A DNA stretch of 64,000 bases from Mobula birostris (taxonomy: Eukaryota), in NCBI RefSeq assembly GCF_030028105.1, contig NC_092374.1:90362491-90426490 (forward strand), read 5' to 3'. The position numbers were made by a program, and so were the translations under genes. This document shows, piece by piece, positions 1-64,000 of the stretch. The notes beneath the pieces were generated by a model, which had not been told where the DNA came from, searched no databases, and saw only the letters and a program-made list of their open reading frames with translations. How positions within the stretch are numbered: position 1 is the stretch's first letter; the number at the start of each line of letters is the position of its first letter.

Positions 1-357
1 TCATGAGTCCTGCGGACAAGGCAGGTTCTGGCTGGGATCGGCAGTAACGTCAAGTCTTCGAGGAATTCTTTACTTCAGGAAAGTTTCTCCCAATTGACTG
101 TATAAATCTGTTGGACTTTCAAATTTACCATTCTAAGAACTGTGTTCTAATTTACCACTTTAAGACTGTGTTTGCATTTACTGCTTTAAGAACTAGAACT
201 GAGTTTAGTGGTTTGTTAAATGGCTGCATAGCAGTTTACTTCCGGTTAAGGTTTTCGTTTGTTTATCTTTTTACTAACTTTGAGCAGAGTTTGATAAATG
301 TTTATTTGTTTATAAAACCTGACACATTTCTATATTCATTGTTGCTGGTCACGTGAC
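1..357. mobile_element. Possible 3' portion of an LTR (ends ...GTCACGTGACA)
   Basis: AT-rich U5-like sequence ending in TGACA just before a CR1 fragment; the other end is outside the window. Confidence 0.3.
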
Positions 358-379
358 ACCCTCCATTTTCCTTACATCC

Positions 380-810
380 ATGTGCCTACCTAACACATCT
401 TAAAAGCCTCCAACGTATTTGCCTCTACCACTATACCAGGCATCCACCACTGTCTAAGTTTTAAAAAAACTTATCTTCACATCCCCCTTAAACCTTCAAT
501 GCATGCCCTCTGGTGTTAGGCAATTCAACCCCAGGGGAACAGATACTCTCTGTCCACTTTATCTGTGCCTCTCATAATCATGTAAACATCTATTAGATTT
601 CCCCTCAGCCTCCAATGTGCCAGAGAAAACAACCCAAGATTAACCAGCCTCTCCTCATAGCATATACCCTTTAAACCAGACAGCATCCTCTTCTGCACCC
701 TCTCCAAAGCCTCAATATCCTTCCTATAGTGGGGTGACCAGAACTGTATGCAATACTGCAGTTGTGTTCTAACCAGGATTTTATAAAGCTGTAATATAAT
801 CTCTAGTTGG
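380..810 (-). mobile_element. CR1-type LINE 3' fragment
   Basis: ORF 525-989(-) contains [34 protein letters not shown], the typical CR1 ORF2 C-terminus. Confidence 0.85.
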
Positions 811-819
811 TCCAAAAGG

Positions 820-2315
820 GTGAATGTACGGAAGGCAGCTGGTCCGGATGGAATACCTGGCCGTGTGCTCAGAGTCTGTGCAGGGCAGTTGGCCGGGGTC
901 TTCACGGACATTTTTAATCTGTCCCTGGCCCAGGCAGTTGTCTCCACAAGCTTCAAGATTGCCACCATCATGCCACTACCATCATGCACTCACCCCCATC
1001 ATTGCAAAGTTCTTTGAGAGACTGGTTCTATCACATCTGAAATCCTGTCTGCCCTCTACCCTGGACCCTCATCAATTTGCCTATCGCACCAACAGGTCAA
1101 CAGAGGATGCCATCTCCACGGCACTTCACTCTGCCCTGACCCACCTGGACAGCCCCAACTCTTACATCAGAATGCTGTTCATTGACTTTAGTTCGGCATT
1201 CAATACCGTGAGCTCCTCCAAGCTGATCGCCAAACTTCGCCAGCTTGGTATCAGCGTATCACTCTGCAATTGGACCTTGGACTTTCTGACTAACAGACCC
1301 CAATCAGTTAAGTTAGACCAGCTCTCCTCCTCCACTCTCACCCTGAACACCGGCATGCCTCAAGGCTGTGTGCTGAGCCCTCTTCTGTACTCCCTTTTCA
1401 CCTATGACTGCATTCCCGTACGTGGTTCTAACTCCATTATCAAGTTCGCAGATGACACCACGGTGGTTGGCCTGATCAGAGGGGATGACAAGATGGCCCA
1501 CAGGGACGAGGCCGCATGGTGTGCCGACAACAACTTGGCCCTTAACACCCAGAAGACCAAGGAGATCATTGTGGACTTCAAGCATGCTAGGAGCCACACT
1601 CACGTCCCCATCTACATCAACAGAGCTGTAGTGGAGTGTGTATCAAGCTTCAAATTCCTTGGTGTCCACATTTCTGAGGATCTTACCTGGTCCCTGAACT
1701 CCTCCATCCTGATCAAAAAGGCGCAACAGCGCCTTTATTTCCTGTGGAGCATGAAGAAAGCTCACCTCTGTCCCAGGATACTGATGGACTTTTACCGCTG
1801 TACCATTGAGAACATACTCACCAACTGCATCTCAGTGTGGTATGGCAATTGTCCTGTATTGGACCGCAAAGCATTCCAGCGTGTTGTGAAAACTGTCCAG
1901 CAGATTGTCGGCATCCAATTGCCCACCATTGAGAACATCTGCCATAAACACTGCCTGAGCAGGGCGAAAAGCATTATCAGGGATGCATCTCACCCTAACC
2001 ATGGACTTTTCACTCTCCTCCCATCTGGTAGATGCTATAGGAGCCTCTGCTCCTGCACCAGCAGGCACAGGAAGAGCTTCTTCCCTGAGGCTGTGACCCT
2101 GCTGAACCTCACATCACAGCACTAAGCAGTATTGCACTAATATTGTACTGTGTCAGTACTTTTATATTTGTGTGCTGTAGCACTTACTTTTTATTTGCAG
2201 TTATTTTGTAAATAACACTATTCTTTGCATTTCTGGTTAGATGCTAACTGCATTTCATTGGCTTTGTATCTGTACTCTGTACAATGACAATAAAGCTGAA
2301 TCTAATCTAATCTAA
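820..2315 (+). mobile_element. Rex1/Babar-clade LINE, 5'-truncated, reverse transcriptase with frameshift
   Basis: [63 protein letters not shown]; AATAAA followed by a (TCTAA)n tail near 2290-2315. Confidence 0.92.
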
Positions 2316-3959
2316 AATGTTTCTTTCTTTGCTGTAGTGTTCTATGACTCTATTTAAAGTGTAAAATTTTATATATTACTTTGTTCTACTATGAACATCT
2401 ACATGAACCTGAATCTCAAGTTGGTATATGGTAACATGTATGTTATTTGAGAACATATTTAATTTGAACTTTGAAGTTAGTATGGATACAAAAGCCTGAC
2501 AGGATCTATCCCAAGCTATTGAGAGAAACAACACAGGAGATTGCTGGGACTTTGGTAGAGATCTTTGTATCCTCTTTACAGGTGAGGTCCCAGCAGACTG
2601 GAGAATAGACAGAAGGGCAATAGAAACAAACCACAAAATTATAAGCAGCTGAGCCTTACAGCAGTTGTAGAGAAATTATTGGAAGATATTCTTAAAGATA
2701 GGAACTACTCAGATCTGGGAAAGCATAGACTTAACAGGGATTGTCAGCATGGCTTTGAGGAAGGGAAGTCATGTCTCTCAAACTTGATTGTATATTTTGA
2801 CAGGGTAATTGATGAGGGCATGACAAAGCTTTTGACAAGGTTCCTCATTGAAGATTAAGACACATAGGAACCATGGAAACTTGTCCAGGAATGGCAGAAG
2901 CTCTAGAAAGGTGGTAAATACAGCCCAGACAGGAAAATCCCACCCCACCATAGAGTATATGTACATGGAGCGCTGCTACAAGAAAGAAGCATCCAACGTC
3001 AGGGACCCCCATCATCCTGTTCTCTCTACCACTATCAGGAAAGAGGTTCAGGAGCCTTAAGTCCCACACCACCTCACTTAGGAACAGCTACTACTCTACA
3101 ACTATCAAGATCCTGAACTAGCATGGATAACTTCAATCAGCAGTACCCTGAACTGATAGGAACCTGTCATAACCTGGGAGGATCTTATTGAAACCCATTA
3201 AGATCCTAAGGAGTCAAGCCAAGGCATATGTTGAGATGTTTTCACATGTGTTGAAATTTTCAATGAGGGAACATAGATGCAAAATAAGCAGCCAGTCATT
3301 GGAGACTGAGGGATTTAAGAATTTCTTTTTGCAGAGGGTGTCAAAAAAGAATTTCAGGGTCGTATGTGGTGACAAGTATGTGTTCTGATAATAAATTTTA
3401 CCTTAAGCTTAGAATTTTGGTGAATCTCTATGAATTTCCTCCCCAGAGGGTTCTAGAGACTGGATCACTGAAGGTATTTTAAGAAGCATACATAGTGGAG
3501 AAAGGATTTTCTTCTGTTTGGAAGTCTGTGACTAGTGGTGACATCGAGGACTTCAGTTCTGAGGCCTTTGCTGTTGGTGATATAAATTAACAACCTGGTA
3601 CAGATGTAGGAAAAAAAAAGAGCAACGATATGGATGGCATGGAAATTGGTGGTAGTGTGGATTGCACCAGAGCTTCCCAAGCCCACACCTGGATATAGAG
3701 CTGATGGGAAGTTTGATAGACCATTGGTAGGCAGATAATATTCATTTTATTGATGATAGAGAGGCCTAGGGGTCAAAATCCACAGCTCCATGAAAGTGAC
3801 ACCGCAGAGGGATGGGGTGAAGAATGATGAATATGGCAAGCTACTATTAGAGACTGGAACACAATGTGGTTTGAGACAAAGGAGAAACAAGAGAAAATCA
3901 CCAGATGCTGCAAATCCAAGCAACACACACAAAATGCTGGAGGAACTCAGCAGGTCAGG

Positions 3960-4980
3960 GAATAAAGGGAGCCTTTTCTGGTTGGCTGCAGTGACTAGTT
4001 GTGTTCCACAGGGGCCTGTGTTGAAACCAATGCTTTTTACATTATATGCCAATGATTTGGATGATGGAATTGATGGCTTTGTTGCAAAGTTTGTAGACAA
4101 TACAAAGATAGGTGGAGTGGCAGATAATTTTGAGGAAGTAGAGAGGCTAGACAGACCCAGACAGATTAGAAGAATGGACAAAGAAGTGGCAGATAGAATA
4201 CAGTGTTGGGAAGTGTATGGATAGGCACTTTGGTAGAAGAAATGAAAAGGTGACTTTTCTAATGGAGAGAAAATACAAAACTCTGAGGCGCAAAGGGACT
4301 TGCGAGTCCTTGTGCAGGATTCTCTAAATGTTAATTTTCAGGTTGAGTCTGTGGCGAGGAAGGCAAATGCAATGTTAGCATTTATTTCAAGAGAGCTAGA
4401 AGGATGTAATGTTGATACTTTATACAGCACTGATGAGGCCTCACTTGGAGTATTGTGAGCAGTTTTGGGTCACTTATCTTAGAAAGGATGTGCTGAAACT
4501 GGAGAGGGTTCAAAGGAGGTTCACCAAAATGATTCCAGGATTGAATGGCTTGGCATATGAAGAGCATTTGATGGCTCTGGGCCTGTATTCACTAGAATGT
4601 AGAAGAATGAGAGGTGAGCTCATTGAACTTATCGAATGGTGAAAGGTGTCAATAGAGTGGATGTGGAGAGGATATCTCTTATGGTGAAAGAGTCTAAAAC
4701 CAGGGGACACAGCCTCAGAATAGAGGGGTGTCCCTTTAGAACAAAGATAGGAGGAATTTCTTTAGCCAGAGAGTGGTGAATCTGTGGAAGTCGTTGCCGC
4801 AGGCAGCCATGGAGGCCAAATCATTATGTATATTTAAGGCAGAGATTGATAGATTCTAGATTGGTCACAGCATGAAGGGATATGGAGGGGGGGAGTGGAG
4901 GCAGTGGATTGGGGCTGAGAGGAAAGTTGCATCAGACATGATGAAATGGTGGAATAGTCTCAATGGGTCAAATGGCCTAA
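3960..4980 (+). mobile_element. CR1 LINE RT/3' fragment, degenerate
   Basis: VTSCVPQGPVL, LYANDLDDGIDGFVAKFVDNTKIGG, RPHLEYCEQFW, ERVQRRFTKMIPG across broken frames. Confidence 0.88.
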
Positions 4981-5004
4981 TTCTGCTCCTATACCTATGG
5001 TCTT

Positions 5005-5810
5005 ATTAAGTTTGCTGCAGACGTAACAGTGGTTGGCCTCATCAACTACAATGATGAGTTGGCGTACAGAGAGGAAGTAGAACAGCTTATGGATGGGTGC
5101 AAACACAACAATATGGACAAGACTGAAGAGATGATTGTGGATGTCAGGAAGGTGCAGGCTGACCACTCTTCTGTGGAATGAGGCAGGATTAACAAGTTTC
5201 TTAGAGTTCACATCACAGATGGTCTCACTTGATGCCTCAACACCACCTTTCCAGTCTAGAAAGCACAGCAGCACCTTCACTCCAGGGAGATTGAGGAAAG
5301 CAAAGCTCTCCAGCCCTATTCTAAACACATTCTACTTGAGCATCAACGCATGTCATGACCAGCTGTATCACCGTCTGGTATAGGAATAACAAGGTATCTG
5401 ACCACAAAGCCCTACAATGGATTGTGAGGACTGCTGAGGGAATCACTGAGGCCTCTCTCCCCCCACATCCATCTCACAATCTCTTTGATCTCCTACTGTC
5501 AGGCAGAAGGTACCACAGTATAAGAACAAGGACTGTTAGGCTGGGTAACAGCTTCTTCCCCCAGGCTGGTGAGACTTCTGAGCCCCCTGCTACCATTATT
5601 TATCACAGCGCCAGTAGCATTATACCTCTGTATAGTTAACTGTATGTTGAATATGCACTTTATGCCAATCTGTACATCTACAGAATTTTTTAATATCTGT
5701 TATTATTATTGTTTAGATATTATTTTATATGTTGCATGCACTGGTTCCAGAGCAATGCTGTTTTGTTTAGCTGTGTATGTGTATGGTTGAGTGACAATAA
5801 ACTTGAACTT
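5005..5810 (+). mobile_element. Rex1/L2-like LINE 3' fragment
   Basis: KFAADVTVVGLI-like motif; TSCITVWY; LLSGRRYHSIRTRTVRLGNSFFPQA. Confidence 0.75.
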
Positions 5811-5889
5811 CAATATAAGAGCTGCGATATAGCAACTTTATACAACACTGGTTAGGCATCTGTCTGTCTATCTGTCTATCTATCAATTG

Positions 5890-6135
5890 AGATGCTGTAT
5901 GGAATAGGCCCTTCTGGTCCTTTGAACCACACTGCACCCAGCAACCCCAAATTAACCCTAGCCTTATCATAGGACAATTCAGAATGATCAATTAACCTAC
6001 TCACTGGCACATCTTTGAATGCGGGAGGAAACCAGAGCACCCAAAGGAAACACATGCATTCCAGAGGAGGACATACAGACGCCTTAAGAGACACCGCCAG
6101 AACTGAACTCTGAACTCCGGCACCCCGAGCAGTAA
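5890..6135. mobile_element. SINE-like repeat; related copies at ~15130-15370, 19980-20240, 26920-27140, 44790-45020, 46020-46140
   Basis: Recurring GGAGGAAACC(A/G)GAGCACC / GTTTCCTCCCACAGTCCAAAGA core seen several times in both orientations. Confidence 0.7.
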
Positions 6136-6739
6136 TAGATAGATAGACATACTTTATTGATCTCGAGGGAATTTGGGTTTCGTTTCAGTTGCACCAAGCA
6201 AGAGTAGCGCAGGGTTAACCATGATGCCACTGTGGCTTCAGAGTATTATCTGCAGAACTTGTCACCCAATCATTGCAAGAACGTGGTTGTGCTAGAAAGA
6301 GTGTGCTGAGGAGATTCATCAAGGTGATGACTGGTTTGGAGGAATGGGATTGGCCGAGGTAATTTTCCCTGTAACGAAGGAGGCTGAGAGGCGACCTGAC
6401 AGAAGTCTACAAGATGGGATAAGTAGTCAGAATATTAGGCATATCAAAAACAAGATCATATCTAAGACATCTTCAAGGACAATGCCTCAAAATGGAGGCA
6501 TCCATTATTAAGAACCCCCATCACCCAGATCATGCCCTCTTCTCATTGCTACCATCGGGAAGGACGTACAGGAGCCTGAAGATACCCAATGATTCAGGAA
6601 CGGCTTCCCCTATGCCGTCCAATTTCTGAATGGACATTGAACCCATGAACATTACCTCACTACTGTTTTATATACATTTTTGCACTACTTATTTAACTAC
6701 TATATATACTATATAGGAATCTCACCCTTTATGGGTGGG

Positions 6740-7225
6740 GTGTATGTGTGTTTTTCCCTCAATCTCAGGTCCTCTACCAGATGTCTCGTATCCTTGCTGT
6801 TCCCCATAGTGCACTCATCTGGACCGAGATCTCAGATGTTGCTCCCAGGATTTGTTGGAGTCACTCTCCTTGTCCAGGTGTACAGCTCCAAGTGTTTCTA
6901 TCACCACTGGCATTACTCTGGCTTTAACCTTCCACATCCTCTCTATCTGCTCTTTCAAGCCCTGCTATTTCTCCAGCTTCTCATATTCTTTCTTCCTGAT
7001 GTTGCTGTCATTTGAAACCGCCACATCTATTACTTTTGCTTTCTTGTGTTCCGTGTCCATAATGACTATGTCTAGTTGGTTGGCCAGTACCTACTCGTCA
7101 GTCTGTATTTGGAAGTCCCACAGGATCTTCGCTCTGTCCTTCACTACCTTTTCGGGTGTTTCCCATTTGGACTTGGGAGTGTCCAGTCCATACTCAGCAC
7201 AGATGTTACTGTACACAATTCCTGA
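6740..7225 (-). mobile_element. R4/Dong(Rex6)-clade non-LTR retrotransposon 3' fragment (restriction-like endonuclease)
   Basis: Manual minus-strand translation: ETPEKVVKDRAKILWDFQIQTD*VLANQLDIVIMD...VIDVAV...KKEYEKLEK*QGLKEQIERMWKVKARVMPVVI. Confidence 0.8.
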
Positions 7226-8113
7226 AGCTTGGTTGTGCAACCTGGTTCAGTCACGAACAAAGGGAAATCTGCAGGTGCTGGAAATCCAAGCAACACACAC
7301 AAAATGCCGGACCAACTCAGCAGGCCAGGTAACATCTATGGAAAAGAGTGAACAAACAATGTTTTGGGCCACACTATAGATAGTCTTTATCCCAGGGTAG
7401 GGGAGTCGAATATTAGAGGGCAAAGATTTAAGGTGAGAAGAAAGATTTAAAAAGAATCTGTGGCCTGATATGAAAACACCAATGCCCATGAACAGAAAAG
7501 CCTACAGAAAATAGTGGATACAGCCCAGTCTATCTTGGGTAAAGCCCTCCCCAACACTGAGCACATGTACACGGAGTGCTGTTGCAGGAAGACTCGCTTC
7601 ATCATGAAGGAAGTACGGAAGTCTCAGGACCCACACCACAAGGTTCAGGTCCAGCCATCCTCAGACAACAGGCTCTTGAACCCCTGAGGGGATAACTTCA
7701 CTCACCCCAACACTGAACTGTTCCCACAATCTATGAACTCACTTTCAATGACCCTTCATCCCATGTTCTTGTTATTTATTGTTTATTTATTTATCATTAT
7801 TATTATTATTATTTTGTTTTTTTTTACTGTGAATGCCACAAGAAAATTAATCTCAAGGGCTACTTATACATGTACTTATAATAAATTGATTTGGATTTAC
7901 TCGGTGTGTGAAGTTTATTGTTAAACAAACACATTATGCACTTACCCCTTGTCGTAAGTGAACAAAGACCTCAGGTACTGAGAGGCATGGGTCCCAATGA
8001 ACACCGATGGGATTGTAATCTGACGTTTGATTTCCTCTGCAAAATTAAAAACATCGGCAATGGATTCTGTAAGTTTCTTCCACAGACAGAGCTTAAGGAA
8101 GCATACTTTAAGG

Positions 8114-8193
8114 CAGGGATTCCCAACCTTTTTTATGCCATGGACCCTTACCATTAATCAAGGGGTCTGTGGACCCCAGGTTAGGAATCTCTG
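8114..8193. mobile_element. 80-bp hAT-type MITE
   Basis: Imperfect TIRs CAGGGATTCCCAACCT / AGGTTAGGAATCTCTG; perfect 8-bp TSD CTTTAAGG at 8106-8113 and 8194-8201. Confidence 0.85.
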
Positions 8194-10436
8194 CTTTAAG
8201 GCCACTTTAATTGGCACCATACCAACCAGCACCAGCTTTTGGCTGCAAAGCCTTTCCCAGACCCTGACATTATAGATTCCTGGAGTTGCAAATCAATGCA
8301 AACAGGCTCTTCAGCCCATCTAGTCCATGCCAACCAAAATATCTATCTCTCCTGATCCCATTTGCTTGCATTTGGCCTATATTCTTCATTCCTATCCATG
8401 TTTCTGTCCCCGTGGCTTCTAAACATTGTAATTGCACCTGTCTCTACCACGTCCTCTACCAGTTCTTTCCACATAAACACCACATCTGTGTCAAAGAAAA
8501 ATTGTCCCTCAGATCCCTTTTAAATCTTTATTCCCTCACCTTAAATCTAAACCCTCTTATAAGCGACTTCTCTACCCTGGGATAAAGACTACCATATCTA
8601 TGCCCCTCATAATTCTATAAACTTCTATAAAGTTAACCCTCAGTCTCAGCCGATACAATCCAATCTTTCCTTGCAACTCAAACTCTCCAGTGCAGGCCCA
8701 TGAATCTCCTGTGATCTGTTGTGCTTCCTCTCGAGCTTAATCATATCCTTCCTGTAGTGTGGTAACCTGAATTGCAGACAATGGGCCAGGTGATTTGTAC
8801 AGCTGTCAACTGACATCTCAATTCCCATACTCAATGCCTCAGCCACTGAAGAAAGAATACCAGAGTCCTTCTTCACCATACCCTCTACCCAAGTCACCAC
8901 TTTCAAGGAACTATGTATTTGTCCACTCCGAGGATCATCACCTTGTCCTGGCGGAGAGGCTTGTGAGTTGCTGAGACCCCAAGGGCGATGCTGTCTGGAG
9001 CTTAGCTCCAGGAGGGTCACCCATGATGGTAAGGTCAAGGGGGAGGAACCAGACAAAGAGGAATTCAACTAAGACCTCAGCAGTGGAGGTGGCGAAAGAT
9101 AGTAACACATCACGATGGGAGTGAAGAAAAGCCGCAGCAGTGAAGGGTCCTCAGTAGTCTTGCACTCCATGCCACTGGACCCTGACCCTGATCCGTCAAG
9201 GACTGTGTGGTGGCTGCCTGAGCATCAACCTCCCCATGCTAAATGAAGTCATGCAGTGGCATTCTCCTTTAAGGGAATAACCCCGTATAGGAGAACATCA
9301 TACTCAATTTGAGAGATTGCACTACTTAGGATGCACAGCTCAATAACACTCCCCAGGAATCCTGTCAGTCATAGTCTAGTTTAACTTCCCAAATGCACTA
9401 CTTTGGACGAGTCTGAGTTAAATTCCATCTGTCATTCCTTGAGCCACTTTCTCAATTGATTTAGATCCTGTTGCACCCTGAAATAACCTTCACTGTCACT
9501 TTGCAACCAATTCTGGTGTCATCTGAAAAGTTTCTAATCACACCGCCTACTTTCACTCCAACAAACAATAAAGGATTCAGTACTGATCCCCATGGCACAT
9601 CACTGGTTAAAGTCTCTAATCTGAAAAGCACCCCCCCCCAACCAAATGCTGCCTCCTAATACCAATCTAATTTGCTGTATATCCTGGATCCCATGTACAC
9701 TAACCTCCTGTCCACCCTACCAAACCGGGCCTTATCAAACAACTTGTTAAAGTCTTTGTACTACTTGAACGTTAAAGGTTGAGTCACAGCTCAGAATTAG
9801 CTGTTTAATAACTGTTTAATTTTTAATTATATTTTAGCTTCATAAGGATAGTTTTGGGGACGAGAGGGGAGTCGTGATAAGTTTAGGGTTTTAAGGACTG
9901 GGATATGGGGGAATTAGAGGTCAGGCAGAGTCCAAGTCTCTGATCTGCATTCGAAGGCCAGCAACACAGATATTGGACATCTGTGGTCAGATACTGGATG
10001 CCTGGCAGCCCCGGATCAGTGAGTCGTCAGCAGGTTCCAGAGTCGGATCTCCATGCGGGCAGGAGGAACTCCTGGGTTTGTAAGAAGGTGAGACTGGAGT
10101 TCAAGGACTAGTGTTTGGGTCCCTGCCATCCGCAATTTTGGATTTCGGGGTCTGGTGTTTGGCATGTCCTAGGACCAGGCCTGTGGATGAATAACAAGTC
10201 CGGAAGTCAAGGCCCACTGGCGAGAGCCAAGCCTACGAATCTCCATGAGTCTGCCTGGGAAATCAAAGCCCAATGTCTGCAGGCTGAATCCGCATTTCCT
10301 GGAGGCATGTCCTGGAGCTAAAGGAGCGAGTATATGCAAGGCTGGGAAGGAGGAACAGGGCTCATTTTTTACTGTTGTGGCTTTGTTGCTTGTTGCATTC
10401 TGTGTTGTTCTGCTGAACAATGTGCAGCGACACTTA

Positions 10437-10889
10437 AGGCTGATTTATACTTGTGCATATGGGCTACGCCGTAGGCCTGATTTATACTTTTGCATAGCCC
10501 TACGCCGTAGCGAGCATGCGTAGTTGTGTCAGCATCGCTCTGCAATTCACCACCAAAACACTAGTTGGCAGTGGGTTTTCTATGCCATTGTGTTGAGTTT
10601 CTTTGTGAGAGACATGGACGAGGAAATGCATTTCAAATATTTTTGGATGTCGGCAGGTAGATTTGACGATTTGGTTCATTGTCTCCAACCATTTATTTCG
10701 CATTCGTGTACAGACATGGCGGAGAAAAGCAACCATAAATGCGATGCTACCAAGCGGACCAATCACAGTTGTTGCAGTCTGCGTTGCTGCGACACGTGAG
10801 TTACATTTTCAGGGAGGTGCATGTCACCCTACAGCGTAGGGCACGCGGTACCTATGGCGTACATTTGACGCAGAAGTATAAATTGGGCT
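10437..10889. mobile_element. PIF/Harbinger-like non-autonomous DNA transposon
   Basis: Imperfect TIRs AGGCTGATTTATACTT / AAGTATAAATTGGGCT with a 3-bp TTA TSD on both sides. Confidence 0.65.
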
Positions 10890-11654
10890 TTACAGGCTAT
10901 CCTCAGATGTGTTGGCTGTTCATGCAAACAATGCATTTCACTGTATGTGGCAACGTACAGTGACAAATAAACTTGAATCATGAACAATGTCCACTGGCCT
11001 TAGTAATCCTTTTTGAAAAAACTCAGTCTAATTCACTGGGCTTGATCTCCCATGAACAAAGCCAGCTGACTATCTTTAATCAGTCCCTGCCTTTCCAAAT
11101 GCAAATATATCCCATCCCTCACAATCGATTCTAGTAACTTTCCCACCACAAGGCATATAGTTCCCTGTCTTGTTCTTGCAGCTGTTCCTACATAAAGCAC
11201 AACATAAGCCACTCACCAGTCTTCTAGTATTGTGTGCAATTCAAGTCAACACAATAGTGAGAGGATGTGGTCAAGCTCGAGAGGATGCAGAACAGATCTG
11301 CAGGAATGTTGTCTGCACTGGAGGGTTTGAGTTACAAGGAAAGATTGCGTGGAGTTCAAGGCCTCTGCCAGGGCCCCACCAATCTCTTCCTTTGCTTTCC
11401 ACAACGGATTAAAGCACATGGATGAAAGAAAAATGGAAGACCATGTGGGAGGGACGGAAGAGATTGGTCTTGGAGTAGGTTAATGGGCTGGCACAACATT
11501 GTGGGCTGAAGGGCCTGTACTGCGCTGTACTGTCCTGTGTTCTAAAAGTGCTTTATCTACAGGTCAAGTCGAAAGTCCTGAGGATCTGGTGCTGAACAGC
11601 AGTGTGCAGGTGGCTACAGATTGGGAGCTCACTGCCAGTGACACAGAAGGGGAG

Positions 11655-12290
11655 GAGAAGATGGCAGCGTGACAAAGCACGCGCGGCCGCTCCGAAGACG
11701 CATGTGAGAAGCACAGAGGAACATCTGGAGAAACTTCTGAAATGCCTGCTTCACTGCCGCTGCTACTGTGCGATCGAGAATCTCCGGAGGGGAAGTCCCC
11801 AAATCCTCGGCTTTGTCTATTGCCTGTTGCTGGGGCCGGGGTTGAAGCGCTTGGCAGAGATGGTGCTCGGTGCTCGGTGTCAGAGAGCTGATCGGAGGCT
11901 CAAAGTTTTCGGACGGACTCGGAGTCAGACTGTGGTCAGGTGCTTCCAGGATGCTGCATCGGCAAGTTTGTGGCGCTGGAAGCTCATGGCAGGGAGAGTT
12001 TCTCCCTTCTACCGTCTGCGTGAGATTATGGGACTTTCGAGAGACTTTGCGACTTTTTTTTACCGTGCCCATGGTCTGTTCTTCATCAAATTACGGTATT
12101 GCTTTGCACTGTTGTAACTATATGTTATAATTATATGGTTTTTGTCAGTTTTTTTAGTCTTGGTCTGTCTTGTGTTTCAGTGATATCATCCTGGAGGAAC
12201 ATCGTATTATTTCTTAATGCATGCATTACTAAATGACAATAAAAGAGGACTGCGTGTCCTCATAATCTAATAATCTAATCTAATCTAATA
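11655..12290 (+). mobile_element. Non-autonomous retroelement with a Rex1-like (TCTAA)n tail, copy 1
   Basis: GC-rich head (GAAGATGGC...GCGGCCGCTCCGAA), AATAAA and a (TCTAA)n tail; homologous to 13610-14292. Confidence 0.75.
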
Positions 12291-12759
12291 GACCGCTTTA
12301 TTACCATGCAGTGATGCAGCATGTTAGGATGCTCTCTACTGCACGTCTGTAGAATGACATGAGTCAAAGCTATCTCCTGCGCATTATGTACGTCAGAGAT
12401 CATTCACTAGAAGCGGTAGTATCAGCAACATCTTGTTTCAGTTATAGTGTTGAAACTCACCACTGCTCCAGCGCATGCTGAGTAGTTCGTCTGATTCCAC
12501 ATTGTGCACAATTGCAGCCTTGTATCCTGCCAGCTGTGCCTGCAATACCTACAATAAAGATCCACATCGTATTTCTAAGATAGTAGATGCTTTAAAGTAC
12601 AGTCCCTTATTCTTTTTTCACCTATGTTATTCTGTTTTACATTTAAATATGAACCAGAATTCAACTGACAGTGAAATCCCCCCCAGGCCTCATAGGTCAG
12701 GGATCTCTGGAGTCTGACCTGCAAGGCCACGGGTTCCCACACCCTGCGACGGTGCTGAG

Positions 12760-13370
12760 TCAGACAATCATTGGCATTCATTTCGAGAGGGTCAGAATAC
12801 AAAAGCAAAAATGTATTGCTGAATCTTTATAAGGCATAGGCCAGGCCACACTTGTATTGTGAGCAATGTTGTACACCTTATCTAAGAAAAGATGTGCTAG
12901 CATTGGAGACGGTCTAGAGGAAGTTCACGAGAATGATTCTGGGAATCAAACTGTTAATGTACGAGAAGCATTTGATGGCCTGTACTCACTGGAGTTTAGA
13001 AAAATGAATATCGAATATTGAAAGGCCTATATAGAGTGGATGTGGAGAGGATGTTTCTAATAATGGGGGAGTCTAGGACCAGAGGGCAGTCTCAGAAAAG
13101 AGGGATGTCCCTAGAGAACAGTGATGAGGAAGAATTCCTTTAGCTAGTGAGTGGTGAATCTGTGGAATTCATTACCACAGACAGCTGTGGAGGCCAATCT
13201 CCTATTTGAAGCAGAGGTGATAGATTCTCGATTAGTCAGAACGGCAATGGTTATGGGGAGAATACAGGAGAATGGGGCGAGAGAGAAATAGATCAGCCAT
13301 GATGAAATGGTGGAGCAGGCTCGATGGGCCAAATGGACTAACTCTGCTCCTATGTCTTACGGTCTAAACC
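12760..13370 (+). mobile_element. CR1 LINE 3' fragment
   Basis: Homologous to the CR1 3' ends at 4300-4980 and 59257-59900. Confidence 0.8.
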
Positions 13371-13609
13371 AAGGATCTAAGGATAATGCGCCCGTTATAG
13401 GTAGTGCTCAAAGACCCGAGGACACATCCATGCAGCACAGAAACTTTGGTTTTGCACTTAGTCCCCAACATTTGGGAAGGTGGAAGGATTAAATGCCAGT
13501 GATCCAAGTCACCTTATGACCACTACCATGAAGCTACCTGTTTGGACAGGTAAGTACATTGGCAAATCAGCTTATTGTACCGAGATACAGTGAAAAACTT
13601 TCCAGAGAG

Positions 13610-14292
13610 ATTAGATTAGATTACATTAGATTATGAGGACATGCAGTCCTCTTTTATTGTCATTTAGTAATGCATGCATTAAGAAATGATACGATGTTCC
13701 TCCAGGATGATATCACTGAAACACAAGACAGACCAAGACTGAAAAACTGACAAAAACCACATAATTATAACGTATAGTTACAACAGTGCAAAGCAATACC
13801 GTAATTTGATGAAGAACAGACCATGGGCACGGTAAAAAAAAGTCTCAAAGTCTCAAAGTCTCTCGAAAGTAATCTTCCATAATCTCACGCAAATGGTTGA
13901 AGGGAGAAACTCTCCCTGCCATGAGCTTCTAGCGCCGCAAACTTGCCGATGCAGCATCCTTGTAGCAGCCAACCACAGTCCGACTCTGAGTCCGTCCGAA
14001 AACTTCGAGCCTCTGACCAGCCCTCCGACACGAGCACCAAGCACCATCTCTGCCGAGTGCTTGGACCCTGGCCCCGGCAATAGACAATAGGCAAAGCCGA
14101 GGATTTGGGGCCTTCCCCTCCAGAGATTCTCGGTCGCACAGTAGCAGCGTCAGCGAAGCAGGCATTTCAGAAATTTCTCCGTGCTTCTTCACATCTGTCT
14201 CCATCAAATCAGGATTGTGCACAGCCCCTATTTAACAAATACGATATCAATTCGGAGCGGCCGCGCGCGCTACGTCGCGCCACCATCTTCTC
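13610..14292 (-). mobile_element. Non-autonomous retroelement, copy 2 (inverted relative to 11655-12290)
   Basis: Its reverse complement aligns over ~600 bp to copy 1, including the (TTAGA)n tail at 13612-13630. Confidence 0.75.
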
Positions 14293-14819
14293 CCCTCATA
14301 GCAGTACACTGAGGTGGCACAAGGGAAAACTATAACTGAATGCAGAATAAGGTTCATACAGTTACAGAGAAAGCGCAGTGCAGGCAAGCAATAAGGTGTA
14401 AGGCCATAATGACGTACATTGTGAGGTCAAGCATTCACCTTATCGTATAAGGAGACAATTCAGCAGGGCAGAAGTTGTCCTTGAGCCTGGTGGTTTTGTA
14501 TCTTCAATCCAATGGGAACAGAAAGGAGAGAGAATGGCTATGATGACTGGGGATGTTGATTATGTATGAAACTAAGGGTTGAAATCAGAGAAAGATGTGT
14601 ACACTGGATGGTGTAGTAACAGGAACACAACCCTTTCCATTCAGACCTCCCCAAGCAAGCAAATCTCTTCAGCTTTTCAGTGCACGAACTTCTGTGAAAT
14701 GATTTCTGACAAGCTTGACTGATTTAAGGAGATAATTGTTACAATCAATAGCAGAACTTTTTGGAAAGTGTTAACCTGATGAAGCAGAGTTAGAATAGTT
14801 TCATGATGGGGAAATTATG

Positions 14820-15090
14820 TCTGTCAAATTTGTTAGGAGTTCTTTATTTTGCCAATCAACTTTCCAGCTCTTAGCTCCATCCCTCCCCCTCCTGTCTTCT
14901 CCTATCATTTCGGATCTCCCTCTCCCCCTCCCACTTTCAAATCTCTTACTATCTCTTCTTTCAGTTAGTCCTGACGAAGGGTCTCGGTCCGAAACATCGA
15001 CTGTACCTCTTCCTTTAGATGCTACCTGGCCTGCTGCGTTCACTAGCATTTTTTGTGCGTGTTGCTTGAATTTCCAGCATCTGCAGATTT
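14820..15090 (+). mobile_element. Penelope-like element terminal repeat (pLTR) fragment with a minimal hammerhead motif
   Basis: AGTC-CTGACGA-AGGGTCTCGGTCC-GAAA-CA-TC-GACT at 14967-15003; the same unit follows the GIY-YIG ORF at 36575. Confidence 0.7.
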
Positions 15091-15599
15091 ACTCGTGTTT
15101 GAGGAGTTCTTTATTTGTTTATTTATTTATTTATTGAGATTCTCCACAGAATTGGCCCTCCAAGCCGCCAGCAACCCCCAGTTTAATCCTAGCCTAATCA
15201 GCGGACAATTTACAATGACTAGTTAACCTACCAACTGGTATGTCTTTTGACTGTAGGAGGAAACTGGAGCACCTGAGGAAACCCACATAGTCACAGGCAG
15301 AACATATAAGCTCATTATAGGCAGCAATGGGAATTGAACCCAGGTTGTCTATAATGTAAAGCATTGTGCTAACCTCTAGGCTACTGTGCTGCCCCACAAT
15401 ATGTATGGGGAATACTTTTCCCATGAGTGGCGGACCAGTCAATCCGCAGAAAGACAGAACTTTGCACAGATCGGGGAGAAGAGTTTTAAAAAGGAACGTT
15501 TCGCAGTGTTGCCGAATTAGTGGCAGACCAATCAATTCATGGTTCATTAGCAGGAGCAAATAAAAGTAAAGCGGGGTCAAAGCGGAGTGGCCATCATGT

Positions 15600-17025
15600 G
15601 AGTCGACCAGTGTAGGAGTGGTAGCTGGTGGACCCCACTGTGGTTCCTGGTGACCACACCCGCAGCAGGTGTTGGCTGCTCGAGGAACACAAAGTTGATG
15701 ACCTGGAAAATGAGCTTCAAACATTGCGGCACACCAGGGAGGGGGAAGAGTTACCTGGATTCTCTATCTCAGGAGGTAGTCACACTCATTAGATTAGCTG
15801 TTTCAAATTCAGTCTGTGGTCAGGGTGTGACAGCAAGTGAGGTGGGTAGTGGGATCCAAGAAACAGTGCTGGAGGAGCCTCAGCCCTTGAGCCTGTCCAA
15901 CAGGTCTGAGATTCTTGCTCCCTGTGTGGACGAAAGTGGGGCTGTAGGAAGGATGAGCAACCTAACTGTGGCACCATAGTTCAGGGAGCCATTCAAAAGG
16001 GGGGAACGAAGGGAAGTGTAATGGTAATTGGGGATAGTACAGTCAGGGGAATAGACTGAGTTCCCTGTCGTGAGGATAGAGCATCCCAAAGGCTATGTTG
16101 CCTGCCTGGTGCCCAGGTTTGCGACATCTTATCTGACCTGCAGAGGAATTTGTAGTGGGAGGGGAAAGATCCAGTTGTCGTGGTCCATGTGGGTGGAATG
16201 AGGAAAGAGATTCTGCTGAGGGATTTTGAGCAGCTAGGGACTAAATTAAAAAGCAGAACCGAAAAGGTGGTAATCTCTGGATTACTACCCGAGTCATGTG
16301 CAAATTGACATAGGGTCAAGAAGATTAGAGAGGTAAATATGTGGCTCAAGGATTGGTGTGGGAGAAGTGGGTTTGTATTCATGGGAAATTGACACCAGTA
16401 TTATGGAAGGAGGAAGCTATTCCAATGGGATGGGCTCCACCTGAAACGTAATGGGACCTGGATCCTGGCGAATGGCATAACTAGGGGTTTGGATAGAGCT
16501 TTAAACTAACTAATAGGGAGGTGGGTTCAACACGTTGGAGAAGTATGGATAAAGAAAAAGAGAAAAGTGTGGATAAAGATAAAGCAAGAGGAAAAGATAA
16601 AAAGGAGAAAAGTAAGAGTGGAGTGAAGAAAAGTCAAGTGCAAAAAAGAAAAAATTACACGATTCTAAAGGCACAATGAATGTAAGGGCACTTTATCTGA
16701 ATGCCCGTTGTATTCCAAATAACTTGTGGCACAAATCAGTACAAAGGGCTATGATTTAGTGGCCAAAACAGAAACATGATTGCAGGGTGGACAGGATTGG
16801 GAATTAAATATCCAAGGTTATCAGGTTAATTAGAAGGATAGGCAGGAAGGTAAGGGAGGTGGTGTGAGGTCAGGATGATAGTGAGAGACGATATAAGATC
16901 TAAGGAGCAGAATGTTGAATCCATCTGGGTGGAGACTAGAGTAGCAAAGGGGAAAAAAATCACTGGTGGGAATTGTCTATCAGCCACCGAAGAATAACAT
17001 TACAGTGGCACAGGCAATAAGCACC
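15600..17025 (+). mobile_element. CR1 LINE 5' part (ORF1 SGNH-esterase and start of APE endonuclease), degenerate
   Basis: VIGDSTVRG, LCCLPGAQV, VVVHVG, SRTEKVVISGLLP motifs, followed by ALYLNAR and KGGGV. Confidence 0.8.
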
Positions 17026-17029
17026 TGTA

Positions 17030-17590
17030 CAACGGCTAGTTGTCGCAAGTGCTTAATCAGCCAATCATGTGGTAAAAACTCAATGCATAAAAACATGTGG
17101 ACGTGATCAAGAGGTTCCGTTGTTGTTCAGGCCAAACACATGAATAGAGAAGAAATGTGAGCTAAGCTCCTTTGATCGTGGAATGATTGTTGGTGCCAGA
17201 TAGGGTGGTTTGAGTATCTCAGAAACTGCTGATCTCCTGGGATTTTCACATACAACAGCCTCCTAAGTTTACAGAGAATGGTGCGGAAAACAAACAAACG
17301 AAACATAATATCCAGTGAGCAGCAGTTCTGTGGATAAAAGTGCCTTGTTAATGTGAGACATCAAAGGAGAATGGGCAGAAAGATTCCAGATGACAAGAAG
17401 GCTACGGTAACGCAAATAACCACGGGTTACAACAGTGGTCTGCAGAAGAGCGTCTCTGAACGCACAGGACGTCGAACCCTGGGCTACAGTGGTAGAAACT
17501 GTTTCAGATACTGTTTCCTTTAACTGTATACACTTGAACTTGAACTAGAAGACCAGACTGGGTTCCACTCCTGTACCTAATAAAGTCGCC
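17030..17590 (+). mobile_element. Tc1/mariner-derived non-autonomous element; family copies at 21300-23070, 28455-29000, 30345-30820, 45385-45955
   Basis: Transposase N-terminal remnant (DRGMIVGAR..GLSISETADLLGFSHTT); TIR-like CACTCAGTGGCCACTTTATTAGGTAC in family copies. Confidence 0.8.
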
Positions 17591-17823
17591 AATCAGGATA
17601 GAGCAGAACAGCGCAGGCACAGGCCATTTAGCATACTATGTGGTTCTGAACTAATAAAACTATTGAAGGCAGACTTAAGTAACCTGGCTACACAAGTATA
17701 TCTCTCCATTCTCTTTACATCCATCAGAGGGGGCGGTTATTTAACACTGGTGTGGAAGTTGGGGCTTCTCTGGAATTCTTGATCCTTGAGCCGAGATCAC
17801 TTCAGATGGGAAGGAGATGGACC

Positions 17824-17840
17824 TTACAGTACTGAGGCTC
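17824..17840 (-). CDS. PILR-like receptor, terminal cytoplasmic exon (G)ASVL*
   Basis: Acceptor CTTCCCTTCCCTGCCGGTTGCCAG|GA GCC TCA GTA CTG TAA; phase 1 matches the donor of the TM exon ~315 nt upstream. Confidence 0.6.
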
Positions 17841-18156
17841 CTGGCAACCGGCAGGGAAGGGAAGATGAGTGCTGGGGTACATCAGCCAAACTGACTTTAA
17901 TAATGGGGCAGATATGCTGGGCCAAGTGGCCTCGTCCTGCTCCTACTTTTTGATGGAGGTGTAGTGAGGGGAAGGGAATGATAGGCTCGGTATGCCAAGA
18001 ATCACAGAGGTGTGAACATCGGGTTAAGGAGCCACCATTCAGAGACTCACATGGTGCTGGATACTGCGGCCCTCAACAGTATGCCAAGTCTAACGGGAGG
18101 CCGATGTGAGTCATTCGGTCCGGCAGTGACCTGCGTCGTCAGAAAACGCAAGTTAC

Positions 18157-18312
18157 CTGCAACTGGGCTCCTCTTGATCAGGTAAGTGCCCACGGTCCAC
18201 ACCACTGCCTGCAGTCCGAAAACCAGCGCCGACCGGATCATCAGGATGGAGCCGTGGCTCAGCTTCCGCATCCTCGGAGTTACTGCGGTCACTCTGGGGG
18301 TCAACGAGCCTC
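18157..18312 (-). CDS. PILR-like receptor, stalk + transmembrane exon (GSLTPRVTAVTPRMRKLSHGSILMIRSALVFGLQAVVWTVGTYLIKRSPVA)
   Basis: Acceptor TTCCATCTCACAG|GA, donor GCAG|GTAACT, 156 nt, phase 1-1; hydrophobic helix with an Arg near its N-terminus followed by KR. Confidence 0.8.
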
Positions 18313-19465
18313 CTGTGAGATGGAATTCAGCGCAGTGACTTCGGGACAGGAGAAGAGGGCAGAGAAACCAACACCATGTGAGGAGCTGGGGTAGTGGAAG
18401 ATACATCAGGGGCCTTTTACAAAACTAGAAGTTAGGGACCTCGTCGATGGAAAATGGAGGACTACGTAGGAGGGATGGGTGTAAACTGATTTTAGAGTAA
18501 GATAAAAGGTTGGCACAACATCATGAGCCGAGGAGCCTGTATTGTGCTGCAGTGTTCCCTGCAGAACAAGGCAAAGATCAATGGAGTTGTTGACAGTGTG
18601 GAGGGCAATCATTTCTATGCTCAATCCCAATGTGTTGGTAAAATGAGGCTGGGAAATCACCTAAGAAGTTTAATCCGGATAAGTGTGAGCTGAAAGACAC
18701 TGGGTGCATTAATAAGGCCAGGACCATGCAGTGCTGAGGAAGAGTGGGACAGGGGTGTTTTCACTGGAGAGGGTGCAGAGAACCTTCACGGGATGTTATC
18801 TGGGACAATGTGCTTCAGTGATGGGTCTTCATTCCCTGGAATGGAAGTGGTTTGAAAGGAACAAGATTGAGGTGCACATATCCATGAGAGTACAGACAGA
18901 GTAGATAAAAGGAAATATTTCTCATTTCACATTCACAATATTTAACAACTTCATATATAAAATGTCAAGGTGAGGAGTAAGGGATTTGGAGGGTGTCTGA
19001 GAGGGAACTTTCTCACCCAGAGAGCGGTAAGTACCTGGAACTCACGGCCAGAGAGTGGGGCGGAAGCAGAGTGACAGATATATTTTAGGAAGGGTCTAGA
19101 CGAGTACATGAACTATCCATGGATAGGAGGTGAGGGGGCCAAGTGCCGGGAGATGAGATTAGTGCGGACAGGAGAAAATCTTCAGATACTGGAAATACAA
19201 GGAGCACACGCTAAATGCTCAAGGAACTCAGCAGACCAGGCAGCATCTCTGGGGGAAAAAAGTACCGTCCATGTTTCGGGCCGAAAGCCTTCGGTAGGAC
19301 GGATGTGAGTTAATTAATACGGATGTAAGTCAGCCGAGATAGGCCAAGTGGACTGTTGCCCTGCAGAGTGAAAATGTGAAGACATGAAGCTGGATTGAAG
19401 CATGGGAATTAATTGAAAGAACCTGCAGACAAGAGCAGAGGTCAGGGTAAGGATTCAGGACCCAT

Positions 19466-19837
19466 TTCTCACTGACAGAAACGTCCCTGAGATGCTTTGC
19501 CATTCTATCAGCTGATGATGATTTTCCAAAATTGTCACACGGCAGAAATAGAAATTGGAGTCATTTCCTTTCAGCCGATGTAAGCGGATAGAGCCCGTCT
19601 TGTCTCGAAGACGGTTGCCCAGCAACTCGATCCGGCCTCGGTATTCACCAATTGTCTTGTTTAGCAAAAACGTGAATATATCTGTCCTGAAATGATCAAC
19701 TTTCCATGAGATATGAATGTCTCCGGGTGTGTAGATATCTGGGTAAGTGAGGGAGCAGAGAAGAGTAGTAGTCCCCTTCTCTATAGCCTCTATGTATGCC
19801 GGATTCTCCAACCAGAACCCACGTCCATCAGTCTGCG
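19466..19837 (-). CDS. IgV exon V1, PILR/Siglec-like; splice donor mutated (AT), reads through to a stop at 19455-19457
   Basis: Acceptor CTCTCTCTCAG|CG; TLLCSLTYP, ISWKVDHF, YRGRIE, GSIRLHRL, D-x-x-x-YFCRV, WQSISGTFLSV; expected donor position reads A|ATGGGT. Confidence 0.8.
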
Positions 19838-21381
19838 CTGAGAGAGAGGAAGTGAGCAAACTGTCATTTTGGCAACCTCCAACGACATTGCACCAGGCAG
19901 CCAATCAACCCATAATACTCTTAGCATCAGACAAGCCCCTGCCCTCAGACTGTGGACAGAAAACCAGCCCATAACTTAACGCAACGCTATTACAGCTCGG
20001 GGCATCAGAGTTCGGGTTCAGTTCCGGTGTCCACTCTAGGAAAATGTGTACGTCCTTCCTGTCTGCACGTGTGTTTTCTCTGGGTGCTCCGGTTTCCTCC
20101 CACAGTGCAAGGTCGTACCGGTTAGCGGGTTAATTGGTCATTGTAAGTTGTCCTGTGTTTAGGTTAGGGTTAAATCAGTGGATTCCTGGGTGGTGCGGCT
20201 CGTATAGCCGGGAGGGCCTGTTCCGTGCTGTATCGCTAAATAAATATAAATAAATAAATATATTCTCTCATCATCAGACAATCCTCCGTTGTTTGGCTGA
20301 TGTATCAAATTTCCCTTCCCCAGTACCAGGTTCCAACTCCGAATGACCTGCAGCTTCCACGTTCACAGACTGTGGACATTAGAATCAGAATCAATTTTAA
20401 TATCACTGGCATATGTCGTAAAATTTGTTTTATGTGGCGGCAGTACATCATAGTACATAATAAAACCTGCCAAGTATCAGTGTGGAGTCCTCTTGAACTG
20501 GCACCCTGTCCCTGGATAAATGGACGCTGTAGCTGGCAAGGGTTAAGGTGATGTGCTGACAGAGGAAAGCTTGTTTACTGTTACCTGCCATTGAACAGTT
20601 ACTTTAATTAATTCTCAAATATTATTAGTCTTTAACACGTTGATTGAATTGGATTTAACAGCTGGTCTATATGGTGATTGGTACTTGTACACTCAATGCC
20701 TCTTTATCAAGTACAACCGTATACCTGCTCATTAATGAAAATATCTAATCAGCCATTTCTTAACCTTGGTTTCCTAAGGTTGTCATAGCCAGGGGTAGTA
20801 ATGGAGGTAACCTCCCACCACCTATTATATGCTCCCAATGGCATGCGCCGCAAATAGACTCTGAGAACCAAGTCCAACTCCTGGCCTTCACCGGTGGCTT
20901 AGCTACTAAGCCTGGTGGAACTGTTTCTACTGACAGGAGAAAGGGCGAAGGGGGTGGGGTCACTAGCACCTTAAAACCAGTCACTTTGGGCAGATGAGGC
21001 TTGTTAGCCGTGGTTGGCAGCTCATCTAGGAGAAGGAAAACTGATCTCCAACCTCCACTGCCTTGCGGCTATACCCACTCATGGGGAAGGCTTCAGGAGT
21101 AAACTCCAAGGAAAATCCAGAGCTGGAATCCCTAAAATTGACAGACAACTCCTACGACGCCACTGGTGCCAAATGGTATCGGTCTTGGTTTTTCCTTGGG
21201 ATTCATCAGATGAGTGGAGAGCGGGAGCCTGCTACATGAGCTGCTGCCTTGGCTTGCGTATCACATAGGCAGCTAGGACACAATATCCTTGGTCAATCTA
21301 GCCAACAAAAGGCTGCAATCAGCCAATCATATGACACTAACTCAATGCATAAAAGCATGCAGACGTGGTCAAGAGGTTCAG

Positions 21382-22563
21382 TGTCATGGTCCGGTCAGTG
21401 AAGACCGTATTCCAGTTCACAGTCTGGTCCATCGATCCGTATTCCAGGTTTTCTGGTTTTCCCTTGTCCTGTTGTGTGCCTTAATTGAGGCGCATGATTC
21501 TGATTTTGGGCTGGCTACATAAATAGCTCCTGGGTTCAGCTTCATTTGCTGGACTGTTCCCTTCCCTTCACCTTCCTCTTGAAGCCTTCCCTGCAACCTC
21601 ACCTGCGTCCTTGCCTGTATTGCTGTCAGGTTCTACTGCCAGAGCAAGACCGGAGCCTTGCTGCATCTAGATAAGGAACTGTCCATTGTTGTTTTGAACT
21701 TTCTCTGTGTCCGTGCCTTCGCTAGGTAGGTCTGGCCATTTGCTGCTACCCAGTGTTGAGAACCATCTCGTCGTGTTCAGCATTCTGTGTAGAGCCCCGG
21801 CCCCATGTCCTGTCCCTAAGGAGGGGTCCAGGCTCTGTGTTCCATGTCCCTGTGTTCCTGTCTCTCAAGTCCAAGGCTCTGTGTTCTGCATTCCTGTCTC
21901 CCAAGGCCAGGGCTCTGTGTTCTGCATTCCTGTCTCCCAAGACCAAGGCTCTGTGTTCTGCATTCCTGTCTCCCAAGACCAAGTCAAGGCTTTGGGGTCT
22001 CATCCTGTCTTTGTGCTTCACCCAGCCTAGCAGTACCCCGTCCAATCCAAGCCATGTCCAAGAAACTCGTCCAGTCCAAGAACCTCGTTCTGTCCAAGCC
22101 ACGTCCAAGAACCTCGTTCTGTCCAAGTCAAGGCTTTGTGTTCTCGTCCATGTACCTCATCCTGTGCAGGAGTTCCACATCCTGTTCTGTAGCTACGTCC
22201 TGTCTTTGCCAAGATCCTAGGCCCAAGTCCTAGCCTAGACCCGGGTTCCGGTTCCGAGTCAGGACCCAGGTTGCTAGTCCCAACCAAGACCTAGGTTGCG
22301 GGTCCTTGTCCAGGCTCTAGTTCCAGAGTTCTGTGTTCCTAGTCCAGGCACCTTGTTCCTAGTTCCTTGTCTGGGTTCTGTGTTTCTTGTCCATGTTCTA
22401 GACCAAGCCCTGCATCCTGGTCTCATCCAGAGTCTGTGTCAATGTCCAGCATCCTTTCTTCCCCACTTCCCTTGCTTGCTTAACTCTAGTCCTAGTCCTG
22501 TTCCTTGTACTTCAGTGTCTGTGTCTTGCATTTGGGTCCACTCCCAATGCCCCGCTTATGACA
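21382..22563. mobile_element. Solo LTR (1.18 kb, internal tandem repeats) inserted into a Tc1-derived element
   Basis: TGTCAT...ATGACA termini; 5-bp TSD TTCAG (21377-21381, 22564-22568); Tc1 sequence continues across it; ~27-bp tandem repeats at 21830-21990. Confidence 0.85.
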
Positions 22564-23208
22564 TTCAGTTGATGTTCAGACCAAACATCAGAATGGTGAT
22601 GAAATGTGATATAAGTGACTTTGACTGTGGAATGATTGTTGGTGCCAGGTGGATCTGTTTGAGTAACTCAGAAATGACTGAGCTGGAACTTTCACACACA
22701 ACAGTGTCTATAGAGTTTACAGAGAATTGTACGAAAGTATCTTAGAAACTGCTGATCACCTGGGCTTTTCACAGTTTACAGAGTTTACAGAGAATGGTGT
22801 AAAAAAATGCGAAAACAAAATGCAGTGTGTGACAGTTATGTGTGTAAAATTGCCTTATTGATGAGAGAGGTCTGGGGATGGTCAAACAGGTTCAAGCTGA
22901 CAGGAAGGCGACAGTAACTCAAGTAATCATGCGCTATAGCAGTGGTGAGCAGAATTGCCTTTTGGAGAGCACAACACGTCAAACCCTGAAGTGGATGGAC
23001 TGCAGCAGCAGAAGACCATGAACATACACTCAGTGGCCACTTTATTAGGTACAGGAGGTACCTAAGAGACCACTGAATGTATATTCAAATGATGGAATTA
23101 GAAATTGCACAAGGATCAGGACAAAGATGAAGTTGCATACAGATTACTGGACAAAATTTGACAATTCTAAGCTTTGGAACAAGTCAGTGACAGGGCTGAC
23201 CCATTCTC

Positions 23209-23269
23209 CTTGTGCATGAGTGTGACTGCAAGTTGTCAGAATCCAGGTAATCAGCGAGAACAGATGTAT
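23209..23269 (-). pseudogene. Degenerate leader exon of the V1 cassette (ATA for ATG, GA for GT donor)
   Basis: (I)HLFSLITWILTTCSHTHAQ G|GAGAAT; adjacent 23280-23400 is homologous to the promoter-side sequence at 28280-28400 and 30160-30290. Confidence 0.45.
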
Positions 23270-24339
23270 TCCCCTTCCCTCGGAGACACAGACTCTGCCC
23301 CACACCCAGTCTATTTCTGTGTTGTTGCTTCTGCTGTTCTCATCTCCCTGTCTCCTCATCCGTACCTGGTTTCGACACCCTCCCATCATTTCTCCACCCC
23401 TGCCCAAGGTCCCACCTACTGCCTACTTCCTACTGGAAACCGCACCAACAGTCCAGGAGGGGACCATCGGTGCTGGAATCTGGAGCAGCAGACAAACTGC
23501 TGGAGAAACTTAATGGGTCGAGCAGCATCTGTGGAGGGAAATGGTTGGTCATAGTTTTGAGTCAAAGTACAATGTTCCTCCCTTTGTTCCCATTTTCCCT
23601 CCCTACTCCCCTCACTTGGTTCCAAGATCCACCTTCTTCTCAACAAAAGTTCAAAGTTCATAGTAAATTTATTATCAAACTACATTTATGTCACCATGAA
23701 CCCTGAGATTCATTTTCTTGGGGGCATACTCAATAGATCCATAATAGAATAATAACCATAACAGAATCAATGGAAGATGCACCAATTTGGGTGTTTAACT
23801 AGTGTGCACAGACAACAAACTGTATACAAAGGCAAAGAAATTATATTAATAAGTAAGCAGTAAATATTGAGAACATGAGATGATGTGTCCTTAAAAGTGA
23901 GTCCATAAGTTGTGGGAACATTTCAATGATGTTCTCTCCACTACATATCCATAGAGGTTTGTCAAAGTTTCAGATGTCAAGCTGAACCTGCAGCCCATTG
24001 TCACCTCCAACTACCTCCTGTCAGCTTCTCTTTCTGTTCCCACTACCCCGCTCCTCCATCTTCCTGTCACCGCTCCTGCCCTGATCCACCGATCGCTTAC
24101 CAGCTCCTGCTCTATACCTTCCCCACCCCACCCCATTCTTTATCCTGGCCCTCTACCCTCTGTTTTTCAGTCTGGATAAAGAGTCTCATCTCAAAACAGT
24201 GACCGTCTATTCCTCTTTACAGATGCAGCCTGACCGATTGACTTAGAATACAGACCATACAACATTGCAGCATGACACAGGCCCTTTGGCCCACGATGAC
24301 ATGCTGACCTTTCAACCTACTGTTGCAGATAAGGGCAGA

Positions 24340-25260
24340 GAAATGTCACATCAGGTTTAACCCAAATAAATGTGAGGTGGTGCACCTTGGTGGGGCAAAT
24401 GCAAGGAGACAGTACACTGTTAAGGGCAAGATCCTTAACAGTGTTGCTGAGCAGAGGGATCTTGGGATAGCTCCTTGAAAGTGGCTACACAGGTCAATAG
24501 GATGGTTAGGAAGGCTTATGGAATGCTTGCTTTTATTATTCAAGACACCGAGTCCAAAAGTCAAGAGGTTATATTGCAACTTTATAAAAAATTCTGGCTA
24601 GGCCACATCTGCGTTATTGCATATAGTTCTGATCACCCCACTATAGGAAGGATGTTGAGTCTTTGGAGAGGGTCTAGAAGAGGTGTGTTGTGCTGTAATG
24701 CTGCCTGGTTTAGAGGGTATGTGCTATCATGAGATTCAAACAGGAGGACATGAGTTGAGAGTTAAAGGGCAAAAGTTTAGGGGTAACATGAGAGGGAACT
24801 TCTTTACTCAGAGGGTGGTAGCTGTGTGGAACGAGCTTCCAGCAGAAGTGGTTGAGGCAGGTTCGATGTTGTCGTTTAAAGTTAAATTGGATAGATATAC
24901 GGACAGGAAAGGAATGGAGGGTTATGGGCTGAGTGCAGGTCGGTGGGACTAGGTGAGAGTAAGCATTCGGCATGGACTAGAAGGGCTGAGATGTCCTGTT
25001 TCCATGCTGTAATTGTTATATGGTTATATGAGAGGCTGGATAAACTTGGGTTGTTTCCTCTGGTGGCGAAGGCTGCCGGAGGGCATGCATTGAATGTGAG
25101 AAGGGGGTAAGTTCAGAGGAGGGGGTGTGAGGGGTAAGTTTTTTACTCAGAGAGTGGTGGATGCCTGGAATGCACAGCCTGTTATGGTGGTAGAGGCAAA
25201 TATATTAGAGGCTTTTAAGAGACATTTGGATAAGCACATGGATGTGAGGAAGATATGGAC
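24340..25260 (+). mobile_element. CR1 LINE 3' fragments (nested)
   Basis: KVATQVNRMVRKAYGMLAFI; GHELRVKGQKFRGNMRGNFFTQRVVAVWNELP; RGKFFTQRVVDAWNA. Confidence 0.8.
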
Positions 25261-25790
25261 ATTGTGTAAGTCGGACAGATTAGAGTTTGGGTGTTTTTCA
25301 ATTCCTTTTTAGTTGGTTTGACACAATGTTGTAGTCTGAATGCCCTGTTCATGTGCTATACTGTTCTATCTTACTCTAAGATCAATCTAACTCTTCCCTC
25401 CTATATAGCCCTGCATTTTTTTCTATCATCCATGTGCCTATCTAAGAGTCTCTTGAATGTCTGTAGCGTATCAGCCTCTGCCACCACCCCTGGCTGGGTG
25501 TTCCACGCAGCCACCACTCGCTGGGTCTGCCTCTGACATCCCCCTCCCCCCCATAAATTCCTCCATTCACTTTAAAATTGATACCTCCTCGTATCAGCCG
25601 TTTCCACCCTAGGGGAAAGTCTCTGGCTGTCCATTTGATATGTGCATCTTATACACCTCTACCAAGTTACTCTCATCCTCTTTTGCTCCAAAGAGTAAAG
25701 CCCTCTTCTAGTGTTTTGTATGTTGCTACAGGTAAACATGCACCCTCACTGACTACAGTAAAAACCACCACCCATATGAAAGTCATATGG

Positions 25791-25830
<40 letters not shown>
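25791..25830. repeat. (GA)n microsatellite
   Basis: About 20 GA units seen directly. Confidence 0.95.
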
Positions 25831-25831
<1 letters not shown>

Positions 25832-27287
25832 GTGACCTCGTTACTTCTGGTCAGGTTACCACAGACCATGGGGTGGGACAGACTAGCCCAGAGGTCCAAT
25901 AATTACACAGGGTCCCAGAGATACTGAACGTCTTTCTGAAGCCATGTCCTCTTAAAGGCAGCACTGCCCACAGAGCAGGACACTGCCCCAATCAGAATAA
26001 TGACTGTAAACAGCTCTAGAAGGTGGCATCCATGATTAAGTACACTCATGATCCAGGACATTCTCTCTTCTCGTTGCTACCATCAGGGACGAGGTACAGC
26101 AGTCTGAAGACCCATACTCAATGATTTAGAACATAGAAATCTACAGCACATTACAGGCCCTTCGGCCCACAACGTTGTGCCAGCCATGTAACCTACTCTA
26201 GAAAACTGCCTAGAATTTCCCCACCACATAGCCCACTATTTTCCTAAGCTTCATGTACCTATCTAAGAGTGTCTTAAAAGACTCTATTGTATCCACCTCT
26301 ACCGCTGTCACTGACACTCACCTCTCCGTGTGTGAAAAACTTATCTCAGACAGTCCCTCTGTGCTTACTTCCAAGCACCTACAAAATATGTCCCCTTGTG
26401 TTAGCCATTACAACCATAGGAAAAAGCCTCTGGCTATCCACACAGTTGATGCCTCTCATCATCTTAGAATCAGCTTCTTTCCCTCTGCCATCAGATTTCT
26501 GAATGGTCTGCAGTCCCATGAACCTTGTTATTTGTCCTCTGTTATTTTTAGTAATTATATCACTTTATTTTTAGTAATTGTCTCACTTTTTCTGCTTGGT
26601 AGGTTTTTTGTTATCACAATTTTTCAATCTTTAAGATAATGTCTTTTTACAGACGTTGTAAGTGTTGTTACTTCAATGTACTCATGTTATTTCTTTTGTA
26701 TAATATAACAATAAAAAGATTTGAAAAGAAAGTAATTATATCTTTACACTGTAGCGCTGTCACAAAACAACATGATTTTGTTTCTGGCAAATAAAAAAAA
26801 GAGCAAAATATTGCAAAGGTCTCGGACTCTGATTCAGGGCCACAGCACTCCCCAATGATGCCTAGAGATGAGAGCTCTCTGAAACTTTAAAGAAAATATT
26901 GCAGACATTTTACATTTTTAATTAGAGATACAGCATGGTAGCAGACCCTTTCAGCCCAACGCCAGCATGATCAATCAATCTACAAACCTGTAGGTCTTTG
27001 GACTGTGGGAGGAAACCGGAACACCTGGAGGAAACGCACATGAGCACAGGGAGAACCTACAACCTCCTGACAGGCAGCAGCGGGAATTGAACCTGAGTCG
27101 CTGGCACTGCAATAGCATTACGCTAACCATGCTGCCGCGTTGAAACATTCGGAAATGAAAACTATGAACTGGTCGAAATATTCAGCTGGTCAGACAGCCT
27201 CTGGGGAGGTGTTTGTACGACGGTTGTTTTCAGGCTCATCACAATTATTATCCAACCAAGAACAGAAACTTTGAAGCACCAGCTCAC

Positions 27288-27656
27288 CGTTCACTTTCAG
27301 GATGGTCCCAGAGGCGCTCTGCCTCATCTTATTTTCTTCCCCAAACATGGTCACACCACAGAAATAGGTGTTAGAGTCCACTTGGTTCAGCTGATGTAAG
27401 CAGATGGAACCAGTCTTGTCTCGCAGTGGGGAGCCCAGGAACTCAATCTGGCCTCGGTATTCGTGGGTGGTGTAGTTCAGTAAGGAACTGAATATATATG
27501 TGCCGTTGTAGTTACCAACTCTCCATCTGATGTCGATGCGTCTGGGTGTGGAGGTGTCCGGGTACGTGAAGGAGCAGGGGAGAGTGACAGACTCACCCTC
27601 TTTACCTTCCACGTTGCTTGCCTGCTGCACCCGAAACCCACTTCCACTGGACCGTG
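27288..27656 (-). CDS. IgV exon V2, PILR/Siglec-like, open frame with intact splice sites
   Basis: Acceptor CCCTTTCCCTCAG|CA, donor AAC G|GTGAGC, 369 nt, phase 1-1; VTLPCSFTYP, IRWRVG, YRGQIE, YFCGV, SGTILKV. Confidence 0.85.
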
Positions 27657-28195
27657 CTGAGGGAAAGGGAGGGAGCAAACAGTCATTTGGGAACCTCTGA
27701 CTGCATCTCATCCTGCAGGCAACAAGTCCATAATACTCTCAGCACCTAACAAGCCCCTGCCCTGGCTGGTAGACTAAACTCCACTCTAAGACAAGAGGGG
27801 AGGGAGGAACATGTAACCATAAGACACCATAAGACCTAGGAGAGAGGCTATATGTTCCATCAAGTCTGCTCTGCCATTCAATCCCAGATAATTTATTATC
27901 CCTCTCAAGGCCATTCTTCAGCCTTCTCCTCTTAACAGTTGACACCTCTACTAATCAATAACCTTTGAACCTCCGCATTAAATATGCCCAATAACATGGC
28001 CTGCACAGCCGTCTGTGGCCATGAATTCCACAGACTTACCATGCTCTGGCTGAAGAAATCCTTCCTCACTTCTGTAAAGGGTGTATTGTGAGGCTGTGCC
28101 CTCTGGTCCCAGACTCCCCCACTACTGGAAACACCCCTCCCTTCTTGTCAATCTCCTGAGCTGGGTCTAGAGCAACTCGAGCTGGGTCCACAACA

Positions 28196-28238
28196 TCCAC
28201 GTGAGTTTCAGCAGCGTCAGCCACAGGCTGGAGTTCAC
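28196..28238 (-). pseudogene. Degenerate leader exon of the V2 cassette (GTG start, donor lost)
   Basis: GTG AAC TCC AGC CTG TGG CTG ACG CTG CTG AAA CTC ACG TGG A|TGTTGT aligns without gaps to the intact 43-nt leader at 30087-30129. Confidence 0.65.
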
Positions 28239-29165
28239 GAACCCTCTCGGCCGACACTCCTCCCTGGGTATAAACCCTTTGCCTCGGTGACACAGACCCT
28301 GCCTCACTCCCCGTCTGTATCCGAGTTATTGCTTCTGCTTGCCACATTTCTGTGTCCACATCAGTTTCTAGTTTCAGCACCCTCTAATCATTTCCCAGCA
28401 CCTCCACTCAGTCCAGCCTTCTGCTCATTTACTCTCAAACTGTGCTACATGGAAACTCAGTGGCCATTTTACTAGGTGCATCTGTACGGTCCTCATAAGT
28501 GCAAATACCCAATCAGCCAATCATGCGTCAGCAACACAGTGTGTAAAACACAGGCATGGTCAAAAGGTTAAGTTGTTGCACAGACCAAATATCAGAATGG
28601 GAACGAAATTTGATCTCAGTGACTTTGACCGTGGAATAATTGTTGTTGCCGGACACAGTGGATTCAGAATCTCAGAAACTATTGATCTCCTGGGATCTTC
28701 ACACACAACAATTGCTAAAGTTTACAGAGAATGGTGTGAAAAAAAACAAAAAAAATCCAGTGATTGACGGTTCTGTGGGCGAAAATGCTTTATTATTGAA
28801 AAATTTCAGAGGATGTTGGCCAGACGAGTTCAAGCAGACAGGAAGCAACAGTAACTCAAGTAGCCATGTGTTATAGTGTTGGTGTGCAGAAGAGCATCTC
28901 TGATCACACTAAACATCAAACCTCAAAGTGGATGGGCTACAGCAGCAGAAGGCCATGAACATACGCACTGTGGCCACTGTATTAGATACAGGAGGTGGCC
29001 ACTGAATGTATGCAGGTGTTGAAACATTTGGAAATGAAAACATTCACCTGGTCAATGAGCCTCTCAGGAGGGCTGTGCATGTGTGTGTTTTGGGGGAAGG
29101 TGTTTTCAGATTGATTGGAATCATTATCCAGCTAAGAAGAAGAAAACTTTGAAGCACCAGCTCAC

Positions 29166-29534
29166 TGTTCACTTTCAGGACGGTCCCTGAGGCACCCTGC
29201 CACATCTTATTTTCTTCCCCAAACATGGTCACGCCACAAAAATAGGTGTTGGAGTCCACTTGGTTCAGCCGGTGTAAGCGGATGGAACCGGTCTTGTCTT
29301 GCAGTGGGGAGCCCAGGAACTCAATCCGGCCTCGGTATTCGTGGGTGGTGTGGTTCAGTAAGGAACTGAATATATATGTGTCGTTGTAGTTACCGACTCT
29401 CCATCTGATGTCGATGCGTCTGGGTGTGGAGGTGTCCGGGTACGTGAAGGAGCAGGGGAGAGTGACGGACTCACCTTCTTTACCTTCCGCATTGCTTGCC
29501 TGCTGCACCCGAAACCCACTTCCACTGGACCGTG
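29166..29534 (-). CDS. IgV exon V3, PILR/Siglec-like, intact
   Basis: Acceptor CCCTTTCCCTAAG|CA, donor AAC A|GTGAGC, 369 nt, phase 1-1; about 23 nt differences from V2 by manual alignment. Confidence 0.87.
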
Positions 29535-30086
29535 CTTAGGGAAAGGGAGGGAGCAAACAGTCATTTTGGAACCTCTGACCACATCTCAGCTGGCAGACAA
29601 GTAGCCTGTAACACTCGGCACCAGACAAGCCCCTGCCCCCCTAGCTGATGGACTAACCTTCACCCTAAGACAAGAGGGGTGGGGAGGAAGAGGTGACCAT
29701 TACACCATAAGACCTAGGAGCACATTTAGGCCATTTGTTCCATCGAGTCTGCTCCACCATTCAATCCCAGCTGATTTATTATCCCCCTCAAAGCCACTCT
29801 TCTGCCTTCTTCCCTTAACTATTAACACCCTTATTAGTCATTAACCATTGAACTCTGCTTTAAGTACACCCAGAGACGTGGCCTCCACAGTCGTCTGTGG
29901 CAATGAATTCCACAGATTTACCACACTCTGGCTGAACAAATTCCTCCTCATCCCTGTTCTAAAGGGACTTACTTCTATTCTGAGGATATTCCCTCTGGTC
30001 CCAGACTCACCCACTATTGAAAACATCCCTCCCCTCTTGTCAAACTCTTGAGTGAAGGGGTGACGACTGGAGCTGGGTCTACTCAC

Positions 30087-30129
30087 CCAGCATGAGTTGA
30101 AGTAGCATCAGGTACAGTGTGGAACCCAT
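30087..30129 (-). CDS. Signal-peptide exon of the PILR-like gene (MGSTLYLMLLQLML-A)
   Basis: CC ATG G start context, hydrophobic 14-mer, canonical donor CTG G|GTGAGT in phase 1, matching the V exon acceptors. Confidence 0.82.
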
Positions 30130-31572
30130 GGACCTTTCTCACCCTGGGTGTAGACCCCTTGACTCGGTCACACAGACTCTGTCTCTCTCCCCATCTGTTT
30201 TTGTGTTTTTGCTTCTGCTTTCCACATTTCTCTGTCTCCATATCCGTTCCAGGTTTTGACACCCTCCAATCATTTCCCAACCCTTCCCCTGGGTCCAACG
30301 TCCTGTTCAGATTCTCTCAGGGTTACAGACAGCGCTACAGGTACACTCGGTGGCCACTTTATTAAGTACGCCTGTACACCCCTCGTTAATGCAAATATCT
30401 AACCAGCCAATCATCTGTCAGCAACTGAATGCATAAAAGCATGCAGACACAGTCAAGAGGTTCAGTTGTTCTTCAGACCAAACAGCAGAATGGGAATAAA
30501 TTGGATCTCAGGGAATTTGATCATGGAATGATTGTTGGTGCCAGATAGAGTGGTTTGAGTATCTCAGATTCTATTGATCTCCTGGGATTTTCACGCACAG
30601 CTGTCTGAGAATTGTGCAAAAAATGGAAAACATCCAGTGACAGCCAGTTCTGTGGGAGAAAACACCTTGTTAATGAGATAGGTCAGATGAGAATGGCCAT
30701 ACTGATCCAAGTCAACAGGAACTCAAATAACCATGTGCTACATCAGTGGTGTACAGAAGAGCATTTATGAATGCACAACATGGTGAATCTAGGAGTGGAT
30801 GAGCAGAAGACAATGAATATACACTCTTAACAAACAAAAGAAATCTGCTTACACTGGAAATCCAAGCAACACACACAAATTGCTGGAGGAACTGAACAGG
30901 GCAGGTAGCATCTGTGGAAAACTGTAAAGTCAACTGTAAGGGTTTCTTCTTTTATGTTACTGCTAAGGTGAATAAAATGACTTCTCTACTGTTAACTGCT
31001 GAGGCAGTGGTTCTCTATAGCAGCATGTTTGGGTTATAATTAGTGATAATGGGATTTGTATTCATTTGTTAACCAATTGGGATAGATGTTATTCTTTCTG
31101 TCTGTGTGAAAGCTGTTAGTTTGCGCAGGCTTGGGGGAGAAGGCGCGAGGAGGATGAAGAGAGAAGACGTGGCTTGAAGAGACAGTTGCCGGACCTGCTG
31201 GGCCTGGGCTCGTGGCGGGAGCCCAGGGGTCGACGACGAGTGGAGGAGGATCAGCGAAAGGGAATCCGTGAGCTCCAATGTTTGTGCACTGGACATGCTT
31301 ATAAGATTATCGGCATCTTTTATTTGTTTTCCTTTTCTTTTGTTTCTCTACTAACCCCATACTTAAAATCTTAATTAATATAAATTAATCTAAATTAATA
31401 TAAAATCTTAATCATTTAACCGCACATTGTGGACTGAATGTTATTTCAGGGTACTGATGTTACACAGGGAACACAACACGTAGCATCCACCCAAACAGGA
31501 GTGCTAAAGTTTGGCCGGGGAGTGGGCGTCACCCTCGAGATCATGCCACTAGGCAAAGCAAGTCTTACAATG

Positions 31573-31590
31573 TGGGGGCTTGTCCGGGAT
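31573..31590 (+). promoter_or_regulatory. Primer-binding site complementary to tRNA-Pro
   Basis: TGGGGGCTTGTCCGGGAT, one mismatch from the canonical tRNA-Pro PBS TGGGGGCTCGTCCGGGAT, 3 nt after the 5' LTR. Confidence 0.8.
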
Positions 31591-33649
31591 ATGGATTTTT
31601 GTAGGGTGCTGTGTGATTGCCCTGTTTAAATCAGTGCTGGTGTGCCTCTGTGGGATTGGGGTTAGTAACGGGCTGGATATTCATACCTTGGATGAATTGT
31701 TAATTTGATTTTTGGGTATGGTTAAAGCTGATGGTGAGTTTGAAGTCGTAGTGCAAAAAGTTGACGAAATGGCGGGCTCAGACCTTTCTTTAGTGGGGGC
31801 TAGCGCTGACGTCACAGAGGTGGGATTGCCAGTGTCTATGGGTGCCCCGGGTGAGGCGGGGCCAGGGGCTGTCCATACTGTCAGGAGGGAGGGGGAAGAG
31901 TGGTCTGAATTGGAATGTTTAATCAGCCCTCGTCCCCAAGTGGAGAGTGAGAATTCTGAGTTAGTGTCCGCCTTTGTTTCTCTGGCGAATAGATGTTCCC
32001 GCTACGGCAGACTCAGTTTTTCCTTTGGAATAATGCCCACCCCTAAAGGGGCGGATGCGTACAAGATGTGGGCGGAACGGATCTCTCAGTTGTTAGATGA
32101 GCGGCGGTGCTCGGTTGAGGGAAAGCGACAGGGATTGGTTGAAAATTTGAGTAGGCGGGCTGCTGATGGTGTTACAACTGTCAGGGTCAATTACCCCATA
32201 GTGACAACGGCCAGTTATCTGAAAGCGTGGAAAAATGCATTTGGTTCAATTGGAAGTAACATACAGCACCTGGGGGGCTTTCCATACCTGTGTCAGGAGA
32301 TTGGGGGAAAGTTTTCAGTGTATCTTCTCTGGCTAAGAGGGCAGCTAAATTTCTTATAGTGCCAGAGGGATCATTTAAGGGGATCAGCCCCTCCCTCAGT
32401 TGTTCAGCTGATCAGAGAGGTGTCGGGAAACTTAGTGGAGGCCCAGTGGGGGAACGGCTTGGGGTCTCTGGGGGAACACATTCCCAGCAATGTACCAAGG
32501 AACTCCAGAAAGGAAAAGACCCTATTTCTGAAGGCTTAGAGGGACCACGCTTCAGTGTGTCATTACGGATGGAGGGAAGCTATGCTAAGGCCACCCTGGA
32601 CACTGGGGCGCAGGTCAAGTTGCTGTACAGTTTGTTTTACAACCAGTATTTGAAGCATTTACTTTTGACACCATTCAGGGAATTGGAGATTTGGAGTATC
32701 CGTACTGGGGATCATCCAGAAGATGATTATTGGTCAGTGAAACTGGAGTTCTCGGAGGCCAAGGTGTGGGTGTCTGAGGTTTGTGAGTCATTAGTGCTGA
32801 TGTGTCTGGACACTGTTGAGACGGGAAGCATGTCAACTCGGGAGGGGATCCACACCCCGCTTGTGAAGAAGCACGTGGGGGCCTGCCAGAGGAAGGCGGG
32901 TGAGAGCTGTCTGGGGGCATTATCTGTGCACGCAGTGTTTCGAGCTGCTTGTGAGGACGTGTATGGCAGCATTGGGCAAGGTACCGAAGTTAAATAAGAG
33001 CTAATGATGGTACGGCCTGGGGGAGTATCTGAGAGTGAAGCCCTCTTAGTGGATGCTCCGAAATACCACAAAGGGGTAGGGGGGAGTTGACTGCTGAAGA
33101 TGCCTCGGTGACAGAGAGGTCATGGCGACTGGCCCCTGCAGCCGTGGAAGACATAGGTAGCGTGTGTGGAGGTTGTGTGGGTTCTAGGACTCTGAACAGG
33201 AGCACCGTCCCTGACCAGTATGCGGTCCCGAGGGTTGAAGACGCACTGGTCTGTTTGAGAGGTGTGAAGTGGTTCAATGTGCTGGATCTGAGGAGTGAAT
33301 ATTGCCAGATCCCAATGAGTGAGGCTGACAAGGAGAAGACGGCCATTATAAGTCCCCTGGGATTCTTGCAATCCGAAAAGATGTTCTAGGGCTATCTGGA
33401 GCCCTTGCAACTTTCCAGCGGGGCATGAGGAAGACGGTGGGGGATGTGAAATCATTTGGATTTTTGGTGCATTTGGATGATCTCCTAGTATTTGGATCTG
33501 CCTCAGAAGAATATGAAGCGAGGCTGTTCAGGGTTGCAGGAGCGGCTGAGAACTAAAGAGTTAAAGCTTTCTCTGGACACGTGCCAGGTCTGGCAAAGGT
33601 CGCAGCTCGTGAGTGACTGTCTCTATGGGATCAAGTTTGAAGTGACGAC

Positions 33650-34190
33650 GGAGAGACAGAATTCCCAGCAGAGACTGGAGAAAGTGATCCAGAACCAGTT
33701 GGAAGACTTGCAAGTTGGGGAAGACAAAGAAAGCTGTCTGACTAAGGCAAACAGAAAACTGAGAGCCCAGAGAGGGGGGTTTGACTACACTTCCGAGGAG
33801 GTGAAGCAGTTGCGGCCAGATCTCGGAAGAGGGAAGCGGAAGCTTGAAGGGAATGAGAAGATGACCATCGACAGTTTAAATGAAGTGAGAAAACTGAAAG
33901 TTGACCTGGAAAAAGTCATTAGGAAGAAAATACTGGAGATAATTTCAGTGAACACTAAACTGGAGGCTGAACACTCTTTACATGCTGCTTTTCACGTCGA
34001 GTGGAAGAAGCTGGTGGAGTAACTGAGTCCCAGACTGAGATGGCCAAGTAGCGTGAGTCAGAACTGCTGAGACTGTGGTGATAGTTGGAGGAATCCAAGA
34101 AGAAGCTGTCGTCTGGATTACAAGAGGCTGAAGAGACTGCAGAAGCAGTCCAGGCCAAGTGCTCCAGCGTGGAGAGAACAAACCAGCAGC
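33650..34190 (+). pseudogene. Captured sarcomeric myosin heavy chain rod fragments (possibly MYH16-like) inside the Gypsy element
   Basis: [62 protein letters not shown] and [36 protein letters not shown] match recalled MYH rod motifs. Confidence 0.78.
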
Positions 34191-35251
34191 TACCAATCGA
34201 GGAAAAGGGGAAGAATACAGATTTGACAGATGATGAGATGGAGGTGTGGTACATGCTGCCTTTCGCTAACTTCCCCTTGCTGGATGAAGAGACTCCTGGC
34301 CCTTCTCCCACTGAGTCAGGTGAGGTGGGGGTGGCTAGCTGTGGGCAGCCTGGGTTACTGCAGGACCCTGAAGGAGAGACTGGGGGGGAGAGGGGGAGCA
34401 TGAGTGAGAGATTGAGAGAGGATTCAGCAAGCAGACCCGAGGTATCCCCAGTAGAGTCTGACCCTGAAGGGTTTGGGTGAGGGGGTACAGAGGTCTCGGA
34501 GGACTAGGAAACTCCCAGATAGGTTGGCCTATGTAGTGCCTGGGGAACAGGGCATGAGGTCTACTGTTTGGGGAGCAATGTCACTGTTTGTACCTGGACT
34601 GAGGTTTGTGTCTGCAGGAAGGGTTGGCGAGTTATTTAGAAGTCATGAGGACATGACTAAATTTGGGGGGGGGAAGAGTGTAAGGGTTTCTTCTTTTATG
34701 TTACTGCTAGGGTGAACTCTGTACTGTTAACTGCTGAGGCAGTGGTTCTCTACAGCAGCATGTTTAGGTTATAATTAGTGATAACGGGACATGTATTCAT
34801 TTGCTAACCAATAGGGATAGATGTTATTCTTTCTGTCTGTGTGAAAGCTGTTAGTTTGTGTGAGATTTGGTGGAGAAGGCGCAAGGAGGATGAGGAGAGA
34901 AGACGTAGCTTGAAGAGATGGTTGCTGGACCTGCTGGGCCTGGGCTCAGGGCAGGAACCTAGGGACCGACTAGCAAAGGAGGATCAGCGAAAGGGAATCC
35001 ATGAGCTCCAACGTTTGTGCACTGGACATGTTTATGAGATTATTGGTGCCTCTTATTTGTTTTCCTTTTCTTTTGTTTCTCTACTAACCCCATACTTAAA
35101 TATAAAATCTTAATCGTTTAACCGCACGTTGTGGACTGAATGTTATTTCGGGGTACTGATGTTTCACAGGGGACACAACACGCAGCATCCATCCAAACAA
35201 GAGTGCTAAAATTTGGCCGGGTGAGGGTGCCACCACCAAGATCATGCCACA

Positions 35252-36620
35252 ACGTTTTGGGTGAAGACCCTTCCTCAGGACTGGAAGAAAGATGAGGAGT
35301 CACAATAAGAAAGTGGGGGCAGGGAAAGAAGAATCACAGGTGATAGGTGAAACCGGAAGGAGGAAGGGTGGCGTAAAGACCTGGAAGTTGATTGCTGTAA
35401 GGGATACAGGGCTGAAGAAGGGGAATCTGATCGGAGAAGACAGAAGGCCATGGAAGAAAGAAAAGCGGGAGGAGCACCAGAGGAGGGCGGTGATAGGCTG
35501 GTAAGGATATATAGTAAGAGGGAAATGTAATTGGTGAAGGTGGGGAGGGGTGCATTACTGGAAGTTCGAGAAATCAATGTTCATACCATCAGGCTGGAGG
35601 CTACCCAAATGGAATATAAGGTGTTGTTCATTGAACCTGAAGTGTGGCCTCATTGCGACAGCACAGGAGGCCATGGACTGACATATTGGAATGGGAATGG
35701 GAAGTGGAACTAAAATGGGAGTCCCTGCTTTTTCTGGTAGACCTACCATCCCACCAGCACATAATTCTCTGTAACTTCTGCCATCTCCAACGGGATCCCA
35801 CCACCAAGCGCATCTTCCCCTCCACTTTCTGCTTTCCACAGGGATCGCTCCCTACGCGACTCCCTTGTCCATTCATCCCTCCCCACTGATCTCCCTCCTG
35901 GCACTTTTCCTTGCAAGCAGAACAAGTGCTACACCTGCCCCTACACTTCCTCCCTCACTACCATTCAGGGCCCCAAACAGTCCTTCCAGGTGAGGTGACA
36001 CTTCACCTGTGAGTCTGTTGGGGTCAAATACTGTGTCCGGTGCTCCCAGCGTGGCCTCCCAGTGAGACCCGACGTAGATTGCGAGACAGTTTTGCTGAGC
36101 ACATTTGCCAGAAAAAGGGGAATCTCCCAATGGCCACCTCTTTCAGTTTCATTTCCTATTCCCATTCCGACAATTCAGTCTCTGGCCTGTCACAATGAGG
36201 CCACACTCAGGCTGAAGGAGCGACATCTTATATTCTGCCTGGGTAGCCTCCAGCCCGATGGCATAAACAACAATTTCTTGAACTTCCAGTAATGTCCCCA
36301 CCCCTCCCCACTTCACTATTCTCCATTCCCATTTTCCTCTCACCTTATCTCCTTACCAACCTATCACTTCCCTCTGGTGCTGCCTCCCCACTTTCTCTCT
36401 TCCATGGCCTTCTGTGTTCTCCTGTCAGATTCCCCCTTCTCCAGTCCTGTATAGCTTACACCAATCAACTTCCCAGCTCTTCACTTCACCCCTCCCGGTT
36501 TCACCTAAGAACCTTGTGGTTCTTCCTCCCCTCCCACCACTTTCTTACTCTGGCTCCTCATCTTTTTTTTCCAGTCCTGATGAAGATTCTCAGCCTGAAA
36601 TGTCAGCTATACTCTTTTCC
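35252..36620. mobile_element. Penelope-like element: 5'-truncated GIY-YIG endonuclease copy (+, 35730-36620) fused to an inverted terminal copy (-, 35252-35730)
   Basis: CYTCPYT, HFTCESVGVKYCVRCSQ and HLIFCLGSLQPDGIN on +; HLIFHLGSLQPDGMNIDFSNF on -; both end in the pLTR/hammerhead unit. Confidence 0.82.
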
Positions 36621-37282
36621 ATAATATACACTCGGTGGCGCTTTGTTAGGTAAAGGAGGTACCGGATAACGTGGCCACTCTGTGTAAATGACCTGGTCCA
36701 ACACTTAGCTGGGCTGATTCGCAATCTTGGAGACGACAGAAGAATTGGTGAAGTTGTGGATTGTAAGGGGGGTTGTCAAAGGGTTCGTGAATGTGGACCA
36801 GCTGGAAGTGCAGGCAGGGAAATGGAGGATTGAGTTTAATCTGGATAAATGTGTGGTGCTGCATTTTCAAAGGCTAAGAGCAAAACAGTGTTCCCTCCAA
36901 TTTTTGGAAATTTCAAGAAACTTTTTACACAACCCGAAATCTGCACAGCACTTTAATATTTTTGTAAATGCATACTGAGAATATTTAGAATAGAAATTGA
37001 AAAATATCATATACTTTTGATTTTATTTATTAACTGAGGGTATAATGAAATACAACAAAGAAGTTCTTTCAAGTTTTGTAAACTTTTCTGTATCTGTCTG
37101 TATCACAAATCCGTGGCCTATAAACAATGTCCAGATTAATTTTGCAACCAGATTAAATTTACATCTTAATCCTCATTAGATCATCCAAATGGTCCACTTC
37201 TAGCAACACACCCAAAATGCTGGTGGAACGCAGCAGGCCAGGCAGCATCTATTGGAAGAGGTAGTCAACGTTCTGGGCTGAG

Positions 37283-40200
37283 AACCATAGAACCATAGAA
37301 ACTACAGCACAGAAACAGGCCTTTTGGCCCTTCTTGGCTGTGCCGAACCATTTTCTGCCTAGTCCCACCGACCTGCACACGGACCATATCCCTCCATACA
37401 CCTCCCATCCATGTATCTATCCAATTTATTCTTAAATGTTAAAAAAGAACTCGCATTTACCACCTCATCTGGCAGCTCATTCCATACTCCCACCACTCTC
37501 TGTGTGAAGAAACCCCCCCAATGTTCCCTTTAAACTCCCCCCCCCCACCCTTAACCCATGCCCTCTGGTTTTTTTCTCCCCTTGCCTCAGTGGAAAAAGC
37601 CTGCTTGCATTCACTCTATCTATACCCATCATAATTTTATATACCTCTATCAAATCCCCCCTCATTCTTCTACGCTCCAGGGAATAAAGTCCTAACCTAT
37701 TCAACCTTTCTCTGTAACTGAGTTTCTCAAGTCCCGGCAACATCCTTGTAAACCTTCTCTGCACTCTTTCAACCTTATTTATATCCTTTCTGTAATTTGG
37801 TGACCAAAATTGAACACAATACTCCAGATTCGGCCTCACCAATGCCTTATACAACCCCATCATAACATTCCAGCTCTTATACTCAATACTTCGATTAATA
37901 AAGGCCAATGTACCAAAAGCTCTCTTTACAACCCTATCTACCTGTGACGACACTTTTAGGGAATTTTGTATCTGTATTCCCAGATCCCTCTGTTCCACTG
38001 CACTCCTCAGTGCCTTACCATTAACCCTGTATGTTCTACGTTGGTTTGTCCTTCCAATGTGCAATACCTCACACTTGTCAGTATTAAACTCCATCTGCCA
38101 TTTTTCAGCCCATTTTTCCAGCTGGTCCAAGTCCCTCTGCAGGCTCTGAAAACCTTCCTCACTGTCTACTACACCTCCAATCTTTGTATCATCAGCAAAC
38201 TTGCTGATCCAATTTACCACATTATCATCCAGATCATTGATATAGATGACAAATAACAATGGACCCAGCACTGATCCCTGTGGCACACCACTAGTCACAG
38301 GCCTCCACTCAGAGAAGCAATTCTGTACCACCACTCTCTGGCTTCTTCCATCGAGCCAATGGCTAATCCAATTTACCACCTCTCCATGTATACCTAGCGA
38401 CTGAATTTTCTTAACTAACCTCCCATGCGGGACCTTGTCAAAGGCCTTACTGAAGTCCATGTAGACAATATCCACTGCCTTCCCTTCATCCACTTTCCTG
38501 GTAACCTCCTCGAAAAACTCCAACAGATTGGTCAAACATGACCTACCACACACAAAACCATGTTGACTCTCCCTAATAAGCCCCTGTCTATCCAAATGCT
38601 TGTAGATTCTGTCTCTTAGTACTCCCTCCAATAACTTACCTACTACTGACGTTAAACTCACCGCCCTATAATTTCCCGGATTACTTTTCGATCCTTTTTT
38701 AAACAACAGAACAACATGAGCCACTCTCCAATCCTCCGGCACTTCACCCGTAGACAGCGACATTTTAAATATTTCTGCCAGGGCCCCCGCAATTTCAACA
38801 CTAGTCTCCTTCAAGGTCCGAGGGAACACTCTGTCAGGTCCCGGGGATTTATCCACTTTAATTTTCCTCAAGACAGCAAGCGCCTCCTCCTTTTCAATTT
38901 GTACAGTTTCCATGGTCTCACTACTTGATTCCCTCAATTCCATAGATTTCATGCCAGCTTCCTTAGTAAATACAGACGCAAAAAAACCTATTTAAGATCT
39001 CTCCCATTTCCTTTGGTTCCGCACAAAGCCGACCACTCTGATCTTCAAGAGGACCAATTTTATCCCTTACAATCCTTTTGCTCTTAATATACCTGTAAAA
39101 GCTCTTTGGATTATCCTTCACTTTGACTGCCAAGGGAACCTCATGTCTTCTTTTAGCCCTCCTGATTTCTTTCTTAAGTATTTTCTTGCACTTCTTATAC
39201 TCCTCAAGCACCTGATTTACCCCCTGTTTCCTATACATTTCATACAACTCCCTCTTTTTCTTTATCAGAGTTGCAATATCCCTTGAGAACCAAGGTTCCT
39301 TATTCCTATTCAATTTGCCTTTAATCCTGACAGGAACATATAAACTCTGCACTCTCAAAATTTCCCCTTTGAAGGCTTCCCACCTACCAATCACATCTTT
39401 GCCAGAGAACAACCTGTCCCAATCCACGCTTTTTAAATCCTTTCTCATTTCTTCAAATTTGGCCTTCTTCCAGTTCAGAACCTCAACTCTAGGACCAGAT
39501 CTATCCTTGTCCATGATCAAATTGGAACTAATGGTGTTATGATCACTGGAACCAAAGTGCTCCCCTACACAGACTTCTGTCACTTGCCCTAATTCGTTTC
39601 CTAACAGGAGATCCAATATTGCATCCCCTCTAGTTGGTCCCTCTATATATTGATTTAGAAAACTTTCCTGAACACATTTTACAAACTCTAAACCATCTAG
39701 ACCCCTAACAGTATGGGAGTCCCAATCAATGTATGGAAAATTAAAATCCCCTACCACCACAACTTTATGTTTCCTGCAGTTGCCTGCTATCTCTCTGCAG
39801 ATTTGCTCTTCCAAGTCTCGTTGACTATTGGGTGGTCTGTAATACAATCCCACTAATGTGGCCATACCTTTCCTGTTTCTCAGCTCCTAAGGACTCAGTA
39901 GACAAGCCCTCTAATCTGTCCTGCCTGAGCACTGCTGTAATATTTTCCCTAACAAGCAATGCTACTCCCCAACCTTTCATTCCTCTGCCTCGATCACATC
40001 TGAAACATCGGAACCCTGGAATATTAAGCTGCCAGTCCCGTCCCTCCTGTAGCCAAGTTTCACTAATTGCTATAACATCATAATTCCACGTGTCAATCCA
40101 TGCCCTCAACTCATCCGCCTTCCCCGCAATACTCCTAGCATTGAAATATATACACCTCAGAAGATTTTTACCACCACTCACAACCTTTTTATCAGCGGAT

Positions 40201-40650
40201 TTGCTTAAACTTTCAACATCATTTATTTTCACCCCAGCCACACTGTCAGCTCTGGCACTCCGGTTCCCATCCCCCTGCAAATCTAGTTTAAAGCCTCCCC
40301 AATAGCACTAACAAACCTCCCTGAAAGGATATTGGTCCCCCTGTGGTTCAAGTGTAACCCGTCTCTCTTGTACAGGTCCCACCTGCCCCAGAAGAGGTCC
40401 CAATGATCCTGAAATCTGAAACCCAGCCCCCTACACCAGTTCCTCAGCCACTTGTTCCTCCTCCAGAGCATCCTATTCCTACCCTCACTGGCACGTAGCA
40501 CAGGTAGCAATCCTGAGATTACCACCCTTGAGGTCCTGCTTTTCAACTTCCTACCAAGCTCTCTATACTCACTGTCCAGGACCTCTTCACTCTTCCTTGC
40601 TATGTCATTGGTACCGATGTGCACCATGACATCTGGCTGGTCACCCTCCC
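37283..40650 (-). mobile_element. Young CR1 LINE: ORF1 esterase end plus near-complete ORF2 (APE endonuclease + RT) split by a few frameshifts
   Basis: ORFs 40283-40627, 39825-40280, 38963-39865 and 37477-38952: YFNARS, ISETWL, GDFNFP, GSSDH, KSPGPD, DFSKAFD, PQGSVLGP, KFADD; 8-bp tandem tail (CTATGGTT)n at 37283-37300. Confidence 0.95.
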
Positions 40651-41219
40651 ACTTCAGAATGGGACCTTTTGTCTGTCCTGTCTAGTCTGTTTTTGAGGAA
40701 ATGTTTTTGTGTTATATATTTAAAAACAGCTGCACGGCAACAAAGGCTATGTGCGTGGGTGCACTTCAGTTACTATGAGGCCATGCACCCCCGCAGCTTA
40801 GAGGGACGTGTGGAGGAAGGTATACAGCAAAAGGCAGGACCCCTGATGCACTGAAGTACACAGGGATCTTCCAGTACAAGTCCATAGCTCCTTGAAAGTT
40901 GCCAGACAAGTGGGTAGGATGGTAAGGAAGGGGGAATGCTGTTCATCAGTTTGAATATAAAAGGTAGAGGGTGCTAAGTACATCTCCCACTTTATGTCAA
41001 CCTATCTTTAGCCCATGTCACTCCGGTACTTGTGCTAATATTACTTTGTGACTGTATGTGCTGGATTGTAACTTTATGTGTTGTGACAAGCAAGAGAAAA
41101 TCTGTAGGTGCTGGAAAATCTGAGCCACACACACACAATGCTGAAGGAACACAGCAGGCCAGGCGGTATCTATGGAAAAAAAGTACAGTTGGTGCTTCAG
41201 GCTGAAATCTTGTCCTGCT

Positions 41220-41990
41220 GAGCAATTTGGATGATAACGTGGTTAACTGGATCAGGAAATTTGCAGATGACACCAAGATTGGGGATGCAGTGGACAACGA
41301 GGAAGACTATCATGGCTTGCAGTAGGATCTGGACTGGCTGGAAACGTAGACTGCAAAGCACAGATGGAATTTAATGCAGACAAGTGTGAGGCGTTGCATT
41401 TTGGTAGGACCAACCATGGTAGGTCTTACATTGTGGATAGTAGGGCACTGAGGAGTGCAGTAGAACCCCCTGATCTGGGAATAAAAACCCAGAATCCATT
41501 GAAAGTAGCATCACAACTTGATAGAGTCAGAACGAATGCTTTTGGTACCTTGGCTTCCTTCATAACTCAGAGTACAGGAGATGAGATGTTATATTGAAGT
41601 TGTATAAGATATTGGTGAGGCTGAATTTGGAATATTATGTGCAGTTTTGGTCACCTCCCTCCAGGAAAGGTGCAAATAAGGTTGAAAGAATACAGAGAAA
41701 ATTTATAAAGATGTTGCTAGGTCTGGAGGACCTGACTTGTATGGAAAGATCAAATATATTAGGAGTTTATTCCTTGGAACGTAGAAGATTGAGGGGAGAT
41801 TTAATAGAGGAATACAAAATTATGAAGGGTACAGATAAAGTAAATGAAAGCAAACTTTTTCCATTGAGGTTGGGTGGGACTAAAACTGGAGTTCATGGGT
41901 TAGGGTGAAAGGTGAAAGGTTCAAAGGGAACCTGAGGGTAAACCTTCACTCAGAGTGTTGTGAGTGTGTGGAACAAACTGCCAACTCCTC
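41220..41990 (+). mobile_element. CR1 LINE RT/3' fragment
   Basis: KFADDTKIGDAVD, MEFNADKCEALHFGRTN, LYKILVRLNLEYYVQFWSP. Confidence 0.85.
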
Positions 41991-42780
41991 TGTCATACCT
42001 CTAATTCCCTTTCTTCTACTGAAATACTGATATATATATGAATGCAGCTTCTCCTTCTCTTTACTTTACTGTCACCAAACAATTGATACTAGAACAAACA
42101 ATCATCACAGCGATATTTGATTCTGCGCTTCCCGTTCCTTGGATTAGAAATATTAAATATTAAACATATTAAAAATAGTAAAAATTAGTAAATATTAAAC
42201 ATTTGAATTATAAATCATAAATAGAAAATAGAAAAGTAAGGTAGTGCAAAAAAACTGAGAGACAGGTCTGGATATTTGGAGGGTACGGCCCAGATCCGGG
42301 TCAGGATCTGTTCAGCAGTCTTATCACAGTTGGAAAGAAGCTGTTCCCAAATCTGGCCGTATGAGTCTTCAAGCTCCTGAGCCTTCTCCTGGAGAGAAGA
42401 GGGACAAAAAGTCTGTTGGCTGGGTGGGTCTTGTCCTTGATTATCCTGGCAGCACTGCTCCGACAGCGTGCAGTGTAAAGTGAGTCCACGGACGGAAGAT
42501 TGGTTTGTGTGATGTGCTGCGCCATGTTCATGATCTTCTGCAGCTTCTTTTGGTCTTGGACAGGACAACTTCTATACCAGGTTGTGATGCACCCTAGAAG
42601 AATGCTTTCTACGGTGCATCTATAAAAATTAGTGAGGGTTTTAGGGAACAGGCCAAATTTCTTTAGTTTTCTCAGGAAGTGAAGGCGCTGGTCGGCCTTC
42701 TTGGTGGTGAACTCTGATTGGTTGGACCGAGTCAGGTCATTTGTGATATATTCAGGTTAAATTTGATCACGTTATGATGA
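41990..42780 (-). mobile_element. Rex1/L2-like LINE 3' fragment
   Basis: AQHITQTNLPSVDSLYTARC..IIKDKTHPANRLF..LRSLKTHTARFGNSFFPTVIRLLN. Confidence 0.8.
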
Positions 42781-42799
42781 CTTGTCTCTAAGGGTTCTT

Positions 42800-44760
42800 T
42801 TACCTTAAGCTCTCTAATCAATTCTAGATCATTGCACAATCCAGAATAGCCGACCTTCTCGTAGCTTCAACCACCAGCTGCTCTAAAAAGCCATCTCATA
42901 GACACTCTGGAAATTTCCCCTCCTGTAATCCAGCACCAAACTGATTTTCCCAAACTACCTGTATATTGAAGTTCTCATGATGATTGTAACATTGCCCTTT
43001 TAGCATGCATTTTCTACCTTCTCCCATTGTAATTTGTAGGCCAACTACTGTTTGGGTGTCTGTATACAAACCTCCATCAGGGTCTTTTACCCTTTCAGTT
43101 CCTTAGCTCTATCCACAATGATTCAACACCTTCTGGCCCTATATCACCTCTTTCTAACAATTTGATTTCATTTTTACCTGCAGTGCAACATCATCCCCTC
43201 TGCCTTCCTGCCTGTCCTCTCGATACAACCTGTACCCTTGGACATTAAGCTCTCAACCTTAAGCTTCTTACAGCCATGATTCAGTGATGCCTACAACATC
43301 GTACCTAGCAATCTGTGGCTGTGCTGCAAGTTCGTCGACTTATTACGTATAATGCGTGCATTCAGATACAACACCTTCAGTCCCGCAATCACCTTTTCCA
43401 ATTTTGTCTGCCTTTTACTTGCAGCTCATCTTGTTGACTGCAGTTTTGCCCCATCAACAGTCTCTCCTCACTACACTTTGCTTCTGTTTGTAAACCAGCT
43501 ACCTCATCTTCAGCCTTTCCCATGATACTTTTTGAATTGAAATATATGCAGCTCAAGACCCTACCTTTTAGTTCTTAACTTTATCTGAGATCATCTGCCT
43601 CCACAACCTCTTCACTAACTGTTCTGGCACTCTGATTCTCATTTTCCTGCAACTCGAGTTTAAACCTCACTGTGCGGCATTAACAAACCTTCCTGCCAGG
43701 GTATTAGTCCCCCTCCAGTTTACGTGCAAGCCATCCCTTCTATACATGTCCCATGTTCCCTGGAAGAATACCCAATGATCCAAAAATCCTATGCCCTCCC
43801 TCCAACACCAACTCTTTAACCGTGCATTACTCTATAATCTTCCTAGTTTGGCCTCACTAGCATGTGGCATGGGTAGCAATCCTGAGATCCTGCTATTTAT
43901 CTTAGTACTTGAATCCCTGAGCTCCCTATTGAGTATCCCGTCACTCGTGCTACCCATGTCACTAGTACCTACGTGGACCATGACTTCTGGCTGTTCACCC
44001 TCCCACTGAAGAATGCTGAGGACTCAGTCTGAGATATCCTGGACTCTGGCACCTGAGAGGCAAAATGCCATGCAGGATTCTCGTTCTCGCCAATAGAAAC
44101 TCCTGTCCGTTCCCCTAACTAACGAATCCCCAATCAACACAGTGTACCTCTTCTTCCCTCCCCCTCCCCCCACTTCCCTTCTGAGTCACAGACGAAGACT
44201 CAGTGCCAGACAGCCAACCACTGCAACTTCCCTCTGTTAGGTCATCCCTAACACCCCCAACCCGAAAATATCCAAAATGATATAGCTGTCGTTGAGGGGG
44301 TGGCCACAGGGGTGCTCTACACTGGCTCTTTAACCCCTTTCCCTGTCACCCAGATTCCTGTGTCCTGCACCTTGAGTGTAACTACCTCGCTATAGATCCC
44401 ATCTATCACCCCCTCAGCCTCCTGAATAATCTGGACTACATCCAGTTCCAGCTCCAACTCCCTAATGCGGTTTGGTAGAAGCTGCAGCTGGAAGCACTGC
44501 TCGCAGTTGTAGTCATCGTAGTCACTGGAGATCTCTCCGCCTTTCCTCGTTCCGCGAGGGGAGCATTTCACTATCCTGCCTGACATCTCTGCTTTCCAAG
44601 CTGAGCAAATATAAAGGGAACAAAAAAAAAAAAACTTGAGCTTTTCCTTCCTTTACTTTCTCTGGCTGAAGCCTCAAGATCACCACTCTGACCCATTGCT
44701 GCCTTTTACTCCCAGGGGGTGGACCTGATTGAATTCCCCTCCTCTCCAAACCTCCGATGC
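42800..44760 (-). mobile_element. CR1 LINE 5' region (ORF1 and endonuclease), degenerate
   Basis: CEQCFQLQLL..RIRELELELD coiled-coil ORF1 motif; esterase and EN remnants homologous to 39800-40650. Confidence 0.75.
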
Positions 44761-46699
44761 CCAGTGTCTGGGTTGGCTGCTGGTCAAATATCAGAGTTCG
44801 GAGTTCAATTCTGACATCATCTGTAAGGAGTCTATAAGTCCTCCCTGTGAAATGTGAGGGTTTCCACCGGGTGCTCTGATTTCCTCTTACAGTTCAAAGT
44901 CATACTGGTTAGTAAGGCACCGTAAGTTGTTGCGTGATTAGGCTAGAGTTAAATCGGGGGATCGCTGGGCGGCGCAGCTCCAAGGACTGGAAGGGGTTAT
45001 TCCGTGCTGTATCTCAATAGATAAAAGCCTTTTACTGTAGCTCAAGTTCAGCCAGAATCACAGCCGTGTATATTGTGTCATTAGTTGTTTTGTGGCAGCA
45101 GTACAGTGCACGTGCACGTGACCATAAAAAAAACACTTGCCAATGCAATTGCTCTGTTTGCTGTAATGGCTAGGATCTTCCTGTGGCCACCTATTTCAAT
45201 TCCACCTCCTATTCCCACACTGACCTGCTTCTCATATCATCCGTCCTCCCTCACCCAGCCTAATACCCTCCCATTCACCTGGTCTTGCCTATGACTTGCA
45301 GTTTGTACTCCTTCCCCTCCCCCATCCTTTTATTCTGGGTTCTGCCCCCTTCCTTTCCAATCCTGATAATGGGTCTTGGGTCAAAAGATTGACTATACAC
45401 ACAGTGGCTACATAATTAAGGTACCTCTTGTACCTTAAAAAATGGCCACTGAGTGTATGTCTGTGGTGTTTTGCAGCTGTAGGTTCAAAGTTTAATGTGT
45501 TGTGTGTTCGGAGATGCTCTTCTGCACACCACTGTTGTAACACATGGTTATTTGAGTTACTGTTGCATTCCTGTCAGCTTCAATCAGTCCGGCTATTCTC
45601 CCCTGACTTTTCCAAATAACAAGGTGCTTTACCAACAGAAATGCCACTTTGCTGCTTTTTTTTTGTTTTTTGCACCATTCTCTGTAAACGCTAGAGACAG
45701 TTGTGCATGAAAATCTCAAGAGATCAGCAGTTTCAGAGATACTCAAATCACCCCATCTGGCATCAACAATCATTCCACGGTCAAAGTCCCTTAGATCACA
45801 TTTCTTCCCCATTGTGGTATTTGATCCAAACAACAACTGAACCTCTTGACCACGTCAGCATGATTTTATGCATTGTTGCTGAGATAGGCCAGTTAGATAC
45901 TTGCATTTGCAAGCAGGTGTACAGGTGTACCCAATAAAGTGGCCACTCAGTGTTCATTTACCTCCATGGATGCTGCCTGGCCTACTGAGTTCCTCCAGCA
46001 ATTTGTGTATTTGTTGCCAATAGCAAGTCCCTAGTAGCAGGGTTCAATTCCTGACATGGCCTGTAAGAAGTTTGTACATTCTCTCTGTGACCACATGGGT
46101 TTCCTCTGGGTGCTCCAGTTTCCTCCCACAGTCCAAAGATGTACTAGTTCACAAACACAAGAAAATTTGCAGATGCTGGAAATCCAAGCAAAGCACACAA
46201 AATTCTGGAAAATCTCAGCAGGGCAGGTATCATCTGTGGAAAAGAGTAAACAGTCAACATTTTGGGCTGAGACCCTTTGTTAGGACTGGAAAAGAAAAAG
46301 TTGGTCTTGGCCTAAAACGTTGACTGTTTACTCTTTTCCATAGATGATGCCTGCCCTGCTGAGTTCCGCCTGCATTTTGTGGGTGCCGGTTAGTGGGTTA
46401 ATTGGCCATTATTAAAGTGTCCTGGGATTAGGTTAGGGTGAGGATTAAATCAGCAGATTGCTGGGCAGTTTTGCTGGAAGGGCTGAAAAGGCCTACTCCG
46501 CATTGTAAATAAACATTGGATTATCCGGTTAATTGTACTTGCTCCTTGGGTGTGAGGGATTCAAGTCCTCCCGTGACTGCCACCAGAAATCAGAATGTAG
46601 TGGAAGCCAAAGCTATTAGGATTTGTGAAAGAATAAAGAATATATCCAAGACAGATTGGAAAAGGTGCATAAGACACAGCTTTATTCTACCGGTGAAAG

Positions 46700-48900
46700 A
46701 GCAGTCAGTAGCCATGACACAGTGATTAGTAGTAACACATCAAACAGCGTCACAAAAGAGTCTCTTTCTCAAAATGCATGCAAGAACACGTATAGGTCAG
46801 GAATAAGATCACCGATTAGCAAAATGGGTTCGGACTGAAACAGCCAAGACCACTCCCACACCCTGCCCTTCGCCATCCAGTTCCACAGCTCTTGAAGGTA
46901 CCAGGAGTTGGTTTCATATTCAATTAGTTGGGGAGGGCAGGCTTTAGTGAGCAAGGTTAGTGGAGCAGGAGTTGCCTTTGCATAGCGGCCAAGGCTTGTG
47001 TTTAGATCAGCGAGTTCATTGGATGGGCAACATGAAATTGGGCGGCAGGGGCAGAGGGGGAGGGAGAGTGAGAGCAGGGACACACTGACAGAGATATGGA
47101 AGTGGTTCCAATTGGGAGTGCACGTGAAAGACAGAGGCACCAGAAATATACTGAACTACACACCAATGGAGAGGTGGGTACCAATAACATACTGTACATC
47201 ACCAAGGTGTCACCAAAGGGGGAAACAGACATCAACAGCTCTACTGGGGACTGTGAACACCAAAGGAACAACAACAGAAACCAGGGTAATGAAAGGGGAA
47301 TTAACAATAACAAGAGCAAGGTTAACGATCATCAGGGTTTCGACGGCTCACAAGCCTCTCCTCAAGGACGCTCAGAATCATTACTAATTTTCACAATTAA
47401 ACACCGTGACTCTGCGATAAACGGAAGAGTGAAATGGCCAGGAATGAGATTCCAGATGAATAAAAGAACGCAGGTCTGGCATCTAAACAGTGACCTTCAG
47501 GAAACAATGTCTCTTGTTCTCTGACTGAAGGGTACTAAACATTCTCCTACATGCCAAAGGCCCACTGTAGCCTGTTCCTTGTCTGACTGAACGAGGGGTG
47601 ACCTTGCGGTGTACCTCACCTCCCAAACACACAATAAAAAGAAAAGCATGAATGGTTGGAAGAGGGCTGTTGTGTACTGGGCGTTTGTAGTTTATCACAC
47701 TCGGAGCTACGAGTTCCCCCTGCCAGTCGGTGCGTCCTGTTCCCTGGTGATCTCCTGAGAGCCCAGATCTGTGTTAGTCATTCCAGGTATCTGAGTGCAA
47801 AGGTCATCGTGGAAGCCACCAGTGCCCAGCGGCAATTCCAAGCGCGGAGTCAACTGATCGTGAACGGGGGGCGGGGCGGGGGGGAGAGAAGGAACCATGT
47901 CATTATGGTTCAGCAATGCAGCAGATCTTGGGTGGGTGGTTCAAAGCTTACATGTTCTCATAGTTGCAATGCTGGGAAAAATGCACCTACACCCTACTTA
48001 AGGTCACAGTGCTTGAGAATTGACATTCCCACAAATGCTCTGGGATTCAGTAAAATTATTGTTACACCTGAATAACACACAAGGATTTCTTCTGGATCAG
48101 GTCAACATTTGGCTTCCATGGCAATACAGAGCTGAATGCTTATTTCGTGCCAATGGACTATTGTTAGGATCAATGTCATTGGTTGGAATTATGGTTGCTG
48201 GTGGAGAAGGTTAACTGATGGTAGATACATTGTGATTAATGAGTAATGACATGGTTAAGAACTTCTATAATATGTGAAGAACAAGCATAATGTAGCTAAA
48301 TAAATGAATCCTATGGCTAATCCTGATTTCTTCTGTATACTTCCTGTTTAATCCCCCCTCAATCTCCATAACATACAAAAAAGTTGAAGTTAGCAGGTGG
48401 AATTACTGGTTAAACTTGGCTGGGTGTTAAGGGTGGTAGCTAGTGGTTAGGCTGGAGGTTTAGTGGGTTAGTTTTAGAGTTAGATAACAGTCAATGGTTA
48501 TTGTTTCAATTAGTGGTAAGTGGTTAATACTAGTGATTAGTTATTAATGATTAAGATTTTGCACTAGAGGTTAGCTTTGGTATCATTAGTGAGTGTAACT
48601 ATTGACTAGTGACTGGGATAAATATTAGTGTTCCTATCCCGGGAATCTGGGCCAGGAATCATTAGAGAATTTCTTAATAGCTACAGAATGGTGGTCAAAT
48701 CCAGGCAGCTGGAGGTGGGGACATGAATTCATCATTAGAGATCAGTAACACTGGTTATTACAGTTCAGTGTTAGGAGCAAGAACTAAGTTAGTAGTTAAG
48801 GCTAGAACTTCTTGCGGAGGTTAACGGCTAATAAGTGGAATTGGAGATTAGAAATGGATGGAGTGATTTAGGGGATTGCGATTATGTTTTAAATTAATAA
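46700..48900 (-). mobile_element. Possible degenerate retroviral env-like region
   Basis: Non-repeat tract with Thr/Asn-rich and Cys-containing broken frames, ending in Trp-rich WYLQELWNWMAKGRVWEWSWLF followed by a hydrophobic segment; no clear immunosuppressive motif found. Confidence 0.3.
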
Positions 48901-49189
48901 ACAGGATTAGGACTGAGAGTTATTGATCTCTCATATGGTGATTCCCCCATGCCGAAATTCCACGAGCACCACTTACCAACTACAGATTCAGTGCTGGTCC
49001 GGACAAGGGATATGGGGGTCTGTCTCAACCGCCAGCATCTCCTTGCTGAGAGAGAGGATAGAGGCACTGTGGGAGGGTCTTCACACGCACTGTGACATCA
49101 GTTTGACAAACCCCTGACAGCAACCCCACCCCCCGCCCAACCACTGACTACCAACCCTCACACACTCACAACTGCAGATGTGCATCAAG

Positions 49190-49690
49190 AAAGATGTCTC
49201 TCTTTCTCTCCTTCACTTCCTCCCTCCTTCAGTCTTTCTCTCCATCTGTCTCACTTTTTGTTTCTCTTTCTATCTGTTTTTCTGTGATTTTCTCTCTCTT
49301 TCTGTTTTCTTTGTTTTTCTCTCTATCTGTTTTTGCAGTGTTCCTCTCTTACCCTTTGTCTATTTCTCGTTTTTTTTCTCTCCCTCTGTCTTTCTTTCTC
49401 TCTGCAGTCTCTCTCACTTTGTGTATCGTCTGTCTGTCTCTCTCTGTCACCCTTTCTGTCATCTCTATCTGCCTCTCTCTCTGTTCTCTCTCAGTCTCCC
49501 TCTCTCTCTGTCAGCTGTCCATGGTTCTCTCTGTGTTCTCGCTTTCTCCATTGTCACACTCTCTTTCTCTGTTGTCTGTCGGTCCATCTCTCTTTCTCTA
49601 TGTCTGTCTCTCCTCCCTTTCTTTCTCCTGTTATCTATCTCTTGTTCTCTTTGTTCATCTGTCCGCCTGCCTATCTCCTGCTGTTGTCTG
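49190..49690. repeat. CT-rich low-complexity tract
   Basis: Degenerate (CT)n/(CTGT)n; explains the Ser/Leu-rich ORFs at 49178-49753. Confidence 0.9.
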
Positions 49691-50619
49691 ATAGGGGACC
49701 CCAGAGACCAAGTTCACAGAAGACACACAGAGCCTGAGTGGCACCTTCCCTAATGAGAAGAGGTGGGAAAAGCAATGGGCAATGGATGAGGATACAGCGA
49801 AGACACGGGTGGGACACGGATGGTGAGGCAGAAGTCACATGCAAAGATTCACTTTAATTAGAGTTGGGGAGTTCTGGCATCAGTTCCTAAACGAACAGGC
49901 ACACAACATCTTGTCTTTTGAAGTGCTTGCTTCAGATTATATGTACAAGACCTGAAACCAAGAAAAGAAGAATCATTCATGCTTTAACCACTAATATTTG
50001 CTTTTAAGTATGCCAACCCCACATTATCCTCCGATTTACTATTCACAAGGATGGACCTAGGTTATAACGATTATTGCCATTGGGTTAGGGACAAGAATGT
50101 TCAAAACTGTCTTGGAGTTGCACAGTACAGAAAAAGTCCATTCAGCCCTCAATATCCATGCGATCATCTGTACTAATCGTGCAGGTACATTCAGTGCCCA
50201 CCTTACTGGGTACATCTGTATACCTGATCTCTGCAAATATTTAATCAGCCAATAATAAATTAGGGATGGGGTAAGAAGGTAATGCCCCTCCTCCCCTTCT
50301 TACCCCATCCCTAATTCTTTCTTTCTTTCTTTCTTCCTTTCTCTCTCACAATAACTCCTTGCCTGTTCTCCGTCTTCCTCTGGTGCTCCCCTCCCCCTTT
50401 CTTTCTTCCAAGGCCTTCCATCCCATGATACTCCCCCTTCTCCAGCCTTGTATTCCTTTTGCCAATCAACTCCCAGCTCTTGACTTCATCCCTCCCCCTA
50501 TTGTCTTCTCCTATCATTTCGGGTCTCCCCCTCCCCCTCTCAAATCTCTTACTATCTCTTTTTTCCGTTAGTCCCGACGAAGGGTCTCGACCCGAAATGT
50601 CGACTGTACTTCTTCCTAT

Positions 50620-53600
50620 AGTATGAAAAGGATGATTGATCAACCAAAAAAACAGATCTCTGCATTAATGGAATGGGTGAAAAAACAGCAGGCCAAGAAT
50701 GCCATTAGTCAGAAGCTCTATTTAAATTTGCAAAGTGAAATGAGGCAAATCTGCACAGCATCTGGAGGACCTTCGGTGGGCAGTTTAGCCAACTCAGTGG
50801 GCGGTGTTAATGGTGACGTCAATCATGTTGACAGGCAGCCAACGCTGACGAGCCCTCAGAAACAGTGACACCTTGGGAACTCAAGGAACTGCGAGGTGAT
50901 ACTGACTCAATAGAGACCCCTAGTGGCTCAAGTGATGATGACAGTAATGAGGTAATTGGTCTGGCAGCCATGGCAAGACTTGGCCCAGTAAAAACTAAGA
51001 GAGCGAAAACACGCAGGAATGACGATGGAGAGTATGCAAGGAAAAAGGAGGTTTGTCATCAGCCACCGGATCTAGAAAATAATTGACAAATGGTCCAAGG
51101 AATTTCACATTCCTAAAAAGGGCAGCTTTGAGACTTGGGCTGAACTTCAACAAATTAATAATATATGCAAATTTCATCTATATGATGGCTTTCAAATTTT
51201 TAGTTCCCATGCTAACAACTCAACAATTAAAACAGTTGACACGGTAAGTTGAAGATCGCATTGGAGAGGATAAACAGAATTTACCAGCTGGTTGGGAAGT
51301 AATTAAGGCATTGTTAGAGGTGTAAGCCCCAAGCAAGATTGATTGGAAGAAAGTGGCCAATTACAAACAAAAGCCTTCAGAGGATGTTTCTGAGCGTGAA
51401 AGCTGCTATAGGATAATTTGGTTCAATTACTCAGGGGTCCCAGGAATAAACAAAGATATGTCGAAGAGGCTATATGTGGCCCTCTCAAGTTGACTTTCAT
51501 GGATGGCTTGAAACCAGATGTTGCAAAAATGGTGAAGGTAACAAAAGCAAATTGTTACAATACTTGCTGTTTCCTGCAGTGAACTGGTATAAGCTATTAA
51601 GCAAGTGGAGCGGAATATCAACGTCTGAATAAGATTGATACAGAGGGATCAACGGTCTCCATTTGCTAACCAGCAGAACAAATGGAACTGGATACGTGGT
51701 AGAAGAGGACATTGGGTGAGATCTTCTTGGCATAAGAAATCAACTTCACCACAAGGGCAAAAGCAAGCTCGACCCCCGACCTCAAGGAAACAAAAACGTT
51801 GATTGGATGGCACAACTTCGGGCTACAATTACAGATGTAATGGAGACGTTAAGAGATTTGTAAAAATGACTAGGCCTGGTCCTGCAACTGCAGTGGTAGG
51901 GCAAAAGTCTTATGGCTTATATACACTGCTGTCAGTGGACATGATCATTACGATGATCGTGACTGTGCAAGAACAGTAACATGCCAGTGTGACGACAGAC
52001 CAAGTTATCAGAAGCTTGATGCCGATAAGAGGACAATGGGGGAACATTCAGAAATGTTAATGAGAGACGAGACGGATTAACGAAAAGGAGACACGGTTCT
52101 GAGTATTGTCAGAGACCGGTGGCTTTGAACCCTGAACTGTTTGAAGTTTGATGGACAGGCGATACCCCAGCAGGGGGATAAAAAGGGACAGGTTCGCTAA
52201 GGCAACAGACACACGACACCACGAGGTAACGAGACCCTGGAAGCGGTGTGCCCCCACAAGTTGGTGAGAGTTTTGGAGGTCAGGTTGCGGGACCAGCCAT
52301 AGACGCACAGGGTAGAAAGATACGGTCGGGCGGGAACCCGGTGTGTGTGTCTGCCCTTGCCTGGGTACTGGGTTCACCGCAGAAGAACGATCGTATCTGG
52401 AACGGAGGGGTCACAGTCGGTGACCTCAGAAGACATCACAAAGGGCTCGCCCGAAAGCTAACTGCGAGGAATATCGAAGGTCTGTTTGGAATCCGATTTG
52501 AATATTCATTCGCTTTCGTTCTATCTCCTCCCCGCCCCAACGGCACAACAGCGATTACTGCAAACTGAACTGAACTTTGCGTCACTTGAAACTGATCATT
52601 TACCCCTAGACTGCGATAGAGCTTGATTGATCCTATTATCCTAGTTCTGTGTACATGTGTGTTTTATCATTGCTAAACTGTTGCATTTATATCCTTTTGA
52701 TTAGAGTACTGTGTTGCTTATTTCTTTAATAAAACTTTCTTAGTTCCAGTAATCCAGACTCCAACTAAGTGGTCCATTTCTGCTGGTTTGGCAACCCAGT
52801 TACGGGGTACGTAACACCAGAAAGATGCAAATTATCATAAAGTGTCTTTGCTAAGCCCAGTTCTGATTCTGTACACTGATGGCTCCTCAACTATCAAGGG
52901 AGGAATTCAAATGGCTGGTTAGGCTGTTGTCACTGAAAATAAAGGGATAGCCTCAGGAAACCTGACTCCTGATACCTCTACACCACAGGCTGAACTGAAA
53001 GCTTTAACTGAAACCTGTAAGCTAGCAGAAGGAAGATCAGCTAATATCTACACATATTCTCAATACACTTTCAGAGTTGTTCATGACTTTGGAAATTTTT
53101 GGAGACAGAGGATCTCTTACAGCCGTGGGAGCTCTGATCAACAAATGAACTAGTACAAGAAGTCAGGGAAGTCATGCAACTACTATCTGAAGTTACAGTA
53201 TTAAAATGAAATGGTCACTCTAAAACGGCCACAATGGAAAGCCATGGAAAGATAAAACTACAAAATGGGAAGCGAGAGAAGGAATAAGGAAAATTGAAGA
53301 AATATAAGAAAACCCAATAACGGGAACCAAGGTTAACACTGTGTCACATACGAACATGCAAGATATTCAAGAAACGCAAAATCGGTGTTCAAATGAAGAA
53401 AAGTGGTACTGGATGGAAAATGGTGGGCTATTAAACGATGATGGGGCATGAGATATGGCATTAGTCAGTGACTGGTAGCCCCAACTGAGCTGCCTCCTTA
53501 CCTGGCACAGCAGATACACTCCTTAGCACACATTGGAGTGCAAAAGATGGTCGACAGATACTCCCAACTGTGGTGGAATCCAAAAGTGGTGCAATACAAG

Positions 53601-54260
53601 CTCAACAAAGAGCTGAAAGATGTATGACATGCCAGAAAACAAATACCAGATCAACAGAGAAGGTACCTCAGCTAAGTACTCCTGCCCCACTTGGTCCATT
53701 TCTGCATCTACAAGTGGACTACATTACTTTACCAAAGTGCCAAAGATATTCAGATGCGTTATTATTAGTGGGCAATTTTTCAAGATGGATGGATGCCGTC
53801 CTACTAAGAAAAGCTACTGCCACACACATAGCCAAAAGTCTGTTTAAGGACGATACTCCTCGATGAGGATTGATGTGGCATATCAACTCTGACGAAGGAA
53901 CACATTTCATTGGAAATGTTTGTTAAGAATTACGTTGACTGATGAACATTGAATGGTCTTTTCATTGCTCACATCATCCATAGTCACCAGGACAAGCTGA
54001 AAGAATGAATGGCATCATCAAACAAAGACTGACAAAGTATCACAAGGAAGGCATATTGTGGCCTACAGCTTTTCCTTTGGTTTTATGCAGCATCCGGGCA
54101 ATCCCAAACAAGAAAACAAAACGGAGTCCAGCTGAAGCGGTGACAAGGCGACCTGTGTCACTACCAGGAACTCCCAATCTCAGTCAGGCTGATATACATG
54201 CTATGTAGGATAGTTTCATTGATTCCCACTTATTTCAGTGAGTTCAGGTCCAGAGCCATC
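50620..54260 (+). mobile_element. Endogenous retrovirus remnant (class I, gamma/epsilon-like): gag, RNase H and integrase; protease/RT not found
   Basis: LYTDGSS, QAELKALTETC, ANIYT.SQY, H..AHIG...CMTCQK zinc finger, GPFLHLQVDYI, SDEGTHF, GQAERMNGIIKQRL, SPAEAVTRRP; many stops and frameshifts. Confidence 0.85.
52055..52816. mobile_element. Solo LTR of a different family, within the ERV remnant
   Basis: TGTTA...TAACA termini, internal TATA-like GGATAAAA and AATAAA at ~52728; TSD unclear. Confidence 0.6.
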
Positions 54261-55211
54261 ACTCACTCCTCATAAGGGATGAGCAACATTTGTGGGAAGA
54301 AAGGAATTATCAATGTTTTGGGTCAAAACCCTGCACCTGGGCTGTGATCAAAGAGCCCAGAGCCATCAATCACTCCCCATACGCTAACCCTTTCACTCCT
54401 GCGATCATGCCTGCAAGCCTCCTCTGGAACTTCTCCATTGCCACCATTTGGCCATTTAGACCTCTCAAGGCGGCTCAGCCATTTCCTGCTGATCTGCAGC
54501 TCCTCTTCTGAGCCTGTTCCCCATAAACCTCAATCCCTTGATCTGTCCAAATATTTATCTCTGTTCATTGTCATTATATCGACTGATCCAGCCTTCATCC
54601 TCCCTCAGGGGCAGACATTTCCAGAGGTTCAATGCCCTCTGATAGAAGACCTAATTTTAAAATGATCACCATCTAATCCTGTAGCACTGTCCCCTTGTTC
54701 AAGACTCTTCCACTGTCAACAACTTTCAACATCTACCCTGTCCAGACTGCTGATCAAATTACTTATAAATCGGAAATTCTATTTGTTAGAAAATATAAAT
54801 GAAAGTCCTGTTGGACGCATTAATCAATGTCATTCATTAACTGAATTCAGGGTCAGCCACGAATGGAGTTACATCAATAAACCCGCAACACAGGATGGCA
54901 GTGTTAACAGGCATTGAGACAGGCACACGCACAGGCGGAGATTGAGGGGATCGAGACCACGTGCAAGAGGGGATCACGTTAGATTAGCAGCATAGTCAGC
55001 ACAGACTTTGGGGGCTGGAGAGCCTGTTCCTGTGGGGCCAGGGTTGGGGGAGAGGGGAATGAAGAGGAGGGAGGGAGGAGGAAGGGAGGGAGGAGGAACG
55101 GGAGGGGAAGGGAGGAGAGAGGGATGGGGAGGAAGGAGGAAGGGGAGGAAGGAGGAAGGGGAGGAGAGGAGAGAGGGGAGGAGAGGAGAGAGGGGGAGGA
55201 GAGGAGAGAAG

Positions 55212-55409
55212 NNNNNNNNNNNNNNNNNNNNNNNNNNNNNNNNNNNNNNNNNNNNNNNNNNNNNNNNNNNNNNNNNNNNNNNNNNNNNNNNNNNNNNNNN
55301 NNNNNNNNNNNNNNNNNNNNNNNNNNNNNNNNNNNNNNNNNNNNNNNNNNNNNNNNNNNNNNNNNNNNNNNNNNNNNNNNNNNNNNNNNNNNNNNNNNNN
55401 NNNNNNNNN
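55212..55409. other. Assembly gap (198 N) within a purine-rich (GGA/GAG) low-complexity tract 55040-55460
   Basis: N-run seen directly. Confidence 0.99.
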
Positions 55410-55590
55410 GAAGAGGGGGAACGAGGGAAGGGAGGAGGAGGGGAGGAAGGGAGGAGGAGTGAGGGATTCAGAGTGTGCGGACAGAGTGGGACAGTGAGGT
55501 GGAAGGTAGAAGCAATTTGACGGACCTTCTAGCCGCGCCCGCTACACCAGCCCACCCCCACCCACCTGACACGTTCTGTTCCGGATCCCA

Positions 55591-55664
55591 TCAGCTGAAG
55601 AAGGTTCCAAGAGCCAGGCCAATGAAGAGGAGTATAGTGGGCCCAAACACGGCACCGGCAGCAT
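55591..55664 (-). CDS. B7/BTN-like single-IgV protein, C-terminal hydrophobic exon (D)AAGAVFGPTILLFIGLALGTFFS*
   Basis: Acceptor GTCTCTCGTTGTGCAG|AT in phase 1; stop TGA at 55591-55593; donor TCAG|GTGGGT at 55566. Confidence 0.75.
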
Positions 55665-56495
55665 CTGCACAACGAGAGACAGTCTCACCACCTCGTTCAA
55701 CCTGTCCACAATCCCCCCACCCCAACTGTTTACTCCAATGACGAGGCAACTCTCAACCAACCTGCAGGCAATCCACCCTCCTACCACCTACCCCCAACAG
55801 TAAGGGAGCCAACGAGGTGAAACATGGGGTGAGGACAGAGAGGAGCGTGCAGGATTGAGGGACAGGATGGGGGTTGGGAGAGGGAGGGGCAAGGGGTTAA
55901 AGTTTAGAAAGGAGACGAGAGGGGTTAAAGTTTGGGAAGTCTGTGAAGCAGGATCTGGGATGGGTGGGTGGAGGAGTGGAAGAGGCAGTGGGATGAAGGG
56001 AGAGGGATGAAGGGAGAGGGATGGAGGGAGGAGGGGAGAGGGATGGAGGGAGGAGAGGAGAGGGATGGAGGGAGGAAGGGAGTGTGGAGGGATGAGGGAG
56101 GGAGGGAAGGAAAGAGGGGTGAGGGAAGAGGGGAGATAGAGGAAATGGGAGAGATGGGAAATGGAGGAGTGAAATTGGGGATTGGAGTGGGGGAGACGAG
56201 GAAAATAGGGTGAGGTTCGGGATACCTCTTCCCCTCCTTCACCCGGGTCACCTGGTTGGTAGAACAATGGTTACACTGGGACCTCGTTTCCCCACCACAC
56301 TCTCCATCCCCATCCCCTCCTTTCCTAAACTCTCCGCCACCAACCTTTCCGCTAACCACTCCTCTATACCCCCACCACTTCCCTCACAACCCCCACCCCT
56401 TCCTCACCCCTCCACCCCATCAACTCCCCCGTCCGGCCAACTCCAGGCGCAGCATGAGCTGCTTCCCACGGTCGAAGAGCCACCGAGGGACCCAC

Positions 56496-56843
56496 CAGTG
56501 ACGGTCAGTTTGATGGTGGCACAGGTGTCGAAGGATTGTGGCCGGTCGGTGTTCACCCTGCATTCATAGATTCCAGTGTCATTCACAGTGAGCCCGGTCA
56601 GATTCAGCGAGGGCTCTTTCTTCTCGAACCAGTTGGCAGCCACGGAGGTGCGGTCCGCATACATGCGGTCCTGGTGTTTCTGCTGCTGAGGGTCTGTGTT
56701 GTGCACCACCATGGAGTCCTTCTGCCAGACCGCACGCTGCACCTCAGGCACCACCCCTGTCCAGTTGAACTGGCAGGGCAGTAGGACCCAGGAGCCACTC
56801 ACCGCGTCAATGTCTTCCTTATGCTTGTTGCATTGGATCCTCG
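56496..56843 (-). CDS. B7/butyrophilin-like IgV exon
   Basis: Acceptor TGTCCCGTTCCAG|CG, donor ACT G|GTGGGT, 348 nt, phase 1-1; VLLPCQF, AVWQKD..VVH, Q..YADRT, SLNLTGL..NDTGIYECRV, IKLTV. Confidence 0.87.
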
Positions 56844-56879
56844 CTGGAACGGGACACAGGTACGTCAGTGGAGAGAGTG

Positions 56880-57460
56880 GTACTGGGTCACACTCACACT
56901 GTGTCACACTTGTACACGGAGTCACACTCACACCCAGAGCCACATTCACACCAAAGTTACACTCACATTGTGGCACATTCACACTCAGTTACACTCACGC
57001 AGTGTATAACATTCACACTGCATCATACTCACACCTGGAGTCCACTGGTCACACTCACACTGGTCCATGCACACACTGCATCATACTCACACCCGAAGTC
57101 ACGCTCACACTGGGTCACATACACAGCGCACACTCACAGTGTCACATTCACACTGAGTCACTCGCACCCAGAGTCATACTCACAGTGTCACATTCACACA
57201 AGTGTTACAAACACCCAGAGTCACAATCACACTGCATCATACTCACACCTGAAGTCATGCTCGCACTGGGCCACATACACTGGCCACACTCACACCCTGA
57301 GTCACAATCACACCAGTGTGACACTCACATCCAGAGTCACTCAGTGTCACTATCACACTGTGTCACAATCACACAGGTGTCACACTCACAGCGTCACAGC
57401 CTTACTGTGTCACACTCACACTGGGCTACACATACACAGTGTCACACTCAAACTGTGTCA
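56880..57460. repeat. CA/GT-rich low-complexity intronic repeat
   Basis: Degenerate CACACT/GTCACA units; explains the His/Thr/Ser-rich ORFs at 56696-57650. Confidence 0.9.
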
Positions 57461-59256
57461 CTGTGTCAAGTTCAAAGTAAATTTATTATCAAAGTGCATA
57501 TATGTCACCATACACAACCATGAGATTCATTTTCTTGCAGCAATCTCAATAAATCTATGGAATAATAACCATAATGGAATGACTGCACCAAACTGGGTGT
57601 TCAACCAGCATACAACAGACACCACACTGGGCAAGTACAAAAAGAAATAAATAATAATCATAATAAATAAGCAATAAATATTGCATGGCATTGTTTATGT
57701 TGTCAAAAATTCTATTGTATTTATTTTGTAGCAAATACCTGCAAGAAATGAATCTCAAGGTAGTGTATGGTAACTCTGATAATAGTTTTTATTTTGACTT
57801 CTATCATTTGTGACTCCACCTAAACCAATTCATTTCTCTCTTTCTCACCTCCAACGAAAAGTGCCAAACCCGAAGCATTGACTTTGTCTCTCTCCACGGA
57901 TGCTGCCCGGCTTGCTGAGTATGTCCAGCAGTTGTTTGACGCAGGCAAATGGGACTAACTCAGAGGGCATTGGGGTCGGCATAAACGAATTGGGCTGAAG
58001 GGTCTGTTTCAACAACGTATGATTCTATGATACATCACTCATCTTGATGGACACGGCACAGTGCCAATTAAAAGATGAATCATTTAACTATTAACATTCA
58101 AAATGCTTGCCCCCTTACCTTCTTCTTTTATTCCTCCCTTCCCCCCAACCTTCTGATTCTCCTCTGAGCCTCCCACCTAAGTCTCCTCTCCCAGGCACCC
58201 ATCTGTCATCTTTGTCTCCCTCCCACTCCTGGGTCCATCCAGCTACATCCCACACAGGATCTTCCTTCCCCTTCCCCACCAACAATGGCCATTCTCCTGT
58301 CACTGGATTCTTATCTCCCTCCAGCAGGAGGTGCCACACTCCCCACCTCCCCACTCAATCTGTGTTTTCTCCCTTTAACCTCTCTCTTGCCCTCTTTGCC
58401 CCTTTTTGTCTGCCTCTATCCATCATTCACCCATCAGCGTCCCCCAACTCCACCCACTCTCCTTCTCCCCCACCTAGCACTACCAGGCTGACATCTCACA
58501 ACCCCTCCTCCGTCCACCAATCGCCTCAAAATTCTTTTTCACCTCCTCGTTACAATGGGCCATCATGCCTCTCCATGCCCTGATGCACAGCTTTGACCCA
58601 AAACGTCAATACAGTAATTCTTTTCTTACCACAGGTTCTGCTCAAAACTTGGGGTTAACATATGAGGAGTATTTGATGGCTTCGGGTCTGCACCCGCTGG
58701 AGTTTAGATGATTGAGGGGGGATCTCATTGAAACCTATCAAATATTGAAAGGCCTGGATAGAGTGGATGTAGAGAGAATGGTGGGTGAGCCTAGGGCTAG
58801 TGGCCACAGCCTCTAGAACGTCCCTTTAGAACAGAGATGAGGAGGAATTTATTTAACGAGAGGTGTGAATCTGGAATTCATTGCCATAGACACCTGTGGA
58901 AGCAAAGTCATTGGATACATTCAAGGTGGAGATTGATAGGTTCTTGATTAGTAAGGGTGTCAAAGATTATAGGGTGAAGGCAGGAGAACAGTGTTGAGAG
59001 AAATAAGGAATGAGCTATGATGGAATGGTGGACCAGACTTGTTGGGGCAAGTGGCCTAATTCTGCTCCTTTGCTGGTCTTATGGTCCCACAGCATTTCTC
59101 CAGCAGATTTTTGGTGGCTCGCCTCATTCCCAGTACTCCTGATCTTTGCTACTCCTCTAATATCCAGATATTTGAATGAACCTAAACAGTCTTCATTGAA
59201 CCTAAACAGAGACTTATTCTCCAATGAATTGATCCTTCTATGTTTGAGCAGTGGGG

Positions 59257-60980
59257 TTAGACCATAAGACCATAAGACAAAGGAGCAGAAGTCGGCCATT
59301 CGGCCCATCGAGTCTGCTCCACCATTTTAACATGAGCTGATCCATTCTCCCATTTAGTCCCACTCCCGGCCTTCTCACCATAACTTTCGATGCCCTGGCT
59401 ACTCAGATACCTATCAATCTCTGCCTTAAATACACTCAATGACTTGGCCTCCACTGCTGCCCATGGCAACAAATTCCATAGATTCACCACCCTCTGGCTA
59501 AAAGAATTTCTTCGCATTTCTGTTCTGAATAGGCGCCCATCAATCCTTAAGTCATGCCCTCTCGTACTAGAGTCCCCCATCATGGGAAACAACTTTGCCA
59601 CATCCACTCTGTCCATGCCTTTCAACATTCGAAATGTTTCTATGAGGTCTCCCCTCATTCTTCTAACATCCAAGGAATACAGTCCAAGAGCGGACAAACA
59701 TTCCCCATATGTTAACCCTCTCATTCCTGGAATCATTCTAGTGAATCTTCTCTGTACCCTCTCCAACGTCAGCGCATCCTTTCTTAAATAAGGAGACCAA
59801 AACTGCCCACAGTACTCCAAGTGAGGTCTCACCAGCGCCTTATAGAGCCTCAACATCACATCCCTGCTCCTATACTCTATTCCTCTAGAAATGAATGCCA
59901 ACGTTGCATTCCCCTTCTTCACCACCGACTTAACCTAGAGGTTAACCTTAAGGGTATCCTGCATGAGGACTCCCAAGTCCCGTTGCATCTCAGAACTTTG
60001 AATTCTTTCCCCATCTAAATAATAGTTTGCCCATTTATTTCTTCTGCCAAAGTGCATAACCATACACTTTCCAAAATTGTATTTCATTTGCCACTTCTTT
60101 GCCCATTCTTCCAATCTATCCAAGTCTCTCTGCAGACTTTCTGTTTTCTCAGCACTACCAGCCCCTCCACCTATCTTCGTATCGTCAGCAAACTTAGCCA
60201 CAAAGCCATCTATTCCATAATCCAAATCGTTGATGTACAATGTAAAAGAAGCGGCCCCAACACAGACCCCTGTGGAATACCACTGGTAACCGGCAGCCAA
60301 CCAGAATAGGATCCCTTTATTCCCACTCTGTTTCCTGCCAATCAGCCAACACCCTATCCACGTATGTAACTCTCCTGTAATTCCATGGGCTCTTATCTTG
60401 TTAAGTAGCCTCATGTGTGGCACCTTGTCAAAGGCCTTCTGAAAATCCAAATATACAACATCCACTGCATCTCCCTTGTCTAGCCTACTTGTAATTTCCT
60501 CAAAGTATTGTAATAGGTTTGTCAGGCAGGATTTTCCTTTAAGGAATCCATGCTAAGTTCTGCCTATCTTGTCATATGTCTCCAGGTACTCTGTAACCTC
60601 ATCCTTGACAATCGGCTCCAACAACTTCCCAACCACCAATGTCAAGCTAACAGGTCTATAATTTCCTTTTTGCTTCCTTGCCCCCTTCTTAAATAGTGGA
60701 GTGACATTTGCAATCTTCCAGTCCTCCGGAACCATGCCAGAATCTATCGACTTTTGAAAGATCATCGCTAATGCCTCCGCAATCTCCACAGCTACTTCCT
60801 TCAGAACACGAGGGTGCATTCCATCTGGTCCGGGAGATTTATCTACCTTTAGACTATTCAGCTTCCTGAGTACTTTCTCTGTTGTAATTGTGACTGCGCA
60901 CACTTCTCTTCTCTGCCACCCTTGAGTGTCCGATACACTGCTGATGTCTTCCTCAGTGAAGACTGATGCAAAATACTCCA
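59257..60980 (-). mobile_element. CR1 LINE RT region, 5'-truncated, in intron 2 of the B7-like gene
   Basis: KSPGPDGMHPRVL, LDFQKAFDKVPH, KFADDTKIGG, RPHLEYCGQFW; (GGTCTTAT)n tail at 59257-59280. Confidence 0.93.
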
Positions 60981-61088
60981 AGGATTAGCCTCCAATCTCC
61001 AGAGAGCTTGGGAGTATTGAAGCGTGCCGCAGGTGTGGTAAGGTTGGGGTGTTCTTGTCAGAGGAAAGTGGAGGCGGCAGAGACTTAC

Positions 61089-61152
61089 CCTTTGCAGAGC
61101 TGAATGTGAGTGTCATGAGGAGGAGCAGCAGGAGGACTCTGGGTGCCGCCAT
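61089..61152 (-). CDS. B7/BTN-like gene signal-peptide exon (MAAPRVLLLLLLMTLTFSSAK)
   Basis: GCAATGG Kozak context, hydrophobic core, donor AAG G|GTAAGT in phase 1; the exon starts at acceptor TTTCCTCTGCAG| (61174), implying an upstream non-coding exon. Confidence 0.85.
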
Positions 61153-61719
61153 TGCCGGGAGCACAGGAGCTGACCTGCAGAGGAAATACAAAAGACAATG
61201 GACAACATTGAGAGAGGAGGAGAGTGAGTGAGTGTGGGAGAGGGACTCGAGAGAATAGGAGGAGAAAGAAGAAAAGAGAAAGAGAGAGGGAGGGATGGAG
61301 AGAGGGAAGAGTCAAAGAAACACATAGAAAGAGAGAGGGTACAGAGACACGCAGAGAGAGAAAGGGAGAGAGTGTAATATTGAAAAGTGAAACAAGAGAG
61401 GGTACGCAGATGCAAAGAGAGATAGAGAGAGACAGATGGAGATAAGGTGAGAGACAGAAGAAAAAATGGAAAAAGAAAGAAAAAAGATGGCAAAGACAGA
61501 GTGAGATGGAGAGAAAGATATCAGACAGGGAGTGGGGGAGAGGGGAGAGAGAAATAACAGTATGCATGTTTCCCACTCCCCTCAACTCCACGTCCAAAAC
61601 TCTCAACACATCTTATCCCACTGTCCACACATAATAAATCACACCCTGCAGTCTAATCCCACTTTAATACCCCACCCGGTCTAATCTCCACCCCCCAGAT
61701 AATCTATCCGGGAACCAAC

Positions 61720-62150
61720 ATATTGATGCCATCACGAAGAAGACACACCAACAGCCTCTACTTCATTAGGGGTATGAGGAGATTTGGTATATTACCAAAG
61801 ATGCTTACTAATTTCCTTAGGTGTTTGGTGGAGAGCATTCTGACTGGTTGCATTACTGCTCGGTAGGGAGGGGCCACTGCACAAGGTCACAGGAAGCTGC
61901 AGAGGGTTGGAAACTCAATCAGCTCCACCACGGGCACAATCCTCCCCAGCATCGAGGTCATCTTCAATGGGGAGCCTCAGGAAGGCAGCATCCATCACTA
62001 AGGACAGTCATCATTCGGGACATGCCCTCTTGGCATTGCTACCATAGGGGAAGAGATACAGGAGCCTGCAGACGCACACTCAATAATGAATCATTTAGCA
62101 ACAGCTTCTTCCCCTCTGCCATCAGATTTCTAAACGGCCATTGAATCTAT
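61720..62150 (+). mobile_element. Rex1/L2-like LINE 3' fragment
   Basis: CLVESILTGCIT.., SFSNSFFPSAIRFLNG. Confidence 0.7.
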
Positions 62151-62974
62151 GAACACTTTTCATCACTTCTTACATAATTTTATGTATTGCACTGTACTGC
62201 TGCTGCAAAAACAAAACCAAGTTTTGTGATGTGTGAGTGATGATAAACCTGATTCTGATATGGGTCTCGATTGTGGACTGAGATTGGGAAGGGGGCCAGG
62301 AGAGGGGAATAATGTTTGGGAAAGGGGGAAGGGCAAGGGGAGGGAGCAGGAACCATCAGAGTGACATTCTGTAATAATCAATAAATCAATTATTTGGAGT
62401 CAAAAAGAGTTTGGCTTGTGTCTCACAACATATGCCAATGACATTAAATGTGATTCTGATACTGGGGTAGGAAAGCTCACCAGGAAGGGCGGGCTGAATA
62501 CCGAATAACATGACCCTCTGAGTGTGGGGGGGGGGTCAAAATCCTCCACTAGGAAGCTCCCACCCACCCACATTGAGGACAGGGGGGTCTGTTGACACTG
62601 GGATCTGGAGCAACACACAAAGTGTGGGAGAAATTCCATGAGTCAGATAGCAACTGTGGAGGGAAATGGACAGTCAGCATTTTGGGCTGATACCCCTATC
62701 TGTTCTAGCCCAACCTGTTGTGTTCCTTCAGTGTTTTCACCCTCACTGAGACCATGAGTTCAAGGAGCAGTGTAGGCCGGGGGCCATGGTCGAGTGGTCG
62801 GTGACTTGGGCCGGTTCCCCCACCGAACTTAGTCTGGTGAGGAGGATGTGAGGACACCCAGCAGGACTAAAAAAAAAGACCTGACAAAGGGTGGATGAGC
62901 TCCTTGTGAGCCAATGGCCATCTTCCGTGGAAGAGATTAAAGTCTCACCATGTATCTGCGAATCATATGCTATG

Positions 62975-63248
62975 CACCTAGTTAGGAGAGATATGATGAA
63001 CTTGGGCGCGGCACCGTGTGCCTGGACCTGCCCAAGGCCTCCGCCAAAGGAAGGGCTGAGCTCGAAGAAGCGGCTGCAGCTGGAGGCCAACACGGCCTCG
63101 GGCTCCAGTTCAGCAGGCGGTGCCAAGGCGGCCAGCAAGAACAAACTGGAGGAGAGGCTGTACTCGGTGCTGTCGCAAGATCGAAGAAGATGGAGGTGCA
63201 TAGCCGCCAACCCTGGATTCGGGATGGCACCCACTGACTGACTGACTG
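62975..63248 (+). mobile_element. RTE-clade LINE 3' end, interrupted by a host-gene fragment
   Basis: LVRRDMMNLG ... (S/A)QDRRRWRCIAA matches the RTE ORF C-terminal D..LG...AQDR..WR motif; ends in an (ACTG)4 tail at 63233-63248. Confidence 0.65.
63008..63173 (+). pseudogene. ZFTRAF1: Circularly permuted fragment of the ZFTRAF1 (CYHR1) N-terminal coding region
   Basis: Segment A (63011-63043) encodes (C)[10 protein letters not shown]; segment B (63044-63173) encodes PKEGLSSKKRLQLEA...[10 protein letters not shown]. The recalled native order is KKRL...[26 protein letters not shown]. Confidence 0.8.
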
Positions 63249-63871
63249 TAGGCCACTCATCAAATCAATTCTGTTCCACCATCAAATTATGGCTGATTTT
63301 TACCCAACTCCATTCTTCTTCTTTTTCCCTATGTCCCTTAACTACCTTATCAATCTCTGCCTTAAGTACACCCAGCGACTTATCCTCCTCAGCCATCTCT
63401 GGCAATTAATCTCACCACTTTATGGCTGAAGAAGCTCCTCCTCATCTCAGTTCTAAAGGGACACCCTTTCATTCTAACTCTGTGCCCTCAGACCCAAGAC
63501 TCTCCTACCAATGGAACTATCCTCTCCAATTCCACTCTATCCACGACTTTCAGTAGATTCCCCCCTCGTCCTTCCGAACTCCATCAAGTACAGGTCCGGA
63601 GATGTCAGACACTCCTCCCACATCAAGCCTTGGGCTCATTCCCGTGAGCCTCCTCTGGATCTTCCTTGTATTCCTCGCCCCTTGCTCAGGGACAGGGACA
63701 AGATTCCTTGGCCTTCTCATTGCTACCATGAAAGAGGAGGTACAGGAGTTTGAAAACATTTTAGGGACCGTTTCTTCCCCCTCATCCATCAGATTTCTGA
63801 GCGGGCAACAAATCCATGTAAGCTACATCACTTTGTTCTCTTTTTACGCTACTTTTTTAATTTAATATATA

Positions 63872-64000
63872 CAGTGTCTGCAAAAAGTATTAAACCCCTT
63901 GGAAGTTTTCATGTTTTACTGTTTTACAACATTGAATCACAGTGGATTTAATTTGGCTTTTTTTTGATGCTGATCAACAGAAAAAGACTCCTTCATGTCA
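63872..64000 (+). mobile_element. Left end of a Tc1-family DNA transposon
   Basis: TA|CAGTGTCTGCAAAAAGTATTAAACCCCTTGG, a typical Tc1 terminus. Confidence 0.7.

Follow-up and report, generated by a model that had tools for sequence, protein, structure and literature searches.

Duplication of an outer V exon and loss of the inner V splice donor at a PILR-like receptor locus of the manta Mobula birostris

Three V-set exons, one live leader and one transmembrane (TM) exon lie on the minus strand of this M. birostris locus, and the question is whether such an arrangement represents a set of alternative cassettes or a receptor gene of a familiar kind. The preliminary description favored the former. 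It proposed three tandem promoter-leader-V units that, singly or in sets, would be spliced to one shared TM/tail module, by the logic of clustered protocadherins and UGT1A. Our analysis of the window (the whole 64-kb stretch of DNA) indicates that the locus most likely arose by exon duplication of an ordinary kind within a receptor cluster that is already known, with a duplicated outer V exon and an inner V exon without a splice donor. It does not reveal a new mechanism of receptor diversification. With moderate confidence, we read the locus as one manta gene for an activating two-V PILR-like receptor, used mainly in the form L3-V3-V2-TM.

Exon anatomy and the plan of the ray family

The features of the locus are collected in Table 1. 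As had been claimed, V3, V2 and V1 are all open minus-strand V-set exons, with matches to Pfam V-set at E values of 6e-12, 2e-11 and 2e-7, respectively. The TM exon is the Arg-bearing one, and the five exons, which together hold about 1.3 kb of coding sequence, contain zero stops and zero frameshifts. The predicted products of 194 aa (L-V3-TM) and 317 aa (L-V3-V2-TM) are confirmed by reading-frame arithmetic, as no junction creates a stop. However, any chain of these exons gives an open frame because the exons are all phase 1, and annotators should be aware that chains of phase-1 exons always read open.

Table 1. Positions of the features of the locus within the window
Feature	Position	Strand	Description
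Proposed last-exon coding start	17824..17840	-	G-A-S-V-L-stop; good acceptor, frame fits; candidate
Stalk/TM exon	18157..18312	-	Arg in membrane span (…LSHGSILMIRSALV…); phase 1-1; strong acceptor and donor
Former V1 donor	19464..19465	-	AT in place of GT (AGAA/ATGGGT)
V1, Vb-type (membrane-proximal) V-set exon	19466..19837	-	123-codon frame intact; strong acceptor
P1, promoter-like relic	23265..23405	-	3.4 kb upstream of V1
Downstream copy of 1.88-kb tandem duplication	27225..28707	-	partner 29101-30599; 81% overall identity
V2, Va-type V-set exon	27288..27656	-	strong acceptor CAG; donor ACG/GTGAGC
L2, dead leader relic	28196..28238	-	57-63% identical to L3
V3, Va-type (membrane-distal) V-set exon	29166..29534	-	acceptor AAG (weak); donor ACA/GTGAGC
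Leader exon L3	30087..30129	-	ATG, 14 codons plus 1 base; donor TGG/GTGAGT (phase 1)
P3, promoter-like/5′UTR piece	30149..30288	-	just upstream of live leader; function inferred from position only

The gene is a member of a PILR-like cluster on this M. birostris chromosome. Among ray gene models, the norm is a leader followed by Va (outer V), Vb (inner V) and TM exons, and the full plan with an Arg in the TM exon and a short tail is seen in M. hypostoma XP_062903656.1, Hypanus XP_059829860.1 and Hemitrygon XP_072903791.1. These two-V PILR-like receptors exist as pipeline gene models only, namely M. hypostoma LOC134346254 (XP_062903656.1) and LOC134346255, Hypanus LOC132396364, Hemitrygon XP_072903791.1 and XP_072906125.1, and M. 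birostris XP_072114488-95. Their pipeline names are inconsistent and include "PILR alpha/beta," "turtle homolog B-like" and "pIgR-like." A literature search on PILR in sharks and rays returned nothing relevant, and the family seems to be undescribed in the literature searched.

The order of the manta locus (leader, Va, Vb and TM on one strand) is that of the ray two-V genes, with an extra Va copy and a dead Vb donor. In the tree, V3 and V2 cluster with both Va-type domains of Hemitrygon XP_072906125.1 (99/98), next to the ray receptors' first domains, and V1 with the second domains of these receptors (94/92). The proposal that V1 repeats the promoter-leader-V unit a third time is thus not upheld; V1 belongs to the other domain type and corresponds to the usual second domain of the family, its donor now missing. 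The ancestral plan would have been leader, Va, Vb, Arg-bearing TM exon and short tail.

The duplicated outer V exon and its leaders

V3 and V2, both of the membrane-distal type, arose recently by tandem copying. They share 94% of their nucleotides and 92% of their amino acids (10 of 122 residues differ), and both carry YFCGV at strand F, with Gly at the position of the Siglec-type Arg. Identity differs by part, from 94% in the exon to 81% in the intron, 76% upstream and 63% in the leader (Fisher p 7e-9). The dN/dS ratio between the two exons is 0.26, with a synonymous excess at p 0.003, and the lineage-specific amino acid changes number approximately 5 in V2 and 4 in V3, compared to about 31 expected per neutral branch. 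Judged from these substitution patterns, V2 is clearly under purifying selection, which suggests that the L3 transcript probably includes it as an internal exon. V2 nevertheless departs from nearly all relatives at two otherwise conserved sites (RGRIEF to RGQIEF and WQ to RQ) and carries an extra Cys. Gene conversion as the source of the exon identity was judged unlikely, as identity falls steeply where the exon starts and ends, and it is the non-synonymous sites that show the excess of conservation.

The leaders have fared differently from the V exons. L3, previously described as intact, has its ATG and its GTGAGT donor, and a scan for an ATG, a hydrophobic stretch and a donor found no other hydrophobic leader upstream of the V exons that begins with ATG and ends in a phase-1 donor; the scan gave, besides L3, only a few unrelated chance ORFs. 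L2 is a true homologue and, as described, a relic, in which ATG has become GTG and the donor GTGAGT has become ATGTTG. The leader relic assigned to V1, 3.4 kb away from it, could not be substantiated. It is 39% identical to L3 over the leader, cannot be aligned and has no ATG-leader-donor arrangement, and homology nearby is confined to a 148-nt upstream piece (76%). Promoter-like pieces do occur three times, since P3 is homologous to 28275-28397 (79%) and to P1 (76%). P1 is not a high-copy repeat (zero read depth in its bin) and is followed by no recognisable leader or Va exon. Among the leaders at the locus, L3 is the only one from which a protein can start.

These observations point to the following course of events. 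A 1.9-kb piece with promoter, leader and Va exon would have been duplicated in tandem, after which the downstream copy would have lost its start codon and leader donor and retained a V exon under selection. Because L2 can neither start nor splice and V2 is selected, V2 would be an internal exon of a transcript started at L3.

The same observations bear on the cassette design. Three homologous promoter-like pieces, a single TM/tail module and in-frame junctions are what such a design would have. However, two of the three leaders can neither start a protein nor splice, so that the design already fails on leader integrity. Moreover, the V exons carry acceptors and are internal, not first exons; V1 is the other domain type, the normal second domain of the family, and lacks a donor; and the relatives use their V domains in series (Va-Vb and even Va-Vb-Vb′), which also speaks against a choice of one V at a time. 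We therefore consider a protocadherin- or UGT1A-like arrangement extremely improbable. What stands of the proposal is the single live leader with its putative promoter, the single TM/tail module and the in-frame junctions. More broadly, the exons, the single TM exon and the frame arithmetic of the preliminary description were upheld, but not V1 as an equivalent unit, its leader relic or the uniform 1-1 phase.

The inner V exon, the membrane module and the possible products

V1 carries YFCRV at strand F, in which the Siglec-type Arg is kept and aligns to FCR of PILR alpha. The domain that keeps this Arg is the one without a splice donor. Read-through past the lost donor ends in SVRNGS-stop, and a cryptic donor (TCA/GTGAGA) is in phase 0 and, when joined to the TM exon, gives EAR-stop. 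The 3′ end of V1 is not a splice site, and it is here that the claim of phase 1-1 for all exons fails. The Vb exon has kept a clean frame and lost its donor, and the former inner domain seems to be disappearing. The intact frame and core residues of V1 fit poorly with a simply skipped exon and count against the preferred reading.

The TM exon matches a profile built from relatives only at an E value of 1e-24 (82 bits). It is 77.5% identical to the TM exon of Hemitrygon XP_072903791.1, which is joined directly to Vb in that model, and the core motif is identical. The claim of a single TM exon, with no TM homologue between V1 and V3, was borne out, as the relatives' profile gave no second family-type TM exon in the 64 kb (next best profile E value, 0.32). 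That next match (28496-28567) covers 14 residues only, includes an Asp and was rejected as a TM exon. A TM-like ORF at 25906-26076 on the minus strand, at a suggestive distance below V2, aligns with the TM exon without gaps at 31% (tblastn E 0.5); its profile E value of 27 indicates a chance match, and it is closely preceded by stops and lacks phase-1 splice sites. Neither TM nor tail exons of the inhibitory type were found at the locus.

The proposed tail exon follows a good acceptor and continues the frame, and the tail of the M. hypostoma paralogue is similarly short (G-D-P-stop). It is a candidate only, with no canonical poly(A) signal (AATAAA/ATTAAA) within 2.3 kb downstream, and its proposed status, together with a predicted V2-to-TM intron of 9 kb, counts against the preferred reading. 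A longer tail like that of Hemitrygon or Hypanus was considered, but the "KETVSET" match at 17500-17520 falls in a dispersed repeat and is due to chance. The Arg in the TM span and the 13-residue tail are both present in the sequence and conserved in relatives.

With the V1 donor lost, only the route through L3 and V2 is open, and the sole path to a membrane receptor would be L3-(V3)-V2-TM-tail, most probably as L3-V3-V2-TM. A second outer-type domain would occupy the former place of Vb in this predicted product, and no domain would carry the Siglec-type Arg. The charged TM residue and short tail suggest signaling via an ITAM adaptor such as DAP12. From this anatomy we infer the exon joining actually used, expression, the adaptor and the ligand.

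Several other outcomes can be considered. First, a single L3 promoter could yield L-V3-TM, L-V2-TM and L-V3-V2-TM, as well as soluble forms ending in V1 or after V2, in meaningful amounts by ordinary exon skipping. The V and TM exons are phase 1-1, so any combination would be in frame, and the weak AAG acceptor of V3 compared to the CAG of V2 favors some skipping of V3. V2 and V3 are both under selection. Among the relatives' gene models, Hypanus X3 (262 aa) skips Vb, whereas M. hypostoma X2, Hypanus X2 and M. birostris X4 are soluble isoforms that skip the TM exon. However, a swap between two exons this similar would add little diversity, and the duplicated Vb exons of the M. hypostoma three-V gene (Va-Vb-Vb′) are both kept in four of four modelled isoforms. 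Furthermore, V1-terminated forms would require intronic polyadenylation, for which the sole signal is an ATTAAA 790 nt on. Skipping on this scale is in our judgment rather unlikely. Less likely still is that one promoter serves Arg-less outer-type membrane forms (V3-V2-TM, V3-TM and V2-TM) together with a soluble three-V form ending in the Arg-bearing V1, in which case the loss of the V1 donor would be a switch that turns the sialic acid–type domain into a secreted decoy and not a defect.

Second, L3-V3-V2 might be a secreted two-V gene that ends soon after V2, and P1, lost exons, V1 and the TM exon the wreck of a neighboring activating receptor. P1 lies between V2 and V1, an ATTAAA and an AATAAA occur 366 and 719 nt past V2, and the model of the closest relative (Hemitrygon XP_072906125.1) has two Va-type exons in 2.45 kb and no TM exon. 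This model, however, is incomplete, as it starts within an intron and runs on past its last donor. V2 has a strong donor (score 8.5) whose phase matches that of the TM acceptor. In addition, the TM exon looks fully functional and would have no other in-frame partner in the window, given the dead V1 donor and the lack of a further leader. We regard two separate units as very unlikely.

Third, the gene could be recently disabled or silent, that is, a young pseudogene or an unexpressed gene whose open frames have yet to decay. The AAG acceptor of V3 and the AT at the V1 donor are two weakened splice signals that could mark early decay, L2 and L1 are dead, and the tail exon is followed by no canonical poly(A) signal. 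Three homology searches able to catch products of 67-546 aa found no protein from the locus in the protein collection, though M. birostris is annotated; annotators may see no gene there, or a pseudogene. Searches of sequencing runs listed no RNA run that contains the stretch. Three small M. birostris runs aligned to 17700-23600 gave depth on repeats only and zero on the tail, TM and V1 exons, which is no evidence of silence. Against inactivation stand the frames free of stops and frameshifts, the strong splice sites at L3, V2 and the TM exon, the perfectly conserved TM motif, and the clear constraint on V2 and V3 since their duplication. Given this constraint and the intact frames, any inactivation must be very recent, and we hold it to be a rather unlikely alternative to the activating two-V receptor that we prefer.

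Collectively, the locus illustrates how Ig-receptor genes in a cartilaginous fish gain and swap domains: a promoter-leader-V unit is copied, the leader of the copy dies, and the V exon survives internally. It is a useful instance of how clusters of paired receptors turn over their domains. As the ray two-V family seems to be undescribed in the literature searched, a brief comparative study of the entire cluster may be worthwhile.

Comparison with PILR and other known systems

Compared to the ray two-V receptors, the manta locus has the same V-domain family, Va/Vb order, Arg-bearing TM exon and short tail, and it shares the phase 1 of all internal exons except at the dead Vb (V1) donor. M. birostris XP_072114488-95 belong to the same chromosome cluster in the manta. 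Intragenic V-exon duplication is also found in the M. hypostoma Va-Vb-Vb′ gene, but at the manta locus it is Va that was copied, together with promoter and leader. The locus further differs from the ray receptors in the lost Vb donor, in having no protein model found, and in its predicted membrane product (Va-Va′-TM), which would be without an Arg-bearing domain.

Compared to mammalian PILRs, the paired logic is similar, with a charged TM residue and short tail at the manta locus and ITIM partners nearby. Activating PILR members combine a positively charged TM residue and a short tail with binding to DAP12. The TM residue is Lys in PILR beta and Arg here. PILR alpha/beta were the best full-domain phmmer matches to V1 (E 1e-10) and V3 (E 2e-9), and among solved structures these Siglec-like V-set proteins come closest both in sequence (E 1e-9 to 1e-10) and in fold. 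Foldseek with the predicted model of V1 (pLDDT 88) placed PILR alpha/beta at ranks 1-6 (TM 0.82-0.87), followed by sialoadhesin and Siglec-15. The strand-F Arg for sialic acid is conserved in PILRs and shared with Siglecs (PMC13358205); it is kept in V1 and replaced by Gly in V3 and V2. Mammalian PILRs have one Ig domain (PMC3533184). The manta locus, in contrast, has three V exons and the ray family two or three, and a single-V product would arise only via exon skipping.

Compared to clustered protocadherins and UGT1A, the locus likewise has tandem homologous units upstream of one shared C-terminal module. In those systems each variable exon comes first in its transcript, lacks an acceptor and has a live promoter of its own, and exactly one is used per transcript. 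The manta locus, unlike them, has one live leader, internal V exons that each start at an AG acceptor behind a pyrimidine tract, and two domain types that normally occur together. A precedent for a skipped V1 may be found in KIR2D pseudoexon 3 and in Ig-exon skipping of CD33 and CEACAM1, where an Ig exon with an open frame is left out through splice signals, as documented by cDNA, and where phase-1 Ig exons permit in-frame skipping. Skipping of V1 at the manta locus differs from these cases in that it is predicted solely from the missing donor.

Exon content and splicing potential

The locus is best read, from its sequence, as one activating two-V PILR-like gene in which the outer V exon was duplicated together with its promoter and leader, and the inner V exon (V1) has lost its donor. 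Every gene feature of the locus lies on the minus strand, and the V exons were translated from the preliminary coordinates shifted by two bases. When joined in silico, L3-V3-TM-tail and L3-V2-TM-tail (194 aa each), L3-V3-V2-TM-tail (317 aa) and L3-V3-V2-V1-TM-tail (441 aa) all gave open chains. The lengths previously proposed for L-V3-TM (194 aa) and L-V3-V2-TM (317 aa) were therefore correct. No AATAAA or ATTAAA was found within 2.3 kb downstream of the tail exon.

Features of the locus and other elements in the window
Feature	Positions	Strand	Description
L3 leader	30087-30129	minus	ATG, 14-residue hydrophobic leader plus one base, end TGG/GTGAGT
V3	29166-29534	minus	open V-set exon, Pfam V-set E 6e-12
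V2	27288-27656	minus	open V-set exon, Pfam V-set E 2e-11
V1	19466-19837	minus	open V-set exon, Pfam V-set E 2e-7
Stalk/TM exon	18157-18312	minus	arginine within membrane span; acceptor and donor both good
Proposed tail exon	17824-17840	minus	G-A-S-V-L-stop, good acceptor; putative
Tandem repeat unit (1.88 kb)	27225-28707; 29101-30599		81% identity
Interspersed repeat	27856-28146; 29695-30032		leader-V introns of both units; further copies at about 4.7, 13.2, 59 and 63.4 kb
Dispersed repeat	17054-17481; 22564-23088; 28511-28996; 30343-30780; 45389-45953		five copies, 72-82% alike; first four in same orientation, last reversed
Short tandem repeat	21855-21983		36-base period, copies ~94% alike, V2-V1 interval
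Direct repeat	30935-31549; 34679-35250		two copies of ~600 bases, 88-89% identical, spaced by 3.7 kb, on the upstream side of the gene
Other V-set exon	56512-56811	minus	different Ig family (…LLPCQFNW…IYECRV); PILR-like queries match weakly

A profile built from five relatives' TM exons, with the window's own excluded, found a single match in the 64 kb translated in all six frames (82 bits, E 1e-24; next best E 0.32), as the preliminary description had claimed. No inhibitory-type TM or tail exon was found in the window.

The L3 donor is strong. V3 has an AAG acceptor, with an uncommon base at position -3, and a usable donor (ACA/GTGAGC), and V2 has a CAG acceptor and a strong donor (ACG/GTGAGC). 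V1 also has a CAG acceptor, with AGAA/ATGGGT at the place of the GTGAGC in V3 and V2. Reading through V1 leads to a stop after SVRNGS, and the sole GT near its end (TCA/GTGAGA) is in phase 0 and leads to EAR-stop in the TM exon. Judged by these signals, V1 is unable to feed the TM exon, which itself appears fully functional. Because the V1 donor is lost and the nearby GT is out of phase, V2 or V3 would be the only in-frame TM partners in the window. L3-V3-V2-TM is the probable main form at the membrane. However, simple skipping of V1, which is part of this reading, leaves the clean frame of V1 unexplained. There is real room for the locus being a very young pseudogene: two splice signals are weakened, and searches able to show 67-546 residues returned no protein from the locus, though those of neighbouring M. 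birostris genes did appear. A search of sequencing runs listed no RNA run that contains either half of the locus, and three small M. birostris runs gave depth over repeats only across 17700-23600.

Origin and retention of the V exons

Identity between the two duplicated units is 94% in the V exon, 81% in the leader-V intron, 76% in the upstream 300 bases, 69% in the stretch after the V exon and 63% in the leader, and falls abruptly at both V-exon borders (exon versus intron, Fisher p 7e-9). Between V2 and V3, dS is 0.14 and dN 0.036 (dN/dS 0.26), and 11 of 21 differences are synonymous versus ~5 expected (p 0.003). With relatives as outgroups, ~5 amino-acid changes fell on the V2 branch and 4 on that of V3, compared to ~31 expected on a neutral branch with its age set by intron divergence. 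The few changes, the low dN/dS and the exon-limited identity together indicate that V2 has been preserved as a coding exon. The leader belonging to V2 was not preserved: in the relic L2, the ATG is GTG and the donor GTGAGT is ATGTTG, so that V2 would be translatable only via splicing into an L3-started transcript. The interspersed repeat is common to both leader-V introns, and its insertion thus predates the duplication.

A tree of 26 V domains pairs V3 with V2 (99/96) and nests them in a clade with both domains of Hemitrygon XP_072906125.1 (99/98), adjoining the first (outer, Va) domains of ray receptors. V1 groups with the second (inner, Vb) domains (94/92), to which it is 63-65% identical, versus 50% to V3. 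It had been taken for one more copy of the cassette that carries V3 and V2, a view that both tree and identity contradict. The leader relic assigned to V1 (L1) was not confirmed: over the leader it shares 39% identity with L3, and homology is limited to the preceding 148 bases (the promoter-like piece P1, 76%). L1 lies 3.4 kb upstream of V1, compared to a leader-V intron of 0.55 kb in the live unit. P1 had zero depth in the three small runs beside repeats at thousands, and is therefore not a common repeat; it may be what is left of a third promoter-leader-Va copy or of a formerly separate gene. One dispersed-repeat copy directly follows the dead L1 relic, and further copies border the V units; depth in the thousands over bins 22428-23215 in the three small runs marks this repeat as a high-copy element outside the gene's duplication.

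Relatives and PILR likeness

Relatives were sought among 1.8 billion representative proteins and by word-based searches; the matches, all pipeline gene models, come from rays and sharks. The activating form is leader-Va-Vb-TM(Arg)-short tail (M. hypostoma XP_062903656.1, 306 aa; Hypanus XP_059829860.1; Hemitrygon XP_072903791.1), and the Hemitrygon model joins a V1-like domain directly to a TM exon 77.5% identical to that of the window. In the inhibitory form these two domains are followed by a TM and an ITIM tail (Pristis, Hemitrygon, Hypanus, M. birostris XP_072114488-95). Three V domains (Va-Vb-Vb') are present in one M. hypostoma gene, with both Vb copies kept in 4/4 modelled isoforms (443-509 aa), and Vb- or TM-skipping models occur in Hypanus (X3 and X2), M. 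hypostoma (X2) and M. birostris (X4). As these gene models indicate, V domains in series are the norm in this family, exon duplication is recurrent and in-frame skipping is ordinary. A 'pIgR-like' model of Heterodontus francisci (XP_067879820.1, 667 aa) reads leader-TM-V-TM-V-TM-V-TM-tail; since all exons share phase 1, the model has probably linked several tandem single-V activating genes together, a caution for gene models in this family. None of the literature searched dealt with PILR-like genes in cartilaginous fishes.

The V domains are PILR-like by sequence and by fold. For the predicted structure of V1 (pLDDT 88), PILR alpha/beta took fold ranks 1-6 (TM-score 0.82-0.87), with sialoadhesin and Siglec-15 behind. 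Mammalian PILRs, however, are defined by one Ig domain, and the PILR naming here rests on sequence and fold; the gene is thus filed as a member of a ray two-V PILR-like group, not as a PILR proper. V1 carries the Siglec-type strand-F arginine (YFCRV, aligned with FCR of PILR alpha), which is found in the membrane-proximal domain of every ray two-V PILR-like protein compared and is absent from the distal domain. V3 and V2 have Gly at this position, so a V3-V2-TM product would be without it. By analogy with PILR beta (PMC3533184, PMC2211832), the charge in the TM span and the shortness of the tail suggest signalling via a DAP12-like adaptor.

Comparison with variable-cassette loci

A protocadherin/UGT1A-like design, with variable V cassettes sharing one TM/tail module, had been proposed for this locus. 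The shared constant module is present, but two of three leaders are dead and the relatives use V domains in series, which argues against such a design. Transcripts from a single promoter may undergo ordinary cassette-exon skipping; this would add little diversity, as V2 and V3 differ at 10 residues only. Protocadherin and UGT1A loci work because every variable exon there is a first exon, driven by a separate promoter and lacking an acceptor, whereas the V exons in the window are internal; the defining features of that design are lacking at this locus. Furthermore, the three V exons represent two domain types that normally occur together in one protein.

What the first reader, a model, noticed from the sequence alone, without database searches (positions are those of the whole stretch)
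33650..34190. Gypsy LTR retrotransposon carrying apparently spliced myosin heavy chain sequence in place of RNaseH/integrase
Seen: pol stops at the RNaseH motif [13 protein letters not shown], switches to [63 protein letters not shown], then to [42 protein letters not shown], and returns to the Gypsy pol C-terminus, PPT and 3' LTR. Knowledge: these match two non-adjacent parts of the sarcomeric MYH rod (about residues 1040-1110 and 1370-1420), and KMTIDSLNE resembles MYH16 KMTIDNLNE. In vertebrate MYH genes the first stretch spans several exons, yet no introns are present here. Inference: retrovirus-style transduction of a host mRNA by RT template switching, creating a non-autonomous chimeric element that may have amplified.
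Basis: partly seen in the sequence, partly recalled or inferred. Interest (0 to 1): 0.8.

Follow-up and report, generated by a model that had tools for sequence, protein, structure and literature searches.

The report
Ray retrotransposon carrying captured myosin fragment
An old, decayed Ty3/Gypsy-type jumping gene in this window has lost its RNase H and integrase, carries in their place an intron-free, internally shortened piece of a MYH16-like muscle myosin gene, and belongs to a multi-copy family of stingrays and manta/devil rays whose copies public annotation names as myosin genes.

Summary
A complete LTR element lies at 30935-35249. It has TG..CA LTRs, a 4-bp target duplication, a polypurine tract, a PNMA-like gag and a Ty3-type RT remnant. 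It has no detectable RNase H or integrase. At 33639-34225 it holds about 590 bp that match only class II myosin heavy-chain rods.

There are three co-linear rod segments, not two. In MYH7 numbering they cover about 987-1105, 1147-1174 and 1386-1432.

The first segment crosses two exon junctions shared by a bird and a catfish MYH gene, one of which is also seen in the ray Narcine, with no intron. The third crosses one junction. The joints between segments lie inside exons, next to short repeats. They are therefore deletions or template switches, not skipped exons.

The closest genuine gene is a batoid MYH16-like gene of Narcine (65% identity; 40% or less for any other myosin). This favours a host origin.

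Eleven annotated proteins of four myliobatiform rays carry the same joints. They lie on different chromosomes and fall into subfamilies, so the chimera amplified.

The mechanism, LTR-mediated retroposition by template switching, is already described, so this is a new member of a known kind.

The parts
30931..30934 (+). Target-site duplication, left copy (CAAC)
   Evidence: The same 4 bases directly follow the 3' LTR.
30935..31548 (+). 5' LTR (TG...CA)
   Evidence: Self-BLAST and alignment to the 3' LTR. Ends fixed. K2P to the 3' LTR is 0.113.
31661..32356 (+). gag-like gene (PNMA/Ty3-type capsid), one part
   Evidence: Pfam PNMA E 1.9e-11. PDB PNMA2 E 9e-7. 45-46% identical to Mobula 'modulator of apoptosis 1-like' P0043. 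One stop relative to that relative (count only).
32357..33143 (+). Internal region where a protease would be expected; no recognisable domain
   Evidence: No Pfam hit on any stop-free stretch.
33144..33638 (+). Reverse-transcriptase remnant (Ty3/Gypsy type), one part, ending in a 10-residue linker of unknown origin
   Evidence: Weak RVT_1 hit in the window (E 0.006-0.008). The better-preserved Hypanus copy P0001 aligns over this stretch, and its best PDB hit is Ty3 RT residues 114-227, E 2.9e-12. Four in-frame stops relative to P0001 (count only). The linker has no significant myosin or Pfam similarity.
33639..34225 (+). MYH16-like myosin rod fragment, sense strand, intron-free, made of three co-linear rod segments (MYH7 about 987-1105, 1147-1174, 1386-1432); one part
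   Evidence: Supported. Relative to in-frame copies (P0011, P0006, P0012), this copy has one frame change and three stops (counts only).
34226..34480 (+). 3' 'tail' reading frame shared by all copies; origin unknown (possibly the element's own 3' coding end)
   Evidence: Shared with P0005, P0007, P0009, P0011 and P0012. No myosin similarity in any frame. No Pfam or protein-database hit.
34665..34678 (+). Polypurine tract
   Evidence: A G-rich purine run lies directly before the 3' LTR.
34679..35249 (+). 3' LTR (TG...CA)
   Evidence: Supported.
35250..35253 (+). Target-site duplication, right copy (CAAC)
   Evidence: Supported.

Best explanation
This is one old, decayed copy of a non-autonomous Ty3/Gypsy-derived LTR retrotransposon family of batoid rays.

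Proposed history:
1. In an ancestor of the family, reverse transcription of the element's RNA switched onto a co-packaged, spliced mRNA of the host's MYH16-like myosin heavy chain. It then switched back to the element.
2. As a result, the part of pol after the RT palm (thumb, RNase H, integrase) was replaced by a sense-strand piece of the myosin rod.
3. Two stretches inside the captured piece were lost at short repeated motifs of the coiled coil. This happened either during the same reverse transcription or in later replication cycles.
4. The resulting chimera kept its LTRs, gag, polypurine tract and packaging functions. It was copied to new chromosomal sites by enzymes supplied by autonomous relatives, and it diversified into subfamilies in stingrays and manta/devil rays.
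5. The copy in the window inserted with a 4-bp target duplication and has since decayed.

Shown: the element's anatomy, the myosin identity, the absence of introns, the shared joints in many copies, and the absence of RNase H and integrase.

Inferred: template switching as the joining mechanism, supply of enzymes in trans, and the order of capture and internal deletions.
For: 1. Element anatomy. LTR pair with TG..CA ends, 4-bp TSD and PPT. PNMA-like gag. Ty3-type RT. No RNase H or integrase domain on any stop-free stretch.

2. Myosin identity. Specific, co-linear matches to class II myosin rods.

3. Spliced origin. Segment 1 is gap-free across junctions that are exon borders in other genes. 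Positions 43|44 and 91|92 of the queried stretch are exon borders in bird MYH6 and catfish MYH. Positions 14|15 and 43|44 are exon borders in the Narcine MYH16-like gene, as shown by a cassette exon among its isoforms. Segment 3 crosses the catfish junction at P0016 residue 1400.

4. Joints between segments. They lie inside exons. Segment 1 ends about 7 residues before a junction. Segment 2 lies wholly inside one large exon. Each joint is flanked by the same short motif on both parental sides in a stand-in MYH.

5. Host origin. Segment 1 is 65% identical, gap-free, to the Narcine MYH16-like product. It is 40% or less identical to every other myosin among 1.84 billion representatives. Vertebrate MYH scores above insect and spider MYH.

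6. Amplification. Eleven annotated proteins carry the same 5' joint, inner joints and/or 3' joint. They come from Hypanus sabinus (3 chromosomes), Mobula hypostoma (at least 4), M. birostris (2) and Hemitrygon akajei (1). They fall into subfamilies of 82-91% identity. The window copy has its own TSD.

7. No L1-type features. There is no poly(A) and no 3' end of the mRNA.

8. Precedent. The structure matches the features listed for LTR-mediated retroposition (PMC5131818).
Against: - No autonomous partner element was found, so it is not shown exactly what was replaced, or that the 3' tail is pol.
- The parental MYH16 mRNA of the same species was not available. Microsimilarity at the two outer joints could therefore not be examined.
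- Two Mobula proteins (P0012, P0038) have the same inner joints and tail but about 13 more rod residues upstream and no linker. The 5' joint has therefore either changed after capture, or the rearranged myosin block existed before it entered the element.
- The relatives are gene models, and their DNA could not be fetched. LTRs around the other copies were therefore not seen, and some differences between them may be modelled splices.
- Exon borders come from other species' genes, not from the parent itself.
Confidence: 0.78

Rival explanations
1. The rearranged myosin block existed first. A MYH16-derived pseudogene or aberrant transcript already carried the two internal deletions, and perhaps the 'tail'. 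The element captured that ready-made block.
For: P0012 and P0038 (Mobula, 'myosin-16-like') share the inner joints and the start of the tail. They continue as myosin rod further upstream (from MYH7 about 974) and lack the linker seen in the LTR-embedded copies. The tail has no recognisable pol homology.
Against: The tail has no myosin similarity in any frame and is followed at the expected distance by the PPT and 3' LTR. P0012 and P0038 are gene models whose first residues may come from a spliced upstream exon. Every other copy has the pol-side joint. The genuine Narcine gene has neither deletion in the part that can be compared.
Confidence: 0.12
2. Capture at the DNA level. A genomic piece of the myosin gene was joined to the element by read-through transcription or recombination. 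Its introns were removed later, when the chimeric element RNA was spliced before reverse transcription (the model proposed for maize Bs1).
For: The end product (intron-free, sense-oriented, inside an LTR element) would look the same. Sense orientation is required for this route and is observed.
Against: Both ends of the fragment and both inner joints lie inside exons. Several extra breaks would be needed. Nothing of intron or flanking gene sequence remains.
Confidence: 0.07
3. A LINE-made processed pseudogene of the myosin mRNA landed inside a resident Gypsy copy. Later deletions removed RNase H and integrase.
For: LINE elements with endonuclease and RT reading frames are present in the window.
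Against: There is no poly(A) and no 3' end of the mRNA; the fragment stops near residue 1432 of about 1935. No duplication flanks the insert. The same joints recur on many chromosomes in four species together with element sequence on both sides. The element's own TSD shows the chimera moved as an LTR element.
Confidence: 0.02
4. There is no capture at all. The stretch is a generic coiled coil native to the element, or a chance resemblance.
For: Pfam's Myosin_tail_1 model did not report the window pieces.
Against: The matches are position-specific and co-linear, and they hit myosin II rods only (E down to 1.8e-11). Other coiled coils are not significant. Identity to a batoid MYH16-like gene product is 65%. 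All pieces beat every one of 300 shuffles except a 9-residue one.
Confidence: 0.01

Closest known systems
LTR-mediated retroposition / chimeric LTR retrocopies (Tan et al. 2016, Genome Res, PMC5131818)
   Same: A partial, intron-free host mRNA copy replaces part of the internal reading frame of an LTR retrotransposon. Both LTRs are kept. There is no poly(A) and no L1-type duplication. [quoted passage not shown] The chimera can be retroposed again as a non-autonomous element.
   Different: [quoted passage not shown] This case is old (LTR K2P 0.113). It occurs in cartilaginous fish. It has diversified into subfamilies across two ray families. Microsimilarity at the outer joints could not be checked.
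Maize Bs1 (Elrouby and Bureau 2001, 2010, as cited in PMC5131818)
   Same: A non-autonomous LTR element that carries fragments of cellular genes in place of pol functions and persists as a family.
   Different: Bs1 is a plant element with pieces of three unlinked genes. Here there are three pieces of one gene, in their original order.
Host-gene transduction by retroviruses (established knowledge; cited in PMC5131818)
   Same: A spliced cellular sequence is inserted in sense orientation, replaces replication genes, makes the carrier defective and leaves it dependent on a helper. Deletions occur at short repeats during reverse transcription.
   Different: There is no env and no evidence of infectivity. 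The captured piece is an internal coiled-coil fragment with no obvious activity. It lies in a Ty3/Gypsy-type element, not a retrovirus.
MYH16 ('masticatory' myosin heavy chain) gene
   Same: This is the best-matching gene lineage. NCBI names several copies 'putative uncharacterized protein MYH16'. The Narcine MYH16-like product is 65% identical to segment 1. MYH16 is the most divergent vertebrate sarcomeric MYH and is known from sharks (PMC6402096).
   Different: Only about 195 of about 1935 residues are present. There is no motor domain and no introns. Two internal deletions are present, and the fragment is embedded in a transposon. It is not a myosin gene.

Membership tests
Ty3/Gypsy (Metaviridae-type) LTR retrotransposon | Two direct LTRs with TG..CA ends flanked by a 4-6 bp target duplication | tested here: met
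   LTRs at 30935-31548 and 34679-35249. TSD is CAAC.
Ty3/Gypsy (Metaviridae-type) LTR retrotransposon | Polypurine tract before the 3' LTR and a tRNA primer-binding site after the 5' LTR | tested here: inconclusive
   The PPT is present at 34665-34678. No primer-binding site was recognised by eye after the 5' LTR, and none was searched for formally.
Ty3/Gypsy (Metaviridae-type) LTR retrotransposon | Gag with a Ty3-type capsid fold | tested here: met
   Pfam PNMA E 1.9e-11. PDB PNMA2 E 9e-7.
Ty3/Gypsy (Metaviridae-type) LTR retrotransposon | RT closest to Ty3/Gypsy RTs | tested here: met
   The window has RVT_1 at E 0.006 only. Family member P0001 has Ty3 RT as its best PDB hit, E 2.9e-12.
Ty3/Gypsy (Metaviridae-type) LTR retrotransposon | Pol order PR-RT-RNase H-IN (an autonomous member) | tested here: not met
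   No protease, RNase H or integrase domain was found on any stop-free stretch. It is a non-autonomous derivative, not a complete member.
LTR-mediated retrocopy (template-switch chimera) | The host-derived insert lacks introns at parental exon junctions | tested here: met
   Gap-free across junctions mapped in the Narcine MYH16-like gene, bird MYH6 and catfish MYH. The parent gene of the same species was not available.
LTR-mediated retrocopy (template-switch chimera) | The insert replaces, rather than interrupts, the element's internal sequence | tested here: inconclusive
   RNase H and integrase are absent, and the internal region is only about 3.1 kb. No autonomous relative was found for direct comparison.
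LTR-mediated retrocopy (template-switch chimera) | Microsimilarity between element and mRNA at the fusion points | not testable with these tools
   This needs the parental mRNA and the autonomous element. The inner joints do show shared short motifs in a stand-in MYH.
LTR-mediated retrocopy (template-switch chimera) | No poly(A) tail and no L1-type duplication at the insert | tested here: met
   The sequence around 33639 and 34225 shows neither feature.
LTR-mediated retrocopy (template-switch chimera) | Re-mobilised as a non-autonomous element (several insertion sites with identical joints) | tested here: met
   Eleven proteins from four species on different chromosomes share the joints. The window copy has its own TSD. 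LTRs of the other copies were not seen, because no DNA could be fetched.
Sarcomeric myosin heavy chain gene (MYH16) | Motor domain, neck and continuous rod of about 1100 residues encoded by about 40 exons | tested here: not met
   Only three rod pieces totalling about 195 residues are present. They are intron-free and lie inside an LTR element.
LINE-mediated processed pseudogene | 3' end of the mRNA with poly(A), flanked by a target duplication | tested here: not met
   The fragment is internal to the coding sequence and has no A-run.

The most novel reading that the evidence does not exclude
The chimera may be more than decaying debris. It may be an order-wide, long-lived family whose gag-pol-myosin-rod reading frame is kept open and transcribed in several rays. 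One or more copies may have been taken over by the host as short coiled-coil proteins, or the captured rod may help the element, for example by multimerising its polyprotein. This would be a vertebrate counterpart of maize Bs1 with a functional captured domain.
Probability: 0.07. Interest if true: 0.75.

Novelty: new member of a known kind. Interest (0 to 1): 0.5.

Why it matters
1. It is a clear example, in a cartilaginous fish, of host-gene capture by an LTR retrotransposon followed by amplification into a family. In animals this has mostly been documented as isolated young loci.

2. It is a practical annotation trap. At least eleven RefSeq proteins of rays are copies of this transposon, not myosin genes. 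Their names include 'putative uncharacterized protein MYH16', 'myosin-16-like', 'myosin heavy chain, cardiac muscle isoform-like' and 'striated muscle-like'. They would distort myosin gene counts and any inference about MYH16 loss or gain in batoids.

3. The shared joints give a simple presence/absence marker for dating the capture and for batoid phylogeny.

Tried and rejected
Searches that led nowhere:
- Pfam on all stop-free stretches of the element gave no Myosin_tail, RNase H, integrase or protease hit. The myosin identity came from PDB sequence searches instead.
- The middle myosin piece alone gave nothing against PDB. It was confirmed by shuffling and by in-frame relatives.
- The protein search with the segment-3-plus-tail frame found nothing at E 0.001 or below.
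- The gag search found only one relative. No autonomous partner element was found.
- Literature searches for a myosin or MYH16 fragment in ray transposons found nothing.

DNA that could not be fetched:
- DNA of the ray copies and of the Narcine gene could not be retrieved. The Narcine isoforms were not on record. For three other ray proteins the 'file too large' message came back. LTRs around the other copies, and the parent's own exon map, are therefore missing.
- As a substitute I used the Narcine isoform differences plus a catfish and a bird MYH locus.

Ideas tested and rejected:
- The linker before the myosin part is itself diverged myosin rod. It is not significant.
- The tail is myosin in another frame or strand. 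It is not.
- The inner joints are skipped exons. They lie inside exons.

The host species of the window was not determined.

- After I wrote, in my reasoning only, some myosin-rod letters and generic pol motif letters from memory.
- Outputs, and notebook entry 1, show bounds of stop-free stretches, which indirectly show where stops lie. In my reasoning I also located some of them. They were used only to make query references and are not repeated here.

Full report
**What is there**

The + strand between 30935 and 35249 is a complete LTR retroelement insertion.
- Two direct repeats of 614 and 571 bp begin with TG and end with CA. They are 90% identical over 566 aligned bases (K2P 0.113, 49 transitions to 9 transversions).
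- They are flanked by the same four bases, CAAC.
- The 3' repeat is preceded by a G-rich polypurine run.

The internal region is only about 3.1 kb.
- It begins with a gag-like frame that matches Pfam PNMA (E 1.9e-11) and the PNMA2 capsid in PDB (E 9e-7).
- Further on there is a weak RVT_1 match (E 0.006).
- A better-preserved family member from Hypanus sabinus (P0001) aligns over the same stretch. Its best solved-structure hit is the Ty3 reverse transcriptase, residues 114-227 (E 2.9e-12).
- No protease, RNase H or integrase domain was found on any stop-free stretch of the element.

The carrier is therefore a Ty3/Gypsy-type element that cannot be autonomous.

**The myosin-like stretch**

- The first stretch aligns over 115 residues, without a single gap, to MYH7 996-1110 (E 1.8e-11). 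Every significant hit is a class II myosin heavy chain, and lamin, the next coiled-coil protein, has E 0.28.
- The last stretch aligns to MYH7 1386-1422 (E 2.4e-8 against a crystallised MYH7 1361-1425 fragment).
On its own it is too short for PDB. Against a full-length lungfish MYH (P0016) it aligns to residues 1157-1184, exactly co-linear with the others, with z about 10 over shuffles. In in-frame relatives the match to the corresponding MYH4 stretch is obvious.

Taken together, the myosin-derived DNA runs from about 33639 to about 34225. It represents MYH7 about 987-1105, 1147-1174 and 1386-1432, in the original order and in the sense orientation of the element.

Relative to in-frame relatives, the window copy has one frame change and three stops in this part, four stops in the RT remnant and one in gag (counts only).

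**Is it spliced?**

I could not fetch the parent gene, so I mapped exon borders in three other ways.

1. The Narcine bancroftii locus that NCBI names 'MYH16 / myosin-6-like' has six isoforms. Aligning them shows a 29-residue cassette exon and alternative ends. This places exon borders at positions 14|15, 43|44 and about 121 of the queried first stretch.

2. A catfish MYH locus (L001) and a bird MYH6 contig (L002) were mapped with the lungfish protein. Both give borders at P0016 residues 1044, 1092 and about 1122, that is positions 43, 91 and 121 of the same stretch. The catfish locus adds borders at 1252, about 1296, 1334, 1400 and 1462.

3. These borders were compared with the segment bounds.
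   - Segment 1 crosses two borders shared by bird and catfish (43|44 also in Narcine), plus the Narcine-only border at 14|15, with no inserted sequence.
   - Segment 3 crosses the border at 1400.

The fragment therefore passed through a spliced RNA.

The joints between the segments are not exon borders.
- Segment 1 ends about seven residues before the border at 1122.
- Segment 2 lies wholly inside the large exon 1122-1252.
- Segment 3 starts four residues before the border at 1400.

In the stand-in parent, both sides of each inner joint carry the same short motif of the coiled-coil repeat. That pattern is what deletions or template jumps between short repeats leave behind. It is not what exon skipping leaves behind.

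**Which myosin, and whose?**

A search of 1.84 billion representative proteins with segment 1 returned only 34 hits.
- The best hits are short ray proteins.
- The Narcine MYH16-like product comes next.
- After that come ordinary vertebrate MYHs at 40% identity or less.

Over segment 1, the Narcine product is 65% identical without gaps, as close as the other copies of the chimera are to the window (59-68%). NCBI's names for several of the ray proteins ('putative uncharacterized protein MYH16', 'myosin-16-like') point the same way.

MYH16 is described as the most divergent vertebrate sarcomeric MYH and is known from sharks (PMC6402096). This fits the low identity to MYH7, MYH6 and MYH4. Insect and spider myosins score lower than vertebrate ones. 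A host-lineage (batoid) origin is therefore favoured over a foreign one.

**A family, not a single accident**

Eleven annotated proteins share the window's joints.
- P0001-P0005 and P0009 read from RT or linker sequence into the myosin part at the same point.
- P0006, P0007, P0011, P0012 and P0038 read all three myosin segments in one frame, with the same inner joints.
- P0002, P0005, P0006, P0007, P0009, P0011, P0012 and P0038 read from myosin into the same tail.

They come from four species, all Myliobatiformes. Narcine is Torpediniformes.
- Hypanus sabinus: three chromosomes.
- Mobula hypostoma: at least four chromosomes.
- M. birostris: two chromosomes.
- Hemitrygon akajei: one chromosome.

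Identities over segment 1 define subfamilies.
- A dasyatid subfamily at 82-91%.
- A Mobula group (71-82% among non-orthologous copies) that includes a 97% orthologous pair, and a further orthologous pair at 95%.
- The window copy and P0011 sit near the centre, at 61-76% to everything.

One copy lies inside the span of an ADGRA3-like gene on the opposite strand. Together with the window copy's own target duplication, this shows that the chimera itself was transposed repeatedly over a long period.

**Mechanism**

The anatomy matches the four hallmarks listed for LTR-mediated retroposition (Tan et al. 2016, PMC5131818).
- A partial mRNA copy is present.
- It replaces part of the element's internal frame.
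- There is no poly(A) and no L1-type duplication.
- The chimera can be copied again as a pseudo-LTR element.

I therefore propose that reverse transcriptase switched from element RNA to a co-packaged spliced MYH16-like mRNA and back. Two further jumps or deletions then occurred at short repeats. Autonomous relatives later supplied the missing enzymes.

The joining mechanism, the helper and the order of events are inferences.

**What remains uncertain**

The joint lies only about 35-40 residues past the last residue that matches the Ty3 RT palm. I cannot say what this linker is.
- The tail after the myosin part is shared by all copies. It has no similarity to myosin in any frame or to anything else. 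Its position before the PPT fits the element's own 3' end, but this is unproven.
- P0012 and P0038 carry about 13 more rod residues upstream and lack the linker. Either the original capture was longer and the common 5' joint is secondary, or the rearranged block predates its entry into the element.
- All relatives are gene models, and their DNA could not be fetched.

**Comparison and verdict**

This is a new member of a known kind: an LTR-mediated, partial, intron-free retrocopy inside a defective Ty3/Gypsy element. Its closest analogues are the chimeras of Tan et al. 2016, maize Bs1 and, by analogy, host-gene capture by retroviruses.

The less usual features are the host group, the age, the spread into subfamilies across two ray families, and the fact that public annotation labels the copies as myosin genes.

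After I wrote some myosin and pol motif letters from memory in my reasoning, then stopped.

Outputs, and notebook entry 1, show bounds of stop-free stretches. These were used only to build query references and are not repeated here.

Noticed in passing
window 27190-27711 (-) and 29044-29508 (-): Two open frames about 1.3 kb apart each hold an immunoglobulin V-set domain (Pfam E 4e-11 and 1e-11; weaker CD22-like Ig hit). They are probably exons of one or two Ig-superfamily receptor genes just upstream of the LTR element.
   Followed up: partly
window 37477-39865 (-) and 824-2125 (+): LINE-type retrotransposon frames. The first locus has a 300-aa endonuclease frame followed by a 491-aa RT frame that look nearly intact. 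The second is a 433-aa RT frame with the ALKBH8_N-type tail often seen on such RTs.
   Followed up: partly
window 30827-30934; similar at 46148-46258, 7253-7345, 3885-3959, 15017-15101, 45963-46008: The roughly 100 bp directly before the 5' LTR belong to a short interspersed repeat with at least five other copies in the window (78-85% identity). The LTR element therefore inserted into, or right next to, an older repeat.
   Followed up: no
window 35270-35400 versus 36456-36585: An inverted pair of about 130 bp (78% identity) lies just downstream of the 3' LTR. Its nature is unknown; it is probably two copies of another repeat in opposite orientation.
   Followed up: no
window 55052-55211, gap 55212-55409, 55981-56132; 56882-57461: Purine-rich GGA/GAGG-type tandem arrays flank the single assembly gap. 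A degenerate CACA-rich array with 16 and 75-81 bp periods follows. The gap was left untouched.
   Followed up: no
window 16001-20000: This stretch has unusually strong GC skew (+0.20) and AT skew (+0.15) compared with its neighbours. It was not examined.
   Followed up: no
proteins P0008, P0010, P0039-P0042 (Narcine bancroftii, one locus): The only genuine MYH16-like gene recovered from a batoid is modelled as six short isoforms (205-254 aa) of rod sequence with no motor domain. This may mean that MYH16 is degenerate in that ray, or it may only reflect an incomplete gene model.
   Followed up: partly
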